From: an archaeon
Lineage (GTDB): Archaea > Thermoproteota > Nitrososphaeria > Nitrososphaerales > Gagatemarchaeaceae
Direction of reading: 5' to 3'
Assembly: GCA_021848045.1 (NCBI GenBank)
Contig: JAJZNC010000004.1
Location: forward strand, 8,611 to 72,610
DNA: 64,000 nt
In this document: one piece after another, positions 1 through 64,000 of the stretch
Numbering within the stretch: the first letter of the stretch is position 1
Layout: each line of letters begins with the position of its first letter
Translations under genes and position numbers: made by a program
The notes under the pieces: generated by a model
What the model was told of the DNA's origin: nothing
The model's database searches: none
Seen by the model: the letters and a program-made list of their open reading frames with translations, nothing else

Positions 1-728
1 GCGATCGAGTCGACCGCGACGTCGATCGCCCCGCCGTAGCTCGACCTCACGGTCTCTATCTCCCCCTGGAGGTCTGCGAACCAGACCCTCCCCCTGTCGT
101 AGACGCCCTCGCGGAGCGGCACCGGGCGCCAGGTCAGCTCCACCAGCTCCGAGCGGAGCCACCTGGCGACCTCCTCCGCGTTGCTCACGGTCGCTGAGAG
201 CGAGAGGAGCTGGGCGTCGACCCCGCTGTGGATGACCCTCGTGAGTATCATCTCCAGCGTCGGCCCCCTGTCGCCGCTCCCCGCCAGGTGGACCTCGTCG
301 GAGACGAAGAGGCCCACGTCGGCAAGCCAGGACACGCCGTGCCTGAGGAGCGAGTCGAACTTCTCGTTGGTCAGCACGAGCAGGTCGTACGCCTTGAGCG
401 CCTCCCCGGAGGAGTCGAAGTCTCCGGTCGAGATCACGCAGCTCACCCCGAACCCCTCGAGGAGCCCCTTGAACTCGGCATACTTCTCCGAGGCGAGCGC
501 CCTGAGGGGGCTGAGGTAGACGACCTTCCTCTTCTGCACGACTATCCGCTTGAACGCCGCGAGCGCGGCGATCAGGGTCTTTCCGGAGGCGGTCGGGCTC
601 GCCACGAGGAGGTTCTTCCCGTCCAGGAGCCCGGACTCCACAGCCGCCGCCTGCGGGGGGAAGAGCTCCACGAACCCCCGTCCCTCGAGGAACGACGTGA
701 ACTCCACGGGGAGCGGGAGGTCCTTCAC
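1..728 (-). CDS. hel308: Hel308/Hjm-type Ski2-like DNA helicase, N-terminal ~242 codons (gene continues beyond window start)
   Basis: Not in the ORF track because there is no stop in the window. My translation of the minus strand from GTG at 728 gives VKDLPLPVEFTSFLEGRGFVELFPPQAAAVESGLLDGKNLLVASPTASGKTLIA..LVLTNEKFDSLLRH..VSDEVHL..LSLSATVSNAEEVARWL. These are the Q motif, Walker A, DEVH box and SAT motif of SF2 Hel308. It starts 21 nt after the mcm stop. Confidence 0.8.
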   Translation of the reverse strand, partial: MKDLPLPVEFTSFLEGRGFVELFPPQAAAVESGLLDGKNLLVASPTASGKTLIAALAAFKRIVVQKRKVVYLSPLRALASEKYAEFKGLLEGFGVSCVISTGDFDSSGEALKAYDLLVLTNEKFDSLLRHGVSWLADVGLFVSDEVHLAGSGDRGPTLEMILTRVIHSGVDAQLLSLSATVSNAEEVARWLRSELVELTWRPVPLREGVYDRGRVWFADLQGEIETVRSSYGGAIDVAVDSI

Positions 729-749
729 CTTCGTTCCGGCCGACCTCCC

Positions 750-3700
750 CTACGCCTGTACTCTTCTGAGGAACCCGGGCTTCGACTCGAAGATTATTCC
801 TTCCTTGGTTATCTTCTGGATGAGCTTGTCGACCTCGTCCTCGTTGGCGAACTTGTTGGTCTTCATGAGCTCCTGCCTGAAGACCTTGGCCTCGATGGGC
901 TTCCTCTCCGGGCCCTCGAGGGCCCTCAGCGTGTCCATCAGCGTCGCCAGCTTCCCCCTCTCGCCGGCGGGCTGGCCGAGGAGTATCCCAAAGTCTGCCT
1001 TGGTCTTTGTCTCCGTGTCGGTGAGGACGTCCTCCACCATCTTTTCCATCAGCGATATCGCGGTGAGGGCGTCCTCCTCGGTGACATCCTCCCTGAGCAT
1101 GAGCCTGGCCTTTGCGCTCGCGAGCCTGATTATCCCCTCGAGCGTCCTGGGGGTCGCCCCGATTGACCCCTCGGACGTGTTCCTCCTCAGCTGGAGGTAG
1201 TACTCCTTGATCCGGTTCTCGGCCTCCATGGTGAGCACCGGGGAGTAGTTCTTGGCGAACGCCACGTACTTCTTCAGGAGCTCGAACTGTATCGGAGGCG
1301 ACTCCACGTAGGTCTTCTTCCTGTGTACGTCGAGTATGTGGGTCGCCAGCTTCTCGTCCTGGCCGGGGACGGGCGTGTCCCTGAGCACGAAGATGAGGTC
1401 GAACCTCGTGAGAAGCGGGATCGGGAGGTTGATGTTGTCGATGAGGTTCTGGTAGGGGTCGTACTTGCCGAGGATCGGGTTTGTCGCGGCGAGGATCGCG
1501 GTCCTCGCGTTGAGCGTCGCGTAGATCCCTCCCTTCGCTATGGTTATCGTGTTGTGGAGCACCACCCCGGACGACACGAAGTTGTGCGTTGGCTCGACGG
1601 TGACGTCGTAGACCCAGTCCGTCTTCAGGGCGCCCTCGTTGGCCTCCTCTTCGACGGAGTCGACCCTGAGGAACCGGATGCCCATGAGCCCCCTGACGAA
1701 CCCCGTGCTCTCTCTGACCGCCTCGACCCTCCTGGAGAGCGCCCCCCTGACCTTCGCTCCCAGCTGCGCGGCGACCTCCGCGCTGCACCTCCCAGACTCG
1801 AGGCGCGAGATGGCCGACCTCGCCAGCCCGGACTCGCGGGCCAGCCTGCTCTGCGACCACCCGGAGGCGATGCGGAGCGACCGCGGGTCGGCGACCCCGC
1901 GGACGGCGGCCTCGATCTGCCCGCACCGCTCCTCGAGGCGCGCGAGGTGGCGCGAGACGGTGGCCTTCGTGGCCCCGTGCCCGGCCCCCAGGTGGCGGTT
2001 GAACGAGCCGTCGTGCCTCGTGCCCGTCTCGCGGAGCGACCCCGCCAGCAGCCGCAGGACGGCGGTCGGGAGGACGTCGTGGCCGCGGTCGTGGCGCTCG
2101 CCCCGCCTCGCCAGCCCCTCGATCCTGGCGCGCCGGGGGTCGGCCGAATCGACCACCACGTCGAGGAACCTTCCCAGCGAGTCACCGCAGACGTAGACCT
2201 TGAACGAGCGGTTCGACCTGGCGACCCTGATCCTGGAGGCGACGCCGAGCTTGAGAAGCAGGTCCTGGTAGTCCTCGGCGAGCCCCCCGGAGGCAGCCCG
2301 GTAGCACGCCGCGCCGCCCTCCACGCCGCCTGCTCCGAGGTACGCGGAGGCCAGGAACTCCCTGATGTGCGCCACGGAGGCTCCAAGGATCTTCGCGGGC
2401 GCCCTCCTGCTCCTCGCCTCGCCCACCGTCTCGGGGAAGTTCAGGGAGAGCCATCTCAGGAACGTCCTGGACGAGGACCCCAGGCCGGCCCTCCCTGACC
2501 CGAACTCGTCCCGCAGGAGCACGGCGATGTCCTCCGATGCGCGGGCGTCCAGGCCTGCGAGGTCGACCTCCCCGACGCCTCCCCTGGCAAAGTCCCCCCC
2601 GGACGCCAGGTGCCCGAGGACCCTCGCCGTCCAGAGCGTCAGCGTCTGCGGCTGCGCTACCGGACTAGCAATCTCCGACGGAGAGGCCGGGGCAAGCGCG
2701 ACCGGGGCGGACGAGTTCGGGATGGAGACGGGGCCGGGGACGAAAGCGCCCGGGCGGAGCCTCTCTGCGGGGGTCGTCGAGATCCCGTCCCCCTGGAAGA
2801 CGAACATGGGGTGCTCGGGGGTCACGAGCACGGACCTCCCGTTGGAGAACCTTACCCTTACGAACCTGTCGGGGGCCTTGTGCCTGCTCAGCCTCGAGAC
2901 CTTGGTCTTCTCGACCGTCCCGTCGTCGAGGTCGGCCGAGAAGACGCGCTGACGGAGGTCGACGGCCACGACCTCGCAGTCCTTCCCCGATACCACATCC
3001 GAGGGGTGGCTGCGGATCGCCTCCTCGACGTACTCCCCGATCCTCACCTTCCCTCCCTCGAGCAAGACCTCGCAAGACGGGTGGTACGACTGCTGTTCCA
3101 TCTGCTCGTGCAGGGCGCTCCTGTCCTCGGGCTTCATCTTGTCGAACTCGTCGATGCAGTTGTGGCTGAAGACGCCGTCCGCGACGTAGTTGTGGTCCGT
3201 CTTCATCATGAGGTCGTAGACGTATCCCTCGTAGCGCTCCCGTGAGACCGTGACGACCTCGTCCAGGAAGTAGTCCCTCTCGCCGGCCCTCCTTGAGACG
3301 ACGCTGAGCGCCTGTCCCCGTCCGCTCGCGTACCCGTAGAGAGCGGAGACGGCGCCCGCCCCGGACGCAGGCGCGTACTCCTCTGACGGCCCGGAGGAGA
3401 CCCCGCCGGGCGGCCTTTCGCGAACCCCCCCGGCCTCCTCATCGCTCGGAGGCGGCAGCCTGGAGATCTTGACCGAGCGGCTCGAAAGCGCCTGCTTCAG
3501 CCTCAGGCCGTCTCCACGGGTGCCGATCACGATCGCCCCCGCGCCGCCACCGACCCCGCGGGACGATCCCGCGACGCCGAACCTTCTCAGCGCGAGAAGC
3601 AGGTTGAGGCTCGCCCGCTCGTTCCTCGCCGCCCCGAAGACTGCGTCCCAGGCCCCCGACCCCTCCTTCGAGGAGAGCCCCGCACAGCCGCGTCCGTCCG

Positions 3701-5858
3701 AGTCGGCGACCCCCGCGAGGAAGGCCTTCAGCACCTCATCAGGCAGGGAGAGGAGGTTGCCCAGGTCGTCGGCCGTGAGCCGGGCGTAGACGTGCCCGAA
3801 GACCCGCCTGCCCGCCGCCCCGCCGATGATCGGAGGCGTGGCTCGCGTCTCCAGGGCGCTGGCCGTCGACCGCCCCTGCTCACTTGTGGAGAGAGGCCCG
3901 AAGCACAGCGACCAGTACCGCCTGAATCGCCCGATCGACGCAGGGTGCGCCGGGGGCCGGGTCGCCCCGCCCCGGGCACCGCCGTCGAGCCCGTCTCCGT
4001 AGACAAAGCCGCAGACGTACCCCATCTCAGGGGTGACCGTCGCAGCCTCGACAGGCGACCCTTCGTAGGAGTGGGGCTCCTCCCTCCACGCTCCCTCCTC
4101 GCCCAACGCGTCGACCATCGTCTTGAGCTCCGACAGGGTCGGTCGCAGGCTGCCCCTCAGGTAGTCCGGGATCCTCGAGACGCCGAGCTGAGCGGCCGCG
4201 CCCGCCCCCGAGCCGTACTTCGCCTCCAGCTTCGCCCTGAGCCGCGACCTCTCCGCCGCCGTCAGCGAGACCTCGCAGCCATCGGGAAGAAGGTCCCAAA
4301 TGTATGGCCCGTCGACCCTCCCGCAGGGGATCCGGAGGGGGGCGGCAACGGAGTCGCCCGGAGCGAACCTCGACGCCTCCCTCCACTCCATCGTCTTCCC
4401 GTCAAGGAACAGGTGGTCCGGGGTGACAACGGCGGAGAAGCCAGACCTCAGGCCGAGCCGCAGGATCTCCCCCGAGTGCAGCCGCCTCCTCAGCCTGGTG
4501 GAGACGGCGACCTTGGTCTTCAGGGAGCCGTCCTCCAGGGAGACCACCTCCCCCCCGAGCTCCGCTATCTCGTCCCTTCCGCTCGGGCTCTCGAAGCGGA
4601 TGAAGTGCAGCGTCTCCGCGAGCCCTCCCAGCCTGACAGACCTCCCGTCGAGGAGGACCGAGCTGTCCGGGTGGAGGCACGCGATGCCCTGGTCGGCCAG
4701 TACGACGACCCCCGCCTCCAGCATGAGCGTGTTCTTCTCGCGGATCACCGCGGCGGAGAGCCCCGCCGCCGTCGACCCCCTCCCCGAGGCGAACATCCCT
4801 CTGGGTGCGACCTGGGCCGCGAACTTTAGCATCTCTGACTTGGCCACGCCGGGGTCTCCTACCAGGAAGACGTTGATGTCGCCCCTCAGCTTTGTCCCGT
4901 CGGGCAGCGCGGTGGTCGGCCCGCCAACCAGGAGGAGGAGTATCGCCTCCTTGACGCGGTCGTGCCCGAGGATGCCCGGGGCCATCGACCGGATCAGCTT
5001 CTGGTACGCGTCCGGCCCCGAGGCGATGCTCTTGATTATCGCCTCGTCCTCCTTGGTGATCTGGACCTGGCTGGGCTCCTTGCTGACCAGCTCGATGTAG
5101 TTGGCGTCTATCTTGGAGCGGAACGACCTGCTCCTGGGCGTGCCGAATGAAAAGTCCGGCTCCGCTCGGACGACCCCCGTCATCACCGCCCTGTCGCCCG
5201 GCCTCGCGGTGTTGACGATGTCGCCCTCCACGTCGATGTCGAAGAACCGGGGGAGCTGCCCGGGAGGCAGCTCCTCGGGGAGCTCCTGCACCCTGAGGAT
5301 CTGGCTGTCGATGAAGGTGCTGTCCTTCTGGTCGAGCTCGAGGTTCCTTGTCTCGTCGCACCCCTCGCACTTCACCGGCTTCTTGATGCTCGGCCCCTCC
5401 TGGATGACGCGGGTGGTGTGGCCGTCCGGGCAGACGAACGCCGCGTCCACGAGGAGCGGTCTGAGCTCCGACGTCCTGATCACCATCCCTGCGAACGCTA
5501 TCATCTTGTCGAGGTGGGACGTGTCGACCTTCCTCAGCGCGACCCTGTCCGTGATCCCCCGCGTCCTTATCATGAGGTTCTTCCTGATCTCCCCGGCGTA
5601 GGCGGGGTTCTCCGTGCTGAGCACCTCGAAGGTGGCCGACTTGAACTCCTTCAGCGCCCTGTCGGGGTCGTTCAGGAGGCTCTCGGCTAGGTCGGTGTCG
5701 TAGTGTATGAGGTCCTCGTAGTCTAGGACCATCGACTTCCTCCCCGCCGCCGCCATCTGGCCCAGGGAGACCTGGTACTTGCGCTCGCCCGATTTGTCCT
5801 CGAAGCCCCGGAGGAAGTCCTCGAACCTCTCGGAGAGCCCCCGCGTTAAGACCGCCAT
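750..5858 (-). CDS. mcm: MCM replicative helicase precursor (1702 aa) carrying two inteins; predicted spliced extein 682 aa
   Basis: ORF track. Zn finger CPDGH..CEGC and Walker A GDPGVAKS are present. Walker B is split as ADQGIA / intein / CIDEFDKM. MEQQ / intein / TITIAKGG is also split. TRFDLIFVL and a C-terminal winged-helix tail follow. Confidence 0.95.
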   Translation of the reverse strand: MAVLTRGLSERFEDFLRGFEDKSGERKYQVSLGQMAAAGRKSMVLDYEDLIHYDTDLAESLLNDPDRALKEFKSATFEVLSTENPAYAGEIRKNLMIRTRGITDRVALRKVDTSHLDKMIAFAGMVIRTSELRPLLVDAAFVCPDGHTTRVIQEGPSIKKPVKCEGCDETRNLELDQKDSTFIDSQILRVQELPEELPPGQLPRFFDIDVEGDIVNTARPGDRAVMTGVVRAEPDFSFGTPRSRSFRSKIDANYIELVSKEPSQVQITKEDEAIIKSIASGPDAYQKLIRSMAPGILGHDRVKEAILLLLVGGPTTALPDGTKLRGDINVFLVGDPGVAKSEMLKFAAQVAPRGMFASGRGSTAAGLSAAVIREKNTLMLEAGVVVLADQGIACLHPDSSVLLDGRSVRLGGLAETLHFIRFESPSGRDEIAELGGEVVSLEDGSLKTKVAVSTRLRRRLHSGEILRLGLRSGFSAVVTPDHLFLDGKTMEWREASRFAPGDSVAAPLRIPCGRVDGPYIWDLLPDGCEVSLTAAERSRLRAKLEAKYGSGAGAAAQLGVSRIPDYLRGSLRPTLSELKTMVDALGEEGAWREEPHSYEGSPVEAATVTPEMGYVCGFVYGDGLDGGARGGATRPPAHPASIGRFRRYWSLCFGPLSTSEQGRSTASALETRATPPIIGGAAGRRVFGHVYARLTADDLGNLLSLPDEVLKAFLAGVADSDGRGCAGLSSKEGSGAWDAVFGAARNERASLNLLLALRRFGVAGSSRGVGGGAGAIVIGTRGDGLRLKQALSSRSVKISRLPPPSDEEAGGVRERPPGGVSSGPSEEYAPASGAGAVSALYGYASGRGQALSVVSRRAGERDYFLDEVVTVSRERYEGYVYDLMMKTDHNYVADGVFSHNCIDEFDKMKPEDRSALHEQMEQQSYHPSCEVLLEGGKVRIGEYVEEAIRSHPSDVVSGKDCEVVAVDLRQRVFSADLDDGTVEKTKVSRLSRHKAPDRFVRVRFSNGRSVLVTPEHPMFVFQGDGISTTPAERLRPGAFVPGPVSIPNSSAPVALAPASPSEIASPVAQPQTLTLWTARVLGHLASGGDFARGGVGEVDLAGLDARASEDIAVLLRDEFGSGRAGLGSSSRTFLRWLSLNFPETVGEARSRRAPAKILGASVAHIREFLASAYLGAGGVEGGAACYRAASGGLAEDYQDLLLKLGVASRIRVARSNRSFKVYVCGDSLGRFLDVVVDSADPRRARIEGLARRGERHDRGHDVLPTAVLRLLAGSLRETGTRHDGSFNRHLGAGHGATKATVSRHLARLEERCGQIEAAVRGVADPRSLRIASGWSQSRLARESGLARSAISRLESGRCSAEVAAQLGAKVRGALSRRVEAVRESTGFVRGLMGIRFLRVDSVEEEANEGALKTDWVYDVTVEPTHNFVSSGVVLHNTITIAKGGIYATLNARTAILAATNPILGKYDPYQNLIDNINLPIPLLTRFDLIFVLRDTPVPGQDEKLATHILDVHRKKTYVESPPIQFELLKKYVAFAKNYSPVLTMEAENRIKEYYLQLRRNTSEGSIGATPRTLEGIIRLASAKARLMLREDVTEEDALTAISLMEKMVEDVLTDTETKTKADFGILLGQPAGERGKLATLMDTLRALEGPERKPIEAKVFRQELMKTNKFANEDEVDKLIQKITKEGIIFESKPGFLRRVQA
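1551..3089 (-). mobile_element. MCM intein 2 (513 aa) inserted at MEQQ/TITIAKGG
   Basis: Starts SYHPSCEVLLEGG, which aligns residue for residue with intein 1 CLHPDSSVLLDGR, hence Ser1. Block B is TPEH. It ends SSGVVLHN followed by Thr+1. The interior has degenerate LAGLIDADG-like LGHLASGGD / FLASAYLGAGG and an XRE-like HTH (SLRIASGWSQSRLARESGLARSAISRLESG). Confidence 0.85.
3159..4679 (-). mobile_element. MCM intein 1 (507 aa) inserted in Walker B, with LAGLIDADG homing-endonuclease motifs
   Basis: Starts CLHPDSSVLLDG (Cys1) and has block B TPDH. LAGLIDADG-like GFVYGDG and FLAGVADSDG are present. It ends DGVFSHN followed by Cys+1. Removal restores ADQGIACIDEFDKM. Coordinates were counted codon by codon and checked against the DNA. 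Confidence 0.9.
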
Positions 5859-5877
5859 CGCTCCACCCTTCGTCTCC

Positions 5878-6474
5878 CTAGGGCTCCCCGAGGATGGCCT
5901 TCTTCCATCCTGCGGATATCTCGCTTGCCACGGAGAAGAAGGCGCTCTCCTCCGGGGTTATCCTGTCTGCTATCGTCTTGATGCTCGCGGAGGAGCTCAT
6001 CGAGAGGAGCTTGCTGAGCCTCCTCCCGACGAGGTCGTAGCTCGTGTTCCTGAGCTTCTCGTAGTCCTCTCGCCTGTACTTGCCGCTCTCGACCCCTTGC
6101 CTGACCGCTGCGAGCCTTCGCCTCATCCTGATGTAGAAGCTGGGGTCGAGCGGGGAGAGCTGGAGGGATGCGATGATCTTCTCCCTGGTGAGCGCCTTGA
6201 ATATCTCGACCTCGAAGGCCTCTTCCTGGAGGTCTGCCAGGTCGAGCGCCACCAGCTCCTCAGCCACCCACCGGGGCATCTCCACCCTCTCGCCCTCCTT
6301 CGACCTTGCCAGGACGAGGTCGCCGACCTCCATCCCCTCGATGGCAGACCGCATGGTCACCCTCACCGGGGAGAGCAAGAACTCCCTCTCCCTCTGCTCG
6401 AAGATCTTCGATACCTCGGCTCCAGGGTCCTCCAAGAGGGTCTCCAACAACTCCTTTTCTTCGGGGACTCGCAA
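5878..6474 (-). CDS. GINS subunit-like protein (Gins23-type), directly upstream of mcm
   Basis: 198-aa helical ORF with LQLSPLDPSFYIRM, an L..L.P.FY motif of GINS A-domains. It lies 19 nt upstream of mcm, as in the Sulfolobus gins23-mcm arrangement (from memory). The start could be TTG 6474 or TTG 6450. Confidence 0.55.
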   Translation of the reverse strand: MRVPEEKELLETLLEDPGAEVSKIFEQREREFLLSPVRVTMRSAIEGMEVGDLVLARSKEGERVEMPRWVAEELVALDLADLQEEAFEVEIFKALTREKIIASLQLSPLDPSFYIRMRRRLAAVRQGVESGKYRREDYEKLRNTSYDLVGRRLSKLLSMSSSASIKTIADRITPEESAFFSVASEISAGWKKAILGEP

Positions 6475-6488
6475 AGTGCTAGCTCCGG

Positions 6489-6505
6489 ATAATTAAGTGT
6501 ATACG
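6489..6505 (-). promoter_or_regulatory. AT-rich TATA-like element upstream of the gins-mcm-hel308 unit
   Basis: The minus strand reads CGTATACACTTAATTAT, 15-30 nt upstream of TTG 6474. It is the only AT-rich patch in the spacer. Confidence 0.4.
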
Positions 6506-6513
6506 CCGCTGGG

Positions 6514-7494
6514 CTATACCTCTGACCACTCGCCCGCCTTCCTCCGGAGGGCCGTGCGATACGCGAGCCAGCCGGCAGCGTTGTCCTCCAGGGCCAGGCC
6601 GACGCTCTTGAAGACCGTGACCTCCGAGGCGGAGCGCCTCCCCTTGCTCCTCCCGGTGACCAGCTCGCACATGTCGCCCTTGATCACGTCCCTCGGGACG
6701 ACACCCTCGACCATCGGGATCAGGATGTCGCCCGCCTCTTCCATGGCGGCCTCCCGTGAGTCGACGTAGACGGAAGCCCTGGAGACTAGGGAGGAGTCGA
6801 GCTCGCGAGCGTCTGGCCTGTACGAACCGATCGCTATCACGTGGGTGCCGTCGCCCACGTCTGCTCCGTCGAAGACCGGCGTGGCCGACGAAGTGGCGGC
6901 GACGACGACGTCGCTCCCCCTCACGCAGGCCGACGCAGAGTCCACTGCCCGCGCCTCGAGCCCGAGCGAGCGGGCGCACTCCCTGGCGAGGGCCTTGCTC
7001 CGGGCAGCCCGCCTGGAGTACGCCTTCACCTTCCCTATGCCTGGGGTCGCAGTCGCGACCCCCCTCACCTGCTGGAACGCCTGGCCGCCGGCCCCCACTA
7101 TCCCAAGCGTCTTCGAGTCCCTCCTGGCGAGGTACCTGCACGAGAGCCCCGAGACCGCCCCGGTCCTGATCGCGGTGAGCGTCGTCCCCTCGAGGAGCGC
7201 CCTCGCCTCGCCGGTCTCCCCGTCCAGCAGGAGCACGACCGCGGTCACGGAGGGCGTCCTCCCCCTGTTCTTGGGGAATATGCTCACGACCTTGACGCTC
7301 CCCTCCTCTCCGTTCCTCCTGGCGATCGATGGCATCACGAGGACGTCCCCCCTGGGCGCCTCGAGCCTCGTCCTGAGCGGCGACCTGAACCTCCCCCTGG
7401 CCTGGAGGGAGAACGCCCGCGACATCTCCTCGATGCACGCGTCCATCGGGCAGGCAGAGGAGACTGCCTCGGCGTCGAGCGTGAGGATCCTCAC
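6514..7494 (-). CDS. Ornithine cyclodeaminase / mu-crystallin family protein (archaeal alanine dehydrogenase-like)
   Basis: 326-aa ORF with the Rossmann motif LGIVGAGGQA and family-typical TLTAIRTGAVSG and GTHVIAIGS. Confidence 0.75.
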   Translation of the reverse strand: MRILTLDAEAVSSACPMDACIEEMSRAFSLQARGRFRSPLRTRLEAPRGDVLVMPSIARRNGEEGSVKVVSIFPKNRGRTPSVTAVVLLLDGETGEARALLEGTTLTAIRTGAVSGLSCRYLARRDSKTLGIVGAGGQAFQQVRGVATATPGIGKVKAYSRRAARSKALARECARSLGLEARAVDSASACVRGSDVVVAATSSATPVFDGADVGDGTHVIAIGSYRPDARELDSSLVSRASVYVDSREAAMEEAGDILIPMVEGVVPRDVIKGDMCELVTGRSKGRRSASEVTVFKSVGLALEDNAAGWLAYRTALRRKAGEWSEV

Positions 7495-7612
7495 AGCGTC
7501 TCGGGCTCCCGGCCCGGGGGGCTCCTTTCTTTCTCTTTCGCTCTCCAGCGGCTCTGCACGGATATATACTCAGGGACCGCCCGCGGGGTCGAGCTTGTCC
7601 TTCGATGGCCTG

Positions 7613-8569
7613 ATGTGGGTCGAGAAGTACCGCCCGCGCAAGATCGACGACCTCGTCAACCAGGACGAGGTCAAGGAGCGCCTCAAGCCCCTCCTGGAGA
7701 ACAAGAGAGAGCTGCCGCACCTGCTCTTCGCCGGCCCCCCCGGGTCTGGAAAGACGACCGCCGCGATGATAATCGCGAGGGAGCTCCTCGGCGAGTACTA
7801 CGCAGACTCGACCCTCTCGCTCAACGCGAGCGACGAGAGGGGGATCGACATCGTGCGCGAGCGGATCAAGAAGTTCGCCAGCTATCTCGACAGGAACGAG
7901 AGCATACCGTTCCGGCTCGTGATCCTGGACGAGGCGGACGAGACGACCTCGGACGCGCAGACCGCCCTTCGCAGGATAATGGAGGAGACCTCGAGGCACA
8001 CCCGCTTCATACTGATATGCAACTACTCGACCAACATAATCGAGCCCATCCAGAGCAGGTGCGCCATATTCAGGTTCAAGAAGATAGGCCAGAGGGAGGT
8101 TGTGGCGCGCCTCGAGAGGATCGCCAAGGACGAGGGGGTCCGCGCTGGGCCGGGCGTCCTCGAAGCGGTCGCGGCCGCGTGCGACGGAGACCTCAGGCAG
8201 GGGATCAACCTCCTCCAGGCCGCCTCGGCGGGGGGCGGGGAGGTCACCATCGAGAAGGTCAACGCCGCCACCGGGAGGACCGCCAAGGAGAGGGCCACCG
8301 AGATAGTCCGGCTCGCGATGGGCGGGGACTTCGGCTCCGCCAGGCTCAAGCTCGTCGAGTTCACCCGGGTCTACGGGATCCCGGAGTCTGACTTCCTCCG
8401 CTTCGCCAACGAGGAGATCGCCAAGGGCGAGGGGGAGGAGGCGGCGCGGGCGATCAGGGTTCTGGCGGAGTACGACTATCGCCTCGCGGTGGGGGCGAAC
8501 CCCGAGGTCCAGCTCACGGCCCTGCTGGCGGAGCTTGCGGCCCTCCACAAGCGCGGCGGGAAGGCCTAG
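7613..8569 (+). CDS. rfcS: Replication factor C small subunit
   Basis: MWVEKYRP.., Walker A GPPGSGKTT, DEADETTSDAQ and the SRC motif QSRCAIFRF. The track ORF (6845..) is trimmed to ATG 7613, where the RFC-box N-terminus begins. Confidence 0.92.
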   Translation: MWVEKYRPRKIDDLVNQDEVKERLKPLLENKRELPHLLFAGPPGSGKTTAAMIIARELLGEYYADSTLSLNASDERGIDIVRERIKKFASYLDRNESIPFRLVILDEADETTSDAQTALRRIMEETSRHTRFILICNYSTNIIEPIQSRCAIFRFKKIGQREVVARLERIAKDEGVRAGPGVLEAVAAACDGDLRQGINLLQAASAGGGEVTIEKVNAATGRTAKERATEIVRLAMGGDFGSARLKLVEFTRVYGIPESDFLRFANEEIAKGEGEEAARAIRVLAEYDYRLAVGANPEVQLTALLAELAALHKRGGKA

Positions 8570-9838
8570 ATGGACCTCTCTCAGCCGCGCGGCATCCGCG
8601 ACATCGGGCCCGACGAGTTCGACCTGCACCTGAAGATAAGGAGGGCGTTCGAGGACGTCGCCCGCGCGTACAACTTTCGGCTGATGGAGCCCGGCCCGCT
8701 CGAGAGCCTCGCGATCCTCAGGGCCAAGAGCGGGGCGCAGGTCGACGAGCAGATCTACGCCTTCAAGGACAAGGGGGGCCGGGACCTCGGTCTGAGGTTC
8801 GACCTGACCGTTGGGATGACGCGCGGGGTCTCGTCGAACAAGGGGGTGAAGCCCCCGATCAAGCTCGCCTCGTACGGCGGGGTGTGGCGATACGACGAGC
8901 CGCAGCACGCCAGGTACCGCTGGTTCTACCAGTGGGACGTGGAGATATTCGGGGACAACGGCGTGGAGTCTGACGCAGAGGTGATGGACCTCTGCTACAA
9001 CCTCTTCAAGAAGGTCGGCCTCCAGGACTTCTCCCTCGAGATAGGTGACCGCCGCGTCGTAGAGGAGTACGTCAGGAAGTCGATGGGCGTCGCCTCCGAC
9101 GAGAAGGCGCTGGAGATGATGAGGGCGCTCGACAAGGTCCAGAAGAAGACGGAGGAGGAGCTGGTCGAGGAGTACTCGGGGAAGGGCGTCGGGAGGGAGG
9201 CGCTGTCGGAGCTCCTGCGCTTCGGCAGGACGAGGGGGCCGCCTGACGCTGTCTGCGCGCGCCTGGACGAGCTCGGGCTCTCGAGCGCGGGAGGCCTCGC
9301 CTCGCTGCGCGACTCCCTGAGGTCTCGCGGGATACAGGGCGCGGAGTACAACCTGAGCATCGTGAGGGGCCTGGACTACTACACGGGCATCGTGTTCGAG
9401 GTGGTCGACAGGAGGCGCCCCGACCTGGGCTCCCTCTGCGGAGGCGGGAGGTACGACGCGCTCCCGAAGCTCTTCGGGCGGCCGGACCTCCCCGCGACCG
9501 GGGCTGCCGGAGGGGTCGAGCGGATCGCCCTCTCCCTCGGAGGCGGCGCGGCCGCGGACACAGAGTCGGTCTATGTGGCGTACACCGAGCCCGCCCTTGC
9601 AGACAAGTCCCTCCAGATGGTCTCGGCGCTCAGGGGGGCGGGGATAAGGAGCGAGCTGGGCGCCCGGGGGAGGAGCCTGGGGAAGCAGCTGGAGGACGCG
9701 AGCTCGAGGAGGTTCTCGTGGGTGGCCATCGTCGGGAGGAGGGAGCTCGAGTCAGGGCAGCTCGTCCTGAGGAACATGAGGACCAGGGAGGAGGAGAAGG
9801 TTCCCGTGGACGGGCTCGTCGCCAGGTTCGAGCGCTGA
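8570..9838 (+). CDS. hisS: Histidyl-tRNA synthetase
   Basis: Class II motifs: LRFDLTVGMTR, WRYDEPQ..RYRWFYQWDVE, GGGRYD..ATGAAGGVERI, plus a C-terminal anticodon-binding domain. The ATG abuts the rfcS stop. Confidence 0.9.
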   Translation: MDLSQPRGIRDIGPDEFDLHLKIRRAFEDVARAYNFRLMEPGPLESLAILRAKSGAQVDEQIYAFKDKGGRDLGLRFDLTVGMTRGVSSNKGVKPPIKLASYGGVWRYDEPQHARYRWFYQWDVEIFGDNGVESDAEVMDLCYNLFKKVGLQDFSLEIGDRRVVEEYVRKSMGVASDEKALEMMRALDKVQKKTEEELVEEYSGKGVGREALSELLRFGRTRGPPDAVCARLDELGLSSAGGLASLRDSLRSRGIQGAEYNLSIVRGLDYYTGIVFEVVDRRRPDLGSLCGGGRYDALPKLFGRPDLPATGAAGGVERIALSLGGGAAADTESVYVAYTEPALADKSLQMVSALRGAGIRSELGARGRSLGKQLEDASSRRFSWVAIVGRRELESGQLVLRNMRTREEEKVPVDGLVARFER

Positions 9839-9843
9839 GGGCG

Positions 9844-12800
9844 CTAGCCGAGCCTCTTCGGGGGGGACCTCGCGCAGAGGAGGACTGCCATCCCCTCCTC
9901 GACCGTGGTCAGGAACGGGACCTGCAGCTCGACCGCCTTGCGGCGGACCTTGTAGAGGTCCCTCCTCGTCTTGTTGAGGTTGGTGCTGAGGGAGATGACG
10001 AGGGCGGCCTTCCCGCTGCCAACCATCTCGAGCATCTCGTCCACCGTGGCGGCCCTGGCCGCCCCCCCGAGCGAGGCGGCGGTCTCCGGGTTGGACACGA
10101 AATCTATCCCGGCGCTCTTGAACCCCTCGAGCATCGACCTGGCGCCTGATGTGTCGGAGCTCTCGTCGGCGAGGATTATCCCCGCGTCGCCCTTGGAGGG
10201 GATCCTCAGCCCCGACGCGATGAGCGCCCTGCTCATCGCCTCGGAGAGGGTCGCCCCGAAGCAGGCCACCTCGCCGGTCGACCGCATCTCTACGCCTATC
10301 GTGGGGTCTGCCCCCTCCATCTGCATGAACGAGAACTGGGGCGCCTTCACAGCGAACTGCTCCGGCTCAGCGACGTCCCCCATCCCAGCAAGTGACCCTC
10401 CGAGTATCACGGAGGCGGCGAGCTTGATGAGGTTGGCCCCCGTGGCCTTCGAGACGAACGGGAGCGACCTCGATGCCCTGAGGTTGCACTCGATGACCTG
10501 GACGTCGTCCTTGACCACCAGGTACTGGATGTTGAAGGGCCCCCTGACCCCGAGCTCCTTCGCGATCGCCCGCGTGTACGCCCTTATCTTGTCCTTGGCC
10601 TCCCCGGAGACCGAGACCGTCGGTATCGTCATTATCGCGTCCCCCGAGTGGACCCCTGCCTTCTGGACGTGCTCCATGATGGCGCCGATCACGGTGGTCT
10701 CGCCGTCAGAGACGGCGTCCACCTCCACCTCCTTGGCGTCCTCGAAGAACTTGCTTATCGTGACCGGGTAGTTCGGGTTGACCTCGGCAGCCTTTGCGAG
10801 GAAGCTCTCGAGCTCCCTGCTCCCCCAGATCACCCTCATGGCAGAGCCGCTCAGGACGTGCGACGGCCTCACTATCACCGGGTACCCTACCCTGTCGCAG
10901 AACTGGCGCGCCTGCTTCATCGACCTGAAGCTCCCCCACGCCGGCTGGGGGATGCCTATCTTGTCGAGGAGGAAGGCGAACCTCTCCCTGTCCTCCGCCC
11001 TCTCTATCGAGTCGGCGCTTGTCCCCATGACCCTCACCCCCTTCTTGTCCAGCTCGAGGGCCAGGTCGTTCGGGGTCTGGCCGCCGACGCAGAGCACCGC
11101 GCCGAGCGGCTTCTCCCTCTCGTAGATCGAGAGGACCCTCTCCGCCGTGAGCTCCTCGAAGTAGAGCCGGTCGCTCATGTCAAAGTCCGTGGAGACGGTC
11201 TCGGGGTTGCAGTTGACCACCACGACCTCGTCCACCTTCCCGCTCTCCTTGAGGGCCCAGGCCATGTTCATCGTCCCCCAGTCGAACTCCACGGAGCTGC
11301 CTATCCTGTAGGGACCGGCTCCCAGCACCATCACCTTCCTCTTCTCGCTCGGCTTCGCCTCGTCGGCGGACGCGCTGTAAGTGACGTAGAGGTAGTTCGT
11401 CCTGGCGGGCCACTCCGCGGCCAGGGTGTCTATCGCCTTCACCTTCGGGGTTATCCCCATCCTCTCGCGCATCGCCCGGACATCGTCCTCGTCGATGTCG
11501 ACCGCGTTGGCCACCTGCTTGTCGGAGAACCCCAGCCGCTTGGCCTCGCTGAGCACCTCGGGGTCGCGGTCGACCCCCTCCCTTCCGCTCGTCTCCACCC
11601 TGCGGTAGGCGTCGACTATGTTCTTGAGCTTCGAGACGAACCACGGGTCGATGACGCTCAGCCTGGAGACCTCCTCCTCGGGGATGCCGACCATGAGCGC
11701 CTCTACCACGTCGAAGATTATCTGGTCTGTCGGGTTGCGGAGCCTCTTCTTCAGCACCTCGAGGTCGTCCTCCTCGACCAGCCTGCGTATCACACCGTCG
11801 TACCTTATGTTGAGCATCCTCGACGCCTTCTGGACGGCCTCCTCGAAGCCGCGCCCGATCGCCATCACCTCCCCTATGGACTTCATCGCCGTCCCTATCC
11901 CCCTCGAGGCGCCCTCGAACTTCTTGGTGTCCCACCTGGGCATCTTGAGGACGCAGTAGTCCAGGGACGGCTCGAACATGGCGGTGGTCACGCCGGTGAC
12001 CTTGTTCTTCAGCTCGGTGAGCGAGTACCCGAGGCAGATCTTGGCGGCGATGTACGCGATGGGGTAGCCCGTGGCCTTGGAGGCCAGGGCAGACGACCTA
12101 GAGAGGCGGGCGTTGATCTCTATCGCGCGGTACGTCTCCGACCTGGGCTCGAGGGCGAACTGCATGTTGCACTCCCCGACTATCCCGCACCTCCTGGCAG
12201 ACTTCAGGGCGAGCGAGCGCAGCATGTGGTACTCCCTGTTGGTGATGGTCTGGGATGGCGCGACCACGATGTTGTCGCCGGTGTGCACCCTCATGCTCAG
12301 GACGTTCTCCATGTTGCAGACGATCTGCCCGTTGTCGTCGGCGTCGCGCATGACCTCGTACTCGATCTGCTTCCAGTGGCCGATGTACTCCTCGATCAGG
12401 ACCTGGTGGGCCATGCTCAGGTTCAGCCCCCTCTGGACTATCTCGTCGAGCTCTCTGGCGTTGTGGGCGACGCCGCCGCCCCTCCCTCCCAGCGTGTAGG
12501 CCACCCTCATTATCACGGGGTAGCCGAGCTCCTTCACCACCGAGCGTGCCTCGTCGACGGAGTAGGCCGGCTTGCTCCTGGGGCAGGCAACCCCGATCTC
12601 GGTCATCGTGTCCTTGAAGAGCTGCCGGTCCTCGGTGATCTCGATCCCCTTGACCTGGGTGCCCAGGACCTTGACGCCGTACTTCGAGAGGACCCCTGCC
12701 CTCGAGATGGCGACCCCGCAGTTGAGCGCCGTCTGGCCCCCGAACCCGAGGAGTATCGCGTCCGGCCTCTCTTTCTCGATGATCTGGGTCACAAAGTCCG

Positions 12801-13017
12801 GGTTGACGGGCAGGAAGTGGATCTTGTCCGCCATCCTCGCGTCGGTCTGGATCGTCGCGATGTTCGGGTTGACGAGGATCGAGCGTATACCCTCCTCCCT
12901 CAAGGCCTTTAGGCATTGGCTACCGGAGTAGTCGAACTTGCGGCCGCCTTTTCAGCGGCTCTCGCCTGCTTCTCCGATCTTTATTGCCCCGCTCCCCAGT
13001 ACAAGCGCACTCTTCAC
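9844..13017 (-). CDS. carB: Carbamoyl-phosphate synthase large subunit, interrupted by an in-frame TGA (12952-12954) within a 24-nt insertion
   Basis: The track ORF 9844..12903 shows two ATP-grasp halves (RLSRSSALASKATGYPIA etc.) but lacks the N-terminus. The same frame continues upstream as [42 protein letters not shown]. The GTG at 13017 overlaps the carA stop (GTGA). Confidence 0.85.
12937..12960 (-). other. Candidate bulge-helix-bulge mini-intron (24 nt) in carB mRNA
   Basis: The RNA is AGCCGCUGAAAAGGCGGCCGCAAG. The intron helix is GCCGC/GCGGC and the central helix is GGCG/CGCA (3 WC pairs plus G.A). These are flanked by 3-nt bulges AGA and AGU on opposite strands. Excision joins GAG|UUC and restores EAGEFDYSG. 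See findings. Confidence 0.45.
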
Positions 13018-14192
13018 GCTTTCATGCTTCGAACTCTCTCACCCGCCGCGCTCTTCTTCTGAGCTAGCATCATCTCTGCGAACCTGTCGAAGACGAACTC
13101 CGTGTCGTACGGCCCCGGTGCTGCCTCGGGGTGGAACTGGACGGCGATCGCGGGCTTGCTCACGTGGAAGAGCCCCTCGACGCTCCTGTCGTCCCCGTTG
13201 ACGAACCACGGCTTCAGCTCCGTCTTCGAAAGCGACTCCGGGTCGACCGCGTAGCCGTGGTTCTGGCTGGTGACGTACCCCCTTCCAGACGTGGTCTCGA
13301 CCACGGGCTTGTTCTGGCCGCGGTGCCCGTACTTCAGCTTGTACGTCTCCCCGCCCTGAGACATCCCGAGCACCTGCTCGCCGAGGCATATCCCCAGGAC
13401 AGGCACCCCCGAGTCGACGAGCCTCGAAGTGGCCTTCACGGTCTCGGCGCACAGGCGCGGGTCTCCCGGGCCGTTGCTCACTATCACCCCGGCCGGGTCG
13501 TGCTTCATGATCTCCGCGTAGGGCGAGTCGAACGGCACCCTCACCACGGAGTAGCCCCTCCCGAGCATGTTCCTGATTATGCTCTCCTTCACCCCGCAGT
13601 CCACGACCACCATCTTCTTGTCCGATATCCCGTACGCCGCCGGCCTGCTCACGGAGACCTGCTTCACGTAGTCGACCGAGTCGTAGCGGGCAGACCTCTC
13701 CAGGAGCCTCTTGAGCTCCCTCCTGCTCGGGGGCTCGCGGCCCGTCGCCAGCGCGCACATCATCACTCCCCGCTCCCTGATGGTGGTCACCAGGGCGCGA
13801 GTGTCAACGCCCTCTATGCCTGGGACGCCCTGGTCCTCCATCCATCGGGAGAGCGTCTGGACGGACGCCCAGTGGCTCGGCCTGGCGCAGTGCTCCTGGA
13901 CTACTATGCCCGTCACCTTGACGCTCGCCGACTCGAAATAGCGGGGGAGGCCGAAGACGTCCTTCTCCTCCATGCTCGGGACTCCGTAGTTCCCGATGAG
14001 GGGGTAGGTGAAGCAGAGCACCTGGCCGGAGTACGAGGGGTCGGTCATCGACTCGGGATAGCCGACCATCCCCGTGTTGAACACGAGCTCGCCTACCACG
14101 GTCGCCTCCGCGCCGAATCCCGTTCCGAGGAGGAGCGTCCCGTCCTCAAGAAGGAGAAAGGCGGGCCTGCTCCCCTCTGGTTTTTCCATCAC
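13014..14192 (-). CDS. carA: Carbamoyl-phosphate synthase small (glutaminase) subunit
   Basis: GATase-I motifs LGICLGEQVL (Cys nucleophile), HGHRGQNKPV and FHPEAAPGP. The start is GTG 14192 or ATG 14189. Confidence 0.93.
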   Translation of the reverse strand: MMEKPEGSRPAFLLLEDGTLLLGTGFGAEATVVGELVFNTGMVGYPESMTDPSYSGQVLCFTYPLIGNYGVPSMEEKDVFGLPRYFESASVKVTGIVVQEHCARPSHWASVQTLSRWMEDQGVPGIEGVDTRALVTTIRERGVMMCALATGREPPSRRELKRLLERSARYDSVDYVKQVSVSRPAAYGISDKKMVVVDCGVKESIIRNMLGRGYSVVRVPFDSPYAEIMKHDPAGVIVSNGPGDPRLCAETVKATSRLVDSGVPVLGICLGEQVLGMSQGGETYKLKYGHRGQNKPVVETTSGRGYVTSQNHGYAVDPESLSKTELKPWFVNGDDRSVEGLFHVSKPAIAVQFHPEAAPGPYDTEFVFDRFAEMMLAQKKSAAGERVRSMKA

Positions 14193-14224
14193 GTCTCTTA
14201 AGGAAGAAAAGTTCCGGTTGTTCC

Positions 14225-14233
14225 TTTTTTAAA
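14225..14233 (-). promoter_or_regulatory. TATA box for carA-carB
   Basis: The minus strand reads CCTTTAAAAAAGG, centred about 40 nt upstream of the carA ATG. Confidence 0.45.
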
Positions 14234-14285
14234 GGCTTTGACCAGATTCGGGGCAACATCCGGATTTCGTGGCCGATTACCAGTT

Positions 14286-15014
14286 TCAAGCCTGGCCGTT
14301 CGTCTCGATCCGCTTCCTCTCCTCTGTGATAAGGTCGGTCAGCGAGGTGAAGGCCTTCCCGACCTCCTTCATCCTGACCACGATGATGGTGTCGGTGTGG
14401 CAGCTGACGGTGTCCTCGATGTTGACGTGCCTCCTTGCTATCTGGTTGTAGAAGTTGATCAGGCAGCCTGGGGTGTTGGTGATCTCCTGCGGGCTCTGGA
14501 CGATTATCGCCGCGTAGTCGTCCCCCTCCTCCAGGACCGCGGAGTCGGAGAGCCTGCTCCTGACTTTCTTGTGCAGCTTCTGGTCGAAGATGAGCGTGAT
14601 GTTCGAGATGCTCTCCGAGACGTGGAGGAAGTCCTGCTGGTGGCTCGCAAGGAGGGAGCTCACCACGTCGAGGGTCTTCCTGGTCTTCTCGACGGAGATC
14701 TTGGACACGTTGGTCCTGACGTTCACGACGCTGTCGGCGATGATGGCCCTGATCTCCGCCGACGCTGGGGAGTACGTCCCCTTGAGCCTCTTGAGCGAGG
14801 TGATTATGCTCTCTACGTTGACCTCCTTCCCGAGGCGCTCCTTGAGCCTTGGCTGGAGCATCCTCGCTATGGCGCTTATGTTCGCGTAGTCCCTCGCCAG
14901 CGCGTCCTGCACGGAAAGGTCGTAGCTGATCTCGTCCCTGACTGCCGCGATTATGGCGCCCGGGCTGACCGATTTCGTGTCAGGACCCCTCTGATTTGGG
15001 ACGCTGCTGGCCAA
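14286..15014 (-). CDS. Uncharacterised protein, possible HTH N-terminus plus ACT-like C-terminal domain (putative amino-acid-responsive regulator)
   Basis: 242-aa ORF with genome-typical GC3 codon usage. The C-terminal AAIIVQSP..CLINFYNQIARRHVNIEDTVSCHTDTIIVVRMKE resembles an ACT beta-alpha-beta-beta-alpha-beta unit. Function is inferred only. The true start is uncertain because the shared TATA lies only about 8 nt from TTG 15014. Confidence 0.5.
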   Translation of the reverse strand: MASSVPNQRGPDTKSVSPGAIIAAVRDEISYDLSVQDALARDYANISAIARMLQPRLKERLGKEVNVESIITSLKRLKGTYSPASAEIRAIIADSVVNVRTNVSKISVEKTRKTLDVVSSLLASHQQDFLHVSESISNITLIFDQKLHKKVRSRLSDSAVLEEGDDYAAIIVQSPQEITNTPGCLINFYNQIARRHVNIEDTVSCHTDTIIVVRMKEVGKAFTSLTDLITEERKRIETNGQA

Positions 15015-15018
15015 AATC

Positions 15019-15026
15019 TATAAAAG
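15019..15026. promoter_or_regulatory. TATA box (TATAAAAG) for argG, possibly bidirectional
   Basis: Centred about 33 nt upstream of the argG TTG at 15056, implying a leaderless or near-leaderless mRNA. The reverse complement CTTTTATA faces the divergent 14286..15014 gene. Confidence 0.55.
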
Positions 15027-15055
15027 GATTTCAGCGAGGGTCCGGAACTCTCTCG

Positions 15056-16309
15056 TTGAAGCAGAAGATAGTGTTGGCCTACTCGGGAGGCCTGGACACT
15101 TCGGTCTCGATAAAGTGGCTCCAGGAGAAGTACGGGGCCGACGTCGTCACGCTGACGCTCAACCTCGGCCAGAAGGAGGACTTCAAGGAGATCGAGGAAC
15201 GCGCGTACTCGACGGGGGCGGTCAAGCACTTCCAGATGGACGCGCGGGAGGAGTTCGCCAAGGGCTACGTCTTCCCCTCGATAAAGGCCAACGGGATGTA
15301 CCAGGGCAGGTACCCTCTCGCGACCGCCCTCGGGCGCCCGCTCATCGCCACCAAGCTCGTCGAGGTGGCCGAGAGCGAAGGGGCGCACGCGGTCGCCCAC
15401 GGTTGCACCGGGAAGGGCAACGACCAGGTACGGATGGACGTCACCGTGCGCTCGCTGAACCCGTCGATCAGGGTGATCGCCCCCGTGAGGGAGTGGAACA
15501 TGAGCCGCGACGCTGAGATCGTCTACGCCCGGAAGCACGGGATCAACATCAAGCCCAAAAAGTCGGTCTTCAGCACCGACCAGAACCTCTGGGGTCGCTC
15601 GATAGAGAGCGGGCCGCTCGAGGACCCGGACACCGAGCCCCCGCCGGAGGCGTTCGAATGGGTCTCCGCGGTCGACGCGTCGCCCGACTCCCCCGGATAC
15701 CTGACGATAGGGTTCGAGGCAGGCCTACCCGTATCGCTCGACGGGAGGAAGCTGGACGGCGTCGAACTGATACGGAGGGTCAACGAGTTCGCGGGCAAGC
15801 ACGCCTACGGGATAGTCGACCACATCGAGGACAGGCTGGTCGGGATAAAGTCCAGGGAGGTCTACGAGTGCCCGGGGGCGCTCGCGATTATCGAGGCGCA
15901 CCGCGACCTCGAGCAGCTGGTCCTCACGAGGACGGAGCTGGCCTTCAAGGCCGCCGTCGAGCGCGAGTGGTCGTGGCTGGTCTACTCGGGGCTCTGGATG
16001 GAGCCGCTCCGTTTCGACCTGGACGCCTTCATCGGGGAGACCCAGAAGAGGGCAGACGGCGAGGTGAGGCTAAAGTTCCACAAGGGCGGGATGCGGATAG
16101 TCGGGCGCTCGTCCCCGAACTCGCTGTACCGTTTGAAGCTCTCCACATACTCGAAGGAGTCGACCTTCGACCAGAACTCGGCGGTCGGCTTCATCGAGCT
16201 GTGGGGGCTGCAGTCGAGGACCGCCGCGAGCGCCGCGGCCTCGAAGACCCGTGGGAGGACACAACGTGAACAACATACTGAGAGGAAGCAGAATCAGGCG
16301 GTCAAGTAA
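15056..16309 (+). CDS. argG: Argininosuccinate synthase
   Basis: (M)KQKIVLAYSGGLDTS ATP-PPase motif plus family-typical GCTGKGNDQVR. The track ORF is trimmed to TTG 15056. The 3' end overlaps argH by about 45-59 nt. Confidence 0.92.
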   Translation: MKQKIVLAYSGGLDTSVSIKWLQEKYGADVVTLTLNLGQKEDFKEIEERAYSTGAVKHFQMDAREEFAKGYVFPSIKANGMYQGRYPLATALGRPLIATKLVEVAESEGAHAVAHGCTGKGNDQVRMDVTVRSLNPSIRVIAPVREWNMSRDAEIVYARKHGINIKPKKSVFSTDQNLWGRSIESGPLEDPDTEPPPEAFEWVSAVDASPDSPGYLTIGFEAGLPVSLDGRKLDGVELIRRVNEFAGKHAYGIVDHIEDRLVGIKSREVYECPGALAIIEAHRDLEQLVLTRTELAFKAAVEREWSWLVYSGLWMEPLRFDLDAFIGETQKRADGEVRLKFHKGGMRIVGRSSPNSLYRLKLSTYSKESTFDQNSAVGFIELWGLQSRTAASAAASKTRGRTQREQHTERKQNQAVK

Positions 16310-17756
16310 GGAAGCCAACGACTTCACCTCGTCGGTCGGCTTCGACGGCCCGCTCAGCGGGCACGTGGTGAAGATCAACATGGCCCACATGGTCTCCCTC
16401 GTAAAGTCCGGGGAGGTGGGCCAGAAGGAGGGGGCGGCGTGCCTCGCCTTCCTCTCGGGCCTCCCGACCAAGATGGACCTCGACCCGTCGACCGAGGACG
16501 TCCACCACTGGCTGGAGCAGAAGGCGATAGCCTCGGTCGGGATCGACGCCGCAGGATACCTGAACCTAGGCAAGAGCCGGAACGACCAGGTCGCGACGGC
16601 CCTGAGGATGGAGGTCAGGGAGAGGGTCATAGGGATCGTCGGGCGCGCGAAGCGTCTGGAGGCGTCGCTGCTGAAGGTGATGGCCCGGTACGGGAACCTC
16701 CCGCTCCCCGGGTACACTCACCTCCAGCGCGCTCAGCCGACCACCGTCTTCCATCACATGCAGTCTCACTTCGAGGCAGTCGAGGAGGACGTCGAGCGGC
16801 TGACGCAGCTCTACGCCAGGGTCAACCTCTCTCCGATGGGGGCCGCGGCCTTCGCCGGGACATCGGTGAAGGTCGACAGGGCGGCCGTCGCCTCGCTCCT
16901 GGGCTTCGACGGGCTCGTGGGGAACTCGATGTTCGCGGTCTCGTCGAGAGGGTTCCTCCTGGAGACCGTCTCGGTACTCGAGCTGCTGATGGTCGACCTG
17001 AGCAAGATGGCAGAGGAGCTCGTGCTGTGGAGCTCGACCGAGTTCGGCTTCGTGGAGCTCGGGGACGAGTACTCCGCCACGAGCAGCATCATGCCCCAGA
17101 AGAAGAACCCCGTGGTGGCCGAGACCATCAGGGCCAAGTGCGGCTCCGTGATAGGCGAGGCGACCGCGGCCTTCTCGATAGCGAAGGCTCTTCCCAACGC
17201 CTACAACCTCGACCTCCAGGAGATGACCCCGCACCTCTGGCGCGCGCTCGACGACACGGCTTCCTCCGTCTCGCTGATGGCCGCGATGCTCGCCTCCGTC
17301 AGGTTCGACCCAGCCCGCCTCAACGAGACGGTGGGGGAGGGGATGTCAACCGCGACCGAGCTGGCGAACGAGCTCGTCCGCGCCCACGGCGTAAGCTTCC
17401 GCGGGGCCCACCAGATCGTGGGTGAGCTCGTCCGCTCGGCCGTCGAGGACGGGACGACCCTCGAGGGGTCGGCGGAGGCCCGCCTCGCCGAGGTGAGCGA
17501 AAGGGTGACGGGTCGCGCGATAAAGATTGATAAAGCGCGCCTGCGAGCGGTCCTCGATGCACTCAAAACCCTGACGCTTGTCGGGAGCTCCGGCGGCGCC
17601 AACCCGAAGTTCGCCGCCCGGCAGATGGTGCAGGACAAGAAAGAAATAGAGAAACTCAGCGATTGGCTCGAAGAGAAAGAGAACAAACTCAATGAATCTA
17701 CGAAAAGTCTTCGCGGCGAAGTCCGCTCGTGCATGAGACGAGAGGTGAGAAGCTAG
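16251..17756 (+). CDS. argH: Argininosuccinate lyase
   Basis: Fumarate-lyase signature TSSIMPQKKNP. The start is GTG 16251 or GTG 16266. Confidence 0.9.
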   Translation: MGGHNVNNILRGSRIRRSSKEANDFTSSVGFDGPLSGHVVKINMAHMVSLVKSGEVGQKEGAACLAFLSGLPTKMDLDPSTEDVHHWLEQKAIASVGIDAAGYLNLGKSRNDQVATALRMEVRERVIGIVGRAKRLEASLLKVMARYGNLPLPGYTHLQRAQPTTVFHHMQSHFEAVEEDVERLTQLYARVNLSPMGAAAFAGTSVKVDRAAVASLLGFDGLVGNSMFAVSSRGFLLETVSVLELLMVDLSKMAEELVLWSSTEFGFVELGDEYSATSSIMPQKKNPVVAETIRAKCGSVIGEATAAFSIAKALPNAYNLDLQEMTPHLWRALDDTASSVSLMAAMLASVRFDPARLNETVGEGMSTATELANELVRAHGVSFRGAHQIVGELVRSAVEDGTTLEGSAEARLAEVSERVTGRAIKIDKARLRAVLDALKTLTLVGSSGGANPKFAARQMVQDKKEIEKLSDWLEEKENKLNESTKSLRGEVRSCMRREVRS

Positions 17757-17930
17757 CTGAAGACAAAGTGCGAGGAGTGTGACGCAGACGTCAACGTACC
17801 CGACGACGCCATCGTCGGGGAGATAGTGAAGTGCAAGGAGTGCGGCTCCGACTACGAGGTCGAGTCGATATCCAAGGCGGGCGTCAAGCTCAAGCCGGCG
17901 GAGGTCGCCGAGGAAGACTGGGGCGAGTAG
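17757..17930 (+). CDS. lysW: LysW-type amino-group carrier protein, copy 1 (57 aa; apparent CTG start)
   Basis: Too short for the ORF track. My translation is LKTKCEECDADVNVPDDAIVGEIVKCKECGSDYEVESISKAGVKLKPAEVAEEDWGE. It has two CxxC pairs and the diagnostic C-terminal EDWGE. GAGGTGA lies 8 nt upstream. Confidence 0.8.
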   Translation: MKTKCEECDADVNVPDDAIVGEIVKCKECGSDYEVESISKAGVKLKPAEVAEEDWGE

Positions 17931-17933
17931 GGT

Positions 17934-18791
17934 TTGAAGCTCTCGATAACCTTCGACAGGCTGCGCCTCGAAGAGAAGGAGCTCAAGAGCGAGGCAGAGA
18001 AGGCCGGGTGCACCACCGAGCTGATCGACGTCAGGAAGCTCGCCTTCAACGTCACCGGGAAGAGGGTCTGGAACGGGTTCGGGGACGTCGTCCTCCAGCG
18101 GTGCATCAGCTACTACCGATCGGCCTTCCTCACGAGGATCCTTGAGAACTTCGGGCTGAATGTGATCAACACGACGAAGGTCTCAGAGGCCTGCGGCAAC
18201 AAGCTGGTCACCTCGATGCTCCTGGCCAAGGCCGGCGTCCCCACGCCGAAGACCTACGTGGCCCTCTCCTCGGAGTCTGTCTTCGAGACGGCCAAGAAGG
18301 TGGGCTACCCGGTCGTGGTCAAGCCGTTCACGGGGAGCTGGGGGAGGATGGTCGACATCGCGAAGGAGCCGCAGACCCTCGGGACGATAGTGGAGTACCG
18401 CGAGTCGATGCAGAACCCGGTGGAGCACATGTACTACCTCCAGGAGTACGTCAAGAGGCCCCCGCGCGACATCCGGCTGATAGTCGCAGGCGACGAGGTG
18501 ATAGCCTCGGTCTACAGGAACGCCCCAACGGGCGAGTGGCGGACCAACGTGGCGAGGGGCGGGACCACGACGGCGTTCAAGCTCAACAAGGCGATCGAAG
18601 AGGTGACGCTCAGGGCCGCGCGAGCGGTGGGCGGAGGGATCCTCGGGGTCGACGCCATGGAGACCGAGGACGGCAGGTACACCGTCCACGAGGTCAACAA
18701 CACCGTGGAGTTCAAGGGGGCCCAGGCCTCGACCGAGCACAGGATAGCCAGGAAGATAGTCGAGTACGTGATGAAGGAGGCCAAGCGCTAG
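17934..18791 (+). CDS. lysX: LysX/ArgX-type ATP-grasp ligase (RimK family), copy 1
   Basis: 285-aa RimK-like ATP-grasp (YLQEYVKRPPRDIRL, WRTNVARGG, GVDAMET) placed directly after lysW. LysX versus ArgX specificity cannot be decided from sequence. Confidence 0.85.
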   Translation: MKLSITFDRLRLEEKELKSEAEKAGCTTELIDVRKLAFNVTGKRVWNGFGDVVLQRCISYYRSAFLTRILENFGLNVINTTKVSEACGNKLVTSMLLAKAGVPTPKTYVALSSESVFETAKKVGYPVVVKPFTGSWGRMVDIAKEPQTLGTIVEYRESMQNPVEHMYYLQEYVKRPPRDIRLIVAGDEVIASVYRNAPTGEWRTNVARGGTTTAFKLNKAIEEVTLRAARAVGGGILGVDAMETEDGRYTVHEVNNTVEFKGAQASTEHRIARKIVEYVMKEAKR

Positions 18792-19852
18792 TGGTGCGGG
18801 TCGGCGTCCTCGGCGCCTCCGGATACGCAGGCGGGGAGCTGCTCCGCCTCCTCCTGGCCCACGGCAAGGCGGAGCTAGCGTTCGCGAGCTCCAGGCGGTA
18901 CGCCGGGGAGTACCTCTTCAGGGTCCACCCAAACCTGAGGGGGGTCACCGAAATGCAGTTCGTCGGCAACGACATCTCGAAGGTCTCCGGGGGCGCCGAC
19001 CTCATCTTCACCGCCCTCCCGCACGGCCAGTCGATGAAGTTCCTCCCGGACCTCATAAAGACGGGGGTGAAGGTGGTAGACCTCAGCGCCGACTTCCGGC
19101 TGAAGGACCCGGCAGACTACGAGACCTGGTACGGGCTCAAACACCCGGCGCCGGACTGGCTCGACAAGTTCGTCTACGCCGTCCCCGAGCTCAACAAGGA
19201 CGAGATCAAGGCGGCCAGCCTCAGCGCCTCGCCCGGCTGCATGGCTATAGCCTCGATCCTCGCGCTCGCCCCGCTCTTCAAGCAGAAGGAGGTGAAGATA
19301 GACAAGGACCACGTGGTGGTGGACGCGAAGATAGCGTCCTCTGGCGCGGGAGGCAAGCCTTCGCTGGCCACGCACTTCTCCGAGCGGTACGGCGTCGTGC
19401 GCCCCTACAAGCCGGTCGGCCACAGGCACAGCGGGGAGATCGAGCAGGTGATGAGCGGGCTCTGCGGCTCGAAGGTGACCGTCTCGATGTCGGCGCACGC
19501 GATAAACATGGTCAGGGGCATACTCTCCACCTGCCACGTCTTCTACGAGGGGGATGTCCAGAACTCCGGCGTCTGGAAGATGTACAGGTCGCTCTACGGG
19601 GGCCAGCCGTTCGTCAGGATGGTGAAGGACAAGCAAGGGCCGTTCAGGCTGCCAGACCCGAAGGTGGTCGTGGGGTCGAACTTCTGCGACGTGGGCTTCG
19701 AGATCGACGCGAGGGGCCACCGGATAGTCGCCCTGGGGGCGATCGACAACCTCCTGAAGGGGGCGGCGGGGAACGCGGTCCAGGTGATGAACCTGATGAT
19801 GGGGTTCGACGAGAGGGAGGGGATAGCCGCGGCGCCCCTCCACCCGGTGTAG
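18791..19852 (+). CDS. lysY: [LysW]-aminoadipyl/glutamyl-phosphate reductase (ArgC/LysY)
   Basis: VRVGVLGASGYAGGELLRLL NAD motif and active-site SPGCMAIA. The GTG overlaps the lysX TAG by 1 nt. Confidence 0.9.
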   Translation: MVRVGVLGASGYAGGELLRLLLAHGKAELAFASSRRYAGEYLFRVHPNLRGVTEMQFVGNDISKVSGGADLIFTALPHGQSMKFLPDLIKTGVKVVDLSADFRLKDPADYETWYGLKHPAPDWLDKFVYAVPELNKDEIKAASLSASPGCMAIASILALAPLFKQKEVKIDKDHVVVDAKIASSGAGGKPSLATHFSERYGVVRPYKPVGHRHSGEIEQVMSGLCGSKVTVSMSAHAINMVRGILSTCHVFYEGDVQNSGVWKMYRSLYGGQPFVRMVKDKQGPFRLPDPKVVVGSNFCDVGFEIDARGHRIVALGAIDNLLKGAAGNAVQVMNLMMGFDEREGIAAAPLHPV

Positions 19853-19856
19853 GGGC

Positions 19857-20669
19857 ATGAGGACGGTAGTGAAGCTTGGAGGGGACATCGTGAAGGGCGA
19901 GGTCCCTGCCGAGTTCATGGCCGACCTGAAGAGGCTCCTCCAGACGAGCCAGGTGGTCCTCGTCCACGGAGGCGGCGACGTCGTGACAGAGGTCGCCACC
20001 AAGCTGGGCAAGGAGCAGCGCTTCGTGGTCTCGCCGGACGGCATGAAGAGCAGGTACACCGACCGGGCCACCGTCGAGATCTTCACGATGGTGATGTGCG
20101 GGATGATAGCCAAGAAGCTGGTCGAGCTCCTCGAGAGGGACGGGATCACCGCGGTCTCGCTCTCCGGCCTCGACGGCGGGGTCCTCCGCGCCACCCGCAA
20201 GAAGAAGCTGCTGATAGTCGACGAGCGGGGGCGCAAGGTCGCCATCGAGGGAGGGTACACGGGCAAGATGCAGTCGGCCGGTGGGCCGGTCATCGAGGCG
20301 CTGCTCGAGAAGGGGGTCGTCCCCGTCATATCGCCGGTGGCGATGGGGGAGGAGGCCGAGCCGCTCAACGTCGACTCGGACAGGGCCGCCGCCTTCATGG
20401 CGATGGGCATCAGGGCAGACTCGGTGCTCTTCCTCACCGACGTCAAGGGCTTCCTCATGGACGGCAAGGTAGTCGAGAAGCTCACGCCGGAGGGCGCCAG
20501 GGCGCTGCTCCCGAAGACGGGGTTCGGGATGCAGAAGAAGGTCCTGGCCGGCGTGGAGGCGATAGAGGCGGGCGTCGGCGAGGCGATAATAGCGTCGGGC
20601 TTCGGCCCCGCGCCGCTCACCAGCGCGCTCGGGCACCAGGGCTGCACCGTCATGTCGAGGGGGGCGTGA
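19857..20669 (+). CDS. lysZ: [LysW]-aminoadipate/glutamate kinase (ArgB/LysZ)
   Basis: Amino-acid kinase family: VVKLGGD, VLVHGGG, NVDSD. Confidence 0.88.
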   Translation: MRTVVKLGGDIVKGEVPAEFMADLKRLLQTSQVVLVHGGGDVVTEVATKLGKEQRFVVSPDGMKSRYTDRATVEIFTMVMCGMIAKKLVELLERDGITAVSLSGLDGGVLRATRKKKLLIVDERGRKVAIEGGYTGKMQSAGGPVIEALLEKGVVPVISPVAMGEEAEPLNVDSDRAAAFMAMGIRADSVLFLTDVKGFLMDGKVVEKLTPEGARALLPKTGFGMQKKVLAGVEAIEAGVGEAIIASGFGPAPLTSALGHQGCTVMSRGA

Positions 20670-20703
20670 GGCGGTCCTGGCGACCGGGGGGAGGCGGCTG
20701 GAC

Positions 20704-21915
20704 GTGATCGCGACGGAGGACGCCCACGGCCCGCACACATACCAAAAGTTCCCGATCGCGATAGTGCGGGGCAAGGGAGCCCTCGTCTGGGACGACAAGG
20801 GGAGGGAGTACATCGACAGCATGGGAGGCTATGGAGTCGCCATCGTCGGCCACTCAAACCCCGCCGTCGTCGCTGCGATAAGGCGGCAGGCGGAGAAGCT
20901 GATAATCTGCCACGGCTCGCTGTACAACGACGCCCGGGCGGAGTTCCTCGATACCCTCGCGAGGTACTCGCCCAGGGGGCTGGACGCAGCATTCCTCTCC
21001 AACAGCGGGGCGGAGGCGGTCGAGGTCGCGCTCAAGCTCGCCCGAAAGGTGACCGGAAGGAAGGGGCTCGTGGCGATGCAGGGGGCGTACCACGGCAAGA
21101 CCGCCGGGGCCCTCTCAGCCACCTGGAGCAAGAAGTACAAGGAGCCGTTCGAGCCGCTCCTCGAGGGGGTCAGGCACGTCGCCCTGGGCGACCTCGCCGC
21201 CGTCGAGCGAGAGGTTGACGACGACGTCGGGGCTGTCATAGTGGAGCCTATCCAGGGGGAGGGCGGGATCATGCTCCCCCCAGACGGCTTCTTCAAGGGG
21301 GTCAGGGAGATCTGCGACAAGAAGGGCGTGCTGCTCATCGCCGACGAGATCCAGACGGGGCTCGGCCGCACCGGGAAGCTCTGGGCGATGGAGAACTGGG
21401 GGGTCGTCCCCGACGTGATGACCCTCGCCAAGGGCCTGGCCGGAGGCGTGCCCATAGGTGCTACCGTGACGACTGCGGAGATACTCAACTCGCTCAAGAA
21501 GGGCGAGCAGACGAGCACCTTCGGGGGCAACCCGCTCGCCTGCGCCGCTGGGACGGCGACCCTCAACCACATCGTGAAGAACGACCTCCCCGGAAAGGCG
21601 AAGGCGAAGGGGAGGGTGTACCTGGACAGGCTCAAGAAGATGGGGGCGGAGCACTTCCTCACGAGGGAGGCGAGGGGGATGGGGCTGATGCTCGCGTACG
21701 AGATGAGGGTCGACATGCCAGACGTCCTCAACGACTCGATAAGGCGCGGCGTCATATTCACGTACTCCGGGCGCACGATAATCCGGATGCTCCCGCCCCT
21801 CGTCATCACCGACGCCCAGATCGCAACGGCCGTGAGGCTGCTCGGGGACGCGGTGGGCGCGGAGGAGGCGAAGCGGTCTCACGCTTCGGGCGGCGGTGCG
21901 CTTGGACGAGACTGA
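20704..21915 (+). CDS. lysJ: Class III aminotransferase (ArgD/LysJ)
   Basis: DEIQTGLGRTGK, PLP-lysine context TLAKGLAGG, and STFGGNPLA. Confidence 0.9.
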   Translation: MIATEDAHGPHTYQKFPIAIVRGKGALVWDDKGREYIDSMGGYGVAIVGHSNPAVVAAIRRQAEKLIICHGSLYNDARAEFLDTLARYSPRGLDAAFLSNSGAEAVEVALKLARKVTGRKGLVAMQGAYHGKTAGALSATWSKKYKEPFEPLLEGVRHVALGDLAAVEREVDDDVGAVIVEPIQGEGGIMLPPDGFFKGVREICDKKGVLLIADEIQTGLGRTGKLWAMENWGVVPDVMTLAKGLAGGVPIGATVTTAEILNSLKKGEQTSTFGGNPLACAAGTATLNHIVKNDLPGKAKAKGRVYLDRLKKMGAEHFLTREARGMGLMLAYEMRVDMPDVLNDSIRRGVIFTYSGRTIIRMLPPLVITDAQIATAVRLLGDAVGAEEAKRSHASGGGALGRD

Positions 21916-22318
21916 CGGGCTCATACTGAAGGCCCTCCGGGATGACGCCAGGCTCCCCTTCGTAGAGATAGCAGGGAGGGTGGGCCTCTCGGAGGCCGCC
22001 GTCCGCAGGAGGGTCGCGAACCTCGTGCAGGCGGGGACGATAAAGAAGTTCACCGTCGTCGTAGAAGAGGACAAGGAGTCGACGAGCGCGATAACGTACG
22101 TCTCGGTCTCCCCTTCCCACCCGACCTCGGAGGTCAGCAAGAAGCTCGAGTCGATCCCGGGGGTCGAGTCGATCTACGAGACGACCGGCTCGTACGACAT
22201 CGCGGCCATAATCAAGGGCGCTAACATCGAGGAGGTGAACAGGTCCGTGGAGGAGATACGCAGGATCGGCGGGGTCCTCAAGACCGAGACGACCATCATC
22301 CTGCGGACCATACGATGA
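21896..22318 (+). CDS. Lrp/AsnC-family transcriptional regulator (LysM-like position in the cluster)
   Basis: 140 aa: HTH DGLILKALRDDARLPFVEIAGRVGLSEAAVRRRVANL plus a RAM domain. Confidence 0.85.
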   Translation: MRLDETDGLILKALRDDARLPFVEIAGRVGLSEAAVRRRVANLVQAGTIKKFTVVVEEDKESTSAITYVSVSPSHPTSEVSKKLESIPGVESIYETTGSYDIAAIIKGANIEEVNRSVEEIRRIGGVLKTETTIILRTIR

Positions 22319-22384
22319 GCTTGAAGGGGTTATCATTAAATAGAGTCTCCAGTCGAGCGGTCGAATGGACCCGGAGGTGAGTCG

Positions 22385-22558
22385 CTGACGAACTGCGAAG
22401 AGTGCGATGCACAGCTCACGATCCCTGGCGACGCGATCAACGGCGAGATAGTCGCATGCAAGGACTGCGGGACGTCCTACGAGGTGAAGAAGGACGAGTC
22501 CTCCGGGCTGGTCACGCTAAAGCCTGCCGACAAAGAGCAAGAGGACTGGGGCGAGTAG
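22385..22558 (+). CDS. lysW: LysW-type amino-group carrier protein, copy 2 (57 aa; apparent CTG start)
   Basis: My translation is LTNCEECDAQLTIPGDAINGEIVACKDCGTSYEVKKDESSGLVTLKPADKEQEDWGE. GGAGGTGA lies 4 nt upstream. There is no ATG/GTG/TTG in frame after the TAA at 22337. Confidence 0.8.
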   Translation: MTNCEECDAQLTIPGDAINGEIVACKDCGTSYEVKKDESSGLVTLKPADKEQEDWGE

Positions 22559-22563
22559 CCGCT

Positions 22564-23415
22564 TTGGCTTCGCTCGCTCTCCTGTACGACGTCATTAGGT
22601 GGGAAGAGAAGGCCCTCTCCATAGCCGCGGACAAGAGGGGCGTCGGGCTCGCCATGGTCGACTCGCGCGAGATGTCGCTGGCCGTGAAGCGCGGCGGCAA
22701 GTCGGGCGTCGGCGAGAGGACGGTCCTCCAGAGGTGTGTCAGCCACTACCGGAACCTCTACTCCACCGCCCTCCTTGAGAACCTTGGCCACACGGTGGTC
22801 AACTCGTTCGAGACCGCCCTGACCTCCAGCGACAAGCTCCTCGGGAGCATCGCCCTCTCAAAGGCCGGCGTGCCCACCCCGGAGACCCTGGTGGCGTTCA
22901 CCGAGGAGGGCGCCGCGAAGGCGGCCGAGGAGCTGGGCTACCCCGCCGTCCTGAAGCCGGTCGTCGGGAGCTGGGGGCGGCTCTCCGTGAAGCTGAAGGA
23001 CAGGGACTTCCTCCGGGCGGTCATAGAGGACAGGGAGTACATGCACCCGAGCTACCACGTCTACTACCTGCAGGAGTACGTGAAGCGCCCCCCGCGGGAC
23101 ATCCGGACATTCGTCCTGGGCGGGAGGACCATCGCCGCGATCTACCGCGTCTCCGGGGACGACTGGAGGACCAACACCGCGAGGGGGAGCAAGGCGGAGC
23201 CCTGCAAGGTAACCAACGAGATAGACGACATATCGGTGAGGGCTGCGAAGGCGGTCGGGGGGGTCTTCGTCGGCGTCGACCTCATGGAGTCGCCCTCGGG
23301 CCTCGTCTGCCACGAGGTGAACAACACCACCGAGTTCAAGAACACCGTCCCCGCCACCGGCATCGACATCCCTGGGCTGGCGATCGAGTACCTCGCCTCC
23401 CTCGACAAGCGATGA
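22564..23415 (+). CDS. LysX/ArgX-type ATP-grasp ligase, copy 2
   Basis: Paralogue of 17934..18791 (YLQEYVKRPPRDIRT, WRTNTARGS, GVDLMES). The track ORF is trimmed to TTG 22564, just after the lysW2 stop. Confidence 0.85.
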   Translation: MASLALLYDVIRWEEKALSIAADKRGVGLAMVDSREMSLAVKRGGKSGVGERTVLQRCVSHYRNLYSTALLENLGHTVVNSFETALTSSDKLLGSIALSKAGVPTPETLVAFTEEGAAKAAEELGYPAVLKPVVGSWGRLSVKLKDRDFLRAVIEDREYMHPSYHVYYLQEYVKRPPRDIRTFVLGGRTIAAIYRVSGDDWRTNTARGSKAEPCKVTNEIDDISVRAAKAVGGVFVGVDLMESPSGLVCHEVNNTTEFKNTVPATGIDIPGLAIEYLASLDKR

Positions 23416-24536
23416 CCTCGATGAGACCGGCCGTCGACCCGGCGGTAAGGCTCCTCCTGGACGCCCTCGGGACCTACTCGGTCTCCACGAAGGAGGAGCG
23501 ACTCTCGAAGCTCCTCAGGGCGCGTATGAAGGAGCGGGGGTTCAAGGGCGTCCGGACGGACAAGGCGGGGAACGCGATCGGCGAGGTCGGGAGCGGGCGC
23601 CCGCACGTCCTGCTCTGCGGGCACATGGACACCGTCCCGGGCTTCATCAAGCCGAGGGTCGTGGGGGACCGGGTCTACGGCCGAGGGGCCTCGGACGCAA
23701 AGTCCCCGATGTGCGCGATGCTCTCCGCGGTGAGCCGGGGAGCCGTCCCCGAGGGGATGAAGGTCACCATGGCCTGCGTGACCAGGGAGGAGGGAGACAG
23801 CCTCGGGGTCGAGACGCTAATAGCGGCAGGGGGGGACTACGACTACGCGGTCTTCGGCGAGCCCGCCGGCGCCGCGCGGATAACCGTCGGGTACAGGGGG
23901 AGGACCGCCGCCAGGGTCTCCGTGAAGACCCACGGGGGGCACGCGTCCTCCTCGTGGGCGCACCCGAGCGCGGTGGACGAGTCCCTCGCGATAATGTCCC
24001 TCATCAAGGAGTACGAGGCCAAGAACACCGTGGTGGGCGACCATTTCAGGTCGCTCAGCGCCTCGCTGACGGTGATAAGGGGAGGGGGGTACTCGAACGT
24101 CGTCCCGAAGAAGTGCGACATGACCTTCGACGTCCGGATCCCTCCTGGCAGGACCTCGGCCGGGGTCAAGGATGACCTCGCCGCGATCGTGGGAGGCTAC
24201 GCGCGGATGAAGGGGGGGCTCGAGGCGGCCGTCGAGTTCGAAGGCTCGACCGAGGCCTACGACGCCCCGTTGGACTCGGTCGTGGTGAGGGGCTTCCAGC
24301 GCTCCATCCTGAAGACCCTGAACACCAGGCCTGTCCTGACCCACAAGACCGGGACCGGCGACATGAACACGCTCGCGGAGAGGATGAAGATCCCCTGCCT
24401 CACCTACGGGCCCGCCGACTCCAACCTCGGCCACACCGAGATGGAGTTCGTCGAGATCCCAGACTACCTCGGCTCGATCCGGGTGATCTCTGGGGCGCTC
24501 CTCGAGATCAAGGGGCTCCACTCGAGGGCCGGCTGA
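23412..24536 (+). CDS. lysK: [LysW]-lysine/ornithine hydrolase (ArgE/LysK, M20 peptidase)
   Basis: CGHMDTVPG and the M20 dimerisation insert. ATGA overlap with the preceding stop. Confidence 0.85.
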   Translation: MTSMRPAVDPAVRLLLDALGTYSVSTKEERLSKLLRARMKERGFKGVRTDKAGNAIGEVGSGRPHVLLCGHMDTVPGFIKPRVVGDRVYGRGASDAKSPMCAMLSAVSRGAVPEGMKVTMACVTREEGDSLGVETLIAAGGDYDYAVFGEPAGAARITVGYRGRTAARVSVKTHGGHASSSWAHPSAVDESLAIMSLIKEYEAKNTVVGDHFRSLSASLTVIRGGGYSNVVPKKCDMTFDVRIPPGRTSAGVKDDLAAIVGGYARMKGGLEAAVEFEGSTEAYDAPLDSVVVRGFQRSILKTLNTRPVLTHKTGTGDMNTLAERMKIPCLTYGPADSNLGHTEMEFVEIPDYLGSIRVISGALLEIKGLHSRAG

Positions 24537-24538
24537 GG

Positions 24539-25759
24539 CTAGCTCTCCACCCTGTACTTCATCCTGGACTTGGCCAGCGCCGAGACCAGGGTCTTCGTGT
24601 GCTGCGCGTTCTGGGTCTCCAGGTTGAATATCACCTCCGCCTTGCCGATCGGGACGCCCTCTCCCACCCTGTCGTGCTCGATGCTGATGACGTGCGCCCT
24701 CGACCCGGCAACCACGTCCATGATGTCCCTCAAGGCGGTGGGCTTGTCGGAGATGAGGATCCTCACCCTGACCAGCCTGCGCTGCTTCTCGAGCACCTTC
24801 GTCACTATCTGGTCGAGCAGGTACATGTCTATGTTCCCGCCGCTGACCACCGCGGCGGTCCTCGTCCCCCTCGCCTTCACCAGCCCTGCCATGCAGGCGG
24901 CCACGCTGGCGGCCCCTGCGGGCTCCGCGACGAGCTTCATCCTCTCCAGCATGAAGAAGATCGCGCCCGCGATGTCCGCGTCGGAGACCAGGACGACGTC
25001 GTCCACGTGCTTCCTGATCAGTTTGTAGGTTAGCTTCCCGGGCTGCTTGACCGCTATCCCGTCCGCGATCGTCTCCTGCGTCTTGTACGGGACCATCTTC
25101 GCCGTCTTGAACGCCATGTACATGCTGGGGAATGCCTCCGACTGCACCCCGACGACCTTGACGGAGGGCTTGATGCTCTTGGCCGCCACGGCGACGCCGG
25201 AGATGAGCCCCCCGCCCCCGATCGCCACGACGAGGCTCTCCAGGTCGGGGACCGCGCTCATCATCTCAAGGCCCACGGTCCCCTGCCCGGCAACCACCAG
25301 GGGGTCGTCGAACGCGTGGATCAGTGTCGCCTCCTCCTTCCTGACTATCTCGCGGGCCATCTCGAGGGCGTCCTCGAAGTTGGCCCCGTGGAGGACCACC
25401 CTCGCCCCGTACCCCTTCGTCGCGTCGATCTTCGCGGGGGACGCGCCCTCGGGCATCACGATGGTCGACCTCACGCCCAGCAGGGTCGCGGCGAGGGCCA
25501 CACCCTGCGCGTGGTTCCCCGCGGAGGCGGCCACCACGCCCCGCTTCCTCTCAGAGTCCGCGAGGGAGTAGATCTTGTAGTAGGCTCCGCGCATCTTGAA
25601 CGACCCCGAGCGCTGGAGGTTCTCCGTCTTCAGGTAGAGGTCCATCCCGGTCTGCTCGCTCAGCGTCCTCGAATGGTCGAGCGGGGTGACGCGCGTGACG
25701 CCCTTCAGCACCGAGGCAGCCTTCTCTATCTCCCCTAGGGTCACCTCCTGGTCTTCCAT
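24539..25759 (-). CDS. Threonine ammonia-lyase (threonine dehydratase), PLP-dependent, with C-terminal regulatory domain
   Basis: SGSFKMRGA (PLP Lys), GNHAQG, GGGGLISG, and an ACT-like tail. Confidence 0.85.
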   Translation of the reverse strand: MEDQEVTLGEIEKAASVLKGVTRVTPLDHSRTLSEQTGMDLYLKTENLQRSGSFKMRGAYYKIYSLADSERKRGVVAASAGNHAQGVALAATLLGVRSTIVMPEGASPAKIDATKGYGARVVLHGANFEDALEMAREIVRKEEATLIHAFDDPLVVAGQGTVGLEMMSAVPDLESLVVAIGGGGLISGVAVAAKSIKPSVKVVGVQSEAFPSMYMAFKTAKMVPYKTQETIADGIAVKQPGKLTYKLIRKHVDDVVLVSDADIAGAIFFMLERMKLVAEPAGAASVAACMAGLVKARGTRTAAVVSGGNIDMYLLDQIVTKVLEKQRRLVRVRILISDKPTALRDIMDVVAGSRAHVISIEHDRVGEGVPIGKAEVIFNLETQNAQHTKTLVSALAKSRMKYRVES

Positions 25760-25760
25760 G

Positions 25761-26576
25761 TCACTCCGCCTCCGCGGCGGCCCTCGGGCCCTCCTCCCAC
25801 CCGAACGGGTCCCCGAGGCTCCACCTCTCGTCGCCGTACTTCGCTTCGAGCAGCTCCTCCGCCAGCCGACGCTCGCGCTCGTCTGGCCTCCCCCTTGCGA
25901 TTGTCAACTTCGTCTCGTCAGCGAGAGTCTTCACGAAGGTGCGAATAAACGAATCTGCCGCCACGAGCGAGTTCGCGGTGCGCACGTCGCGGCTCCTGGC
26001 GTACCGCCTCTCGAGCTTCTCGGGCGAGGGGGTGGTGAGCGCCTTCACCCTCGCGAGGTCCGCGGAGACGAGGAGCGTCCCGTGGCACACGAGCCCGTTC
26101 CTTGAGACGTAGGCGGCCATCCCAGATATCTTCCCTTCCACCGTCACGAGGCTGTTGGGCGGGTCGAGCCTGGCGTCCACCCCGCACGCACCGAGCGAGG
26201 AGAGGACGGGGGCGGACGCCCTCCTGAATATCGCGCGGGGGCTCGACTCGTACCTGAGCGCCCCCGAGACCATCTTCCTCGAGACGAAGAGCGACCAGTT
26301 GAGGTTGCCCGGGCCGTTGTAGACCGCCCCTCCCGCGGTGAACCTCCTGACGACGGGGACCCCCTCGGCCTCGCACCGCGCGAGGTCAGTCTCGAACCGG
26401 GCCACCTGGGCGCGGCCGATTATCACCGACTCCCTGTTCTCCCAGATCCTGGCTACGAACGACTCGTTACTGAGGAAGATCGCCTCCTCGAGGGCTAGGT
26501 TCGCCGCGGGGTCGTCCTCCCCGCCTCGCCCTGCGGGAAGGATGACCCTCCCCTCGCCCTCGCCAGCCTGGCCCAA
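25761..26576 (-). CDS. lplA: Lipoate-protein ligase A family (catalytic domain)
   Basis: NLALEEAIF.., RRFTAGGAVYNGPGNLNWSL, KISGMAAY (lipoyl-AMP Lys). The N-terminal 89 codons of the track ORF are RGP-rich shadow. I start at TTG 26576. Confidence 0.75.
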   Translation of the reverse strand: MGQAGEGEGRVILPAGRGGEDDPAANLALEEAIFLSNESFVARIWENRESVIIGRAQVARFETDLARCEAEGVPVVRRFTAGGAVYNGPGNLNWSLFVSRKMVSGALRYESSPRAIFRRASAPVLSSLGACGVDARLDPPNSLVTVEGKISGMAAYVSRNGLVCHGTLLVSADLARVKALTTPSPEKLERRYARSRDVRTANSLVAADSFIRTFVKTLADETKLTIARGRPDERERRLAEELLEAKYGDERWSLGDPFGWEEGPRAAAEAE

Positions 26577-26641
26577 CTCCGCTTGCGGAGCCGTCCCGGG
26601 GGAGTGAAAAGCCTTTGGCCGGGGCCGCCGGCGAGCACCTT

Positions 26642-26649
26642 CATAAAGG
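26642..26649 (+). promoter_or_regulatory. TATA-like element (CATAAAGG) for archease-rtcB
   Basis: Centred about 27 nt upstream of TTG 26673. Confidence 0.4.
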
Positions 26650-26672
26650 CCAGGGGGAGGGTCCCGACAGCC

Positions 26673-27122
26673 TTGGTCGCCAGGAGGGCCCCGCGGTCGG
26701 GGTTCAGGTTCCTCTCGAAAATCGCCCTGGCGGACATCGCCTTCGTGGCCAGGGGCGACTCGCTCGGGTCGCTCTTCGAGTCCGCGGCGAGGGCGCTCAC
26801 CGAGGTCATGGTCGACCGGAGGACGGTGGTGGGGCGGGTCCACCGGGAGCTCGATGTCTCCTCACCCTCTGTCGACCGGCTCCTCTACGACTTCCTCACC
26901 GAGCTGATCGTCCTCAAGGACGTAGAGTCGCTCCTCTTCAAGGAGTTCCGCGTGGAGGTGGCCACCGGCAGGGGGTTCCGCCTGACCTGCGAGATGGACG
27001 GGGAGGCGATCGACAGGGAGAGGCACGCCCTGAGGAACGACGTGAAGGCGGTCACGATGCACATGTTCGGGGTCAAGAAGGCGGGGCCTCGCTGGGTGGC
27101 AACCGTCGTCCTCGACATCTGA
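26673..27122 (+). CDS. Archease (RtcB activator)
   Basis: FRFLSKIALADIAFVARGDSLGSLFESAARAL.. matches the archease N-terminus (f.fl.HTADi.f.a.G). The C-terminal KAVTMHMF..VVLDI also fits. It sits immediately upstream of rtcB, as is common. Confidence 0.75.
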   Translation: MVARRAPRSGFRFLSKIALADIAFVARGDSLGSLFESAARALTEVMVDRRTVVGRVHRELDVSSPSVDRLLYDFLTELIVLKDVESLLFKEFRVEVATGRGFRLTCEMDGEAIDRERHALRNDVKAVTMHMFGVKKAGPRWVATVVLDI

Positions 27123-27179
27123 CCGCACAACCCTTAAGACCGATAGGCGGGCGCGGGCGCCCGAGTCGCTCACCGCAAG

Positions 27180-28637
27180 TTGACAGAAGTAAAGAACGCC
27201 AAGCAGGTCTCTGACGTCGTCTGGGAGATACCGGAGTCGTTCAAGCCGGGGATGAACGTCCCTGCCCGGATCTACGCCACGAAGAAGCTCCTCGAGGCGA
27301 TGGACAACGGCGTGATAGAGCAGGTCACCAACGTGGCCTCCCTCCCGGGGATAGTGAATTGCTCCTACGCGATGGCGGACGCGCACTGGGGCTACGGGTT
27401 CCCCATCGGCGGCGTCGCAGCCTTCGACCTCGAAAAGGGCGTCATCTCGCCTGGCGGCATCGGGTTTGACATCAACTGCGGGATGCGCCTCATAAGGACC
27501 AACCTGCGCTACTCTGAGGTAAGGCCGAGGATAAAGGAGCTCGTAGACCTGCTGTTCAGGCTCATCCCCACCGGGGTCGGCGTCAAGGGGTTCGTCAGGC
27601 TCAGCCAGCCCCAGTTCGAGGACGTCATGAGGTGGGGCGTGAAGTGGTGCGCCGAGAACGACTACGGCTGGGAGGACGACGTCGACAAGGTCGAGGAGGG
27701 AGGCTACATCAAGGGGGCAGACCCGTCCAAGGTGAGCCAGCAGGCCTCGAGCCGGGGCATCAACCAGCTCGGGACCCTGGGCTCCGGCAACCACTACTGC
27801 GAGGTACAGGTGGTCGACCCGGCCAGGTTCTTCGATGCGGAGGTGGGGAAGCGCTTCGGCCTGGTCCACGACGACCAGGTGGTGGTGATGGTGCACTGCG
27901 GGAGCAGGGGGTTTGGGCACCAGGTGGGCTCCGACTACCTCCGGGTCTTCGACGGGGCTATGAAGAAGTACGGCATCACGGTCAGGGACAGGGAGCTTGC
28001 GTGCGCCCCCTTCGCCTCAAAGGAGGGCGGCGACTACTACGGGGCGATGGTCTGTGCCGCGAACATGGCTTTCGCGAACAGGCAGGTCATCGTGATGAGG
28101 ATCCGCGAGGCCTTCAAGCAGGTCTTCCACAAGGACCCTGAGGCCCTTGACATGCACATAGTCTACGACGTCTGCCACAACATCGCAAAGGTGGAGCGGC
28201 ACAAGGTCGGGAAGTCGTCCAGGGACGTCCTCGTCCACAGGAAGGGGGCGACCCGGAGCTTCGGTCCCGGCCACCCGGACGTCCCGGCGGTCTACCGGGA
28301 GCTGGGGCAGCCCGTGATAATCGGAGGCTCGATGGAGACGGGGTCGTACCTCCTCCTGGGGACCAAGAAGGCCATGGAGGAGACCTTCGGCTCCACCGCC
28401 CACGGCTCCGGGCGGACGATGTCCCGGACCGCCGCGAAGAGGCAGGTGAGCGGGGCGGAGCTCCAGAGGAGCATGGAGAAGCGCGGCATATACGTGAAGG
28501 CGGCCACCATGGAGGGCCTCGCGGAGGAGGCGGGGATGGCCTACAAGGACATCTCGGAGGTCGTCGAGACGATGCACCAGGCGGGCATCTCCCTGAAGGT
28601 CGCCGCGCTCCGCCCGATCGGGAACATAAAGGGCTGA
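27180..28637 (+). CDS. rtcB: RNA-splicing ligase RtcB
   Basis: ADAHWGYGFPIGGV, GSGNHYCEVQ, HCGSRGFGHQ, HRKGATR, GGSMETGSY. Confidence 0.95.
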   Translation: MTEVKNAKQVSDVVWEIPESFKPGMNVPARIYATKKLLEAMDNGVIEQVTNVASLPGIVNCSYAMADAHWGYGFPIGGVAAFDLEKGVISPGGIGFDINCGMRLIRTNLRYSEVRPRIKELVDLLFRLIPTGVGVKGFVRLSQPQFEDVMRWGVKWCAENDYGWEDDVDKVEEGGYIKGADPSKVSQQASSRGINQLGTLGSGNHYCEVQVVDPARFFDAEVGKRFGLVHDDQVVVMVHCGSRGFGHQVGSDYLRVFDGAMKKYGITVRDRELACAPFASKEGGDYYGAMVCAANMAFANRQVIVMRIREAFKQVFHKDPEALDMHIVYDVCHNIAKVERHKVGKSSRDVLVHRKGATRSFGPGHPDVPAVYRELGQPVIIGGSMETGSYLLLGTKKAMEETFGSTAHGSGRTMSRTAAKRQVSGAELQRSMEKRGIYVKAATMEGLAEEAGMAYKDISEVVETMHQAGISLKVAALRPIGNIKG

Positions 28638-28644
28638 GCTGGGC

Positions 28645-29427
28645 TCAGCCGATGTAGCCTGGCTTCCTCTCTTCCTGGGGGACCCGCGCACCTTCGGCGC
28701 CCTGCTCGGTCATCATCTGGACCTGGTTGAATACCTGCTGGGCCTCCTTCGCGCTCTCCTCGATGGACTCCATGTCGACCTCCATCTCCAGGATCCTGGC
28801 CAGCGAGCCGAGCACGGCGTGCGATGCGGCTGGGTCCAGCAGGTACCCGGAGGTCTCGCCGAGGAGCGACATGCCGTCCATCCCCATGAGCCCCGCCAGC
28901 CCGACGACCAGCCCGTTCATCCCGCTTATCCCCCCCTCCCGCATCAGGTGGACCCCGTTCGCGGAGAGGGCGAGGGCGGCCCTCGCCGAGGTCGCCGCGC
29001 CGAAGACCCTCCTCTCCTTCACGAACGCGCCCGTGACGTACGCGGCGAGGGAGAAGACGGCCTTGACGCCCAGCCGCTTCGCCTCCACGAGGACCGCTTC
29101 GGCGAGCTCGTACTCCCCTTCCGACGTGGACGGCTGGGAGTCGGCGGTGAAGACGATGAGGTCTGCCCTCTGGCCCGTCCTCGCATGGAAGAGCTCCCCC
29201 CTTGACCTCTGGGCTATCCCCTCGTCGCCTATGCTGACGTTCGGGGGGAACGAAGACGAGTAGACCTCGGCGAACTTCTCCGCCTTGAATGTGGTAACCA
29301 GGTAGTCAGCGGCGAGCTTGCCCACGAACCCGCTGCCAGGGAGCCCGCAGACCATTACGGGGTTGGCGGGCGAAGGGGCCGAGAGCGCCCGCAACTGGAG
29401 CCTCGGTAGGGCGGGCGCCCCGGACAA
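28645..29427 (-). CDS. PAC2-family proteasome assembly chaperone-like protein (PbaA/PbaB-like)
   Basis: 260 aa with family-typical VCGLPGSGFVGKLAADYL, ISGMNGLL-like GISGMNGLVVGLAG and an acidic helical tail. Assigned from memory of COG1938. Confidence 0.6.
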   Translation of the reverse strand: MSGAPALPRLQLRALSAPSPANPVMVCGLPGSGFVGKLAADYLVTTFKAEKFAEVYSSSFPPNVSIGDEGIAQRSRGELFHARTGQRADLIVFTADSQPSTSEGEYELAEAVLVEAKRLGVKAVFSLAAYVTGAFVKERRVFGAATSARAALALSANGVHLMREGGISGMNGLVVGLAGLMGMDGMSLLGETSGYLLDPAASHAVLGSLARILEMEVDMESIEESAKEAQQVFNQVQMMTEQGAEGARVPQEERKPGYIG

Positions 29428-29433
29428 CCTCGG

Positions 29434-29832
29434 TCAGCCCTCTTGAGCGCTCATCTTGAGCTTGTCCTTGAGGTCCACGAACCTTCCCTTGTCCTGGACC
29501 TTGATGGTGGTCCTGAGGGAGAACCTCAGCCCCACGTTCCTGAAGAGCTGGTAGAGCTCGCCGCCGGAGATCCTCTCCCTCATCCCGTTCCTCTTCAGGA
29601 GCGCGGCGAGCTGCCCCACTATCATCTCCGTCTGGCGGGGATACGCCTGGTACGCCGCCTCGAGGACCTCGTCCCCCCGGTCGTAGAGCGCCTCCAGAAG
29701 CACCTCCTTGTCGGACCTTTGGGGCTTGGGGGTCGAGGAGAGCGCGGAAGCGGCGGACGCCCTCTCCGCCCGGCGCTTGAGCTCCGCTAGCTTGCGGGCG
29801 TTTATCATCTCCAGCTCGGAGTCCTCGTCCAA
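29434..29832 (-). CDS. PDCD5/TFAR19-like DNA-binding protein (COG2118)
   Basis: (M)DEDSELEMINARKLAELKRRAE.. N-terminus typical of the family. The track ORF is trimmed to TTG 29832, which sits about 32 nt after a TATA. Confidence 0.6.
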   Translation of the reverse strand: MDEDSELEMINARKLAELKRRAERASAASALSSTPKPQRSDKEVLLEALYDRGDEVLEAAYQAYPRQTEMIVGQLAALLKRNGMRERISGGELYQLFRNVGLRFSLRTTIKVQDKGRFVDLKDKLKMSAQEG

Positions 29833-29858
29833 GGCAGGAAGACGGCCCTTTGTAGGCC

Positions 29859-29869
29859 TAAATACTTTT
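29859..29869 (-). promoter_or_regulatory. TATA box (minus strand AAAAGTATTTAG)
   Basis: Centred about 32 nt upstream of TTG 29832. Confidence 0.45.
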
Positions 29870-29897
29870 GCGGGCGCCTGTGTGGTGAAGCTGGCCT

Positions 29898-30326
29898 CTA
29901 CGGCTGCGTGATCTTGATGCACTGGGTCGGGCACGAAGTCTCGCACGCCATGCAGTAGATGCAGTCCTTCTCCCTCACCGGGTCTGACTTGTCTGACCTG
30001 TACTGCGTCCACTCTGGTGAGTTCGCGGCCAGGATCTTGTCCTTGCCCGAGCCTGACTGGCCGGGGTTGAGGGCCCACTCGTAGACGAAGACCGGGCATA
30101 CGTCCATGCAGACCCCGTCCGCGCTGCAGGCGTCCCAGTCGACCGCCGTGTTGGTGCCGTGAATACCATGAGATGTTGGAAGGGGCTTGCCTTCGCCGTC
30201 CGTCCGATGCGCCCCGCTTGCCCTGACCTTGTGGCCGTTGTGCTCTCCGGTGACCGGATACTCTTCCGCCTTTGAGAGGAAGGCCTGGTCGATGGGCTTT
30301 GTCTTGTAGCCTAGCTCACGCGTCAT
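29898..30326 (-). CDS. Zinc-containing 7Fe-type ferredoxin (Sulfolobus Zfx-like)
   Basis: Two cluster motifs, CSADGVCMDVCP and CIYCMACETSCP, plus a His-bearing N-terminal extension. Confidence 0.8.
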   Translation of the reverse strand: MTRELGYKTKPIDQAFLSKAEEYPVTGEHNGHKVRASGAHRTDGEGKPLPTSHGIHGTNTAVDWDACSADGVCMDVCPVFVYEWALNPGQSGSGKDKILAANSPEWTQYRSDKSDPVREKDCIYCMACETSCPTQCIKITQP

Positions 30327-30371
30327 TGTTGCGAATCATGCTTGCCCGGCGTCCACGTTATAAATCTGTTC

Positions 30372-31070
30372 TCAGGTCTGGGCGTTTAGGGCCTTGTACG
30401 ACCCGTCGGGGCTGATCTTGTAGACGGTGAGGGGCCTGATGACGAATATCCCGACCTCCATCACGCCCGGGATGGACTTTAGCTGGACCTCGAGCTTCGC
30501 AGGGTCTTCGATGGGGTCGAAGAGCGCGTCGAAGAGCATGTTCCCGTTCTCCGAGTAGGCGGGGTACCCCCTCGCGTCGAGGCGGATCTTGACGTCCTTG
30601 CTCCCCTTCCTCTTGAGCATGGCCGTCGCGGTCTCCCTCGCGAACTGGCTCACCTCGACGGGGACGCGGTAGCCGCCCATCCCGAGCCTCTCCACGAACT
30701 TCTTCTCGTCGGCCACTATGGCGGAGTCCCTCGCGCTGCCCAGGAGGACCTTCTCCTTGAGGAGGGCCCCTCCGCCGCCCTTGATCAGGTTGAGCCGGCT
30801 GTCCACCTGGTCAGCCCCGTCCACCACCTTGACGATCTCCGGGCTGGTGAGCGGCCCGACCCTGACCTTCAATTCTTGGGCGACCGCCTGGATCTGCAGG
30901 GACGTCGGGACCCAGGTGGCCTCCACGCCCTTCTCGCGCATCGCCTTCACCATCGAGGGAAGGAGCCTCGCCACGGTGGAGCCGCTCCCCAGGCCCACCG
31001 TGTCGCCGTCCCTGATCCCCTGCGCTAGTTCCCTTCCTAGCCTCTCGGTGTTGGCCGACTGGTCCGTCAG
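30372..31070 (-). CDS. rpiA: Ribose-5-phosphate isomerase A (apparent CTG start overlapping upstream stop)
   Basis: DTVGLGSGST, DGADQVD, KGGGGALLKEK. The conserved N-terminus (L)TDQSANTERLGRELAQGIRDGDTV lies upstream of the track start. The only start-like codon is CTG 31070 (CTGA overlap). Confidence 0.85.
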   Translation of the reverse strand: MTDQSANTERLGRELAQGIRDGDTVGLGSGSTVARLLPSMVKAMREKGVEATWVPTSLQIQAVAQELKVRVGPLTSPEIVKVVDGADQVDSRLNLIKGGGGALLKEKVLLGSARDSAIVADEKKFVERLGMGGYRVPVEVSQFARETATAMLKRKGSKDVKIRLDARGYPAYSENGNMLFDALFDPIEDPAKLEVQLKSIPGVMEVGIFVIRPLTVYKISPDGSYKALNAQT

Positions 31071-31774
31071 GTCGACTCGGGCTCCTTCCTGGAGTCTATC
31101 TGCTCGAGCCTCTCGAGCGCCTCCATGACCTCGTCGCGGATCGCCTTGACCCTCCGCTCCCCCTCGGTGTCGTCCCTCTTCGGGGCCTTGCGCTCTACCG
31201 CCTTTTCGAGGTCGTCCGCCTGCGACGCCCCCCCGGCGACGGCCGCGACCGCGGGGGCGGACTTGGGCTTGGAGCTCTGGGGCTCCGCCCTGGGCTGCGG
31301 CTGCGAGGCTCCGAGCCTCTCCTTCGCCTGGTCAAGCCTGCCCTCGATGTTCTGGATCTTCTCCCTGAAGAGCGTCATCAACTCGTCCCGAAGGCCCTCG
31401 AGCTCGCCCACCTCAACGAGGAGCTCCTTGTCCGTGATCTTGGCCTCCAGGTCGTGTATCTGGGAGCTGTATCTCTTGGCGATCATCTCCCTCTCATCCC
31501 GCGTGATCTTCCCCTCGTTCTCGGCCTCGTAGACCTTCGTGAGCGCCCCCGAGAGGAGGTCCCTCTCCAAGAGCAGGGTCCTCATCTCCTTCCTAGACCT
31601 GTCAAGCTCATCGGCTGTCACGGTCTTCTTGCGGAGCCTCCCGCTCTCGTCCCGCTCGGCCACCTGCACCTTCACGGCCCTCCGTCTCGGGTAGAACGAC
31701 GCGTAGGAGATCCCTAGACCGGCGGCCCCTCCCGCCGCCACGCCGATGATCAGGGTGGTAGGGTCGAAGGACAT
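31067..31774 (-). CDS. Hypothetical membrane-anchored coiled-coil protein
   Basis: One N-terminal TM helix (LIIGVAAGGAAGLGISYASF) followed by long heptad-like helices and a Pro/Ala/Gln linker. A TATA-like TTAATAT lies about 29 nt upstream of ATG 31774. Confidence 0.55.
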   Translation of the reverse strand: MSFDPTTLIIGVAAGGAAGLGISYASFYPRRRAVKVQVAERDESGRLRKKTVTADELDRSRKEMRTLLLERDLLSGALTKVYEAENEGKITRDEREMIAKRYSSQIHDLEAKITDKELLVEVGELEGLRDELMTLFREKIQNIEGRLDQAKERLGASQPQPRAEPQSSKPKSAPAVAAVAGGASQADDLEKAVERKAPKRDDTEGERRVKAIRDEVMEALERLEQIDSRKEPEST

Positions 31775-32106
31775 CTGCGCGGGACTCTCGCGCCGGGGAT
31801 ATTAACGTTAGCCGGCGCTCGCCGAAAAGCGCTAATAGGGGGCTCGGGCCACGCGCCATCGACGATGAGGTAAACGCCGTCCCAGTCAGAGGCCCAGATA
31901 AGCTCCGGGCCAGATGATGAGCTCGCGACAAAGCTGAGTCTCCAATTCCCTTCGCCCCGGGGGTCTTGGACAGGCGCACCGTGCGGCCCAAGAGGGGCCG
32001 GAGCGGTGCGCGCCAGGGGGGTGGTCCTACCCTGCCGGGGGCGGGCCGGCCCGCGAACGCGTCCTCCCAGGAACCTTTTCAAGGCGCTCCGCCCGGGTGA
32101 GCGCAA

Positions 32107-32295
32107 ATGCTCGTGATCAAGGGCGTCAAGGTGCACGGTGACACTCACAAGGTGCTAAAGGCGATCAAGGAGAGGAACCGGAGCAAGAGCATGGACGAGG
32201 TGATCCGGTCGTTGATCCGGGGCGCCACCGGGAAGAGCGTCGAGGAGTACTCCTCGGTCAAGGACAACGCCCGGCTCTCCTCCTTCGCCGAGTGA
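32107..32295 (+). CDS. Small VapB-like (PF02697/DUF217-type) putative antitoxin
   Basis: 62 aa. IKGVKVHGDTHKVLKAIKERNRSKSMDEVIRSLI matches the I.v.d..y..L..lk...eSfSdvI..Ll pattern (from memory). Confidence 0.5.
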   Translation: MLVIKGVKVHGDTHKVLKAIKERNRSKSMDEVIRSLIRGATGKSVEEYSSVKDNARLSSFAE

Positions 32296-32345
32296 CCCTC
32301 CCAGACGCAAGACAGAAATAAACAACCGGGGATGCCAGGGCCCAG

Positions 32346-32492
32346 ATGGCAAAGTTCAGCGGGATCGTCGAGAAGAGGCTCCTCACAGTCACAGAGAAGG
32401 AGAACGAGCTGACCCTGGTCTTCGAGGACAACAGGTTCCTCTTCGTCACCGTGAAGGACGGGAAGCTCCAGTCTGAGAGCGTCCCAGAGTAG
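32346..32492 (+). CDS. Hypothetical small protein (48 aa)
   Basis: Below the track cut-off. MAKFSGIVEKRLLTVTEKENELTLVFEDNRFLFVTVKDGKLQSESVPE has strong GC3 codon bias like real genes. AAATAAA lies about 28 nt upstream of the ATG. Confidence 0.35.
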   Translation: MAKFSGIVEKRLLTVTEKENELTLVFEDNRFLFVTVKDGKLQSESVPE

Positions 32493-32500
32493 ACCGGCCG

Positions 32501-33100
32501 CTACGCCGAGATCGATTCTTCCCGGAAGCCCTGCCTGTCCAGGGTGAGGATGTCTATCCCGTTGCCGCTCATCGTGTCCCTGGCGATCGACGCCTTTATC
32601 GAGGAGACGGTGAGCTCCCTGGCTTCCTTCTCGGAGAGCCCGGGCGCGTAGCCGGCCTCGAGGACGCCCGTGGCCATCTCCGCTCCCGTCCCCACCGACG
32701 CGTACTCGTCCGTTATCAGGCTCCCGAGCGGGTCGAGGACCCAGACCTTCGGCTTCTGGTCGACCCCGCCCAGTATCACCTGGGTGAGCAGCGGGGAGAA
32801 CCTCCTCTCGAACATGATCACCGATGTGAGCTTGGCCACGGCGGCGGCGCTGAGCTGCCTCTTGGCCTCGAGCTCCTTGAGCTTCGAGTAGACCCCAACC
32901 TCCTTGACGAGGTTCTGCATGTCGGCGACCATCCCCGCGCAGACCGCGCCCACGTTGTCCGTCATCCTGAACACCTTCCGCCCCTTCTTGCTGATCACGT
33001 AGTTGGCCAGCGTGATCCTCCTCTCCGCCCCGAGGACAACCCCGTCCTTGTAGGCGACTCCGACGGCCGTGGCGCCAGGGATGTACGCGTCAAAAGACAT
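32501..33100 (-). CDS. psmB: Proteasome beta subunit paralogue lacking catalytic Thr1 (G/ATAVG)
   Basis: Ntn-hydrolase beta fold: IPGATAVGVAYKDGVVLGAERR.., GMVADMQ. The residue after the processing Gly is Ala, not Thr. Confidence 0.85.
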   Translation of the reverse strand: MSFDAYIPGATAVGVAYKDGVVLGAERRITLANYVISKKGRKVFRMTDNVGAVCAGMVADMQNLVKEVGVYSKLKELEAKRQLSAAAVAKLTSVIMFERRFSPLLTQVILGGVDQKPKVWVLDPLGSLITDEYASVGTGAEMATGVLEAGYAPGLSEKEARELTVSSIKASIARDTMSGNGIDILTLDRQGFREESISA

Positions 33101-33144
33101 TGGCTAATGCTACCGATTGGTCGCCGCCCGCCCGGTGTTATTAG

Positions 33145-34182
33145 CTATTTTGCTCGCGCCGGGCGTATCCTGAGGAGCGCTGCCCCGTCCCTCTCCTCCA
33201 CGGAGTGCTCCGCCGAGGTGAACTGGTTGGCGACGTGAAGGCTGGTCCTCAGGTGCTCGCTCACGTAGGGTATGAGGAGGGCGGAGGGCTCGGCGGACAG
33301 ACAGAGGATCGGGGCGAGCATGTCCGCCAGGTGATGGTCGACCCTCGCGGTCGATGCGAAGCTGGCGAGGAAGCCCCTCGCGGCCTCCCTCCCGACCGTC
33401 TCAGCGGGCTTCCCCTTCGCGCCGATGGAGTCGCCTCCAAGGTAGCAGCCGTCGCGCACGTACGAGACCAGGATGGAGCTCCCCGGCGAGGCCGAGTCCT
33501 CGAGCGAGACTTCCCTCTTCGCAACACCGACGCCTCCCTCGCGCAGCGCGGCGGCGGCGGACTCCGCCTGCCTCTCGGCGACCCTCACGGGCAGGCTCCC
33601 GCACCTGCTGACCACGGAGGCGTCCCCTCCCTGCGCCTCGCCCCTCCCCGAGGCGAGCTGGAGAGGCTCCACCCCCCGGCACGCGTCGATGTGGGCTAGC
33701 GCCCTCCCGCCGCCGTTGGGGTAGTAGCCCCGCCTCTTCACCTCGAAGGCGAAGGAGACCCCGACGCGCTTCATCGCGGGCGCGACCACCGACCCAAGAT
33801 AGTCTGAAGTGGGGCTCCAGGGGACGTCGGTCCCGCCCACCAGCTCCAGGTCGTACGACCTCCCCATGAGCGAGACCGCGGGTATCACCGCCTGCAGGAC
33901 CAGCGGGATGCTCGCGGCCGTCCCTAGGTCGAAGGAGGAGCGGCTCCCCCCGACCTTCCCGGGGCGGAACGTCAGCTCCGTCGAGCCCACCGCGGCTCCC
34001 TCGACCTCCGCGGAACAGATCTCTGCGAGGATCCCTATCGTCGCCGAGTGCTGCGGACGGAGCCCGGGGACCCTCCTCCCTGCCCTGATCCTCGTGACGC
34101 GGATGGGGACCCCGAGGGCCATCGAGAAGCCGACCGCCTCCCTGAGGATCTGCCCCCCTCCTTCTCCGAACGAGCCGTCCAC
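33145..34182 (-). CDS. rtcA: RNA 3'-terminal phosphate cyclase
   Basis: DGSFGEGGGQILR and the RtcA fold throughout. The start is GTG 34182, or CTG 34191, which would give LVEVDGS aligned to the usual MIxIDGS. Confidence 0.88.
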   Translation of the reverse strand: MDGSFGEGGGQILREAVGFSMALGVPIRVTRIRAGRRVPGLRPQHSATIGILAEICSAEVEGAAVGSTELTFRPGKVGGSRSSFDLGTAASIPLVLQAVIPAVSLMGRSYDLELVGGTDVPWSPTSDYLGSVVAPAMKRVGVSFAFEVKRRGYYPNGGGRALAHIDACRGVEPLQLASGRGEAQGGDASVVSRCGSLPVRVAERQAESAAAALREGGVGVAKREVSLEDSASPGSSILVSYVRDGCYLGGDSIGAKGKPAETVGREAARGFLASFASTARVDHHLADMLAPILCLSAEPSALLIPYVSEHLRTSLHVANQFTSAEHSVEERDGAALLRIRPARAK

Positions 34183-34240
34183 CTCGACCAGCCTGCCGTT
34201 CGCTCTGGTGGTTATGTCGGCGAAGAAAGGTGAAAACCGC

Positions 34241-34248
34241 TTAAATAG
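34241..34248. promoter_or_regulatory. TATA box TTAAATAG between divergent rtcA and the NMN adenylyltransferase gene
   Basis: Centred 32 nt upstream of TTG 34277 (plus strand). The reverse complement CTATTTAA faces rtcA. Confidence 0.5.
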
Positions 34249-34276
34249 TCACCGAAGACCCGCAAGCAAGAGGAAC

Positions 34277-34807
34277 TTGACCGTCGGCGTCTTCGTGGGG
34301 AGGTTCCAGCCTTTCCACAACGGGCACCTTGAGGCGGTCCGCTACGCCCTGAGGAAGGTCGACTACCTATACGTGGTGATAGGGAGCTCCCAGAAGGACC
34401 ACGAGCGAGACAACCCTTTCACCGCCGGCGAGCGGATCGCCATGATAAAGGCCGCTCTGGACCACGGCGACGTTGACCCAAAGAGGTGGATGGCGATCCC
34501 CATCGCCGACACCGACTCTCACGCGCTTTGGCCCGCCATATTGAGGGCGACCGTCCCCCCGTTCGACATCGTCTTCAGCAACGACGGGCTGACCACCCGC
34601 CTCCTCAAGGAGAACGGGGTGAAGGTGGAGGCGGTGAAGTACCTCGAGAGGTCGAGCTACTCGGCGACCAACGTGAGGAACAGGATCTTGGAGATGAAAG
34701 AGTGGGAGAAGCTGGTCCCGGAGCCGGTAGCCTCAATGGTTAAGAGCATAGGCGGGGTGGAGAGGGTCCGAAGCATGATTCACAAAGACCTTGAAGGAGA
34801 GGCCTGA
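34277..34807 (+). CDS. nadM: Nicotinamide-nucleotide adenylyltransferase (archaeal NadM type)
   Basis: GRFQPFHNGH and SYSATNVR motifs. The track ORF is trimmed to TTG 34277. Confidence 0.85.
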   Translation: MTVGVFVGRFQPFHNGHLEAVRYALRKVDYLYVVIGSSQKDHERDNPFTAGERIAMIKAALDHGDVDPKRWMAIPIADTDSHALWPAILRATVPPFDIVFSNDGLTTRLLKENGVKVEAVKYLERSSYSATNVRNRILEMKEWEKLVPEPVASMVKSIGGVERVRSMIHKDLEGEA

Positions 34808-34817
34808 CGGGTTGCCC

Positions 34818-35960
34818 ATGAACGTCTCCGCTCGCAGGAAGCTCCTGATGCTCCCCGGTCCCACGAACGTCTCGGACAGGGTGATGCAGGCGATGATGAG
34901 GCCGATGGTCAACCACAGGTCTCCAGAGTTCGTCGAGGTGGTCAACGGCATAACCGAGAAGGGCCGGTACCTCTTCCAGACGAAGCAGAACGTGGTCACG
35001 ATAAGCTCGTCGGGCACCGGCGGCATCGAGGCGGTCGCGGACGCCCTGGTCAGGCCGGGGGACGGCGTGGTCGTCCCGGTATTCGGGGAATTCAGCCAGC
35101 GCCTCGCCGAGGCTGTCGAGATTGCCGGGGGGAAGGTAGCCAGGGTGACCGCCGAGCAGGGGCGGATCCCGAAGCTCGAGGAGATACAGGACGCAATCTC
35201 CAAGACGAAGAACCTGAAGGCCGTCTACACCGTCCACAACGAGACCAGCACTGGCTGCGCTATCCCGTACATCAGGGAGCTCGCCAAGGCCGCCCACGAG
35301 AAGGACGCATTCCTGGTGGTCGACGGAGTCTCGAGCATAGGGGGGTACTCGGTCCCGCTGGACGCGTGGGGCGTGGACATGTGCATCACCGGGAGCCAAA
35401 AGTGCATCGCCGCCCCGCCAGGCCTGGTGCTCATAGCGTTCAACAACAGGGTAGCAGAGTTCGTCAAGAAGACCCCTCCGATCACCCGGTACTTCGACCT
35501 CCAAAAGTGCATGGAGTTCCTCGAGCGCGGATACACGCCCTTCACCCCCGCGGAGTCGCTGTTCTACGCGCTGGACGAGGCGCTCGCGGTGCTGCTCGAG
35601 GAGACCCTCGAGAAGAGGGTGGCCAGGCACGTGCGTTGCGCGAGCGAGCTCTACGAAGCGGTGGAGGCCATGGGCCTGGAGACATTCGCGGACAGGGCCT
35701 GCAGGTCCAACACGATCATCACCGTAAAGTGCCCGAAGGGGGTCGACGACGACCGGTTCAAGGACACCATGAGCGAGGACCACGACGTGGCGATAACCGG
35801 GGGCCTGGGGCCGCTAAAGGGGAAGATACTCAGGATAGGCTCGATGGGCAACGTCACGAGCGCGGACGTGAGGACGACCGTGGACGCGATGACCAAGACC
35901 TTCGCCAAGCTCGGGCATCCGGTCAGGGAGCCGGCCTCCGCCACCGTGCGCGAACGGTAA
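34818..35960 (+). CDS. Class V aminotransferase (serine-pyruvate / alanine-glyoxylate type)
   Basis: LMLPGPTNV, SSGTGGIEA, DGVSSIGG, and the GSQKCIAAPPG PLP-lysine motif. Confidence 0.85.
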   Translation: MNVSARRKLLMLPGPTNVSDRVMQAMMRPMVNHRSPEFVEVVNGITEKGRYLFQTKQNVVTISSSGTGGIEAVADALVRPGDGVVVPVFGEFSQRLAEAVEIAGGKVARVTAEQGRIPKLEEIQDAISKTKNLKAVYTVHNETSTGCAIPYIRELAKAAHEKDAFLVVDGVSSIGGYSVPLDAWGVDMCITGSQKCIAAPPGLVLIAFNNRVAEFVKKTPPITRYFDLQKCMEFLERGYTPFTPAESLFYALDEALAVLLEETLEKRVARHVRCASELYEAVEAMGLETFADRACRSNTIITVKCPKGVDDDRFKDTMSEDHDVAITGGLGPLKGKILRIGSMGNVTSADVRTTVDAMTKTFAKLGHPVREPASATVRER

Positions 35961-35969
35961 GCACTAAGC

Positions 35970-35977
35970 ATTTAAAC
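35970..35977 (+). promoter_or_regulatory. TATA box ATTTAAAC
   Basis: Centred 33 nt upstream of ATG 36007. Confidence 0.5.
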
Positions 35978-36006
35978 TGACCGGGGCGACGGGGGCTTTG
36001 TACTAG

Positions 36007-36768
36007 ATGGCATTCAGCAAAGGGACTCTCGTCTACGTCAACTATACGGCAAAGGTCAAGGATACCGGCGACCCCATCGAGACGACGATGGAGGAGGAGG
36101 CGAAGAAGCTGAACATCTACGACTCCGAACGGAGGTACGAGCCGCGCCTCGTCTCCGTCGGCGAGGACTGGGTCCTGAAGGGCCTGGACGAGGAGATCTC
36201 GAAGATGGACGTCGGCGAGAAGAAGACCGCCGAGCTCGCTCCGGACCGCGCCTGGGGCGGCAGGGACCCGACGCTCCTGCGCATGGTGCCGCTCCGCAAG
36301 TTCGGGGAGAAGGCAGACGAGCTCCGGGTCGGGGACGAGGTCGAGATCGACAACCGCGTCGCGGTGGTGCGGTTCATCGGCTCCGGGCGGGCGCAGGTCG
36401 ACTTCAACCACAGGCTCGCGGGCAAGACCCTGGTCTACGACATCGAGCTGGTCAGGAAGGTCGAGCCGGGCGAGGACACGATACGCTCGCTGATGAAGCG
36501 GAGGTTCCCGGGCGAGGGTGAGAAGCTCCAGTTCACGCAGAGCGAGGGCGAGGTCGCGGTCTCCGTACCGGACGAGGCGCTCCTCGTCGAGGGGCTCCAG
36601 TTCATAAAGCGGGGCATCGCCAACGACGTGCTCCACTTCGTCCCAGAGGTGAAGAAGGTCACCTTCAGCGAGGTCTACTCCAGGAAGGAGGAGAAGAAGA
36701 CGGAGGCTGCCCAGCCGGCGGCCGAGGCCGCGCCTGCGGCCGAGGAGAAGGCCGAGCAGACCGCCTGA
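36007..36768 (+). CDS. FKBP-type peptidyl-prolyl isomerase, long archaeal type with IF insert
   Basis: VNYTAKVKDTGDPIETT.., GLDEEISKMDVGEKK, DFNHRLAGKTLVYDIELV. Confidence 0.85.
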   Translation: MAFSKGTLVYVNYTAKVKDTGDPIETTMEEEAKKLNIYDSERRYEPRLVSVGEDWVLKGLDEEISKMDVGEKKTAELAPDRAWGGRDPTLLRMVPLRKFGEKADELRVGDEVEIDNRVAVVRFIGSGRAQVDFNHRLAGKTLVYDIELVRKVEPGEDTIRSLMKRRFPGEGEKLQFTQSEGEVAVSVPDEALLVEGLQFIKRGIANDVLHFVPEVKKVTFSEVYSRKEEKKTEAAQPAAEAAPAAEEKAEQTA

Positions 36769-36778
36769 GCCTTCGCCT

Positions 36779-37816
36779 TCATATCACGCCAGTCCTCTTC
36801 GCCAGCTCGCCCGCCGAGGCGCGGTCCAGCCTGACCTTGGAGAGGATCGTGTACCGCTCCGGCCTCATCGAAGGGGCGTCCACGAGCGCCCTCTTTACCT
36901 CCTCGTCAGAGACCCCGATCTCCGCAGCCGCGGTGGGGGCCCTCACGTCCTTGAGCGCCGACCTCACCCGCTCCCAGTCGAGCCCGTGGAGGGCGGCCAT
37001 CATGATCGTCCCGATCCCGCACTGCTCCCCGTGGAGCCCCTTGCCAGGGGCGATCGAGTCCAGAGCGTGGCTGAACAGGTGCTCGGAGCCGCTGCAGGGG
37101 CGGCTGCTCCCGGCGATGCCGGCGGCCACGCCCGCGCTTATCAGGCCCTCCACGAGGGCGCGAGCCGAGTCAGAGTCGAAGGCGCCTATCCTCTTGGAGG
37201 CGTCGAGGAAGACCTGGGCGCTCATCCTCGCCAAGCTCGCGGCGTAGCCCCCGTAGTACTCGCCCGCCTCCGTGCTCGCGAGCTCCCAGTCCTTCACCGC
37301 CGTGAGCTTGGAGACCAGGTCCCCGCACCCCGCAGCCTCCAGCCTCCTCGGGGCGGAGGCGATGACCTCGATGTCGGCGAGGATCCCGACCGGGGGCTTG
37401 GCGCGCTCCGAGTGGTGCGTTCCGCTCCCCGAGATTGACGCGAAGGGGCTCGCTATCCCGTCGTGGGAGGCGCTCGTGGGGACCGAGAAGAAGGGAAGGC
37501 TCGCCCTGAACGCGGCGAGCTTCCCGACGTCCACGCTCTTGCCTCCCCCGATCCCGATTATGCAGTAGGCGCCTTCGGCCGCCCTCATCACCCGCTCCAC
37601 GTTCTCGATGTCGGACGAGGTGACTACGACCCACTCTGCCGGGGCCCCTATGGACCTGCCGACCACGTCCTCGAGCCTCTCCTGGACGTTCGCCCCCGAG
37701 GCGATCACCGCCGACCTCTCCAGCGGGAACTCCACAAAGTCGCCGAGCTCGCCCAGTATCCCCTCTCCGATCCTTATCCGCCTGGGGAACTCCATCGTGT
37801 GGGCGCCCAGGGGCAT
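36779..37816 (-). CDS. egsA: Glycerol-1-phosphate dehydrogenase
   Basis: GIGGGKSVDVGK, PTSASHDGIASP, SGSEHLFSH. I start at ATG 37816, which lies 28 nt after a TATA. Confidence 0.88.
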   Translation of the reverse strand: MPLGAHTMEFPRRIRIGEGILGELGDFVEFPLERSAVIASGANVQERLEDVVGRSIGAPAEWVVVTSSDIENVERVMRAAEGAYCIIGIGGGKSVDVGKLAAFRASLPFFSVPTSASHDGIASPFASISGSGTHHSERAKPPVGILADIEVIASAPRRLEAAGCGDLVSKLTAVKDWELASTEAGEYYGGYAASLARMSAQVFLDASKRIGAFDSDSARALVEGLISAGVAAGIAGSSRPCSGSEHLFSHALDSIAPGKGLHGEQCGIGTIMMAALHGLDWERVRSALKDVRAPTAAAEIGVSDEEVKRALVDAPSMRPERYTILSKVRLDRASAGELAKRTGVI

Positions 37817-37840
37817 CGGGTCTGCGGCAGGACCGCGGGG

Positions 37841-37847
37841 ATAAAAG
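37841..37847 (-). promoter_or_regulatory. TATA box (minus strand CTTTTAT) for egsA
   Basis: Centred 28 nt upstream of ATG 37816. Confidence 0.45.
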
Positions 37848-37980
37848 CTTCGCAGACTCGCCCGAAGCTCGAGGCCAGGCAAAGGTTAATTAAGCGACGC
37901 GGGTCCACCGTCGCCAGTCCTCTCCGGGGGACGTTCTGCATGCATATCATGTCACAGATTCGATAGAGAGAGAATAGAGT

Positions 37981-38640
37981 TTGAGCGCAACCTCACAGAA
38001 GATTCCAGAGCAGGCCAGGTACCACGGCACGACCACGGCTGGCATCGTCTGCAGCGACGGGGTCGTCCTGGCCACTGACACGAGGGTCACGGCGGGCGGC
38101 TACATCGCGCACAAGAGGGGGAAGAAGCTGATCCAGATCGACAGGCACCTGGCGGTCACGATATCGGGAGGGGTCGCCGACGCCCAGAACGTGGTGGACA
38201 GCCTGAGGTACTACGCGAACTCCTACCGCATCGAGAAGGGGATGCCGATCCCCGTAAAGTCCGCGGCCAGGATAGTCTCGAACATCCTGTTCGGCTCCCG
38301 CTACTACCCCTACGTGGCGATATTCATCATCGGCGGGTACGACTCCTCCGGGGGGTCGATCTACAACGTCGACCTCTTCGGCTCCTCCATACAGGAGACG
38401 GTCACCTCGACCGGGTCAGGCTCCCCGGTGGCGCTCGGGGTCCTTGAGCAGGGCTTCCAAGAGGGGATGAGCGTGGCCAAGGCGGTCCCGCTCGCGGCGA
38501 ACGCGATAATCGCCGCCATGAGGCGGAACGTCTACACGGGCGACAACTTCGACATCGCGGTGATCGACAAGTCGGGCTTCAAGGAGGTCTCAGAGCAGGA
38601 GAAGGGTAAGCTCCTGGCTCAGTTCGCGGGACGCAGTTAG
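37981..38640 (+). CDS. psmB: Proteasome beta subunit, catalytically competent (G/TTTAG)
   Basis: The propeptide ends ..ARYHG, followed by TTTAGIVCSDGVVLATDTR. Confidence 0.92.
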   Translation: MSATSQKIPEQARYHGTTTAGIVCSDGVVLATDTRVTAGGYIAHKRGKKLIQIDRHLAVTISGGVADAQNVVDSLRYYANSYRIEKGMPIPVKSAARIVSNILFGSRYYPYVAIFIIGGYDSSGGSIYNVDLFGSSIQETVTSTGSGSPVALGVLEQGFQEGMSVAKAVPLAANAIIAAMRRNVYTGDNFDIAVIDKSGFKEVSEQEKGKLLAQFAGRS

Positions 38641-38643
38641 GGT

Positions 38644-40557
38644 TTGGCGCAAAAGGCTAACCACGTAAGCCTCATGGGTACGATTCTAAACAGTATCCCA
38701 GCGGAGGCTCAGATAACAAGGATCGAGTACGAGGGCCCTCGGATCGCGCTCTACACCAAGAACCCAAAGTACCTCCACCAGAACAACTACATCATCTCCG
38801 AGATCGTCAACACCGTCAAGAAGCGCGTCGTCACGAGGACGGAAAAGTCGATCCGCAAGCAGGAGCAGGACGCAAAGGCGATCCTCGAGAAGACCCTCCC
38901 GGTGGAGGCGGGGGTCACCAACATGTTCTTCGACGACGCGACGGGGGAGGTCACCGTCGAGGCCAACAACCCGCGTGTCCTCTCGGCCGACGTCGGCTAC
39001 GACCTGGGGGACCTGATGGGGCAGACGGGCTGGAAGGTCAAGGTGAGAAAGGCCCCGCACATAGCCTCCTCGGCCATCCAGACCGTCTACTACGCGCTGA
39101 GGGCCGGTAGCGACGAGAGGGAGCGGTTCTACAGGGAGCTCGGGGAGACGATATTCAGGCCCCGCTACATCCAGGCAGAGCAGGTCACGATAAAGTGCCT
39201 GGGGGCCGGGCGAGAGGTTGGGCGGTCTTGCTGGCTCGTCGAGACTTCGGAGAGCAAGGTCATCATGGACGCGGGGATCTCCCCCGGCGCAAAGAACAGC
39301 TGGGACGCCTACCCCAGGCTCGACTGGGCGGACGTCCACCTGAACGAGATAGACGCCGTGGTGCTTAGCCACGCCCACCTCGACCACATGGGCTTCCTAC
39401 CGGCGCTCTACAAGTTCGGGTACGACGGGCCGGTGTACTGCAGCGAGCCGACCCTGCCCCTCATGACGCTCCTCCAGAACGACTTCATCAAGATCGCGCA
39501 GATCGAGGGGGGGCGGATCCTCTACGACCAGAAGGACGTCCGCGACCTCATACAGCACACCATCACCCTCCAGTACGGCACGGTCACGGACATCTCGCCC
39601 GACATCAAGCTGGTCCTGAACAACGCGGGGCACATCCTCGGCTCAGCGACCGTCCACCTTCACATAGGGGAGGGGGTCCACAACATCGTCTACACCGGCG
39701 ACTACAAGGCCGGCCGGACCCAGCTCTTCGACGCCGCAAGCTGGAACTTCCCGAGGGTCGAGACCCTCATCACCGAAGCGACCTACGGCAACAAGGAGGA
39801 CATCATGCCGCCCCGCGGCGAGGTCGAGATGAACTTCGTCAACACGATAAACGGCACCCTGGCGAACGGCGGGAAGGTCCTCATCCCGATACCCGCAGTC
39901 GGGCGCGCCCAGGAGATAATCCTGGTCATCGACCACTACATGAGGAACAAGGTCCTCACGGAGGCGCCGGTCTTCCTCGAGGGGATGATCTCGGAGGCCA
40001 CGGCGATCCACGTCTCCTACGCCGACTACCTCTCGCGCGAGGTGAGGAGCAAGATCCTCGAGCAGGGGGTAAACCCGTTCGTGAGCGAGTACTTCACCTC
40101 GATAGAGCACCCGTCGGGGAGGGACGAGGCCCTGCGTGAGGGGCCCGCGATCATCATGGCCACCTCAGGCATGCTGGAGGGCGGCCCGGTCCTCCAGTAC
40201 TTCGACCACATCGCGCCCTCGGAGAAGAACATGATACTCTTCGTCTCGTACCAGGTCCAGGGGACGCTCGGCAGGCGCGTGCTCGACGGGACGAACCAGG
40301 CGAGCCTGATGGGCGACAACGGGAAGATCAAGATCGTCGACGTGAGGGCCCGCACGGGCAAGGTGGAGGGCTTCAGCGGGCACAGCGACTACAACGAGAT
40401 CATCAGGTTCATAGGCCGGATGCGACCCAAGCTCCAGCAGGTCATCGTCCAGCACGCGGACCCAAGGAAGATCGACAACCTGGCCCACTCGATCCAGCGG
40501 ATCTACAGGGTGCCCGTCCTGAGGCCGGCCGTGCAAGAAGCCGTCCGCGTGTTCTAG
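38644..40557 (+). CDS. aCPSF1/FttA-type KH + beta-CASP metallo-beta-lactamase ribonuclease
   Basis: N-terminal KH repeats, LSHAHLDHMG (HxHxDH) and beta-CASP motifs. It sits right after psmB, a widely conserved archaeal pairing. Confidence 0.92.
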   Translation: MAQKANHVSLMGTILNSIPAEAQITRIEYEGPRIALYTKNPKYLHQNNYIISEIVNTVKKRVVTRTEKSIRKQEQDAKAILEKTLPVEAGVTNMFFDDATGEVTVEANNPRVLSADVGYDLGDLMGQTGWKVKVRKAPHIASSAIQTVYYALRAGSDERERFYRELGETIFRPRYIQAEQVTIKCLGAGREVGRSCWLVETSESKVIMDAGISPGAKNSWDAYPRLDWADVHLNEIDAVVLSHAHLDHMGFLPALYKFGYDGPVYCSEPTLPLMTLLQNDFIKIAQIEGGRILYDQKDVRDLIQHTITLQYGTVTDISPDIKLVLNNAGHILGSATVHLHIGEGVHNIVYTGDYKAGRTQLFDAASWNFPRVETLITEATYGNKEDIMPPRGEVEMNFVNTINGTLANGGKVLIPIPAVGRAQEIILVIDHYMRNKVLTEAPVFLEGMISEATAIHVSYADYLSREVRSKILEQGVNPFVSEYFTSIEHPSGRDEALREGPAIIMATSGMLEGGPVLQYFDHIAPSEKNMILFVSYQVQGTLGRRVLDGTNQASLMGDNGKIKIVDVRARTGKVEGFSGHSDYNEIIRFIGRMRPKLQQVIVQHADPRKIDNLAHSIQRIYRVPVLRPAVQEAVRVF

Positions 40558-40865
40558 CCTGACAGAGAGCCGCGCCAGATCCTTACGCCCGGGGGTGTGA
40601 TCACGATCCTCTCCTCCCCCAGCCTGGCGATGTCTCCGCCTATCGACGTGGCGAACTCGTACAGCTGCTCGACCACGCTCTTGAGGTCCTCGACGCTCTT
40701 CTGCGCCAGAGGGGTGACGCGGAGGATCACGATGGTCCTCTTCGCCACGTCGTCCTGTATGGCATGGAGCTCTTCTGCGCTCCGGAGCTGTAGGGCCTTC
40801 AGGAGCATCCCGCCCTCCTGAGCGGCCTCCTCTCCTGGCTCCTCCGTGGTTAAGCCTGATTCCAA
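40554..40865 (-). CDS. sepF: SepF-like cell-division protein (DUF552)
   Basis: RTIVILRVTPLAQKSVEDLKSVVEQLYEFATSIGGDIARLGEERIVITPPGVRI follows the SepF core pattern. The exact start is uncertain. Confidence 0.6.
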   Translation of the reverse strand: MESGLTTEEPGEEAAQEGGMLLKALQLRSAEELHAIQDDVAKRTIVILRVTPLAQKSVEDLKSVVEQLYEFATSIGGDIARLGEERIVITPPGVRIWRGSLSG

Positions 40866-40934
40866 GCCTGTCTAATCACACCCGAAGATATTGTCCCCGC
40901 TTTTAAACATAAATGCAGTATATAGGGCGAGGGG

Positions 40935-41438
40935 TCAAATTGTTCTGTACGCGTCCCAGAGCCTGTCCCCCGCGTGGTGGATGTTCTTCACGCAGTTCCC
41001 CTTCTTCAGCTCCGCCATCTGGGCGCTCGGGACGGTGGTCCTCCCGACCGCGGCCGCCCTCCCCTTCTTCTCCTCCCTGACGACCACCAGCCGCCCCGCG
41101 TCCCCCCAGTCGTCGTACTTTGAGATCCCTGGGCGCATGACGTCTGCCCCCTTGATTATGTACTTCAGCGCCCCCTCGTCGATCGTGACCGAGGGGAAGA
41201 GCCCGGCCGCCTCGGACGACCCGACGAACGGGATGTACCCGCCGTCCGCGCTTACGAACACGAACCTGCCGTCTATTATCACGAACTTGGACTCCCCGTC
41301 AGGCTCGAGTATCTCCACCTGGGCGGAGCGAGGAACCTCCATGTGGACGCCCGTCGACCTCTCGACCTCGGCGATGAGCTCCCTGGAGTCGTGCTTGGAG
41401 ACGACCTGCCTCTTCAACGGCTTGGGGGTGTCCGGCAC
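40935..41438 (-). CDS. PUA-domain RNA-binding protein (Tma20/MCT-1-like)
   Basis: The C-terminal PUA signature is VTIDEGALKYIIKGADVMRPGI..GRLVVVREEKKGRAAAVG. Confidence 0.65.
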   Translation of the reverse strand: MPDTPKPLKRQVVSKHDSRELIAEVERSTGVHMEVPRSAQVEILEPDGESKFVIIDGRFVFVSADGGYIPFVGSSEAAGLFPSVTIDEGALKYIIKGADVMRPGISKYDDWGDAGRLVVVREEKKGRAAAVGRTTVPSAQMAELKKGNCVKNIHHAGDRLWDAYRTI

Positions 41439-41443
41439 ATCAA

Positions 41444-41452
41444 TTTAATAAA
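41444..41452 (+). promoter_or_regulatory. TATA box TTTAATAAA for the Sm gene
   Basis: Centred 29 nt upstream of ATG 41477. Confidence 0.5.
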
Positions 41453-41476
41453 GCCAGTCGGGGACGCCCGCTCTCA

Positions 41477-41707
41477 ATGTCCGCGGACATGGCGATCAGG
41501 GTGCTCGAGACTAGCCTCGGGAAGGTTGTACTCATCAAGCTGAAGGGCGGCAAGGTGATACGCGGATCGCTGCAGGGGTTCGACCAGCACATGAACCTCT
41601 CCCTGGAAAGGGCGGAGGAGGTCTCCGCAGACGGCAAGCCCACCTCGCTCGGGACGCTCATCGTCAGGGGAGACAACATCATCATGATCTCCCCCCCTCC
41701 GGGCTGA
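41477..41707 (+). CDS. Sm-like (LSm/SmAP) RNA-binding protein
   Basis: Sm1 is KGGKVIRGSLQGFDQHMNLSL. Sm2 is LIVRGDNIIMISP. Confidence 0.92.
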   Translation: MSADMAIRVLETSLGKVVLIKLKGGKVIRGSLQGFDQHMNLSLERAEEVSADGKPTSLGTLIVRGDNIIMISPPPG

Positions 41708-41735
41708 GCCCGAGCCGGCGGGGACTCGCGAAACG

Positions 41736-41743
41736 ATAAATAG
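41736..41743 (+). promoter_or_regulatory. TATA box ATAAATAG for the acyl-CoA dehydrogenase operon, bracketed by a 7-bp inverted repeat
   Basis: Centred 28 nt upstream of ATG 41768. GGGACTC (41721-41727) and GAGTCCC (41743-41749) flank it. Confidence 0.5.
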
Positions 41744-41767
41744 AGTCCCGGCCCGTTTTGGGCCTCG

Positions 41768-42928
41768 ATGACGGGCCTCCCCGCGATAGGGTTTTCGCCC
41801 GAGCACGAGGAGCTTCGCTCGTGGGCCCGGGACTTTGCCAAGCGGGAGGTGGCCCCAGTGGCCGAGAAGATGGACAGGACCGACGAGTACCCCCGCGAGC
41901 TCGCTAGGAAGATGGGCGAACACGGCCTCCTGGGGATAGGGACCCCCAAGGAGTACGGCGGGCTCGGCCTCGACATCGTCTCCTCGGTGGTGGTGGCGGA
42001 GGAGATAGCCAAGGTGAGCCTCTCGGCGGGGCTGATCATCGGCGTCCAGAACGGGCTGGTCGGCTACCCGATATCCCAGTTCGGGACCCCGGAGCAGAAG
42101 GAGAAGTATCTCCCGAGGCTGGCCAGCGGGGAGCTCGTCGGCTCGTACGGGCTCACGGAGCCGGGCGCGGGCTCGGACGCCGCGAACATCCAGACTAGGG
42201 CAGAGAAGGCGCCCGACGGGTCGTACAAGATAACCGGGTCGAAGATGTGGATCTCGCAGGGGCTGCTGGCCGACGCGGTCGTCCTCTTCACGAGGACTGG
42301 GAGCCCCGACGACGGCGCCGCCGGGATAACCGCCTTCCTGGTAGACAGGGGGACGCCCGGGTTCAGGGTGGGGGGCAAGCTCGAGGTGATAGGGATGCGG
42401 GGGACCGGGACCGCGGAGCTGGTCTTCGACGGCTGCGAGGTGCCCGGCTCGAGCATGCTCGGCTCTCTCGGAGACGGCTTCCTGATCGCGATGTCCGTCC
42501 TCAACCAGGGGAGGATAGGCGCGGCGGCCGCCGCGGTCGGGGTGGCGAGCGCGGCGCTGGAGGCGTCCATCGAGTACTCGAAGAAGCGTTCTCTCTTCGG
42601 CAGGCCGCTCGGGAAGTTCGAGTCGATCCGCTTCATGATGGCGGACATGGCGACGAGGATCGAGGCCGCCAGGCTCCTCACCTACCGGGCGGCCTACCTC
42701 AGGGACAGGGGAGACGAGTTCGTGAAGGAGGCGTCCATGGCCAAGGTCTTCTCCACGGAGACCGCCGTATGGGCCGCCGAGAGGGCGATACAGATCCACG
42801 GGGGCATCGGCCTGAGCAAGCTCCTCCCTCTGGAGCGGTACCTCAGGGACGCCAAGATACTTGACATCGTGGAGGGGACGTCGGAGGTCCAGAGATGGAT
42901 ACTCTCAAGGGAGATACTCCAGGACTGA
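41768..42928 (+). CDS. Acyl-CoA dehydrogenase
   Basis: YGLTEPGAGSD, and the C-terminal QIHGGIG..IVEGTSEVQR. Confidence 0.9.
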   Translation: MTGLPAIGFSPEHEELRSWARDFAKREVAPVAEKMDRTDEYPRELARKMGEHGLLGIGTPKEYGGLGLDIVSSVVVAEEIAKVSLSAGLIIGVQNGLVGYPISQFGTPEQKEKYLPRLASGELVGSYGLTEPGAGSDAANIQTRAEKAPDGSYKITGSKMWISQGLLADAVVLFTRTGSPDDGAAGITAFLVDRGTPGFRVGGKLEVIGMRGTGTAELVFDGCEVPGSSMLGSLGDGFLIAMSVLNQGRIGAAAAAVGVASAALEASIEYSKKRSLFGRPLGKFESIRFMMADMATRIEAARLLTYRAAYLRDRGDEFVKEASMAKVFSTETAVWAAERAIQIHGGIGLSKLLPLERYLRDAKILDIVEGTSEVQRWILSREILQD

Positions 42929-42934
42929 GATGGT

Positions 42935-44101
42935 TTGAGGGGCGTCGCGGTCGTGGGGATCGGCCACTCGAAGTTCGGGAGGCGGACGGACGTCGGGGTC
43001 GCCGAGCTCGCCTTCGAGTCGGTGAAGCGCGCGATGGACGACTGCGGGGTCGACCGGAAGGAGATCGGGAGCGTCACGCTCGGGAGCGCTGGCGGCTGGT
43101 ACGAGGAGCCGCTTCCGGCCGTCCTGGTCAACGAGTACGCGGGCTTCGAGGACGTGGGGACGATGCGCGTGGAGGCGGCGTGCGCGAGCGGCAGCGCAGC
43201 GGTCAGGAGCGCCTACCTCAGCGTGGCGAGCGGCGAGGCCGAGGTGGCCATGGCGGTCGGGGTCGAGAAGATGACGGAGGTGGACACCCTCACCTCGGTG
43301 GAGCTGATGGGTCGCTCCGGCTCCTACCTGTGGGAGTTCGAGAACTACGGGATGACCTTCCCCGCCTACTACGCGCTCTACGCGGTCGCCCACATGGGGC
43401 GGTACGGCACGACCGAGGAGGACATGTCGAGGGTCGCCGTCAAGGCCCACCACTACGGCGCGATGAACCCGCTCGCGCAGTTCCAGAAGGAGATCACCCT
43501 CGAGAAGGCGCTCTCCTCCCAGGTGGTCTCGTGGCCCCTCAAGCTCTACGACGCCTGCCCGATAAGCGACGGCTCGGCCGCCGTCGTCCTCGCGAGCGAG
43601 GACGCCGCGAGGAGGCTCACCGACACCCCGGTGTGGATAAGGGGGATCGGGTTCTCCTCGGACTCGGCCAACATGAGCAGGAGGTCCGACTACGTCGGCC
43701 TCAGGGCGACCGCGGACGCCTCGAGGAAGGCCTACGCCGCGGCGAAGATCGGCCCGCGGGACGTCGACGTCGCGACCTGCCACGACTGCTTCACGATAGC
43801 GGAGCTGATGGCCTACGAGGACCTGGGGTTCTGCGCCAAGGGCGAGGGGCCGAAGCTGGTCAGGGACGGGCAGACGGAGGTGGGCGGGAGGATCCCGGTC
43901 AACCTGGACGGCGGCCTGAAGGCGAAGGGGCACCCCATCGGTGCGACCGGTGTCTCGATGGTCGTCGAGGTCTCGAAGCAGCTGAGGGGGGAGGCGGACA
44001 GGGGCAGGCAGGCGCAGATAAGGAACGGGGTGGGCCTGGTCCACAACGTCGGAGGGACCGGCCACTACTGCTACGTCACGGTCCTCTCGAGGTCGAGATA
44101 G
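42935..44101 (+). CDS. Thiolase-family acetyl-CoA C-acyltransferase (SCP-x / archaeal type)
   Basis: VEAACASGS (nucleophile Cys), CHDCFT, GGLKAKGHPIGATG, NVGGTG. Confidence 0.88.
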   Translation: MRGVAVVGIGHSKFGRRTDVGVAELAFESVKRAMDDCGVDRKEIGSVTLGSAGGWYEEPLPAVLVNEYAGFEDVGTMRVEAACASGSAAVRSAYLSVASGEAEVAMAVGVEKMTEVDTLTSVELMGRSGSYLWEFENYGMTFPAYYALYAVAHMGRYGTTEEDMSRVAVKAHHYGAMNPLAQFQKEITLEKALSSQVVSWPLKLYDACPISDGSAAVVLASEDAARRLTDTPVWIRGIGFSSDSANMSRRSDYVGLRATADASRKAYAAAKIGPRDVDVATCHDCFTIAELMAYEDLGFCAKGEGPKLVRDGQTEVGGRIPVNLDGGLKAKGHPIGATGVSMVVEVSKQLRGEADRGRQAQIRNGVGLVHNVGGTGHYCYVTVLSRSR

Positions 44102-44146
44102 ACGCCGGACGACCCGTCCCCGCCGACCCTCCGCTCAAAGCGGAGC

Positions 44147-44542
44147 CTGACCCTGAGGTTCAACGTCCCGGTCTCGAAGACCAGCCGGTTCTGGGATGCC
44201 CTCAGGGAGGGGAGGTTCGCGACCACGAGGTGCGCCGACTGCGGGCGGCTCACTTTCCCTCCGCAGGCGGACTGCCCCGGGTGCCTGGGCTCGAACGTCA
44301 CTTGGGTCGACCTCTCGAAGGAGGCGGAGCTGGTCACCTTCACCTACGTCCAGGTCACGCCGACCAGCTTCGCCGACCACGACCCATACGTGGTCGCGAT
44401 AGGGAGGATGACGGAGGGTGTGAACGTCCTCGCCTGGGTGGAGGGGGCTGACCCCACCAAGCTGAGGCCCGGGACCCGGCTCCGGGTGGAGGCGAGGAAC
44501 GACCCCGAGGGCCTGCCCTACTACGTCTTCGTGCCCGCCTAG
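44147..44542 (+). CDS. DUF35 OB-fold / Zn-ribbon protein (thiolase partner); apparent CTG start
   Basis: My translation is ..LTLRFNVPVSKTSRFWDALREGRFATTRCADCGRLTFPPQADCPGCLGSNVTWVDLSKEAELVTFTYV..YYVFVPA. It is in frame directly behind the thiolase TAG. The first ATG/GTG/TTG is far inside the OB domain. Confidence 0.75.
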   Translation: MTLRFNVPVSKTSRFWDALREGRFATTRCADCGRLTFPPQADCPGCLGSNVTWVDLSKEAELVTFTYVQVTPTSFADHDPYVVAIGRMTEGVNVLAWVEGADPTKLRPGTRLRVEARNDPEGLPYYVFVPA

Positions 44543-44922
44543 AACTCCACGGGGATGGAGCGCATGACCCTGACTATGGCAAGGAACCTGTCCTTGTACA
44601 TGAGGATCTTCGTGATGGAGCCCTTGAACTTCAGGAGCCCCTTTAGGACGGCCGCCTGGAGGTCGACCTCCCCCTTTGCGACCTTGGTCCAGGTGTCGTA
44701 GGACCCCTCGAACGAGAACTCGGCCTGCGCCGCAGGCTCCGACTGGGAGATGGTCGTCATCCCCTCCTCCACCCTGAGCAGGTACGCCGCTGCCTCCGGC
44801 TGGCCTGTGGAGGTGAGCTTGACGCTCGTCCTCAACGCCTTTGTGTCCTCCTGCCACTTTGGGTCGTTCGAGAGCCCGACCTGGATCTGAGCGAAGAACT
44901 CCGCCGAGAAGAACTTGACCAT
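44539..44922 (-). CDS. SCP2 sterol-carrier-like domain protein
   Basis: 127 aa. FEGSYDTWTKVAKGEVDLQAAVLKGLLKFKGSITKILMY is the typical SCP2 C-terminal half. Confidence 0.75.
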   Translation of the reverse strand: MVKFFSAEFFAQIQVGLSNDPKWQEDTKALRTSVKLTSTGQPEAAAYLLRVEEGMTTISQSEPAAQAEFSFEGSYDTWTKVAKGEVDLQAAVLKGLLKFKGSITKILMYKDRFLAIVRVMRSIPVEF

Positions 44923-44932
44923 CCCGGCCCGA

Positions 44933-45208
44933 CTATCCTGCGACGGCTTTTTTGAGCTTACCTATGGAGCCGGACGTGAGGGTCGACCTGAGGCTCACGC
45001 CTCCCGCCTTCGTCTGGAGGGCGGCCATCACCATCGGGAGGTCGACGTTGTCTGTCCTGACTATCAGGGCCCTCTCGAACCAGACCGCCTTCCTCGCCAT
45101 CGTGGGGGAGATCTTGGCGATCCTGTGCGTCAGCTCTCTCTTCGCCTCGTCGTCGATCGCCGTCTCGCTCGAGAGCAGGAGGTACCTCTTGTGGCGCGGC
45201 CCTCTCAA
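44933..45208 (-). CDS. RNase P protein component Pop5 (Rnp2)
   Basis: (M)RGPRHKRYLLLSSE.., ALIVRTDNVDLPMVMAAL, LTSGSIGKLKK match Pop5 landmarks (R.KRYI.f, ivRc.r, SGTIk.l). TTGA overlap with the upstream stop. Shorter than Pyrococcus Pop5. Confidence 0.6.
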   Translation of the reverse strand: MRGPRHKRYLLLSSETAIDDEAKRELTHRIAKISPTMARKAVWFERALIVRTDNVDLPMVMAALQTKAGGVSLRSTLTSGSIGKLKKAVAG

Positions 45209-45645
45209 CCGGTGGGCACCTCGAGGAGCCTCGAATAGAACCTCGCGGGGTCTCCCTTCATCAGGTGGGCGCGGGGCTTGACCCTCACGCGCACCGGGTC
45301 GGAGGGGGCGAGGACCGCGTCCCCCCTCGCCACCACGGCCTGCTTGCTCAGCCTGATGTAGAGCGCGTTGTGCTCGTCCAGGGAGGCGCCCAGGTCGCCG
45401 AGGACCGCCCGCCTCTCCTCCTGCGACATCCGCGAGACGATCATGGCCAGCGCGGCCGAGGCCTCCTCGCCCACGGCACGGAGCCTGACCCACACTATCT
45501 TGTTCCCAAAGTGCCCCTCTGCCTCCTGGCGCTCCTCCTGGAGCTGGGCTCCGAGCAGGGAAACGAGCGCGGCCCTGATCCTCTCCTCGTCCTCGGTCAT
45601 GTACACGAAGTACGAGACCTCGAGCGACTGGACCTCGGAGCTCAA
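45205..45645 (-). CDS. Conserved archaeal protein of the exosome-superoperon neighbourhood (COG1931/DUF54-like, predicted RNA-binding)
   Basis: 146 aa. VYMTEDEERIRAALVSLLG follows the family-like v.PtEd.ekV..al pattern. It is adjacent to Pop5. Assignment from memory only. Confidence 0.45.
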   Translation of the reverse strand: MSSEVQSLEVSYFVYMTEDEERIRAALVSLLGAQLQEERQEAEGHFGNKIVWVRLRAVGEEASAALAMIVSRMSQEERRAVLGDLGASLDEHNALYIRLSKQAVVARGDAVLAPSDPVRVRVKPRAHLMKGDPARFYSRLLEVPTG

Positions 45646-45668
45646 CGCGTGCAGTGAGGTGGAATACG

Positions 45669-45677
45669 TTTATCAAA
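45669..45677 (-). promoter_or_regulatory. TATA-like element (minus strand TTTGATAAA)
   Basis: Centred 28 nt upstream of TTG 45645. Confidence 0.4.
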
Positions 45678-45712
45678 GTCTCGGAGCGCCGAAGGGGACA
45701 GGACGGTAACAA

Positions 45713-46717
45713 ATGCGCGGCAACCTCAGGGTCCTTGGCATCGAGAGCACCGCCCACACCTTCTCGGCCTCGGTGGTCGGCGAGCGGGAGGGCGTCATCA
45801 CGAACGCGAAGGACGTCTACCTCCCTCCGGAGGGAAGCGGGATACACCCCGCCGAGGCGGCCGACCATCACCTCTCCGTGGCCGCCAGGGTGGTGCGCGA
45901 AGCGCTGGACGAGGCCGGAGCGCAGGGCTTGGATGACGTCGACGCGGTCGCCTACTCGATGGGGCCCGGCCTCGGGCCGTGCCTCCGCGTGGGCGCGGTC
46001 ACCGCGAGGGCGCTCTCGCTCGCCTCGGGCAAGCCCCTGGTCGCGGTCAACCACGCGGTGGGGCACATCGAGCTCGGGTGCCTCCTCACGGGGGCCAGGG
46101 CGCCGCTGGTCCTCCTTATCTCCGGCGGGCACACGATGGTACTGGCCCATTCCAACGGCGTCTGGAGGGTCCTGGGGGAGACGCTCGACCTCACGCTCGG
46201 GCAGCTCCTCGACCAGATAGGGCGGCACGTGGGGTTCGCTTCGCCGTGCGGCAGGAGGATAGAGGAGGCCGCTGCACGGTCGAGCAGGTACCTGAGGCTC
46301 CCCTACACCGTGAAGGGTAACGACGTCTCGTTCTCAGGGGTCTTGACGGCAGCGAAGAGGCTGGTCGACGGCGGGGCGCCTCCGGAGGACGTCTTCTACT
46401 CCGTCCAGGAGACGGCCTTTGCGATCACGACGGAGGTGACCGAGCGGGCGCTCGCGTTCACCGGGGCGAGGGAGCTCCTCGTGGTGGGCGGGGTGGCCGC
46501 CAACAGGAGGCTCTCGGAAATGCTCCGGAAGATGGCGGAGAGGCACGAGGCGTCGGTGATGGTGGTGCCGCCCCAGTTCAGCGGGGACTGCGGGGCGCAG
46601 ATAGCGTGGACGGGGCTCCTGGCGTACAGGGCGGGGGAGTCGCTCGCCGGCGTCGCCGAGAGCGTGGTGAGACAGTCCTGGCGCCTAGACACGGTAAGGA
46701 CGCCCTGGAGGGCGTGA
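45713..46717 (+). CDS. kae1: tRNA N6-adenosine threonylcarbamoyltransferase Kae1 (KEOPS)
   Basis: LGIESTAHT, GPGLGPCLRVG, VNHAVGHIE, GGVAAN. Confidence 0.93.
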   Translation: MRGNLRVLGIESTAHTFSASVVGEREGVITNAKDVYLPPEGSGIHPAEAADHHLSVAARVVREALDEAGAQGLDDVDAVAYSMGPGLGPCLRVGAVTARALSLASGKPLVAVNHAVGHIELGCLLTGARAPLVLLISGGHTMVLAHSNGVWRVLGETLDLTLGQLLDQIGRHVGFASPCGRRIEEAAARSSRYLRLPYTVKGNDVSFSGVLTAAKRLVDGGAPPEDVFYSVQETAFAITTEVTERALAFTGARELLVVGGVAANRRLSEMLRKMAERHEASVMVVPPQFSGDCGAQIAWTGLLAYRAGESLAGVAESVVRQSWRLDTVRTPWRA

Positions 46718-46733
46718 GCGCAGGTAGTCCCGG

Positions 46734-47372
46734 GTGGAGCTGATCTACCGCGGCGCGGAGGCGGACGTCTTCAAGGGGGGGTGGTGCGACCGGCCGGCCG
46801 TCTACAAGGTGCGCAAGCCCCTGACCTACAGGCTCCCCGAGCTAGACGGGCTCATCAGGAGCCAGCGCACGTCCCACGAGGCCCAGATAATCCACCAGTC
46901 AAGGGGGGCCGGGGTCCCGGCGCCATGGCTCTACTACGTCTCCCCCGAGGAGGCGCTCCTCGTGATGGAGTTTGTCGAGGGAGAGCGGCTCAAGACCGTA
47001 CTCATGGACCCCGCGATGACAGGGCGCAGGGCGCGAGAGCTCGGGGCGGAGTTCGGGCGCGACATCGCCAGACTGCACGCCGCGGGGATAATGCACGGAG
47101 ACCTGACCACGTCCAACGTCATCGTAGGAGGGGGCCGCCTAACGCTCATCGACTTCGGGCTGGCGATCAGGTCTCAGAGGCTCGAGGACCAGGCGGTCGA
47201 CCTCCGCCTGATCAAGGAGACGGTCACGGGGGCGCACAACGGGGTCTCCAAGCCCTTCATGCGGTCGCTCCTCGCCGGCTACTCCGAGGTCCTGGGAGGC
47301 ACCAGGACGGCGGCAGCGGCGAGGAAGCTCGCGGAGATAGAGCGGAGGGGGAGGTATGCCCGGGTCGAGTAG
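46734..47372 (+). CDS. bud32: Bud32/PRPK atypical kinase (KEOPS)
   Basis: GAEADV, YKVRKP, LVMEFVEG, HGDLTTSNVIV, LIDFGLA. Confidence 0.9.
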   Translation: MELIYRGAEADVFKGGWCDRPAVYKVRKPLTYRLPELDGLIRSQRTSHEAQIIHQSRGAGVPAPWLYYVSPEEALLVMEFVEGERLKTVLMDPAMTGRRARELGAEFGRDIARLHAAGIMHGDLTTSNVIVGGGRLTLIDFGLAIRSQRLEDQAVDLRLIKETVTGAHNGVSKPFMRSLLAGYSEVLGGTRTAAAARKLAEIERRGRYARVE

Positions 47373-47937
47373 CCGGGCTCGTCCTGTCCTCTTCGCCACC
47401 TCGAACAGGGGCAAGCTCGAGGAGGCGCGGGAGGTGCTGGGCCGGTTCGGGATCCAGGTCGAGCAGTTCGACGGCAAGGGGATCGAGATCCAGGCCGACA
47501 CCACCGGAGAGGTGGCCGCCTTCGCGTCCAGGGGGGCTGCCAGGGCGGCCCGGAGGCCGGTCCTGGTCGAGGATGCCGGCCTCTTCGTCGACGCCCTCGG
47601 CGGGTTCCCGGGGCCGTACTCGGCCTACGTCTTCAAGACGATAGGGGTCGGCGGCCTCGTCAGGCTCCTCGAGGGCGAGAGCTCCCGGGCTGCGGTCTTC
47701 GTGAGCTCGCTCGCCTACTGCGAGCCGTCCGGAGACCCGACGACCTTCGAGGGGACCGCGAGGGGGACGATAGCCGAACGGCCCAGGGGGGGCGGAGGGT
47801 TCGGCTTCGACCCGGTCTTCGTCCCGAGAGGCGGCGCCAGGACGTTCGGTGAGCTCACCCTGGAGCAGAAGGGCGCCGTCTCCCACAGGGCGGACTCGAT
47901 GAAGAAGTTCGCCCGCTGGTATCTATCGAGGGGATAG
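47356..47937 (+). CDS. Non-canonical purine NTP pyrophosphatase (Ham1/RdgB, ITPase)
   Basis: FATSNRGKLEE, VEDAGLFVDALGGFPGPYSA, GFGFDPVF, SHRA. Confidence 0.88.
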   Translation: MPGSSSRARPVLFATSNRGKLEEAREVLGRFGIQVEQFDGKGIEIQADTTGEVAAFASRGAARAARRPVLVEDAGLFVDALGGFPGPYSAYVFKTIGVGGLVRLLEGESSRAAVFVSSLAYCEPSGDPTTFEGTARGTIAERPRGGGGFGFDPVFVPRGGARTFGELTLEQKGAVSHRADSMKKFARWYLSRG

Positions 47938-47956
47938 CCTTCCCGGCCGGGAATGG

Positions 47957-47964
47957 TTTTAAAC
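47957..47964 (+). promoter_or_regulatory. TATA box TTTTAAAC for rps15
   Basis: Centred 33 nt upstream of TTG 47993. Confidence 0.5.
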
Positions 47965-47992
47965 CGGGGGAAATCGAGTCGCACCGGTTCCA

Positions 47993-48442
47993 TTGGCGAG
48001 GATACACTCCCACCGGCACGGCAAGAGCCACCAGACCCGGCCCACGAGCAAGCGGGCCCCGAACTGGCTCACCTACAGCGCGGACGACGTCACCGCCATG
48101 GTGGTCAAGCTGGCGAAGGAGGGCGTCCCCCCGAGCGCCATAGGGGTGAGGCTCAGGGACGAGTACGGGATACCGCTGGTGAAGCCCATCGTGGGTAGGT
48201 CGGTGATGGAGATCTTGAGGGAGAACAAGCTCTCTCCGGCGATTCCCGAGGACCTGCAGAACATGCTCGACTCCGCGAGGAGGGTGCAGTCCCACCTCGC
48301 CGCGTTCAAGGCGGACCGGAAGAACGTCCGCTCGCTAGAGCTGATAGAGGCGAAGATCTACCGCCTTTCAAAGTACTACAAGGAGATAGGCGTCCTCCCG
48401 CAGGACTTCAAGTACAGCGCGGTAGTGGCCCAGCTGAGCTGA
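47993..48442 (+). CDS. rps15: 30S ribosomal protein S15 (uS15, S13e type)
   Basis: MARIHSHRHGKSHQTRP.. N-terminus and the LELIEAKIYRLSKYY C-terminus. Confidence 0.92.
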   Translation: MARIHSHRHGKSHQTRPTSKRAPNWLTYSADDVTAMVVKLAKEGVPPSAIGVRLRDEYGIPLVKPIVGRSVMEILRENKLSPAIPEDLQNMLDSARRVQSHLAAFKADRKNVRSLELIEAKIYRLSKYYKEIGVLPQDFKYSAVVAQLS

Positions 48443-48463
48443 GATACGGGGTGGGGTCTCCGG

Positions 48464-49912
48464 GTGGTAGCGAGCGAGGCTGCTACGACACCAGACCGAC
48501 TGTCTGACCAGGGGGCTCTCTTCGAGCGCGCGCGTGACGAGGCCCGGCACCTGCTGGACCTCTCCCGGAAGGGGGCGCGCGTCCTCGTCGTCACCCACAT
48601 CGACGCGGACGGGCTCTCGAGCGGCTCGATAGCCTTCTCGGCCCTGGCCAGGAAGGGGGTGGCGGTCTCGGTGAGGGCCATACCCGACCTCGACCTGAAG
48701 GCGATAGAGAGGCTCAGGGCGGACAAGTTCGACTTCTACCTATTCACCGACCTGGGTTCGGGCCTCCTCGGAGAGCTCTCGAAGGCGTTCGGGGAGCGGT
48801 TCGCCGTCCTCGACCACCACCAGGTCCCCGAGGCGGACCTCCGCCACCCGCGGCTGATCAACGCATGGAACTTCGGGTACGACGGCGGGGTCGAGGCGTG
48901 CTCGTCCACGATGGCGTACGCCTTCGCAATGGCGCTCGACGACTGGGAGAACGCGGACCTCTCCCAGCTCGCGATCGTCGGGGCGCTCGGAGACAGGCAG
49001 GACAAGGGCGAGGGGCGGATGCTCACCGGGCTGAACAAGGTCGCGCTCGATGACGCCGTCTCCAGGGGCCTCGTCTCGGCCACCAACGACCTCCTCTTCT
49101 TCGGGAGGGAGACCCGGCCGGTCCACGAGGCGGTCGCGATGAGCTACACCCCGTTCATCCAGGGCCTCTCCGGGGCCAAGGACGCCGCCCTGGCCGCCCT
49201 CACCACCTCGGGGCTCAGGCTCAAGGAGGGGGGGAGGTGGCGCACCCTCGGCGAGCTCTCGAACGAGGAGAAGCAGAAGGTCGTCGAGGTCGTCTCCGGG
49301 TTCATCGCCTCGGCCGGGCACGGGGCGGACGTCCTGAAGGACCTCCTCGGGACGGTCTACACGTTCGTCTTCGAGGACCCTCTCACCCCGCTCCGCGACG
49401 CGCGCGAGTTCTCGAGCGTCCTCAACGCGTGCGGAAGGATGGACAGGGCGGACCTCGGCGTCTCGATCTGCATAGGCGACCGCGAGTCAGCGCTCAGCTC
49501 CGCCCTCTCCCTGATGGCGGAGTACAGGAGCAAGCTGAACAAGGCGCTCCAGAGGCTCCAGCAGGAGGAGGACAAGGTGGCAACCCAGGGGAACGTGATG
49601 GTCGTCATGGGGGAGGAGTTCATCGAGGAGAGGATGACCGGCTCGGTCTCGTCCCTCCTTGCCTCCTCGGACAGGTTCCGCGACAAGCTGGTCCTCGTCC
49701 GGGCGCGCTCGGGCGAGTCCGACCTGAAGTTCTCGTCGAGGATAGGGGACTCCTTCCCGGGGAAGGTGAACCTAGGCGAGGTGATGCGGGCGGCCGCGGA
49801 GAGCGTCGGGGGCGTGGGCGGGGGCCACAGCATGGCAGCCGGCGCGAAGGTCCCCTTCGCGAGGCGCGACGAATTCACCAGGCTCGTGGTAGAGCGGGTG
49901 GCTGCCGGGTGA
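48464..49912 (+). CDS. DHH-family RecJ-like nuclease (GAN/Cdc45-like)
   Basis: VVTHIDADGLSS, LDHHQV (DHH), and DHHA1 GGGHSMAAGA. Confidence 0.8.
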   Translation: MVASEAATTPDRLSDQGALFERARDEARHLLDLSRKGARVLVVTHIDADGLSSGSIAFSALARKGVAVSVRAIPDLDLKAIERLRADKFDFYLFTDLGSGLLGELSKAFGERFAVLDHHQVPEADLRHPRLINAWNFGYDGGVEACSSTMAYAFAMALDDWENADLSQLAIVGALGDRQDKGEGRMLTGLNKVALDDAVSRGLVSATNDLLFFGRETRPVHEAVAMSYTPFIQGLSGAKDAALAALTTSGLRLKEGGRWRTLGELSNEEKQKVVEVVSGFIASAGHGADVLKDLLGTVYTFVFEDPLTPLRDAREFSSVLNACGRMDRADLGVSICIGDRESALSSALSLMAEYRSKLNKALQRLQQEEDKVATQGNVMVVMGEEFIEERMTGSVSSLLASSDRFRDKLVLVRARSGESDLKFSSRIGDSFPGKVNLGEVMRAAAESVGGVGGGHSMAAGAKVPFARRDEFTRLVVERVAAG

Positions 49913-50178
49913 CGGGGCGCAGGCGGGCCGGCTCGGTGAGCCTCCTGCTCGAGATCGAGTGCCGGGACGGGGAGGTGGCTTCCGCGCTCGACGCCGCGCT
50001 GATGCCCGACAACCGCTACTTCCCGAAGGACCAGAGGTTCAGCGCCTCCAGGAGAGGAAGGCGCCTGACATTCAGGGTCGACTCTCCCCGGCTCCGCCCC
50101 GCCGTGAGCACGGTGGAGAGCATCATCGCGGACGCGAAGCTCTTCGGAGAGGTCTGGTCACAGGCGAGCAGGCGATGA
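49909..50178 (+). CDS. pcc1: KEOPS subunit Pcc1-like
   Basis: LLLEIECRDGEVASALDAALMPDN..RRLTFRVDSPRLRPAVSTVESIIADAKLF follows the Pcc1 pattern (..A..v..al.pe...l.i...a.d...LR..vns.lr.i). The start is GTG 49909 (GTGA overlap with the RecJ-like stop) or GTG 49936. Confidence 0.55.
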   Translation: MTGRRRAGSVSLLLEIECRDGEVASALDAALMPDNRYFPKDQRFSASRRGRRLTFRVDSPRLRPAVSTVESIIADAKLFGEVWSQASRR

Positions 50179-50253
50179 CCGTCCCGGGGGCACCTGCAAC
50201 GATTATCTCCAGGGGCTGCGAGGGTCGGCCAAGGGTCCAGTGGTAGCCAAGAC

Positions 50254-51528
50254 TTGCTCGACGTGAAGCTGCTGAGGGAGAGGCCTGAGGTCATCCGGGA
50301 CGACCTGAAGAAGCGCGGCTGGCTGGACAAGCTCCCGCTGGTGGACGAGGCCGCCGCGGCCGACTCCGAGTGGCGCCAGACGAAGAAGAGGGTCGACGAC
50401 CTCCGCCACGCGCAGAACAAGCTCACGACGGAGGTCGCCGCCCTGAAGAAGGCCGGCAAGGACGCGAGCGAGAAGCTGGCCGAGGTGAAGGGGGTCCCGG
50501 ACGAGATCGCCAGGCTGGACAAGAGGGCAGACGAGCTCCAGTCGCGCGTCCGGGAGGTGCTCATGTCGCTGCCCAACATACTCCACGCTTCCGTGCCGGT
50601 CGGGCCTGACGAGGGCGGCAACGTCACGGTCAGGACCTGGGGGGAGCCGCGGAAGTTCGACTTTTCCCCCAAGGACCACCAAGACCTCCTCGTCGGGCTC
50701 GGCCTCCTCGACGTCGAGAGGGCCGCGAAGATATCCGGGGCGCGGTTCTTCTTCCTGAAGGGGGACGCGATGAGGCTCGAGCAGTCCATCATGAGGTACG
50801 CGGTTGACTTCCTCTCCAAGAGGGGCTTCACGGCGGTCGGCCCTCCTCTCATGATGCGCAGGGACGCCTACGCGGGGGTGGTCGACCTCGCGGACTTTGG
50901 GCCGGTGATATACAAGCTCGAGGGGGACGACCTCTACCTCATCGCCACCTCCGAGCACCCCCTGGTCTCCATGCACATGGACGAGATCCTCCCGGGGGGC
51001 TCGCTCCCGATAAGGTACTGCGGCTTCAGCCCGAACTTCCGGGCGGAGGCGGGAGCCCACGGGAAGGACACCAAGGGGATCTTCAGGACCCACCAGTTCT
51101 ACAAGGTCGAGCAGGTGGTCTTCGCGAGGCCCGAGGAGAGCTGGGCCATCCACGAGGAGCTCATCGGCAACGCCGAGGCGATCTTCCAGAGCCTGGGCCT
51201 GCACTACCGGGTCGTGAACATATGCACGGGCGACATCGGGACCGTCGCCGCGAAGAAGTACGACCTCGAGGCCTGGATGCCCGTGCAGGAGCGGTTCCGG
51301 GAGATGGTCTCCTGCAGCAACTGCACCGACTACCAGGCCAGGCGGCTGATGATCCGGTACCGGGAGAAGCCCGGCTCGGAGCCCTTCCTCCTCCATACGC
51401 TCAACTCCACCGCGGTGACCACCAGGGCGCTCGTGGCGATAGTGGAGAACTTCCAGCAGAGGGACGGGTCCATCGCGATCCCAAAGCCGCTCGTGCCCTA
51501 CATGGGCGGGCTCGAGATAATATCATAG
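50254..51528 (+). CDS. serS: Seryl-tRNA synthetase
   Basis: N-terminal coiled-coil arm, motif 2 FRAEAGAHGKDTKGIFRTHQFYKVE, and motif 3 region NSTAVTTRALVAIVENF. Confidence 0.93.
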   Translation: MLDVKLLRERPEVIRDDLKKRGWLDKLPLVDEAAAADSEWRQTKKRVDDLRHAQNKLTTEVAALKKAGKDASEKLAEVKGVPDEIARLDKRADELQSRVREVLMSLPNILHASVPVGPDEGGNVTVRTWGEPRKFDFSPKDHQDLLVGLGLLDVERAAKISGARFFFLKGDAMRLEQSIMRYAVDFLSKRGFTAVGPPLMMRRDAYAGVVDLADFGPVIYKLEGDDLYLIATSEHPLVSMHMDEILPGGSLPIRYCGFSPNFRAEAGAHGKDTKGIFRTHQFYKVEQVVFARPEESWAIHEELIGNAEAIFQSLGLHYRVVNICTGDIGTVAAKKYDLEAWMPVQERFREMVSCSNCTDYQARRLMIRYREKPGSEPFLLHTLNSTAVTTRALVAIVENFQQRDGSIAIPKPLVPYMGGLEIIS

Positions 51529-51532
51529 TCGC

Positions 51533-51541
51533 ATTTTTAAG
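51533..51541 (+). promoter_or_regulatory. TATA box ATTTTTAAG for rps3ae
   Basis: Centred 32 nt upstream of TTG 51569. Confidence 0.5.
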
Positions 51542-51568
51542 CCAGAGAAATCAGGGCGGCACCGAAAG

Positions 51569-52204
51569 TTGCCGAAGAAGGTCACGGGGAAGGTCAGAGA
51601 CAAGTGGAAGCTGAAGCAGTGGGTCACCGTCCTCGCCTCCCCCTCGTTCGGTAACGCCCCCATCGGCAAGGTGCCCATCACGGACGTCGAGAGGCCGGCC
51701 GGGCGCGTCGTCGAGACCACGCTCTACGACATCCTGAAACAGGACCCGCAGCACTATAGCTTCAAGCTCTACTTCCAGATCGACAAGGTCGACGGCGAGA
51801 CCGCTTACACGATACTAAAGGGGCACGAGTTCTCCAGGGAGTACCTCCGCAGCCTGATAAGGAGGGGCTCCTCGATGTCGGACTTCATCAAGGACTACAA
51901 GACCAAGGACGGCTACGTCGTCAGGGTCTACACGATCGCCCTCTCTCAGGGGAGGATGAACTCCTCGAAGAAGCACGAGATACGGATGATAGTCGACAAG
52001 ATAATGGAGGAGAGGGCCGCGTCGCTGACGTACGACCAGTTCGTCCAGGAGACGGTCCTCCAGAAGCTCGCCTCAGACGTCTACAACGAGGCCAAGAAGG
52101 TCACGAGGCTCAGGCACGTCGGCGTGAGGAAGGCCAAGCTCATCTCCAGGCCACAGCCAGGCCAGGTCGAGCAGGTCGAGGTCCTAGCCGCGCCTGCCGC
52201 TTGA
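51569..52204 (+). CDS. rps3ae: 30S ribosomal protein S3Ae (eS1)
   Basis: KVRDKWKLKQWVTVLASPSFG.., GHEFSREYLRSLIRR. Confidence 0.92.
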   Translation: MPKKVTGKVRDKWKLKQWVTVLASPSFGNAPIGKVPITDVERPAGRVVETTLYDILKQDPQHYSFKLYFQIDKVDGETAYTILKGHEFSREYLRSLIRRGSSMSDFIKDYKTKDGYVVRVYTIALSQGRMNSSKKHEIRMIVDKIMEERAASLTYDQFVQETVLQKLASDVYNEAKKVTRLRHVGVRKAKLISRPQPGQVEQVEVLAAPAA

Positions 52205-53386
52205 AACAATCTTGAGGACGTCCCTGTCCCTGAGGGTGTAGTCCGCGCCCAGCCTCATCTTGCTCCTCGCGTCGACCGCGTAGAGGAAAGTCGCGGCGAG
52301 GTCGCTGTGGATCTTCCTCGCGAGGTCGAGAGCCGTCGACCCGCCGCTCATCACGTAGGCGTCCGGGAGGACGTCGCCGTCCTTGTTGGTGAGCTTCGTC
52401 TCGTCCTCGACCGGGTAGACCACCACCGCCTTGAGGAGCCCGAAGTAAGCCTGGTCGATGGCCTGCTGCACCCCGGTGCTCCCGTATACGTCCAGCACCC
52501 TCTCCTTCACGAGCTGGAGTGCCCTCTCCTGGGCCTGCGAGATCCCCTCCTTTGTGACCTTGAACGAAGGGTCGCCGGGGGTGTACGACACGACCCCCGC
52601 CTCCGCGGCCTTCCTCAGCAGGAGCTCGGCCTCTGCGGCGCAGGGCACCACCGTCCTCCCTCCCGCCTTGAGGGCGGGGATCTTCGCGGCGGCCGTCGGG
52701 AGGTCCGCCTTGTTCGCGGCGATGAGGCTGGGCTTGTTCCTCTCCCTGAGCTCCCTGACGAGGGCCTCGAGCGACCCGGCCGGCCAGCTCAGGGGCCTGT
52801 CGCCCTTCAGGTGGAGCCTGAGGAGCGCCTCGTCGACCATGGCCTCCGTGATCCCTATCCCCGTGAGCCTCTGGGCGAGCGGCGGGGCGACGCTGGTCTT
52901 GAGCTGCTCCGAGAGCTTCGAGGCCTTCTCCCAGTCGCGCTTGACGATCTCGAGGAGCCACAGGTCGACCTCTCTCTCGACCATCTCGACGTCCTTGGCA
53001 GGGTCCTGGCTCCCGGGCTCCGTCCTCTGGCCCTCCTGGTCGGTGGAGCCCGAGGCGTCCACCACGTGGACCACAGCGTCGGCCTGCATGATGTCCTCCA
53101 GGAACTGGTTGCCCAGCCCGCGCCCGCTAGAGGCGCCGGAGACCAGCCCCGCCACGTCGACCAGCTTCACCGGGATGAGCCTCACCCCCCCGGAGCAGAC
53201 CGAGTTCCGCGGGTCGTCTTCGACGCCCATCTCCTGGTGGACGCACTTCGTCCTGAGGTAGGCCATCCCCACGTTCGGCTTGATGGTGGTGAAGGGGAAG
53301 TCTGCGATGGGGACGCTCTTCAGGGTCGCCGCTGCGAAGAACGTCGACTTGCCGACGTTCGGCTTGCCGAGTATCCCCACGATCAC
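52184..53386 (-). CDS. YchF/OLA1-like GTPase with C-terminal TGS domain
   Basis: G1 GKPNVGKST, FTT, G3 DVAGLV, G4 NKADL, and a TGS-like tail (VVVYPVED..). The 128 RGP-rich codons upstream in the track ORF are rejected. I start at GTG 53386. Confidence 0.85.
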   Translation of the reverse strand: MIVGILGKPNVGKSTFFAAATLKSVPIADFPFTTIKPNVGMAYLRTKCVHQEMGVEDDPRNSVCSGGVRLIPVKLVDVAGLVSGASSGRGLGNQFLEDIMQADAVVHVVDASGSTDQEGQRTEPGSQDPAKDVEMVEREVDLWLLEIVKRDWEKASKLSEQLKTSVAPPLAQRLTGIGITEAMVDEALLRLHLKGDRPLSWPAGSLEALVRELRERNKPSLIAANKADLPTAAAKIPALKAGGRTVVPCAAEAELLLRKAAEAGVVSYTPGDPSFKVTKEGISQAQERALQLVKERVLDVYGSTGVQQAIDQAYFGLLKAVVVYPVEDETKLTNKDGDVLPDAYVMSGGSTALDLARKIHSDLAATFLYAVDARSKMRLGADYTLRDRDVLKIVSSGRRG

Positions 53387-53802
53387 CGAGAGCCATCCTC
53401 CTGATCTGGGAGTCCCCTCCTCACGGCGAGGGTCGCATCGCTCGTCCCGCGGGGGTCGCCCGCCTCCCGCTGGCGCCACAGCGTGGCCGACCCCGAGGCT
53501 CCCATCTCGGAGAGGCTCCCCGGGGAGGGCTGATAAGTCGTCCCCGGGGGATGCGGGAGCCTCGCGAGGAGCCCTGGCCCGCCCCTGGAGGCGCTCACCC
53601 CACCGCCCAGGCCCCGGTCGTCCGGAGGCCCGCCGGAGGCGCCCGGCGCGCACCGGCCTGCGCAGCCGCCCGAGGCGACCCCCGAGCGGGGCCGATTCCG
53701 GGTCGCCTTCGCGTGAGGCTGGTCCACGCCCCGGATCCCCGGTTCCCGGTAGAAAGGCATGGCGAGACAAACCCTTTACGCCGGCCGGCCGCGCCAGCCA
53801 CC

Positions 53803-55107
53803 ATGCCGCGGGTGGCGGTCGTCGGGGGAGGCGCGGCCGGGGTCTTCGCCGCGCTCGCGGCCGCGCGGCTCGGCGCAGACGCGACCCTCTTCGAGTCCTC
53901 GCAGAGGGTCGGTGTCTCTAGGGCCCTGATGCCGCTGATGCTCTCGGATGGTAGGGGCGAGGATGGGCTCGTCCTCCCAGAGGCGAGGGAGCTCTCGGGC
54001 GCGGGGGTGGAGGTGAGGAAGGGCTTCGAGGTGGCCGCGGTGGCACGGAGGGAGGGGCTCCTGGAGGTGGTCCGCCGCTCGAACGGGGGAGAGAGGGCGC
54101 GCTTCGATTCGGTCGTGGTCTCCACCGGGACGGCGCCGTCAGTCCCGCAGGTCAGGGGCGCCTCGAAGCCGGGGGTCTTCGTCCTCAGGGGGCCCTCGGA
54201 CTACCTCGCCCTCTCCGAGGGACTGGGCTCGATCGAGAGGGTGGCTGTCTGGGGGCCGGTCCTCCTCGGGTTGAAGGTGGGCGAGGCGCTCGCCCGCAGG
54301 GGAAGTTCGGTCTCGGTCTATTGCGGGGCGAGCGGGCTCGGCGGACAGCTCTCGGCGCCGGTCGCCGCGATGCTGCGCAGGTCGGCCATCGAGGGAGGGG
54401 CAGGGGCGCCTGCGCTCGTAGACGGGTCGATCGACTCGATCCTCGGCGTCGGGAGGGTCGAGGCGGTCGCCTCTGGCGGGGGGGTCTCCGCGTGCGACGC
54501 GGTCGTCCTTTTGCCGAATGGTGCCCCCTCCTACCCTGATGCCGGGTGCGCGAAGGGGCCGAACGGCGGCCTCCTCGTCGATAGCTCGATGGAGACCAGC
54601 GTCCCGGGGGTCTTCGCGGCGGGCGACTCGGCCGAGGTCAGGTTCAAGGCGGGGTCTGTGCCCGCGAGGCTCTTCTCCACGGCGAGGGTCGGCGGGGAGG
54701 TCGCCGGCGCCAACGCCTCCGGAGGGATGAGGACGGCCTCCTTCTCCTGGGCGATGGAGCAGACGGTCTTGGGGGTGGAGCTCTGCACAGCCGGCCTCAG
54801 CGAGGCGGAGGCCCGCTCCGTGGGGCTCGACCCTGCCACCGTCGAATGCGCGTTCCCGGGCGAGGGCAGCCCAGGCCAGACCCTGGTCTCCATGGTCTAC
54901 GACAGGCCCACCCGGCTGGTCTGCGGACTCGAGCTGGCCGGCTGGCGGGCGTCGTCTCTCGCAGCCGCCGCATCCATGGTGGTGGGCCTAGGCCTGACCG
55001 CAGACCGGCTGGTGCACCTCGAGTCCCCCTACGCGCCGGGGCTCGCGCACGAGCGCTCTCCAATATCCTTAACAGCCCGACAAATCCCGGAGTTACAGGG
55101 CGCGTGA
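53803..55107 (+). CDS. FAD-dependent pyridine-nucleotide-disulfide oxidoreductase family protein (divergent Nox/CoADR-like)
   Basis: The N-terminus is VAVVGGGAAGVFAALAAARLG and VFAAGDSA is present. The second dinucleotide motif is degenerate (VAVWGPVLLGLKVGEAL). The track ORF is trimmed to ATG 53803. Confidence 0.7.
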   Translation: MPRVAVVGGGAAGVFAALAAARLGADATLFESSQRVGVSRALMPLMLSDGRGEDGLVLPEARELSGAGVEVRKGFEVAAVARREGLLEVVRRSNGGERARFDSVVVSTGTAPSVPQVRGASKPGVFVLRGPSDYLALSEGLGSIERVAVWGPVLLGLKVGEALARRGSSVSVYCGASGLGGQLSAPVAAMLRRSAIEGGAGAPALVDGSIDSILGVGRVEAVASGGGVSACDAVVLLPNGAPSYPDAGCAKGPNGGLLVDSSMETSVPGVFAAGDSAEVRFKAGSVPARLFSTARVGGEVAGANASGGMRTASFSWAMEQTVLGVELCTAGLSEAEARSVGLDPATVECAFPGEGSPGQTLVSMVYDRPTRLVCGLELAGWRASSLAAAASMVVGLGLTADRLVHLESPYAPGLAHERSPISLTARQIPELQGA

Positions 55108-55108
55108 C

Positions 55109-56035
55109 ATGGCAAAACGCAGGGTGCTCGTGTGCGACCCGATGGACGTGGCGGGGCTCGGGCTCACCGACGCGTTCGAGGTCGATTATGCGCCCAAGAT
55201 AACCAGGGACGAGCTCCTCGCGAGGGTGGAGGCCTACGACGCGCTCGTCGTCAGGAGCAGGACGAAGGTGGACGCGGAGGTCATCGCCAGGGGGGCCAGG
55301 CTCAAGGTGGTCGCCAGGTCGGGCAGCGGGCTGGACAACGTGGACGTCGGGGCTGCCAACGCGAGGGGGGTGGAGGTGGTCAGCAGCCCTGAGGCGCTGG
55401 TGGAGGCGGTCGCGGAGCTCGTGATCGGCCTGATGCTGACCCTGGCCAGGGGTATCCCGGCGGCCGACGCCACCCTGAAGGCGGGAGGGTGGGACAAGGA
55501 GCGCTTCGTAGGGGTCGAGCTGAAGGGCAAGACTTTGGGCATCGCGGGCTTCGGCCGGATAGGGCGCAGGGTGGCCGAGATAGCCCGCGTGATAGGGATG
55601 ACCGTCGTGACCTACGACGTCGTCGACGTCCCTCAGGAGACCCTCGCCGCGCTGGGGTGCAGGATGGTCGACCTGGACACGCTCTTCGCGTCGTCCGACT
55701 TCATAACGCTCCACATCCCGCTCACCGCGGAGACGAGGCGGATGGTGGACGCGCGCAGGCTCTCCCTGATGAGGCGGACGGCCTTCGTCATCAACACCTC
55801 GCGGGGGGAGGTGGTGGACGAGACGGCCCTCGAGCAGGCGCTCAGGGACGGGACCATCGGGGGCGCCGCGCTGGACGTCTTCGAGACCGAGCCGCCAAGG
55901 TCGAAGATAGCGGCCGCGCCCAACATGATAGCCTCCCCTCACATGGCCGGCCAGACCAAGGACGCGCAGGCGAGCTCGGTCGCCATCGTCGGCGCCAAGC
56001 TCAACCAGTTCTTTTCCGGGCGCCTCCAGCAATAG
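55109..56035 (+). CDS. serA: D-3-phosphoglycerate dehydrogenase / D-2-hydroxyacid dehydrogenase
   Basis: GIAGFGRIGRRVA, INTSRGEVVDE, LDVFETEP, SPHMAGQT. Confidence 0.82.
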   Translation: MAKRRVLVCDPMDVAGLGLTDAFEVDYAPKITRDELLARVEAYDALVVRSRTKVDAEVIARGARLKVVARSGSGLDNVDVGAANARGVEVVSSPEALVEAVAELVIGLMLTLARGIPAADATLKAGGWDKERFVGVELKGKTLGIAGFGRIGRRVAEIARVIGMTVVTYDVVDVPQETLAALGCRMVDLDTLFASSDFITLHIPLTAETRRMVDARRLSLMRRTAFVINTSRGEVVDETALEQALRDGTIGGAALDVFETEPPRSKIAAAPNMIASPHMAGQTKDAQASSVAIVGAKLNQFFSGRLQQ

Positions 56036-56077
56036 AAAAGACTTAACTCACCGTCCCGAAGCGGGGCAACGTTCGCT

Positions 56078-56533
56078 TTGTACAGACAGGTGGGGGAGAC
56101 TTGGCGCAAGGTCTTCAAGGAGAAGACCGGTGACATACGCCAGCGGGCGGTCCAGCTCAGGAAGGGGCCGACCATGGAGCGGGTCGAGAGGCCCTCGCGG
56201 CTGGACAAGGCCAGGATGTACGGCTACAAGGCGAAGGAGGGCGTGGTCGTGATAAGGATCCGCGTCGCCGCCGGCGGCATGAGGCGGCCGAGGCCGACCT
56301 CCGGGAGGAGGCCCAAGCACATGGGCGTCCTGAGGATGAAGTCCGACGAGCCCGTCAAGAAGGTCGCCGAGCGGCGGGTCAGGGAGAGGCACACCAACCT
56401 GAAGATGCTCGGGTCCTACGAGCTCTGGGTGGACGGCAAGCACAGGTGGTACGAGTGCATCATGGTCGACCCTTCGCACCCCGCGATAATGAAGGACTAC
56501 GACTATAGGCGCAGGCTCGGCCTGGTCTCCTGA
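56078..56533 (+). CDS. rpl15e: 50S ribosomal protein L15e (eL15)
   Basis: ERPSRLDKARMYGYKAKEGVVVIRIRV..GGMRRPRP. Shorter than typical eL15. Confidence 0.85.
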   Translation: MYRQVGETWRKVFKEKTGDIRQRAVQLRKGPTMERVERPSRLDKARMYGYKAKEGVVVIRIRVAAGGMRRPRPTSGRRPKHMGVLRMKSDEPVKKVAERRVRERHTNLKMLGSYELWVDGKHRWYECIMVDPSHPAIMKDYDYRRRLGLVS

Positions 56534-56535
56534 TG

Positions 56536-57804
56536 TCAGAACCCCGCGGCGAGCGGGTCCTCGGGCTTTAGCACCTCCCTCAGGAGGACGGTCGCGTACT
56601 CGCCCTTCCCCAGCGAGAACTCGAGCACGAACCCCCCGCCCACGGCCTCGTACGACAGGTCTTTCGACAGGAGGGGCGCCGCCCTGAAGCCGCCCTCGCT
56701 GCTCACCTCCTCGGCCTCCTTCACGTAGAACGAGGAGGGGGGCGTCCCCTCCTCCTTGATCACCTCTGCCAGGAAGGCGTCGAGCCGCGAGCCGTAGTTC
56801 CTGTACGCATAGCCGACGATCTGGAGCAGCGGGACCGCCTCCGCCCCGGGGGGAGCCGCCTCCTTCACCCCGTGCACCCTGCCGGTCGAGAGGCCGCCCT
56901 CCTTCACGGCCGACCAGTTGTCCCCGGTGACCACGCGTGATATGTCCAGGCCAGAGGCCAGGGCCCTGCCCAGGGCCAGGTTGAACACGTACGCCTGGTA
57001 CGAGTTGACCAGGAGGCGCCTGATGGGGACGGGTATCCTCCTTATGGCCCCGAGGTGGTCCCCGGGCTTGGCTGAAAGGTGCGAGGCCATCCTCCTCTCG
57101 ATGTCCTGCCCCCTCGAGAGGAGGGGGATGGCCTGCGCATACCTCCCCTCTGCGCAGAGCCTCCTCGCCTCGCCTGCGTCTTGGTCGTCACCCTCCCTTG
57201 GCTCGGAGAGCAGCAGGGCGACCGCCTGGGCGAAGTCCCTCAGGACGATGGCGCGGCCGGCCCTCCTGTTCACGCCGCCCTTGAGCCCGAACCTCTGGTA
57301 GCCGAAGAAGTTCGCGACACGCCTCCCCCGGCACGCCTCGAAGCAGCCCTCGATCTCGGCGCTCAGGTCCTCCTCCGTCTCGACGAGTATCCGGAACCGG
57401 TTGCCCACCAGCATCCCCCGGGTGAGGGGCTTCGAGAACCCGACCAGCTCTCCCTCGAACCTGCTCCCGTGGAGCTCGGGAGGGGCCGACGCCCTGCTGC
57501 TCCTCGCGCTGATGTACTGGACGACCGTCGCGTTCTTGTCCTTCAGGCCGGCGTAGTTGGTCTCGCTCTTTATCATGGCGGCCATCTCCCTCGCGACGTG
57601 GGGGGTGTCGATCCCCGCCTTCGTGACCCTGTAGACGGGGACAAGGCCCGGGCCCCTGGTCTGCACGAGGCCCTCGAGCGATATCAGCTCCTGGACCCTG
57701 AAGCCGTCGTAGCTCGTGCGCAGGCGCCCCGCCCGGCGCGGCCCTCCGGTGGAGTATGCCGTGAGGCCCGACTCGACGTCCTTCGGGGGCGGCCGCGCGC
57801 TCAA
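56536..57804 (-). CDS. truD: tRNA pseudouridine synthase D (TruD/Pus7)
   Basis: YDGFRVQEL, YAGLKDKNA (catalytic Asp), NFFGYQRFG, NSYQAYVFN. Only the last 422 codons of the 979-aa track ORF are real. The TTG at 57804 overlaps the pth2 stop (TTGA). Confidence 0.88.
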   Translation of the reverse strand: MSARPPPKDVESGLTAYSTGGPRRAGRLRTSYDGFRVQELISLEGLVQTRGPGLVPVYRVTKAGIDTPHVAREMAAMIKSETNYAGLKDKNATVVQYISARSSRASAPPELHGSRFEGELVGFSKPLTRGMLVGNRFRILVETEEDLSAEIEGCFEACRGRRVANFFGYQRFGLKGGVNRRAGRAIVLRDFAQAVALLLSEPREGDDQDAGEARRLCAEGRYAQAIPLLSRGQDIERRMASHLSAKPGDHLGAIRRIPVPIRRLLVNSYQAYVFNLALGRALASGLDISRVVTGDNWSAVKEGGLSTGRVHGVKEAAPPGAEAVPLLQIVGYAYRNYGSRLDAFLAEVIKEEGTPPSSFYVKEAEEVSSEGGFRAAPLLSKDLSYEAVGGGFVLEFSLGKGEYATVLLREVLKPEDPLAAGF

Positions 57805-58148
57805 AGGAGCTTCAGCTTGCCGGTCACCTTGTCGACCTCGCCCGAAGGCGCAGGCCCCACCCCCAGGCAGGTGGTCGTCCCGGGCTCGAGCTGGGTCAGG
57901 CCCCTGTCCTGGATGAGCGAGACGGGGAGCCCCAAGGCCCTGGCCTGCCTCTGGAGGTCGAGCAGCTCCTCCTCGCCCTCCACCTTCACGACGACCTTCG
58001 CCTGACCCTGCTCCCTCCAGGCGTCGTACCACCCCGGGTTCCTCCTCCGGGCACCCTCGGCGGCGTCGAGCGCGGCGTGCGCGACCTGGGCTGCCGTCTT
58101 GCCCTTGCCCATCTTGAGGTCCGACCTGACCACGATAACCTGTTTCAC
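57801..58148 (-). CDS. pth2: Peptidyl-tRNA hydrolase, archaeal Pth2 type
   Basis: (M)KQVIVVRSDLKMGKGKTAAQVAHAA..LIQDRGLTQLEPGTTTCLGVGP. Trimmed to GTG 58148 (115 aa). Confidence 0.88.
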   Translation of the reverse strand: MKQVIVVRSDLKMGKGKTAAQVAHAALDAAEGARRRNPGWYDAWREQGQAKVVVKVEGEEELLDLQRQARALGLPVSLIQDRGLTQLEPGTTTCLGVGPAPSGEVDKVTGKLKLL

Positions 58149-58230
58149 TTCGGCCAGACGGGAGCGCCTCCTGAATCGAAGGGTTATTACGCGCCGGGTT
58201 AAGGCTTGCCCCGACGCCGGACTCCGTCCC

Positions 58231-59427
58231 ATGCTCGACTCCCCCGAACGCGCCTCCTCGCTGGCCTACGACGCGATCGTAGGCGGGGGGAGCGTCGCCG
58301 GCCTCTCCTTCGCCGCGGAGGCCTCGAGGAAGGGCCTGAGGGTGCTCGTCCTCGAGGAGGACAAGGAGGTGGGCGAGCCTGAGAAGTGCGACGGCCTGGT
58401 CAGCCTGAGGGAGCTCCGGAGGTACGCCATCCCCGAGGACGAGTGCATCCAGAGCCGGGTGACGAAGGGCGTCGTGTTCTCCCCGCTGGGGAGGAGCGCT
58501 GCCCTGGACGCGTCCCGCCTTGAGGTCGTCGTCATCGACCGTAGCGCCTTCGACGAGCAGCTCGCCAGGGCAGCAGAGGCGTCGGGCGCGGAGGTCGTGC
58601 TCGGGGCGAGGGTGACCGGCGTCGACGACGCGGATGGCGGCGTGAAGGTAAGGGCCGGCGGCCAGACCTACTCTGCCGGGTACTACGTCGACGCGACCGG
58701 GCCGACCGGCGTCATGAGGTTCAACAGGAGGGGGCTCGTCCCGACGGCCAAGTACGAGGTCGAGGGGGACTGGTTCACGGACGGGGTCGTGGAGGTCTAT
58801 ACCGACCAGGAGAAGTACCCTGGCTTCTTCGCCTGGGTCATCCCTCGGGGGGATGGGATCGCGAAGGTGGGGGCTGCCGGGTTCGGGATAAACGCCGTCC
58901 GGGCTCTGGAGGGCTTCCTGGCGACCCGCAGGTCGAAGATCGTGAGCAAGGTGGCCTGCACCATCTACGTGGGCGGCCCGATAGAGTCGTTCGTCTCGGG
59001 GCGGACTGTCTACGTCGGGGAGTCGGCCGGGCAGGTCAAGCCGACCACCGCGGGGGGGATCCCGAGCTCCATCGCGGGCGGGACGATCGCCGCCAGGTGG
59101 GTCTCCGAGTCCCTCCTCCGGAAGGACCCGTCGCTCCTCGCGCGCTACCAGGAGGAGTGGTCGGCGACCTACGGGAAGGAGTACCGGCTCATGACGCGAC
59201 TGAGGCACATACACGAGAGCCTCTCGAACAAGGACCTCGAGAAGCTCGTCGCGACCCTGCAGCGCCCCAAGGTAGCCGCGAAGCTCGCCGCCGGCTCCTT
59301 CGACTTCCACGCCAGTGCGGCCCTCTCTGCCCTCGGAGTCAGGGGCGTCCTCCAGCTCGCGGGGGTGCTGGTCTCCTCGGAGGCGCGGCAGACGCTGGCC
59401 TCCCTGGCGAAGCAGAGAGAGGCCTGA
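58231..59427 (+). CDS. Geranylgeranyl reductase-family FAD-dependent oxidoreductase
   Basis: YDAIVGGGSVAGLSFA, CDGLVS, GESAGQVKPTTAGGI. Confidence 0.8.
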   Translation: MLDSPERASSLAYDAIVGGGSVAGLSFAAEASRKGLRVLVLEEDKEVGEPEKCDGLVSLRELRRYAIPEDECIQSRVTKGVVFSPLGRSAALDASRLEVVVIDRSAFDEQLARAAEASGAEVVLGARVTGVDDADGGVKVRAGGQTYSAGYYVDATGPTGVMRFNRRGLVPTAKYEVEGDWFTDGVVEVYTDQEKYPGFFAWVIPRGDGIAKVGAAGFGINAVRALEGFLATRRSKIVSKVACTIYVGGPIESFVSGRTVYVGESAGQVKPTTAGGIPSSIAGGTIAARWVSESLLRKDPSLLARYQEEWSATYGKEYRLMTRLRHIHESLSNKDLEKLVATLQRPKVAAKLAAGSFDFHASAALSALGVRGVLQLAGVLVSSEARQTLASLAKQREA

Positions 59428-59449
59428 GCTCGCGTCGCGCTTCGGAAGG

Positions 59450-59457
59450 TATAATTC
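59450..59457 (+). promoter_or_regulatory. TATA box TATAATTC for the Zn-ribbon / EF-1beta unit
   Basis: Centred 30 nt upstream of TTG 59483. Confidence 0.5.
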
Positions 59458-59482
59458 ATGCCCTCGGCGGGGCATCCTCTGA

Positions 59483-59665
59483 TTGCCTCAAAGGTCCGTC
59501 TCCCTCCCGGTCTGCACGTCCTGCAACCGGCCGGTCATGCCCGGCGAGAAGGCGTCGAAGTTCCACTGCCCCAGCTGCCAGCAGGTGGCGGTCTGGCGGT
59601 GCGAAAAGTGCCGCAAGTTCTCGAGGAGGTACAAGTGCGTGAACTGCGGCTTCGAGGGACCCTGA
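59483..59665 (+). CDS. Zn-ribbon protein commonly paired with aEF-1beta (COG2888-like)
   Basis: Four CxxC pairs ending YKCVNCGFEGP. It is immediately upstream of EF-1beta. Confidence 0.75.
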   Translation: MPQRSVSLPVCTSCNRPVMPGEKASKFHCPSCQQVAVWRCEKCRKFSRRYKCVNCGFEGP

Positions 59666-59666
59666 G

Positions 59667-59954
59667 ATGGCCGGGTCCTACCTGATCAGGGTGAAGGCGA
59701 TGCCCTCCGGCCCGGAGGTGCCCGCCGACCAGCTCCTCTCAGCGATAAAGGGGGTCCTGGAGAAGGACATGGTGCTGAAGAGCAGCAAGGAGGACCCGAT
59801 AGCGTTCGGGCTCTACGCGCTCATAGTCGACATCGTGACTCCGGAGGCCGAGGGGATGCCCGACAGGGTGGAGGCGGCTGTGGCCAAGGCGCCCATGGTC
59901 ACCCAGTCGGAGGTCGTGGGCGTGAGCAGGATGTCGAGCCAGCTCAGGATCTGA
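59667..59954 (+). CDS. ef1b: Translation elongation factor aEF-1beta
   Basis: 95 aa. ..KEDPIAFGLYALIVDIV..VVGVSRM is typical of aEF-1beta. Confidence 0.85.
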   Translation: MAGSYLIRVKAMPSGPEVPADQLLSAIKGVLEKDMVLKSSKEDPIAFGLYALIVDIVTPEAEGMPDRVEAAVAKAPMVTQSEVVGVSRMSSQLRI

Positions 59955-59969
59955 GGCCGACTTCGAAGC

Positions 59970-59977
59970 TTTTATAA
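59970..59977 (+). promoter_or_regulatory. TATA box TTTTATAA
   Basis: Strong consensus element, but 65-70 nt upstream of the first start-like codon (TTG 60042) of the next ORF. Confidence 0.45.
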
Positions 59978-60041
59978 CCGGGCGCCCGAAGTTCCTCCCC
60001 TCTGCAGGGATCTAGAAGCATAGAGGACAGTAGAGAGTTAG

Positions 60042-60281
60042 TTGAGGCCACCAATCAGATACGCATTGTACGAGCTCATCAAGGAGAAGAAGCACGCCAC
60101 CGACGACGAGCTCCTCTCGGCGCTGGGCAAGTCCGGGGGCTACTCGATGAACGAGCTCAACAAGGCCCTCCTCGACCTCGAGATACAGGGCGTCATCACG
60201 GTCAGGTGGGCTGCCAAGGAGAAGCGGAGGGTGGAGTTCATGGAGACCGCTCCCTCCCCGGTGCGATACGGGGAGAGGTGA
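60042..60281 (+). CDS. Hypothetical small winged-helix-like protein
   Basis: 79 aa. YALYELIKEKKHATDDELLSALGKSGGYSMNELNKALLDLEIQGVITV looks like a wHTH. There is no family assignment. The start may be TTG 60042 or the internal TTG at YELIK. Confidence 0.45.
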   Translation: MRPPIRYALYELIKEKKHATDDELLSALGKSGGYSMNELNKALLDLEIQGVITVRWAAKEKRRVEFMETAPSPVRYGER

Positions 60282-60356
60282 GGCCGTTCCTCGAAGGGGC
60301 GCCGCCTCGCGCCTCGCGCCGCCCCGGCGCTGACCGGGGGGCGTGACGCCCGACCT

Positions 60357-61382
60357 TTGGGAGTAGACCTCGGCGACGTCCTTCCCAGGCGGAAGGTCAC
60401 CCTCGAGTCGCTCGGCAGCAAGAAGATAGCCATCGACGCCTACAACACCCTCTATCAGTTCCTGGCGATAATCAGGGGGGCCGACGGCAGCCACCTGAAG
60501 GACTCCCAGGGCAGGGTCACGAGCCACCTGAGCGGGCTCTTCTACAGGAACATCAACCTGATGGAGTTCGGGATAAAACTGGTCTTCGTCTTCGACGGGG
60601 CGCCTCCGGAGCTCAAGGCGGTGGAGATAGAGAGGCGGAGGAAGCAGCGCGACGAGGCCAAGCGCCAGTACGCGGCCGCCGTCGAGGCCGGCGACATGGC
60701 GAGCGCGAGGAAGTACGCGGAGGCCTCCACCACCCTCAGGCGCGACATGGTGGCCGAGTCCAAGCAGCTGCTCGACGCCATGGGCATCCCGTGGGTCGAC
60801 GCGCCCTCCGAGGGGGAGGCGCAGGCAGCGGTGATGGCCAAGGAAGGGACGGTCGACGCGGTCGGGTCGCAGGACCACGACTCGCTCCTCTTCGGCGCGC
60901 CGCTCCTGGTGAGGAACATCACCATATCGGGGAGGAGGCGGCTCCCCAGCAAGAACGTCTTCGTGGAGGTGGAGCCTGAGACGATCAGCCTCGAGGAGAC
61001 CCTGAGGGCGCTCGAGATGACCCGGGAGCAGCTCATAGACTTCGGGATCCTGATGGGGACGGACTTCGACCCCGACGGGTTCAAGGGGATCGGCCCGGTG
61101 AAGGGGATGAAGCTGCTCAAGACCTACCACTCCATCGACCGGATCGAGCCCTTGAGGGACGAGGTCGCGAAGATAGACTACGAGGCGATTCGGCGGATCT
61201 TCCTCGACCCGCCGGCGACCGCCGGCGTGAAGCCCTCCTGGGGCGAGTTCAAGCCGGCCGAGCTCAAGGCGTTCCTTGTGGACGAGCACTCGTTCTCTGC
61301 CGAAAGGGTGGACGCGGCGATAAAGCGCGTCGAGGCGCTCGAGAGCTCAAAGTCCGAGAGCCTGGAGAAGTGGTTCGGGTAG
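60357..61382 (+). CDS. fen1: Flap endonuclease 1
   Basis: MGVDLGDVL.., IAIDAYNTLYQFL, FVFDG, SEGEAQAA, QDHDSLLFG, GTDF, plus a C-terminal PIP-like tail. Confidence 0.93.
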   Translation: MGVDLGDVLPRRKVTLESLGSKKIAIDAYNTLYQFLAIIRGADGSHLKDSQGRVTSHLSGLFYRNINLMEFGIKLVFVFDGAPPELKAVEIERRRKQRDEAKRQYAAAVEAGDMASARKYAEASTTLRRDMVAESKQLLDAMGIPWVDAPSEGEAQAAVMAKEGTVDAVGSQDHDSLLFGAPLLVRNITISGRRRLPSKNVFVEVEPETISLEETLRALEMTREQLIDFGILMGTDFDPDGFKGIGPVKGMKLLKTYHSIDRIEPLRDEVAKIDYEAIRRIFLDPPATAGVKPSWGEFKPAELKAFLVDEHSFSAERVDAAIKRVEALESSKSESLEKWFG

Positions 61383-61385
61383 CCC

Positions 61386-61997
61386 TCAGTCCTGCGTGAG
61401 CCTGCGGAACTCGTCCGCAGACCTCGCCCTGAGCGCAGGGTTCCGCTCCTTCTCCTCCCCGAGGGTCCTGAACGGCGCCTCCCCGTAGTCGTGCCCCGGA
61501 TAGACGACGGTCTCGTCTGGCAGGGCCATCAGGACGTCGTGCAGGCTCGCGAACAGCTCGTCGGGGGACCCGCCCGGGAGGTCTGTCCGCCCCCACGCGT
61601 CGACGAAGAGCGTGTCCCCCGTGAAGACGTTCTCTCCGTCGTAGTAGCAGACGCTGTCCTTCGTGTGGCCGGGGGTGTGCATCACCAGGACGTCCCTGCC
61701 GCCGATGCTCAGCGCGTCCCCGTCCGCCACCGAGACCTTGGGCTTGGCCTGGGAGCCTTCGAAGGCCACCGTGACGGCGCGCAGCTCGGCCGCCAGGCGG
61801 TCGATGGACCGCACGTGGTCGTAGTGCGCGTGGGTCGCGCAGACGTACTTCACCCTCATCTTCTCGCTCGACGCCACCCGCGTTATGGGCTCGGTCTCCC
61901 AGCCGGAGTCGACCGCGAGCGCCTCCCGGCTCCCCTCCTCCATCAGCAGGTACGCGAAGTTCTCCATCGGCCCTACCGGGATCTGGAAGACCCTCAA
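61386..61997 (-). CDS. Metallo-beta-lactamase fold hydrolase (glyoxalase II-like)
   Basis: ATHAHYDHV (HxHxDH), HTPGHT, TGDTLF, PGHDY. Confidence 0.8.
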   Translation of the reverse strand: MRVFQIPVGPMENFAYLLMEEGSREALAVDSGWETEPITRVASSEKMRVKYVCATHAHYDHVRSIDRLAAELRAVTVAFEGSQAKPKVSVADGDALSIGGRDVLVMHTPGHTKDSVCYYDGENVFTGDTLFVDAWGRTDLPGGSPDELFASLHDVLMALPDETVVYPGHDYGEAPFRTLGEEKERNPALRARSADEFRRLTQD

Positions 61998-62650
61998 CCC
62001 GCCGTGCCCTCCTCCCTGATGCCTATAGGCAAGACCACCAGCTCGCCGGTGTGCTCCTCCCTCCCCCTCAGCCCCGTCTTGGGGCGGTGCAGCGCGAGGG
62101 TCACATCCGCCACGACTGCAGGGTCGCTGACGGACCCAGTCTCCGGGTCTATCCCCGACGGAAGGTCGACGGCCACCCTCGCCCCCCTCGAGGCGTTGAC
62201 CAAGGAGATCGCCGATGCGTAGGGCTCCCTCACTGGCCCAGCCCTGACCCCCGTCCCGAAGATGGCGGCCACGACCACGTCTGCCGAGGTGACCGCCTCC
62301 GAGGCCTCTGCGAGCGCCTCCGGGTCCTCGGCGACGCGCAGCCGGGCCCGGGTCCCGCCGAGCGCCTCCCAGCTCTCGCGCGCCTCCTCCGTCCGGATCG
62401 CGGCCGGCGCGACGAGCAGCACCACGGTTACGTCGAAGCGGGAGGAGAGGTGCCTCGCCGCGACGAGCCCGTCGCCCCCGTTGTTGCCGCCCCCACAGAC
62501 GACGCAGACCTTTCTCGCCTCCGGATACCTGGCCTCGACGAACCGGGCGACCGCACTCCCCGCGTTCTCCATCAGGTCCTTCACCGAGAGCCCGTACCTC
62601 GCCGCCCCTGCCTCCAGCTCCTTCATGGCGTCGGGGGTGATGTACTCCAA
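61994..62650 (-). CDS. nnrE: NAD(P)H-hydrate epimerase (YjeF N-terminal domain)
   Basis: (M)EYITPDAMKELEAGAARYGLSVKDLMENAG, CGGGNNGGDG, DLPSG. Trimmed to TTG 62650. TTGA overlap with the downstream MBL gene. Confidence 0.82.
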   Translation of the reverse strand: MEYITPDAMKELEAGAARYGLSVKDLMENAGSAVARFVEARYPEARKVCVVCGGGNNGGDGLVAARHLSSRFDVTVVLLVAPAAIRTEEARESWEALGGTRARLRVAEDPEALAEASEAVTSADVVVAAIFGTGVRAGPVREPYASAISLVNASRGARVAVDLPSGIDPETGSVSDPAVVADVTLALHRPKTGLRGREEHTGELVVLPIGIREEGTAG

Positions 62651-62680
62651 TGCAGGGCGTCCTCGATGCGGCGAATCAGG

Positions 62681-62688
62681 TTTATCAA
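62681..62688. promoter_or_regulatory. TATA-like element TTTATCAA between divergent nnrE and the thioesterase gene
   Basis: Centred 30 nt upstream of ATG 62714 and 34 nt upstream of TTG 62650. Confidence 0.45.
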
Positions 62689-62713
62689 CCGTCCCGCCGT
62701 CGCGACCAACGAC

Positions 62714-63208
62714 ATGAGCCGAAGGGCTGGCGGGAAGGGAGTATCCCTCTCCCAGATGACCACCGTGAGGTTGATGATGCCGACCGACGGGAACGTCCAG
62801 GGGAACGTCTTCGGCGGCGCGATAATGCGGTACATGGACGAGGTCGCCGGGATAGTCGCCTTCCAGCACGCTCGCACGAACGTCGTCACCGCATCGATAG
62901 ACCGGATGGACTTCTTCGCCCCCGTGTACGTGGGAAACCTCCTCATCCTCAAGGCGTCGGTGAACTACGTCGGGAGGACGTCCATGGAGGTGGGCGTGAG
63001 GATAGAGGCGGAGGACCCCCTGACCGGAGAGACCACGCACACCTGCTCCAGCTATCTGACCTTCGTGGCGATCGACGGCGACGGGCGACCCACCCCCATC
63101 AAGCCGGTGGTCCCGGCGACGCCAGACGAGAAGAGGCGGTTCGCCGAGGCCAGGCTGCGGAGGAATGCAAGGGAGGGCTCGCTCGCGCGGAGGAAGAAAT
63201 CCGTTTGA
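62714..63208 (+). CDS. Acyl-CoA thioesterase (hotdog fold, YciA/BFIT type)
   Basis: MPTDGNVQGNVFGGAIMRYMDEVAGIVA, SIDRMDFFAPVYVG, TFVAID. Confidence 0.82.
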   Translation: MSRRAGGKGVSLSQMTTVRLMMPTDGNVQGNVFGGAIMRYMDEVAGIVAFQHARTNVVTASIDRMDFFAPVYVGNLLILKASVNYVGRTSMEVGVRIEAEDPLTGETTHTCSSYLTFVAIDGDGRPTPIKPVVPATPDEKRRFAEARLRRNAREGSLARRKKSV

Positions 63209-63269
63209 TACGCGGTTCAAAGAATATAGAGTCGCGGGGTGTTAACCTCGCCGTGGGAACCTACCCCCG

Positions 63270-63623
63270 ATGAGCTTCTCAGACGTCCTTCGTCTGGCGG
63301 GCGTGGGGCAGAGAGACGCCGCGGCGATCCTCCTGAAGGAGGAGTTCGGGAAGCTCCAGTCCCCCGAGCAGAGGGTCAACCTGTGCAGGTGGATCGCGAG
63401 CTGCTTCGAGGGGCTCCGCGACTACGGGAGCGCGGCGGAGTGGTACGAGATGACCGGGCTGCTCTCGCTCGGAGAGACGAGCAGCGACGCCGCCAACGCC
63501 ATACGCGCGCTCCCTGAGTACGAAAAGGCGCGCCAGTTCTACACCCTCTGCGAGGACGACGAGAAGGTCGAGCTCTGCGACTCGGTGATAGCGCAGCTCA
63601 AGGGATGCTTCGCCGGCTCGTAG
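63270..63623 (+). CDS. Hypothetical protein (helical, possibly TPR-like)
   Basis: 117-aa ORF with genome-typical codon bias. No recognisable motifs. Confidence 0.45.
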   Translation: MSFSDVLRLAGVGQRDAAAILLKEEFGKLQSPEQRVNLCRWIASCFEGLRDYGSAAEWYEMTGLLSLGETSSDAANAIRALPEYEKARQFYTLCEDDEKVELCDSVIAQLKGCFAGS

Positions 63624-63625
63624 CG

Positions 63626-63784
63626 CTACTTCGGACTTTCCTTGCCCATGGCGGCGCGCCTGTTCGCCATCTTGGTGTAGCAGGAGACGCAGATGAACTC
63701 CTCCTTGGTGCCTATCTTGAACGGCTTGGCTTCAGACTTTAGCTCTGCGTCGCAGAGGTAGCACTTCAGCTCCAGCTCGACCAA
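63626..63784 (-). CDS. Hypothetical small Zn-ribbon protein (52 aa)
   Basis: Below the track cut-off. (M)VELELKCYLCDAELKSEAKPFKIGTKEEFICVSCYTKMANRRAAMGKESPK has CxxC..CxxC. TTG 63784 sits 1 nt after the Hjc-like stop. Confidence 0.4.
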   Translation of the reverse strand: MVELELKCYLCDAELKSEAKPFKIGTKEEFICVSCYTKMANRRAAMGKESPK

Positions 63785-63785
63785 C

Positions 63786-64000
63786 TCACCTGCGCGCCCG
63801 AAGCCGCCTCTTCTCCAGCCGACCCCTCCCCTTGAAGTGCCAAATCTCTGCGTCGGCGTTGAACGCCTCAGCCCATTTAACCAATTCCTTCGCCTCCTCG
63901 GCCTTGACCCTCGCCTTGCCGTTCTTCACCTGCACAAGCAGGGTCGCCCCGAGCTTGGCCGCGAAGACGTCGACCGGGCTGTGGGAGCCGGCGCTCCGCG
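63786..64000 (-). CDS. Hjc-like PD-(D/E)XK nuclease, C-terminal ~71 codons (start beyond window end)
   Basis: My translation is ..SAGSHSPVDVFAAKLGATLLVQVKNGKARVKAEEAKELVKWAEAFNADAEIWHFKGRGRLEKRRLRARR*. This resembles the Hjc core SGS..P.D..A.k....l.iE.K, but with Q where Hjc has the catalytic E. Confidence 0.45.
   Translation of the reverse strand, partial: RSAGSHSPVDVFAAKLGATLLVQVKNGKARVKAEEAKELVKWAEAFNADAEIWHFKGRGRLEKRRLRARR

Follow-up and report, generated by a model that had tools for sequence, protein, structure and literature searches.

A candidate bulge-helix-bulge intron in the carB pre-mRNA of Nitrososphaerota

The carB locus and its 24-nt insert

The window, i.e., the whole 64,000-nt stretch of DNA analysed here, belongs to an uncultured soil archaeon of the Nitrososphaerota (Thaumarchaeota) with 66% GC. 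Its minus strand encodes carA (13014..14192), the gene for the small subunit of carbamoyl-phosphate synthase, recognized by its translation and by the Pfam domains CPSase_sm_chain and GATase on an identical protein, and carB, whose GTG start codon (13015-13017) overlaps the TGA stop codon of carA (13014-13016) in the sequence GTGA. In an exact look-up of CarA the GTG-start form was unmatched and the form starting at the ATG one codon later gave a match. Also on the minus strand, carB, an essential gene, can be divided into a putative exon 1 (12961..13017) of 19 codons, from the GTG at 13017 to a final GAG, a 24-nt insert (12937..12960) and a putative exon 2 (9844..12936) that runs to the stop codon. 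Read as RNA, the insert is A-GCCGCUGAAAAGGCGGC-CGCA-AG; it contains an in-frame TGA (12952-12954) and falls precisely between GEAGE and FDYSG, two conserved runs of residues. The initial annotation had proposed that removal of these 24 nt restores CarB, and this was borne out by computing the spliced product, a protein of 1049 amino acids whose junction aligns without gaps to human CPS1 and E. coli CarB, both solved CPS structures. The start codon, TGA, insert, helices and bulges that it had listed were all found on the sequence at the same coordinates. A region of 141 nt around the insert was recovered with 100% identity in 8 independently assembled contigs (ENA, Logan samples), meaning that the insert is not an assembly artefact, an alternative that had been named beforehand.

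Two proteins expected in the processing of archaeal introns are encoded by adjacent genes on the plus strand of the window, as had been noted earlier: archease, the activator of RtcB (26583..27122; Pfam PF01951, E 7e-35), and the RtcB 3'-phosphate RNA ligase (27180..28637; Pfam PF01139, E 9.6e-170). Since the archease domain covers residues 49-179 of its ORF, the gene probably starts downstream of 26583. No splicing endonuclease (EndA) was detected among the 40 of 55 tiled window ORFs scanned with Pfam. An EndA of the (alpha-beta)2 type with broad specificity is reported to be conserved in Thaumarchaeota (PMC5829648).

Distribution of the insert among related carB genes

The comparison with close relatives that had been suggested as a check showed 67 of 77 related Nitrososphaerota-type carB loci to be interrupted by an insert at this codon boundary, among them those of Nitrosopumilus, Nitrosotenuis, Nitrosotalea and Nitrososphaera. 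These inserts are located 19-25 codons from the start and are 20-30 nt long; the closest relative of the window shares its 24-nt architecture, with a change in the loop and a restored G-C pair. The reading frame is shifted by 35 of the inserts and the remaining 32 contain an in-frame stop, so that all of them would have to be removed for CarB to be produced, and a wrong call of carB is likely wherever the element is present. When cuts are placed after the second nucleotide of each bulge, the conserved junction is restored in frame in every one of the 67 loci, whatever the length of the insert. The recurrence of the same site and architecture in 67 of 77 loci, together with the covariation described below, excludes chance.

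Considered alone, the insert of the window, whose length is divisible by three and which has one TGA, would be compatible with an artefact of assembly or sequencing, or with read-through of the TGA leading to an 8-residue insertion as the initial annotation had also contemplated. Besides the identity of the independent assemblies, the architecture shared with the closest relative argues against both, and for the family as a whole read-through, an 8-residue insertion or a tolerated insert fail because most inserts are not multiples of three (35 of 67 shift the frame) and the others contain stops. The identical assemblies and the frame-shifting inserts refute this explanation, whose probability is regarded as negligible.

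A different proposal is that carB is left unrepaired, either as a pseudogene or as a truncated CarB of 1019 amino acids translated from the internal TTG at 12903, the 19 upstream codons being a non-functional remnant. This 1019-aa ORF is indeed what automatic annotation gives in every assembly of the organism of the window that was seen, and in some intronless contigs carB is disrupted further along by a nonsense or frameshift mutation. Conversely, the gene is intact across the 1030 codons downstream of the insert, and the start codon, conserved motif and peptide of exon 1 are kept in the 67 divergent insert-bearing loci, the codons upstream of those that form the helices varying synonymously. 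A truncated CarB would be devoid of a motif found in the human and E. coli enzymes, and neither covariation in the hairpin nor a fixed insertion geometry is expected of a decaying remnant. An unrepaired carB is thus very improbable, and a removable intron is the reading followed here.

The element is no peculiarity of the genome of the window but is conserved over the sampled Nitrososphaerota clades, which the initial annotation could not have known.

In the CarB tree, intronless clades are nested within intron-bearing ones, which implies that the insert was lost precisely at the predicted junction at least 4-5 times. The intronless relatives lack exactly the predicted 20-30 nt, and one intronless genomic contig (L121/L126) keeps exon flanks of the intron-bearing type. 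Based on these comparisons, the predicted carB intron is conserved across all major sampled Nitrososphaerota clades.

No spliced transcript could be demonstrated among the contigs gathered by protein searches and by a scan of JGI contigs for the spliced junction. The protein search with the spliced N-terminus of the window retrieved nothing above 83% identity. The JGI scan gave 29 matches, mostly from unrelated bacteria or archaea in which this choice of codons is fortuitous, and nine Thaumarchaeota-like intronless alleles, among which L121/L126 is clearly genomic and L117/L125 is also intronless. The contig Ga0126317_10116664 of JGI sample 3300011332 lacks exactly the 22-nt insert of the intron-bearing L076, to which it is 93% identical overall and 95.6% over 900 nt of exon 2; it would represent a spliced transcript if that sample were a metatranscriptome. 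A protein search with the spliced N-terminus of Nitrosopumilus returned short fragments only, and the corresponding DNA represents genomic intronless marine lineages with relaxed codons and not cDNA. The early truncations in two of these fragments, L090 and L092, reflect an indel in a homopolymer and a nonsense point mutation, and not a second intron.

Predicted fold, covariation and codon freezing

All elements of the predicted fold lie on the minus strand. The 5' strand of the central helix H, GGCG (12963..12966), belongs to exon 1 and derives from the Gly-Glu codons GGC GAG, and its 3' strand, CGCA (12939..12942), is within the insert; in the window this helix comprises three Watson-Crick pairs and an outer G.A. 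The 5' bulge AGA (12960..12962) is predicted to be cut 3' of its second nucleotide, between 12961 and 12960, and the 3' bulge AGU (12936..12938) between 12937 and 12936. The inner hairpin h' (12943..12959) consists of the stem GCCGC(U)/(G)GCGGC, in which 12955-12959 pair with 12943-12947, and the loop GAAAA. The cut positions were derived from the description of the BHB motif as a 4-bp helix between two bulges, each cut after its second nucleotide (PMC4090602), which agrees with the rule given in the initial annotation. The topology (bulges on opposite strands and 3' of the helix strands, separated by a 4-bp helix) matches the tRNA case in the same source.

Outside the bulges, exon 1 contributes the strand AUCGGAG (12972..12978; codons Ile-Gly-Glu) and exon 2 the strand CUCCGGU (12922..12928; codons Tyr-Ser-Gly) of a conserved exon-exon helix of 7 bp that closes the motif a few nucleotides further out. 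The outer helix had been described as a single A-U pair; such a pair does lie next to the bulge, but it is not the only pairing, given the 7-bp helix further out. In thermodynamic folds the 3' side of the window motif is relaxed into a 5-nt bulge or an internal loop. The BHB core (H plus h') of the window is 0.6 kcal/mol above the minimum free energy (MFE), and the BHB is not the MFE structure in folds of 56 nt and 96 nt.

Rfam models at gathering thresholds gave zero matches in the window, which places the insert outside the described RNA families, including group I and group II introns, and ARAGORN detected no tRNA in the window. A search for repeats of the hairpin found one other match, with 3 mismatches and at about chance level, indicating that the hairpin is not a dispersed repeat. 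A covariance model built on 49 sequences matched the window only once (89.9 bits, E 3e-24), a result that shows uniqueness within the window and is not independent evidence, as the model includes the sequence of the window itself. When the whole window was scanned for further BHB-like mini-introns whose removal would join ORFs, its 66% GC sequence yielded 2411 candidates, and the result was uninformative.

Structure statistics were calculated on 49 distinct intron-bearing sequences, that of the window included. The inner stem, with a length of 3-8 bp (at least 4 bp in all sequences but one), shows compensatory double changes in 5 of 6 modelled pairs across the relatives. Overall 93% of cells are paired, compared with 86.6% in shuffles (0/500), and 75 double-change cells were observed against 25 expected (0/500 shuffles); slid controls were 20-49% paired. 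Around this variable hairpin the geometry is fixed. The 5' bulge has 3 nt of the form A-R-A in 49/49 sequences, the central helix always has 4 positions, GGCG with CG[CU][CUA], and it is always followed by 2 intron nucleotides. Pairs 23-54, 24-53 and 25-52 of the central helix are formed in 49/49 sequences, and its outer pair is G-C or G-U in 31 and G.A in 18, the window among the latter. A 3' strand CGCC, as in most relatives, CGCU or CGUC provides four standard pairs. The BHB core is present in the MFE fold of 35 of the 49 sequences.

A canonical outer helix closing a 3-nt 3' bulge was not found, only one adjacent A-U or G-U pair being possible (44/51 sequences). RNAalifold, like the MFE folds, favours a 5-nt bulge or an internal loop on the 3' side, and the solid exon helix AUCGGAG/CUCCGGU lies 5-7 nt further out. 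Because of this displacement the motif is classified as relaxed (HBh'-like), a form shared with many introns of cbf5 and of crenarchaeal tRNAs, and not as canonical hBHBh'. In the outer helix 97% of cells are paired and the terminal pair covaries from A-U to G-C; covariation in exons is limited by coding constraints, so this helix rests mainly on conservation.

The codons that build the motif were compared between 51 distinct intron-bearing and 15 intronless sequences. The Gly codon of the central helix is GGC in 51/51 intron-bearing vs 5/15 intronless sequences and that of the outer helix is GGA in 49/51 vs 1/15; downstream of the insert, TAC is found in 51/51 vs 9/15 and TCC in 51/51 vs 4/15. 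Flanking synonymous sites are thus frozen only where the intron is present, whereas intronless relatives, including AT-rich marine ones, vary freely.

These observations also bear on programmed translational bypassing of the type known in T4 gene 60, in which the ribosome would take off at the Glu codon, skip the hairpin and land before UUC. The hairpin does follow the take-off codon immediately, and in most sequences an in-frame stop occurs within a few codons (as the third intron codon in 32/67). Nevertheless, a matched landing codon is absent: the last intron triplet is CAA, AAG, UAA, AAA, UAU, AAU or CAG, and the take-off codon, GAA or GAG, is uncorrelated with it. Bypassing would leave unexplained the pairing of exon GGCG with the 3' end of the intron, the fixed 3-nt bulge and the frozen downstream TAC and TCC, and is considered highly unlikely compared with splicing of a BHB intron.

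Proposed splicing of carB and comparison with known systems

The 24 nt at 12937-12960 very probably constitute a tRNA-type BHB intron in the carB pre-mRNA, spliced by EndA and RtcB. A BHB mini-intron in carB mRNA was the central proposal of the initial annotation, and it gains support from the comparative data, namely the common insert site, the covariation, the codon freezing and the losses. On this sequence evidence the element is judged to be a pre-mRNA intron of the BHB type, relaxed on its 3' side, and we infer the splicing itself, with EndA as the nuclease and RtcB as the ligase. According to the proposed mechanism, exon 1 would provide the 5' strand GGCG of the 4-bp helix and the 3' end of the intron its partner CGCA. 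The 3-nt bulge (AG^A) would part this helix from the intron-internal hairpin. Along the other strand, the central helix would be set off from an imperfect exon-exon helix, capped by AUCGGAG/CUCCGGU, by a second bulge or an internal loop (AG^U...). The archaeal splicing endonuclease, which in Thaumarchaeota would be of the (alpha-beta)2 type tolerant of relaxed motifs, would cut each bulge after the second nucleotide; RtcB and archease would then ligate GAG to UUC, freeing the 24-nt intron and restoring the reading frame of the 1049-aa CarB. Translation of unspliced mRNA would terminate at the TGA after 21 codons.

It is conceivable, though improbable, that the insert is removed at exactly these bonds by another nuclease-ligase pair or by an unrecognised self-processing RNA. 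EndA was not found in the window ORFs scanned, and the 3' site differs from a canonical 3-nt bulge. On the other hand, the 4-bp helix, 3-nt bulge and frame-restoring cut match the definition of an EndA substrate in all 67 loci, and the (alpha-beta)2 enzyme, the type present in the phylum, is known to accept relaxed motifs (PMC5829648). A hairpin of 20-30 nt is too small for known self-splicing introns and matches no Rfam family.

More speculatively, and with a low joint probability for the following proposals, the intron might be a conserved post-transcriptional checkpoint kept since the common ancestor of the sampled Nitrososphaerota clades and not a neutral relic. EndA/RtcB splicing 19-25 codons into the gene would then gate CarB, and hence the supply of arginine and pyrimidines, and translation of unspliced mRNA would be aborted by the in-frame stop within the hairpin loop or directly after it. 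Thaumarchaeota may also possess a larger, unannotated group of mRNA mini-introns, of which that of carB would be the first to come to light.

No report of the carB intron was found in the searchable literature. Coding-sequence introns of the tRNA type have so far been limited in Archaea to one gene family, cbf5, in some Crenarchaeota; if spliced, carB would be only the second, and protein-dependent splicing of archaeal mRNAs would then be more than a one-gene curiosity. The intron sits in a central metabolic enzyme of ecologically dominant ammonia oxidisers and of relatives that are not ammonia oxidisers. The frozen synonymous sites clearly exemplify how selection on RNA structure can prevail over codon bias, and they do so also in genomes with only 33% GC. 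As cultured strains exist, carB offers a natural system for EndA recognition of relaxed motifs built from codons, for the coordination of splicing with coupled transcription and translation, and for intron gain and precise loss.

Archaeal tRNA introns are said, after Marck and Grosjean in 2003, to display canonical or relaxed BHB motifs. Like the carB element they have a 4-bp helix between the bulges and cuts at the second nucleotide (PMC4090602), one strand of the helix being exonic and the other coming from the 3' end of the intron, and the same enzymes (EndA, RtcB, archease) are expected to act on both. The 20-30 nt of the carB intron are said to fit their usual median range of 12-25 nt. 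The host of the carB intron is the coding region of an mRNA, so that, unlike in tRNA introns, codons make up the exonic portion of the motif; an internal loop pushes its outer helix outwards, and this helix is not the anticodon stem as it is in tRNAs.

In eukaryotes, HAC1/XBP1 mRNAs undergo unconventional, stress-regulated splicing by the nuclease IRE1. As proposed for carB, cleavage is achieved by protein only at two stem-loop sites of a coding mRNA, RtcB ligates the metazoan exons and the reading frame differs after splicing; however, the nuclease is IRE1 and not the tRNA splicing endonuclease. In Haloferax volcanii the HVO_1309 mRNA has a BHB intron in its 5' UTR (Schwarz 2020, PMC7714728). 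It represents, like carB, a non-cbf5 mRNA as substrate of the archaeal splicing endonuclease, but it lies in an untranslated leader, no reading frame is restored when it is removed, and the host is a euryarchaeon whose enzyme is homodimeric.

The closest parallel is provided by the cbf5 pre-mRNA introns of Crenarchaeota, reportedly described by Watanabe in 2002 and Yoshinari in 2006. As in carB, a short intron interrupts a protein-coding gene, its borders form a BHB motif that is often relaxed, the hosts have a hetero-oligomeric (alpha-beta)2 endonuclease, the distribution is patchy with gains and losses, and the gene is wrongly annotated by gene finders as split or frameshifted (PMC2738675). 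The cbf5 genes of Cenarchaeum and Nitrosopumilus are listed as intronless (Yokobori 2009, PMC2738675). Splicing of cbf5 was shown experimentally, whereas that of carB is predicted. Unlike cbf5, which encodes an RNA-modification enzyme, carB encodes a core metabolic enzyme, and its putative intron occurs in a different phylum and is conserved far more widely, in all major sampled clades of Nitrososphaerota.

The extra segment of carB and its spread

In the window, carB lies on the minus strand and its GTG start codon (13015-13017) overlaps the TGA stop of carA (13014-13016, same strand). The gene contains an extra segment of exactly 24 nt (12937-12960) with an in-frame TGA (12952-12954), beyond which the frame is open up to the stop codon at 9844-9846. 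Deletion of the 24 nt yields a CarB N-terminus that aligns without gaps over the junction with human CPS1 and E. coli CarB residues 8-146. In independent ENA and Logan assemblies, the window's CarA protein is present on 17 contigs, eight of which extend into carB. These eight agree at 100% identity over the 141 nt surrounding the insert, which excludes the assembly error considered in the initial annotation, and in each of them gene finders placed the carB start at TTG 12903, giving a 1019-aa protein.

A scan with the exon-2 protein against one genome per GTDB species retrieved 80 loci, nearly all labelled Nitrososphaerota or Thaumarchaeota, the nearest being a Danish soil MAG (92% amino-acid identity). 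Based on inspection of the DNA 5' of FDYSG at each locus, the N-terminus was present in 77 sequences (76 loci and the window), 67 of which, counting the window, carry an insert at the identical codon boundary, GEAGE / FDYSG. The carriers include Nitrosopumilus sp. b1, Candidatus Nitrosotalea sp. TS, many Nitrosotenuis and Nitrososphaera MAGs and the clade of the window. The insert measures 20 nt in 11 loci, 21 nt in 27, 22 nt in 14, 26 nt in six, 24, 29 and 30 nt in two each, and 23, 25 and 27 nt in one each. This length is not divisible by three in 35 of the 67, and every one of the remaining 32 has an in-frame stop; hence no member of the family is translatable through and the insert must be removed exactly, ruling out read-through of the TGA with a tolerated 8-aa insertion. 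Reading on from exon 1, an in-frame stop falls inside 54 of the 67 introns; 32 have it (UAA, UAG or UGA) as their third codon, where the hairpin loop begins. Intron loops are A-rich (UAAA, CAAAA), and the early stops may reflect either selection for fast abortion of translation of unspliced mRNA or mere loop composition.

Predicted structure and constraint on the exons

The 55 distinct sequences all parse alike. In the family consensus exon 1 ends with ...AUCGGAGAAGCA-GGCG-AR; the intron consists of A, a 3-8 bp stem, a 3-13 nt loop, the returning stem, CG[CU][CUA] and A[AGU]; and exon 2 starts with UUYGACUACUCCGG. In structural terms, GGCG of exon 1 would pair with CG[CU]N as the central helix H, A-R-A would form a 3-nt bulge, the stem-loop the inner helix h', and A-N-U a further bulge in the other strand. 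The predicted architecture is that of an archaeal bulge-helix-bulge (BHB) splice site, described as a 4-bp helix between two 3-nt bulges, with tRNA positions 32-35 paired with the intron (PMC4090602).

This three-helix model was evaluated on an alignment of 49 distinct intron-bearing sequences (A2), with 500 shuffles and slid registers as controls. Standard pairs occupied 93.0% of the cells vs 86.6% in shuffles and 20-49% in slid registers, and 75 cells were changed on both sides vs 25 and 2-21, respectively; no shuffle reached either observed value. Compensatory changes affect five of the six inner-stem pairs, with variants such as GCCGC/GCGGC, GCUGG/CCAGC, GUCAC/GUGAC, GUCG/CGAC and GUUAAAUU/AAUUUAAC. 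Within H, the three inner positions form standard pairs in all 49 sequences; at the outer position, 31 have G-C or G-U and 18, among them the window, G.A. For 35 of the 49, the minimum-free-energy fold contains the BHB core; the window's own BHB fold costs 0.6 kcal/mol more than its minimum. A covariance model built from A2, the window's sequence included, gave a single match in the 64-kb window (12913-12987, 89.9 bits, E 3e-24).

The helix and bulge positions assigned in the initial annotation all agreed with the sequence when re-checked. Its description of the site as a relaxed BHB with a weak outer exon helix stands in part: the 5' site is canonical and the 3' site is relaxed, as only one A-U pair is adjacent, but a solid exon-exon helix, AUCGGAG / CUCCGGU (12972-12978 with 12922-12928, minus strand), was predicted further out by RNAalifold and single-sequence folds, set off by a small internal loop. 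To our knowledge, relaxed motifs are substrates only of (alpha-beta)2 and epsilon2 endonucleases. The (alpha-beta)2 type, which has broad specificity, is reportedly conserved in Thaumarchaeota (PMC5829648).

The outer helix is 97% paired and its terminal pair covaries from A-U to G-C. Since coding constraint limits covariation in exons, synonymous codon usage is the stronger test, and 51 distinct intron-bearing sequences were compared with 15 intronless relatives. The Gly codon of the outer helix is GGA in 49/51 intron-bearing sequences vs GGC 7, GGT 5, GGG 2 and GGA 1 in the intronless set; the Gly codon of H is GGC in 51/51 vs GGA 5, GGC 5, GGG 4 and GGT 1; Tyr is TAC in 51/51 vs TAC 9 and TAT 6; and Ser is TCC in 51/51 vs TCT 8, TCC 4, TCA 2 and TCG 1. 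The contrast is greatest in marine Nitrosopumilaceae (33-35% GC), where intronless genes read ATTGGTGAAGCTGGTGAATTTGATTATTCTGG and intron-bearing ones ATCGGAGAAGCAGGCGAA...TTCGACTACTCCGG. Directly 5' of the helices, both sets show synonymous variation in the Ala, Ile and Lys codons but retain the peptide, evidencing protein-level selection on exon 1, although this exon and exon 2 are in different frames in half of the genomes.

The proposals that carB is a pseudogene, or that a truncated CarB is translated from TTG 12903, are contradicted by this conserved exon-1 peptide, by the covarying hairpin and by an exon 2 intact over 1030 codons. Translational bypassing of the insert fails because no landing codon matches the take-off GAR, and it would leave the exon-intron helix and the frozen downstream codons unexplained. 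Excision at the RNA level may also be the work of another machinery, although nothing points to one.

Gain, loss and intronless alleles

In a neighbour-joining tree (a quick distance tree from the first 400 residues of exon 2), the intron was found in every major clade sampled. Intronless loci form groups nested among intron-bearing ones (L019/L022/L024/L062; L021/L030; L081), including L039/L045/L049 within Nitrososphaera and L098/L100/L106 within Nitrosopumilaceae, a nesting that implies an old gain and at least 4-5 precise losses. Three marine Nitrosopumilaceae metagenome contigs (L090, L091, L092) have an intronless carB seemingly broken about 100 codons in; a homopolymer indel was seen in L090 and a single TAA in L092, and the breaks probably stem from sequencing or assembly errors and not from a second intron.

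A scan of JGI contigs for intron-type exon sequence on both sides of the predicted spliced junction also recovered Thaumarchaeota-like intronless alleles (L098, L100, L106, L109, L117, L119, L121). L121 (identical to L126; JGI 3300033402, Ga0326728_10057682, 4350-5467), placed near the window's clade, is genomic, since its contig spans divergent argH/argG as well as carA/carB. Exactly the predicted nucleotides are deleted, in a lineage whose exons are not yet relaxed; the allele retains the intron-type exons ATTGGAGAAGCCGGCGAA|TTCGACTACTCCGG and shifts frame after about 120 codons; either the intron was lost recently and precisely from a decaying gene, or the contig has an assembly indel. L117 (identical to L125; JGI 3300011332, Ga0126317_10116664), a 2.7-kb contig with same-strand carA-carB sequence only, matches the intron-bearing L076 at 93% identity over 2.7 kb and at 95.6% over 900 nt of exon 2, with precisely the 22-nt insert missing. 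A single in-frame stop replaces a Q codon at carB codon 120 after the junction. Should the sample prove to be a metatranscriptome, the contig could represent a spliced operon transcript. Protein searches and the junction scan of JGI contigs found no spliced carB RNA.

Proposed splicing machinery and known systems

The 37/38 position of tRNA introns in the published BHB description suggests cleavage after the second nucleotide of each bulge. In the window, AG^A and AG^U would be cut and GAG|UUC joined, removing 24 nt, and the same rule restores the conserved junction peptide in all 67 intron-bearing loci. The splicing endonuclease EndA would cut the carB pre-mRNA at both sites and the ligase RtcB would join the exons. 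Pfam matches confirmed that RtcB (27180-28637, plus strand) and its activator archease (26583-27122, plus strand) are encoded in the window, archease directly 5' of the RtcB gene with a gap of 57 nt. The archease domain begins at residue 49, so the ORF probably starts too far 5'. No EndA gene was found among the 40 of 55 tiled window ORFs scanned with Pfam.

Other RNA-processing genes of the window encode the termination factor aCPSF1/FttA (38644-40557, plus strand) and a 979-aa ORF (56536-59475, minus strand) with a C-terminal TruD/Pus7-type pseudouridine synthase domain, whose long domainless N-terminal part may be an over-extension in GC-rich DNA (window GC, 66%). A 1702-aa MCM helicase ORF (750-5858, minus strand), adjoined by a GINS-like gene (5878-6474), contains an intein with Intein_splicing and LAGLIDADG domains plus an HTH; protein-level splicing and the RNA-level intron share one window. 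About 1 kb (53771-54796) holds no ORF of at least 80 aa in a greedy tiling and no Rfam match, even at permissive thresholds. In the 64-kb window, Rfam gave no RNA family at gathering score and ARAGORN no tRNA gene, although intron-containing archaeal tRNAs may escape ARAGORN. A scan for further mini-introns was too noisy for use.

The full-text literature searched, which leaves out most subscription journals and hence possibly an earlier description, does not mention a carB intron or any mRNA intron in Thaumarchaeota. Besides its own Haloferax 5' UTR case, a 2020 study gives cbf5 of Crenarchaeota as the only other reported archaeal mRNA BHB intron (PMC7714728), and cbf5 of Cenarchaeum and Nitrosopumilus was listed as intronless (Yokobori 2009; PMC2738675). 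The mechanism proposed for carB is a familiar one, but in a gene and a phylum new to it and with unusually broad conservation. The archease-RtcB pair resembles the 'tRNA splicing operon' of other archaea, and the motifs of cbf5 pre-mRNA introns are often relaxed (PMC2738675), as is the 3' site of carB.
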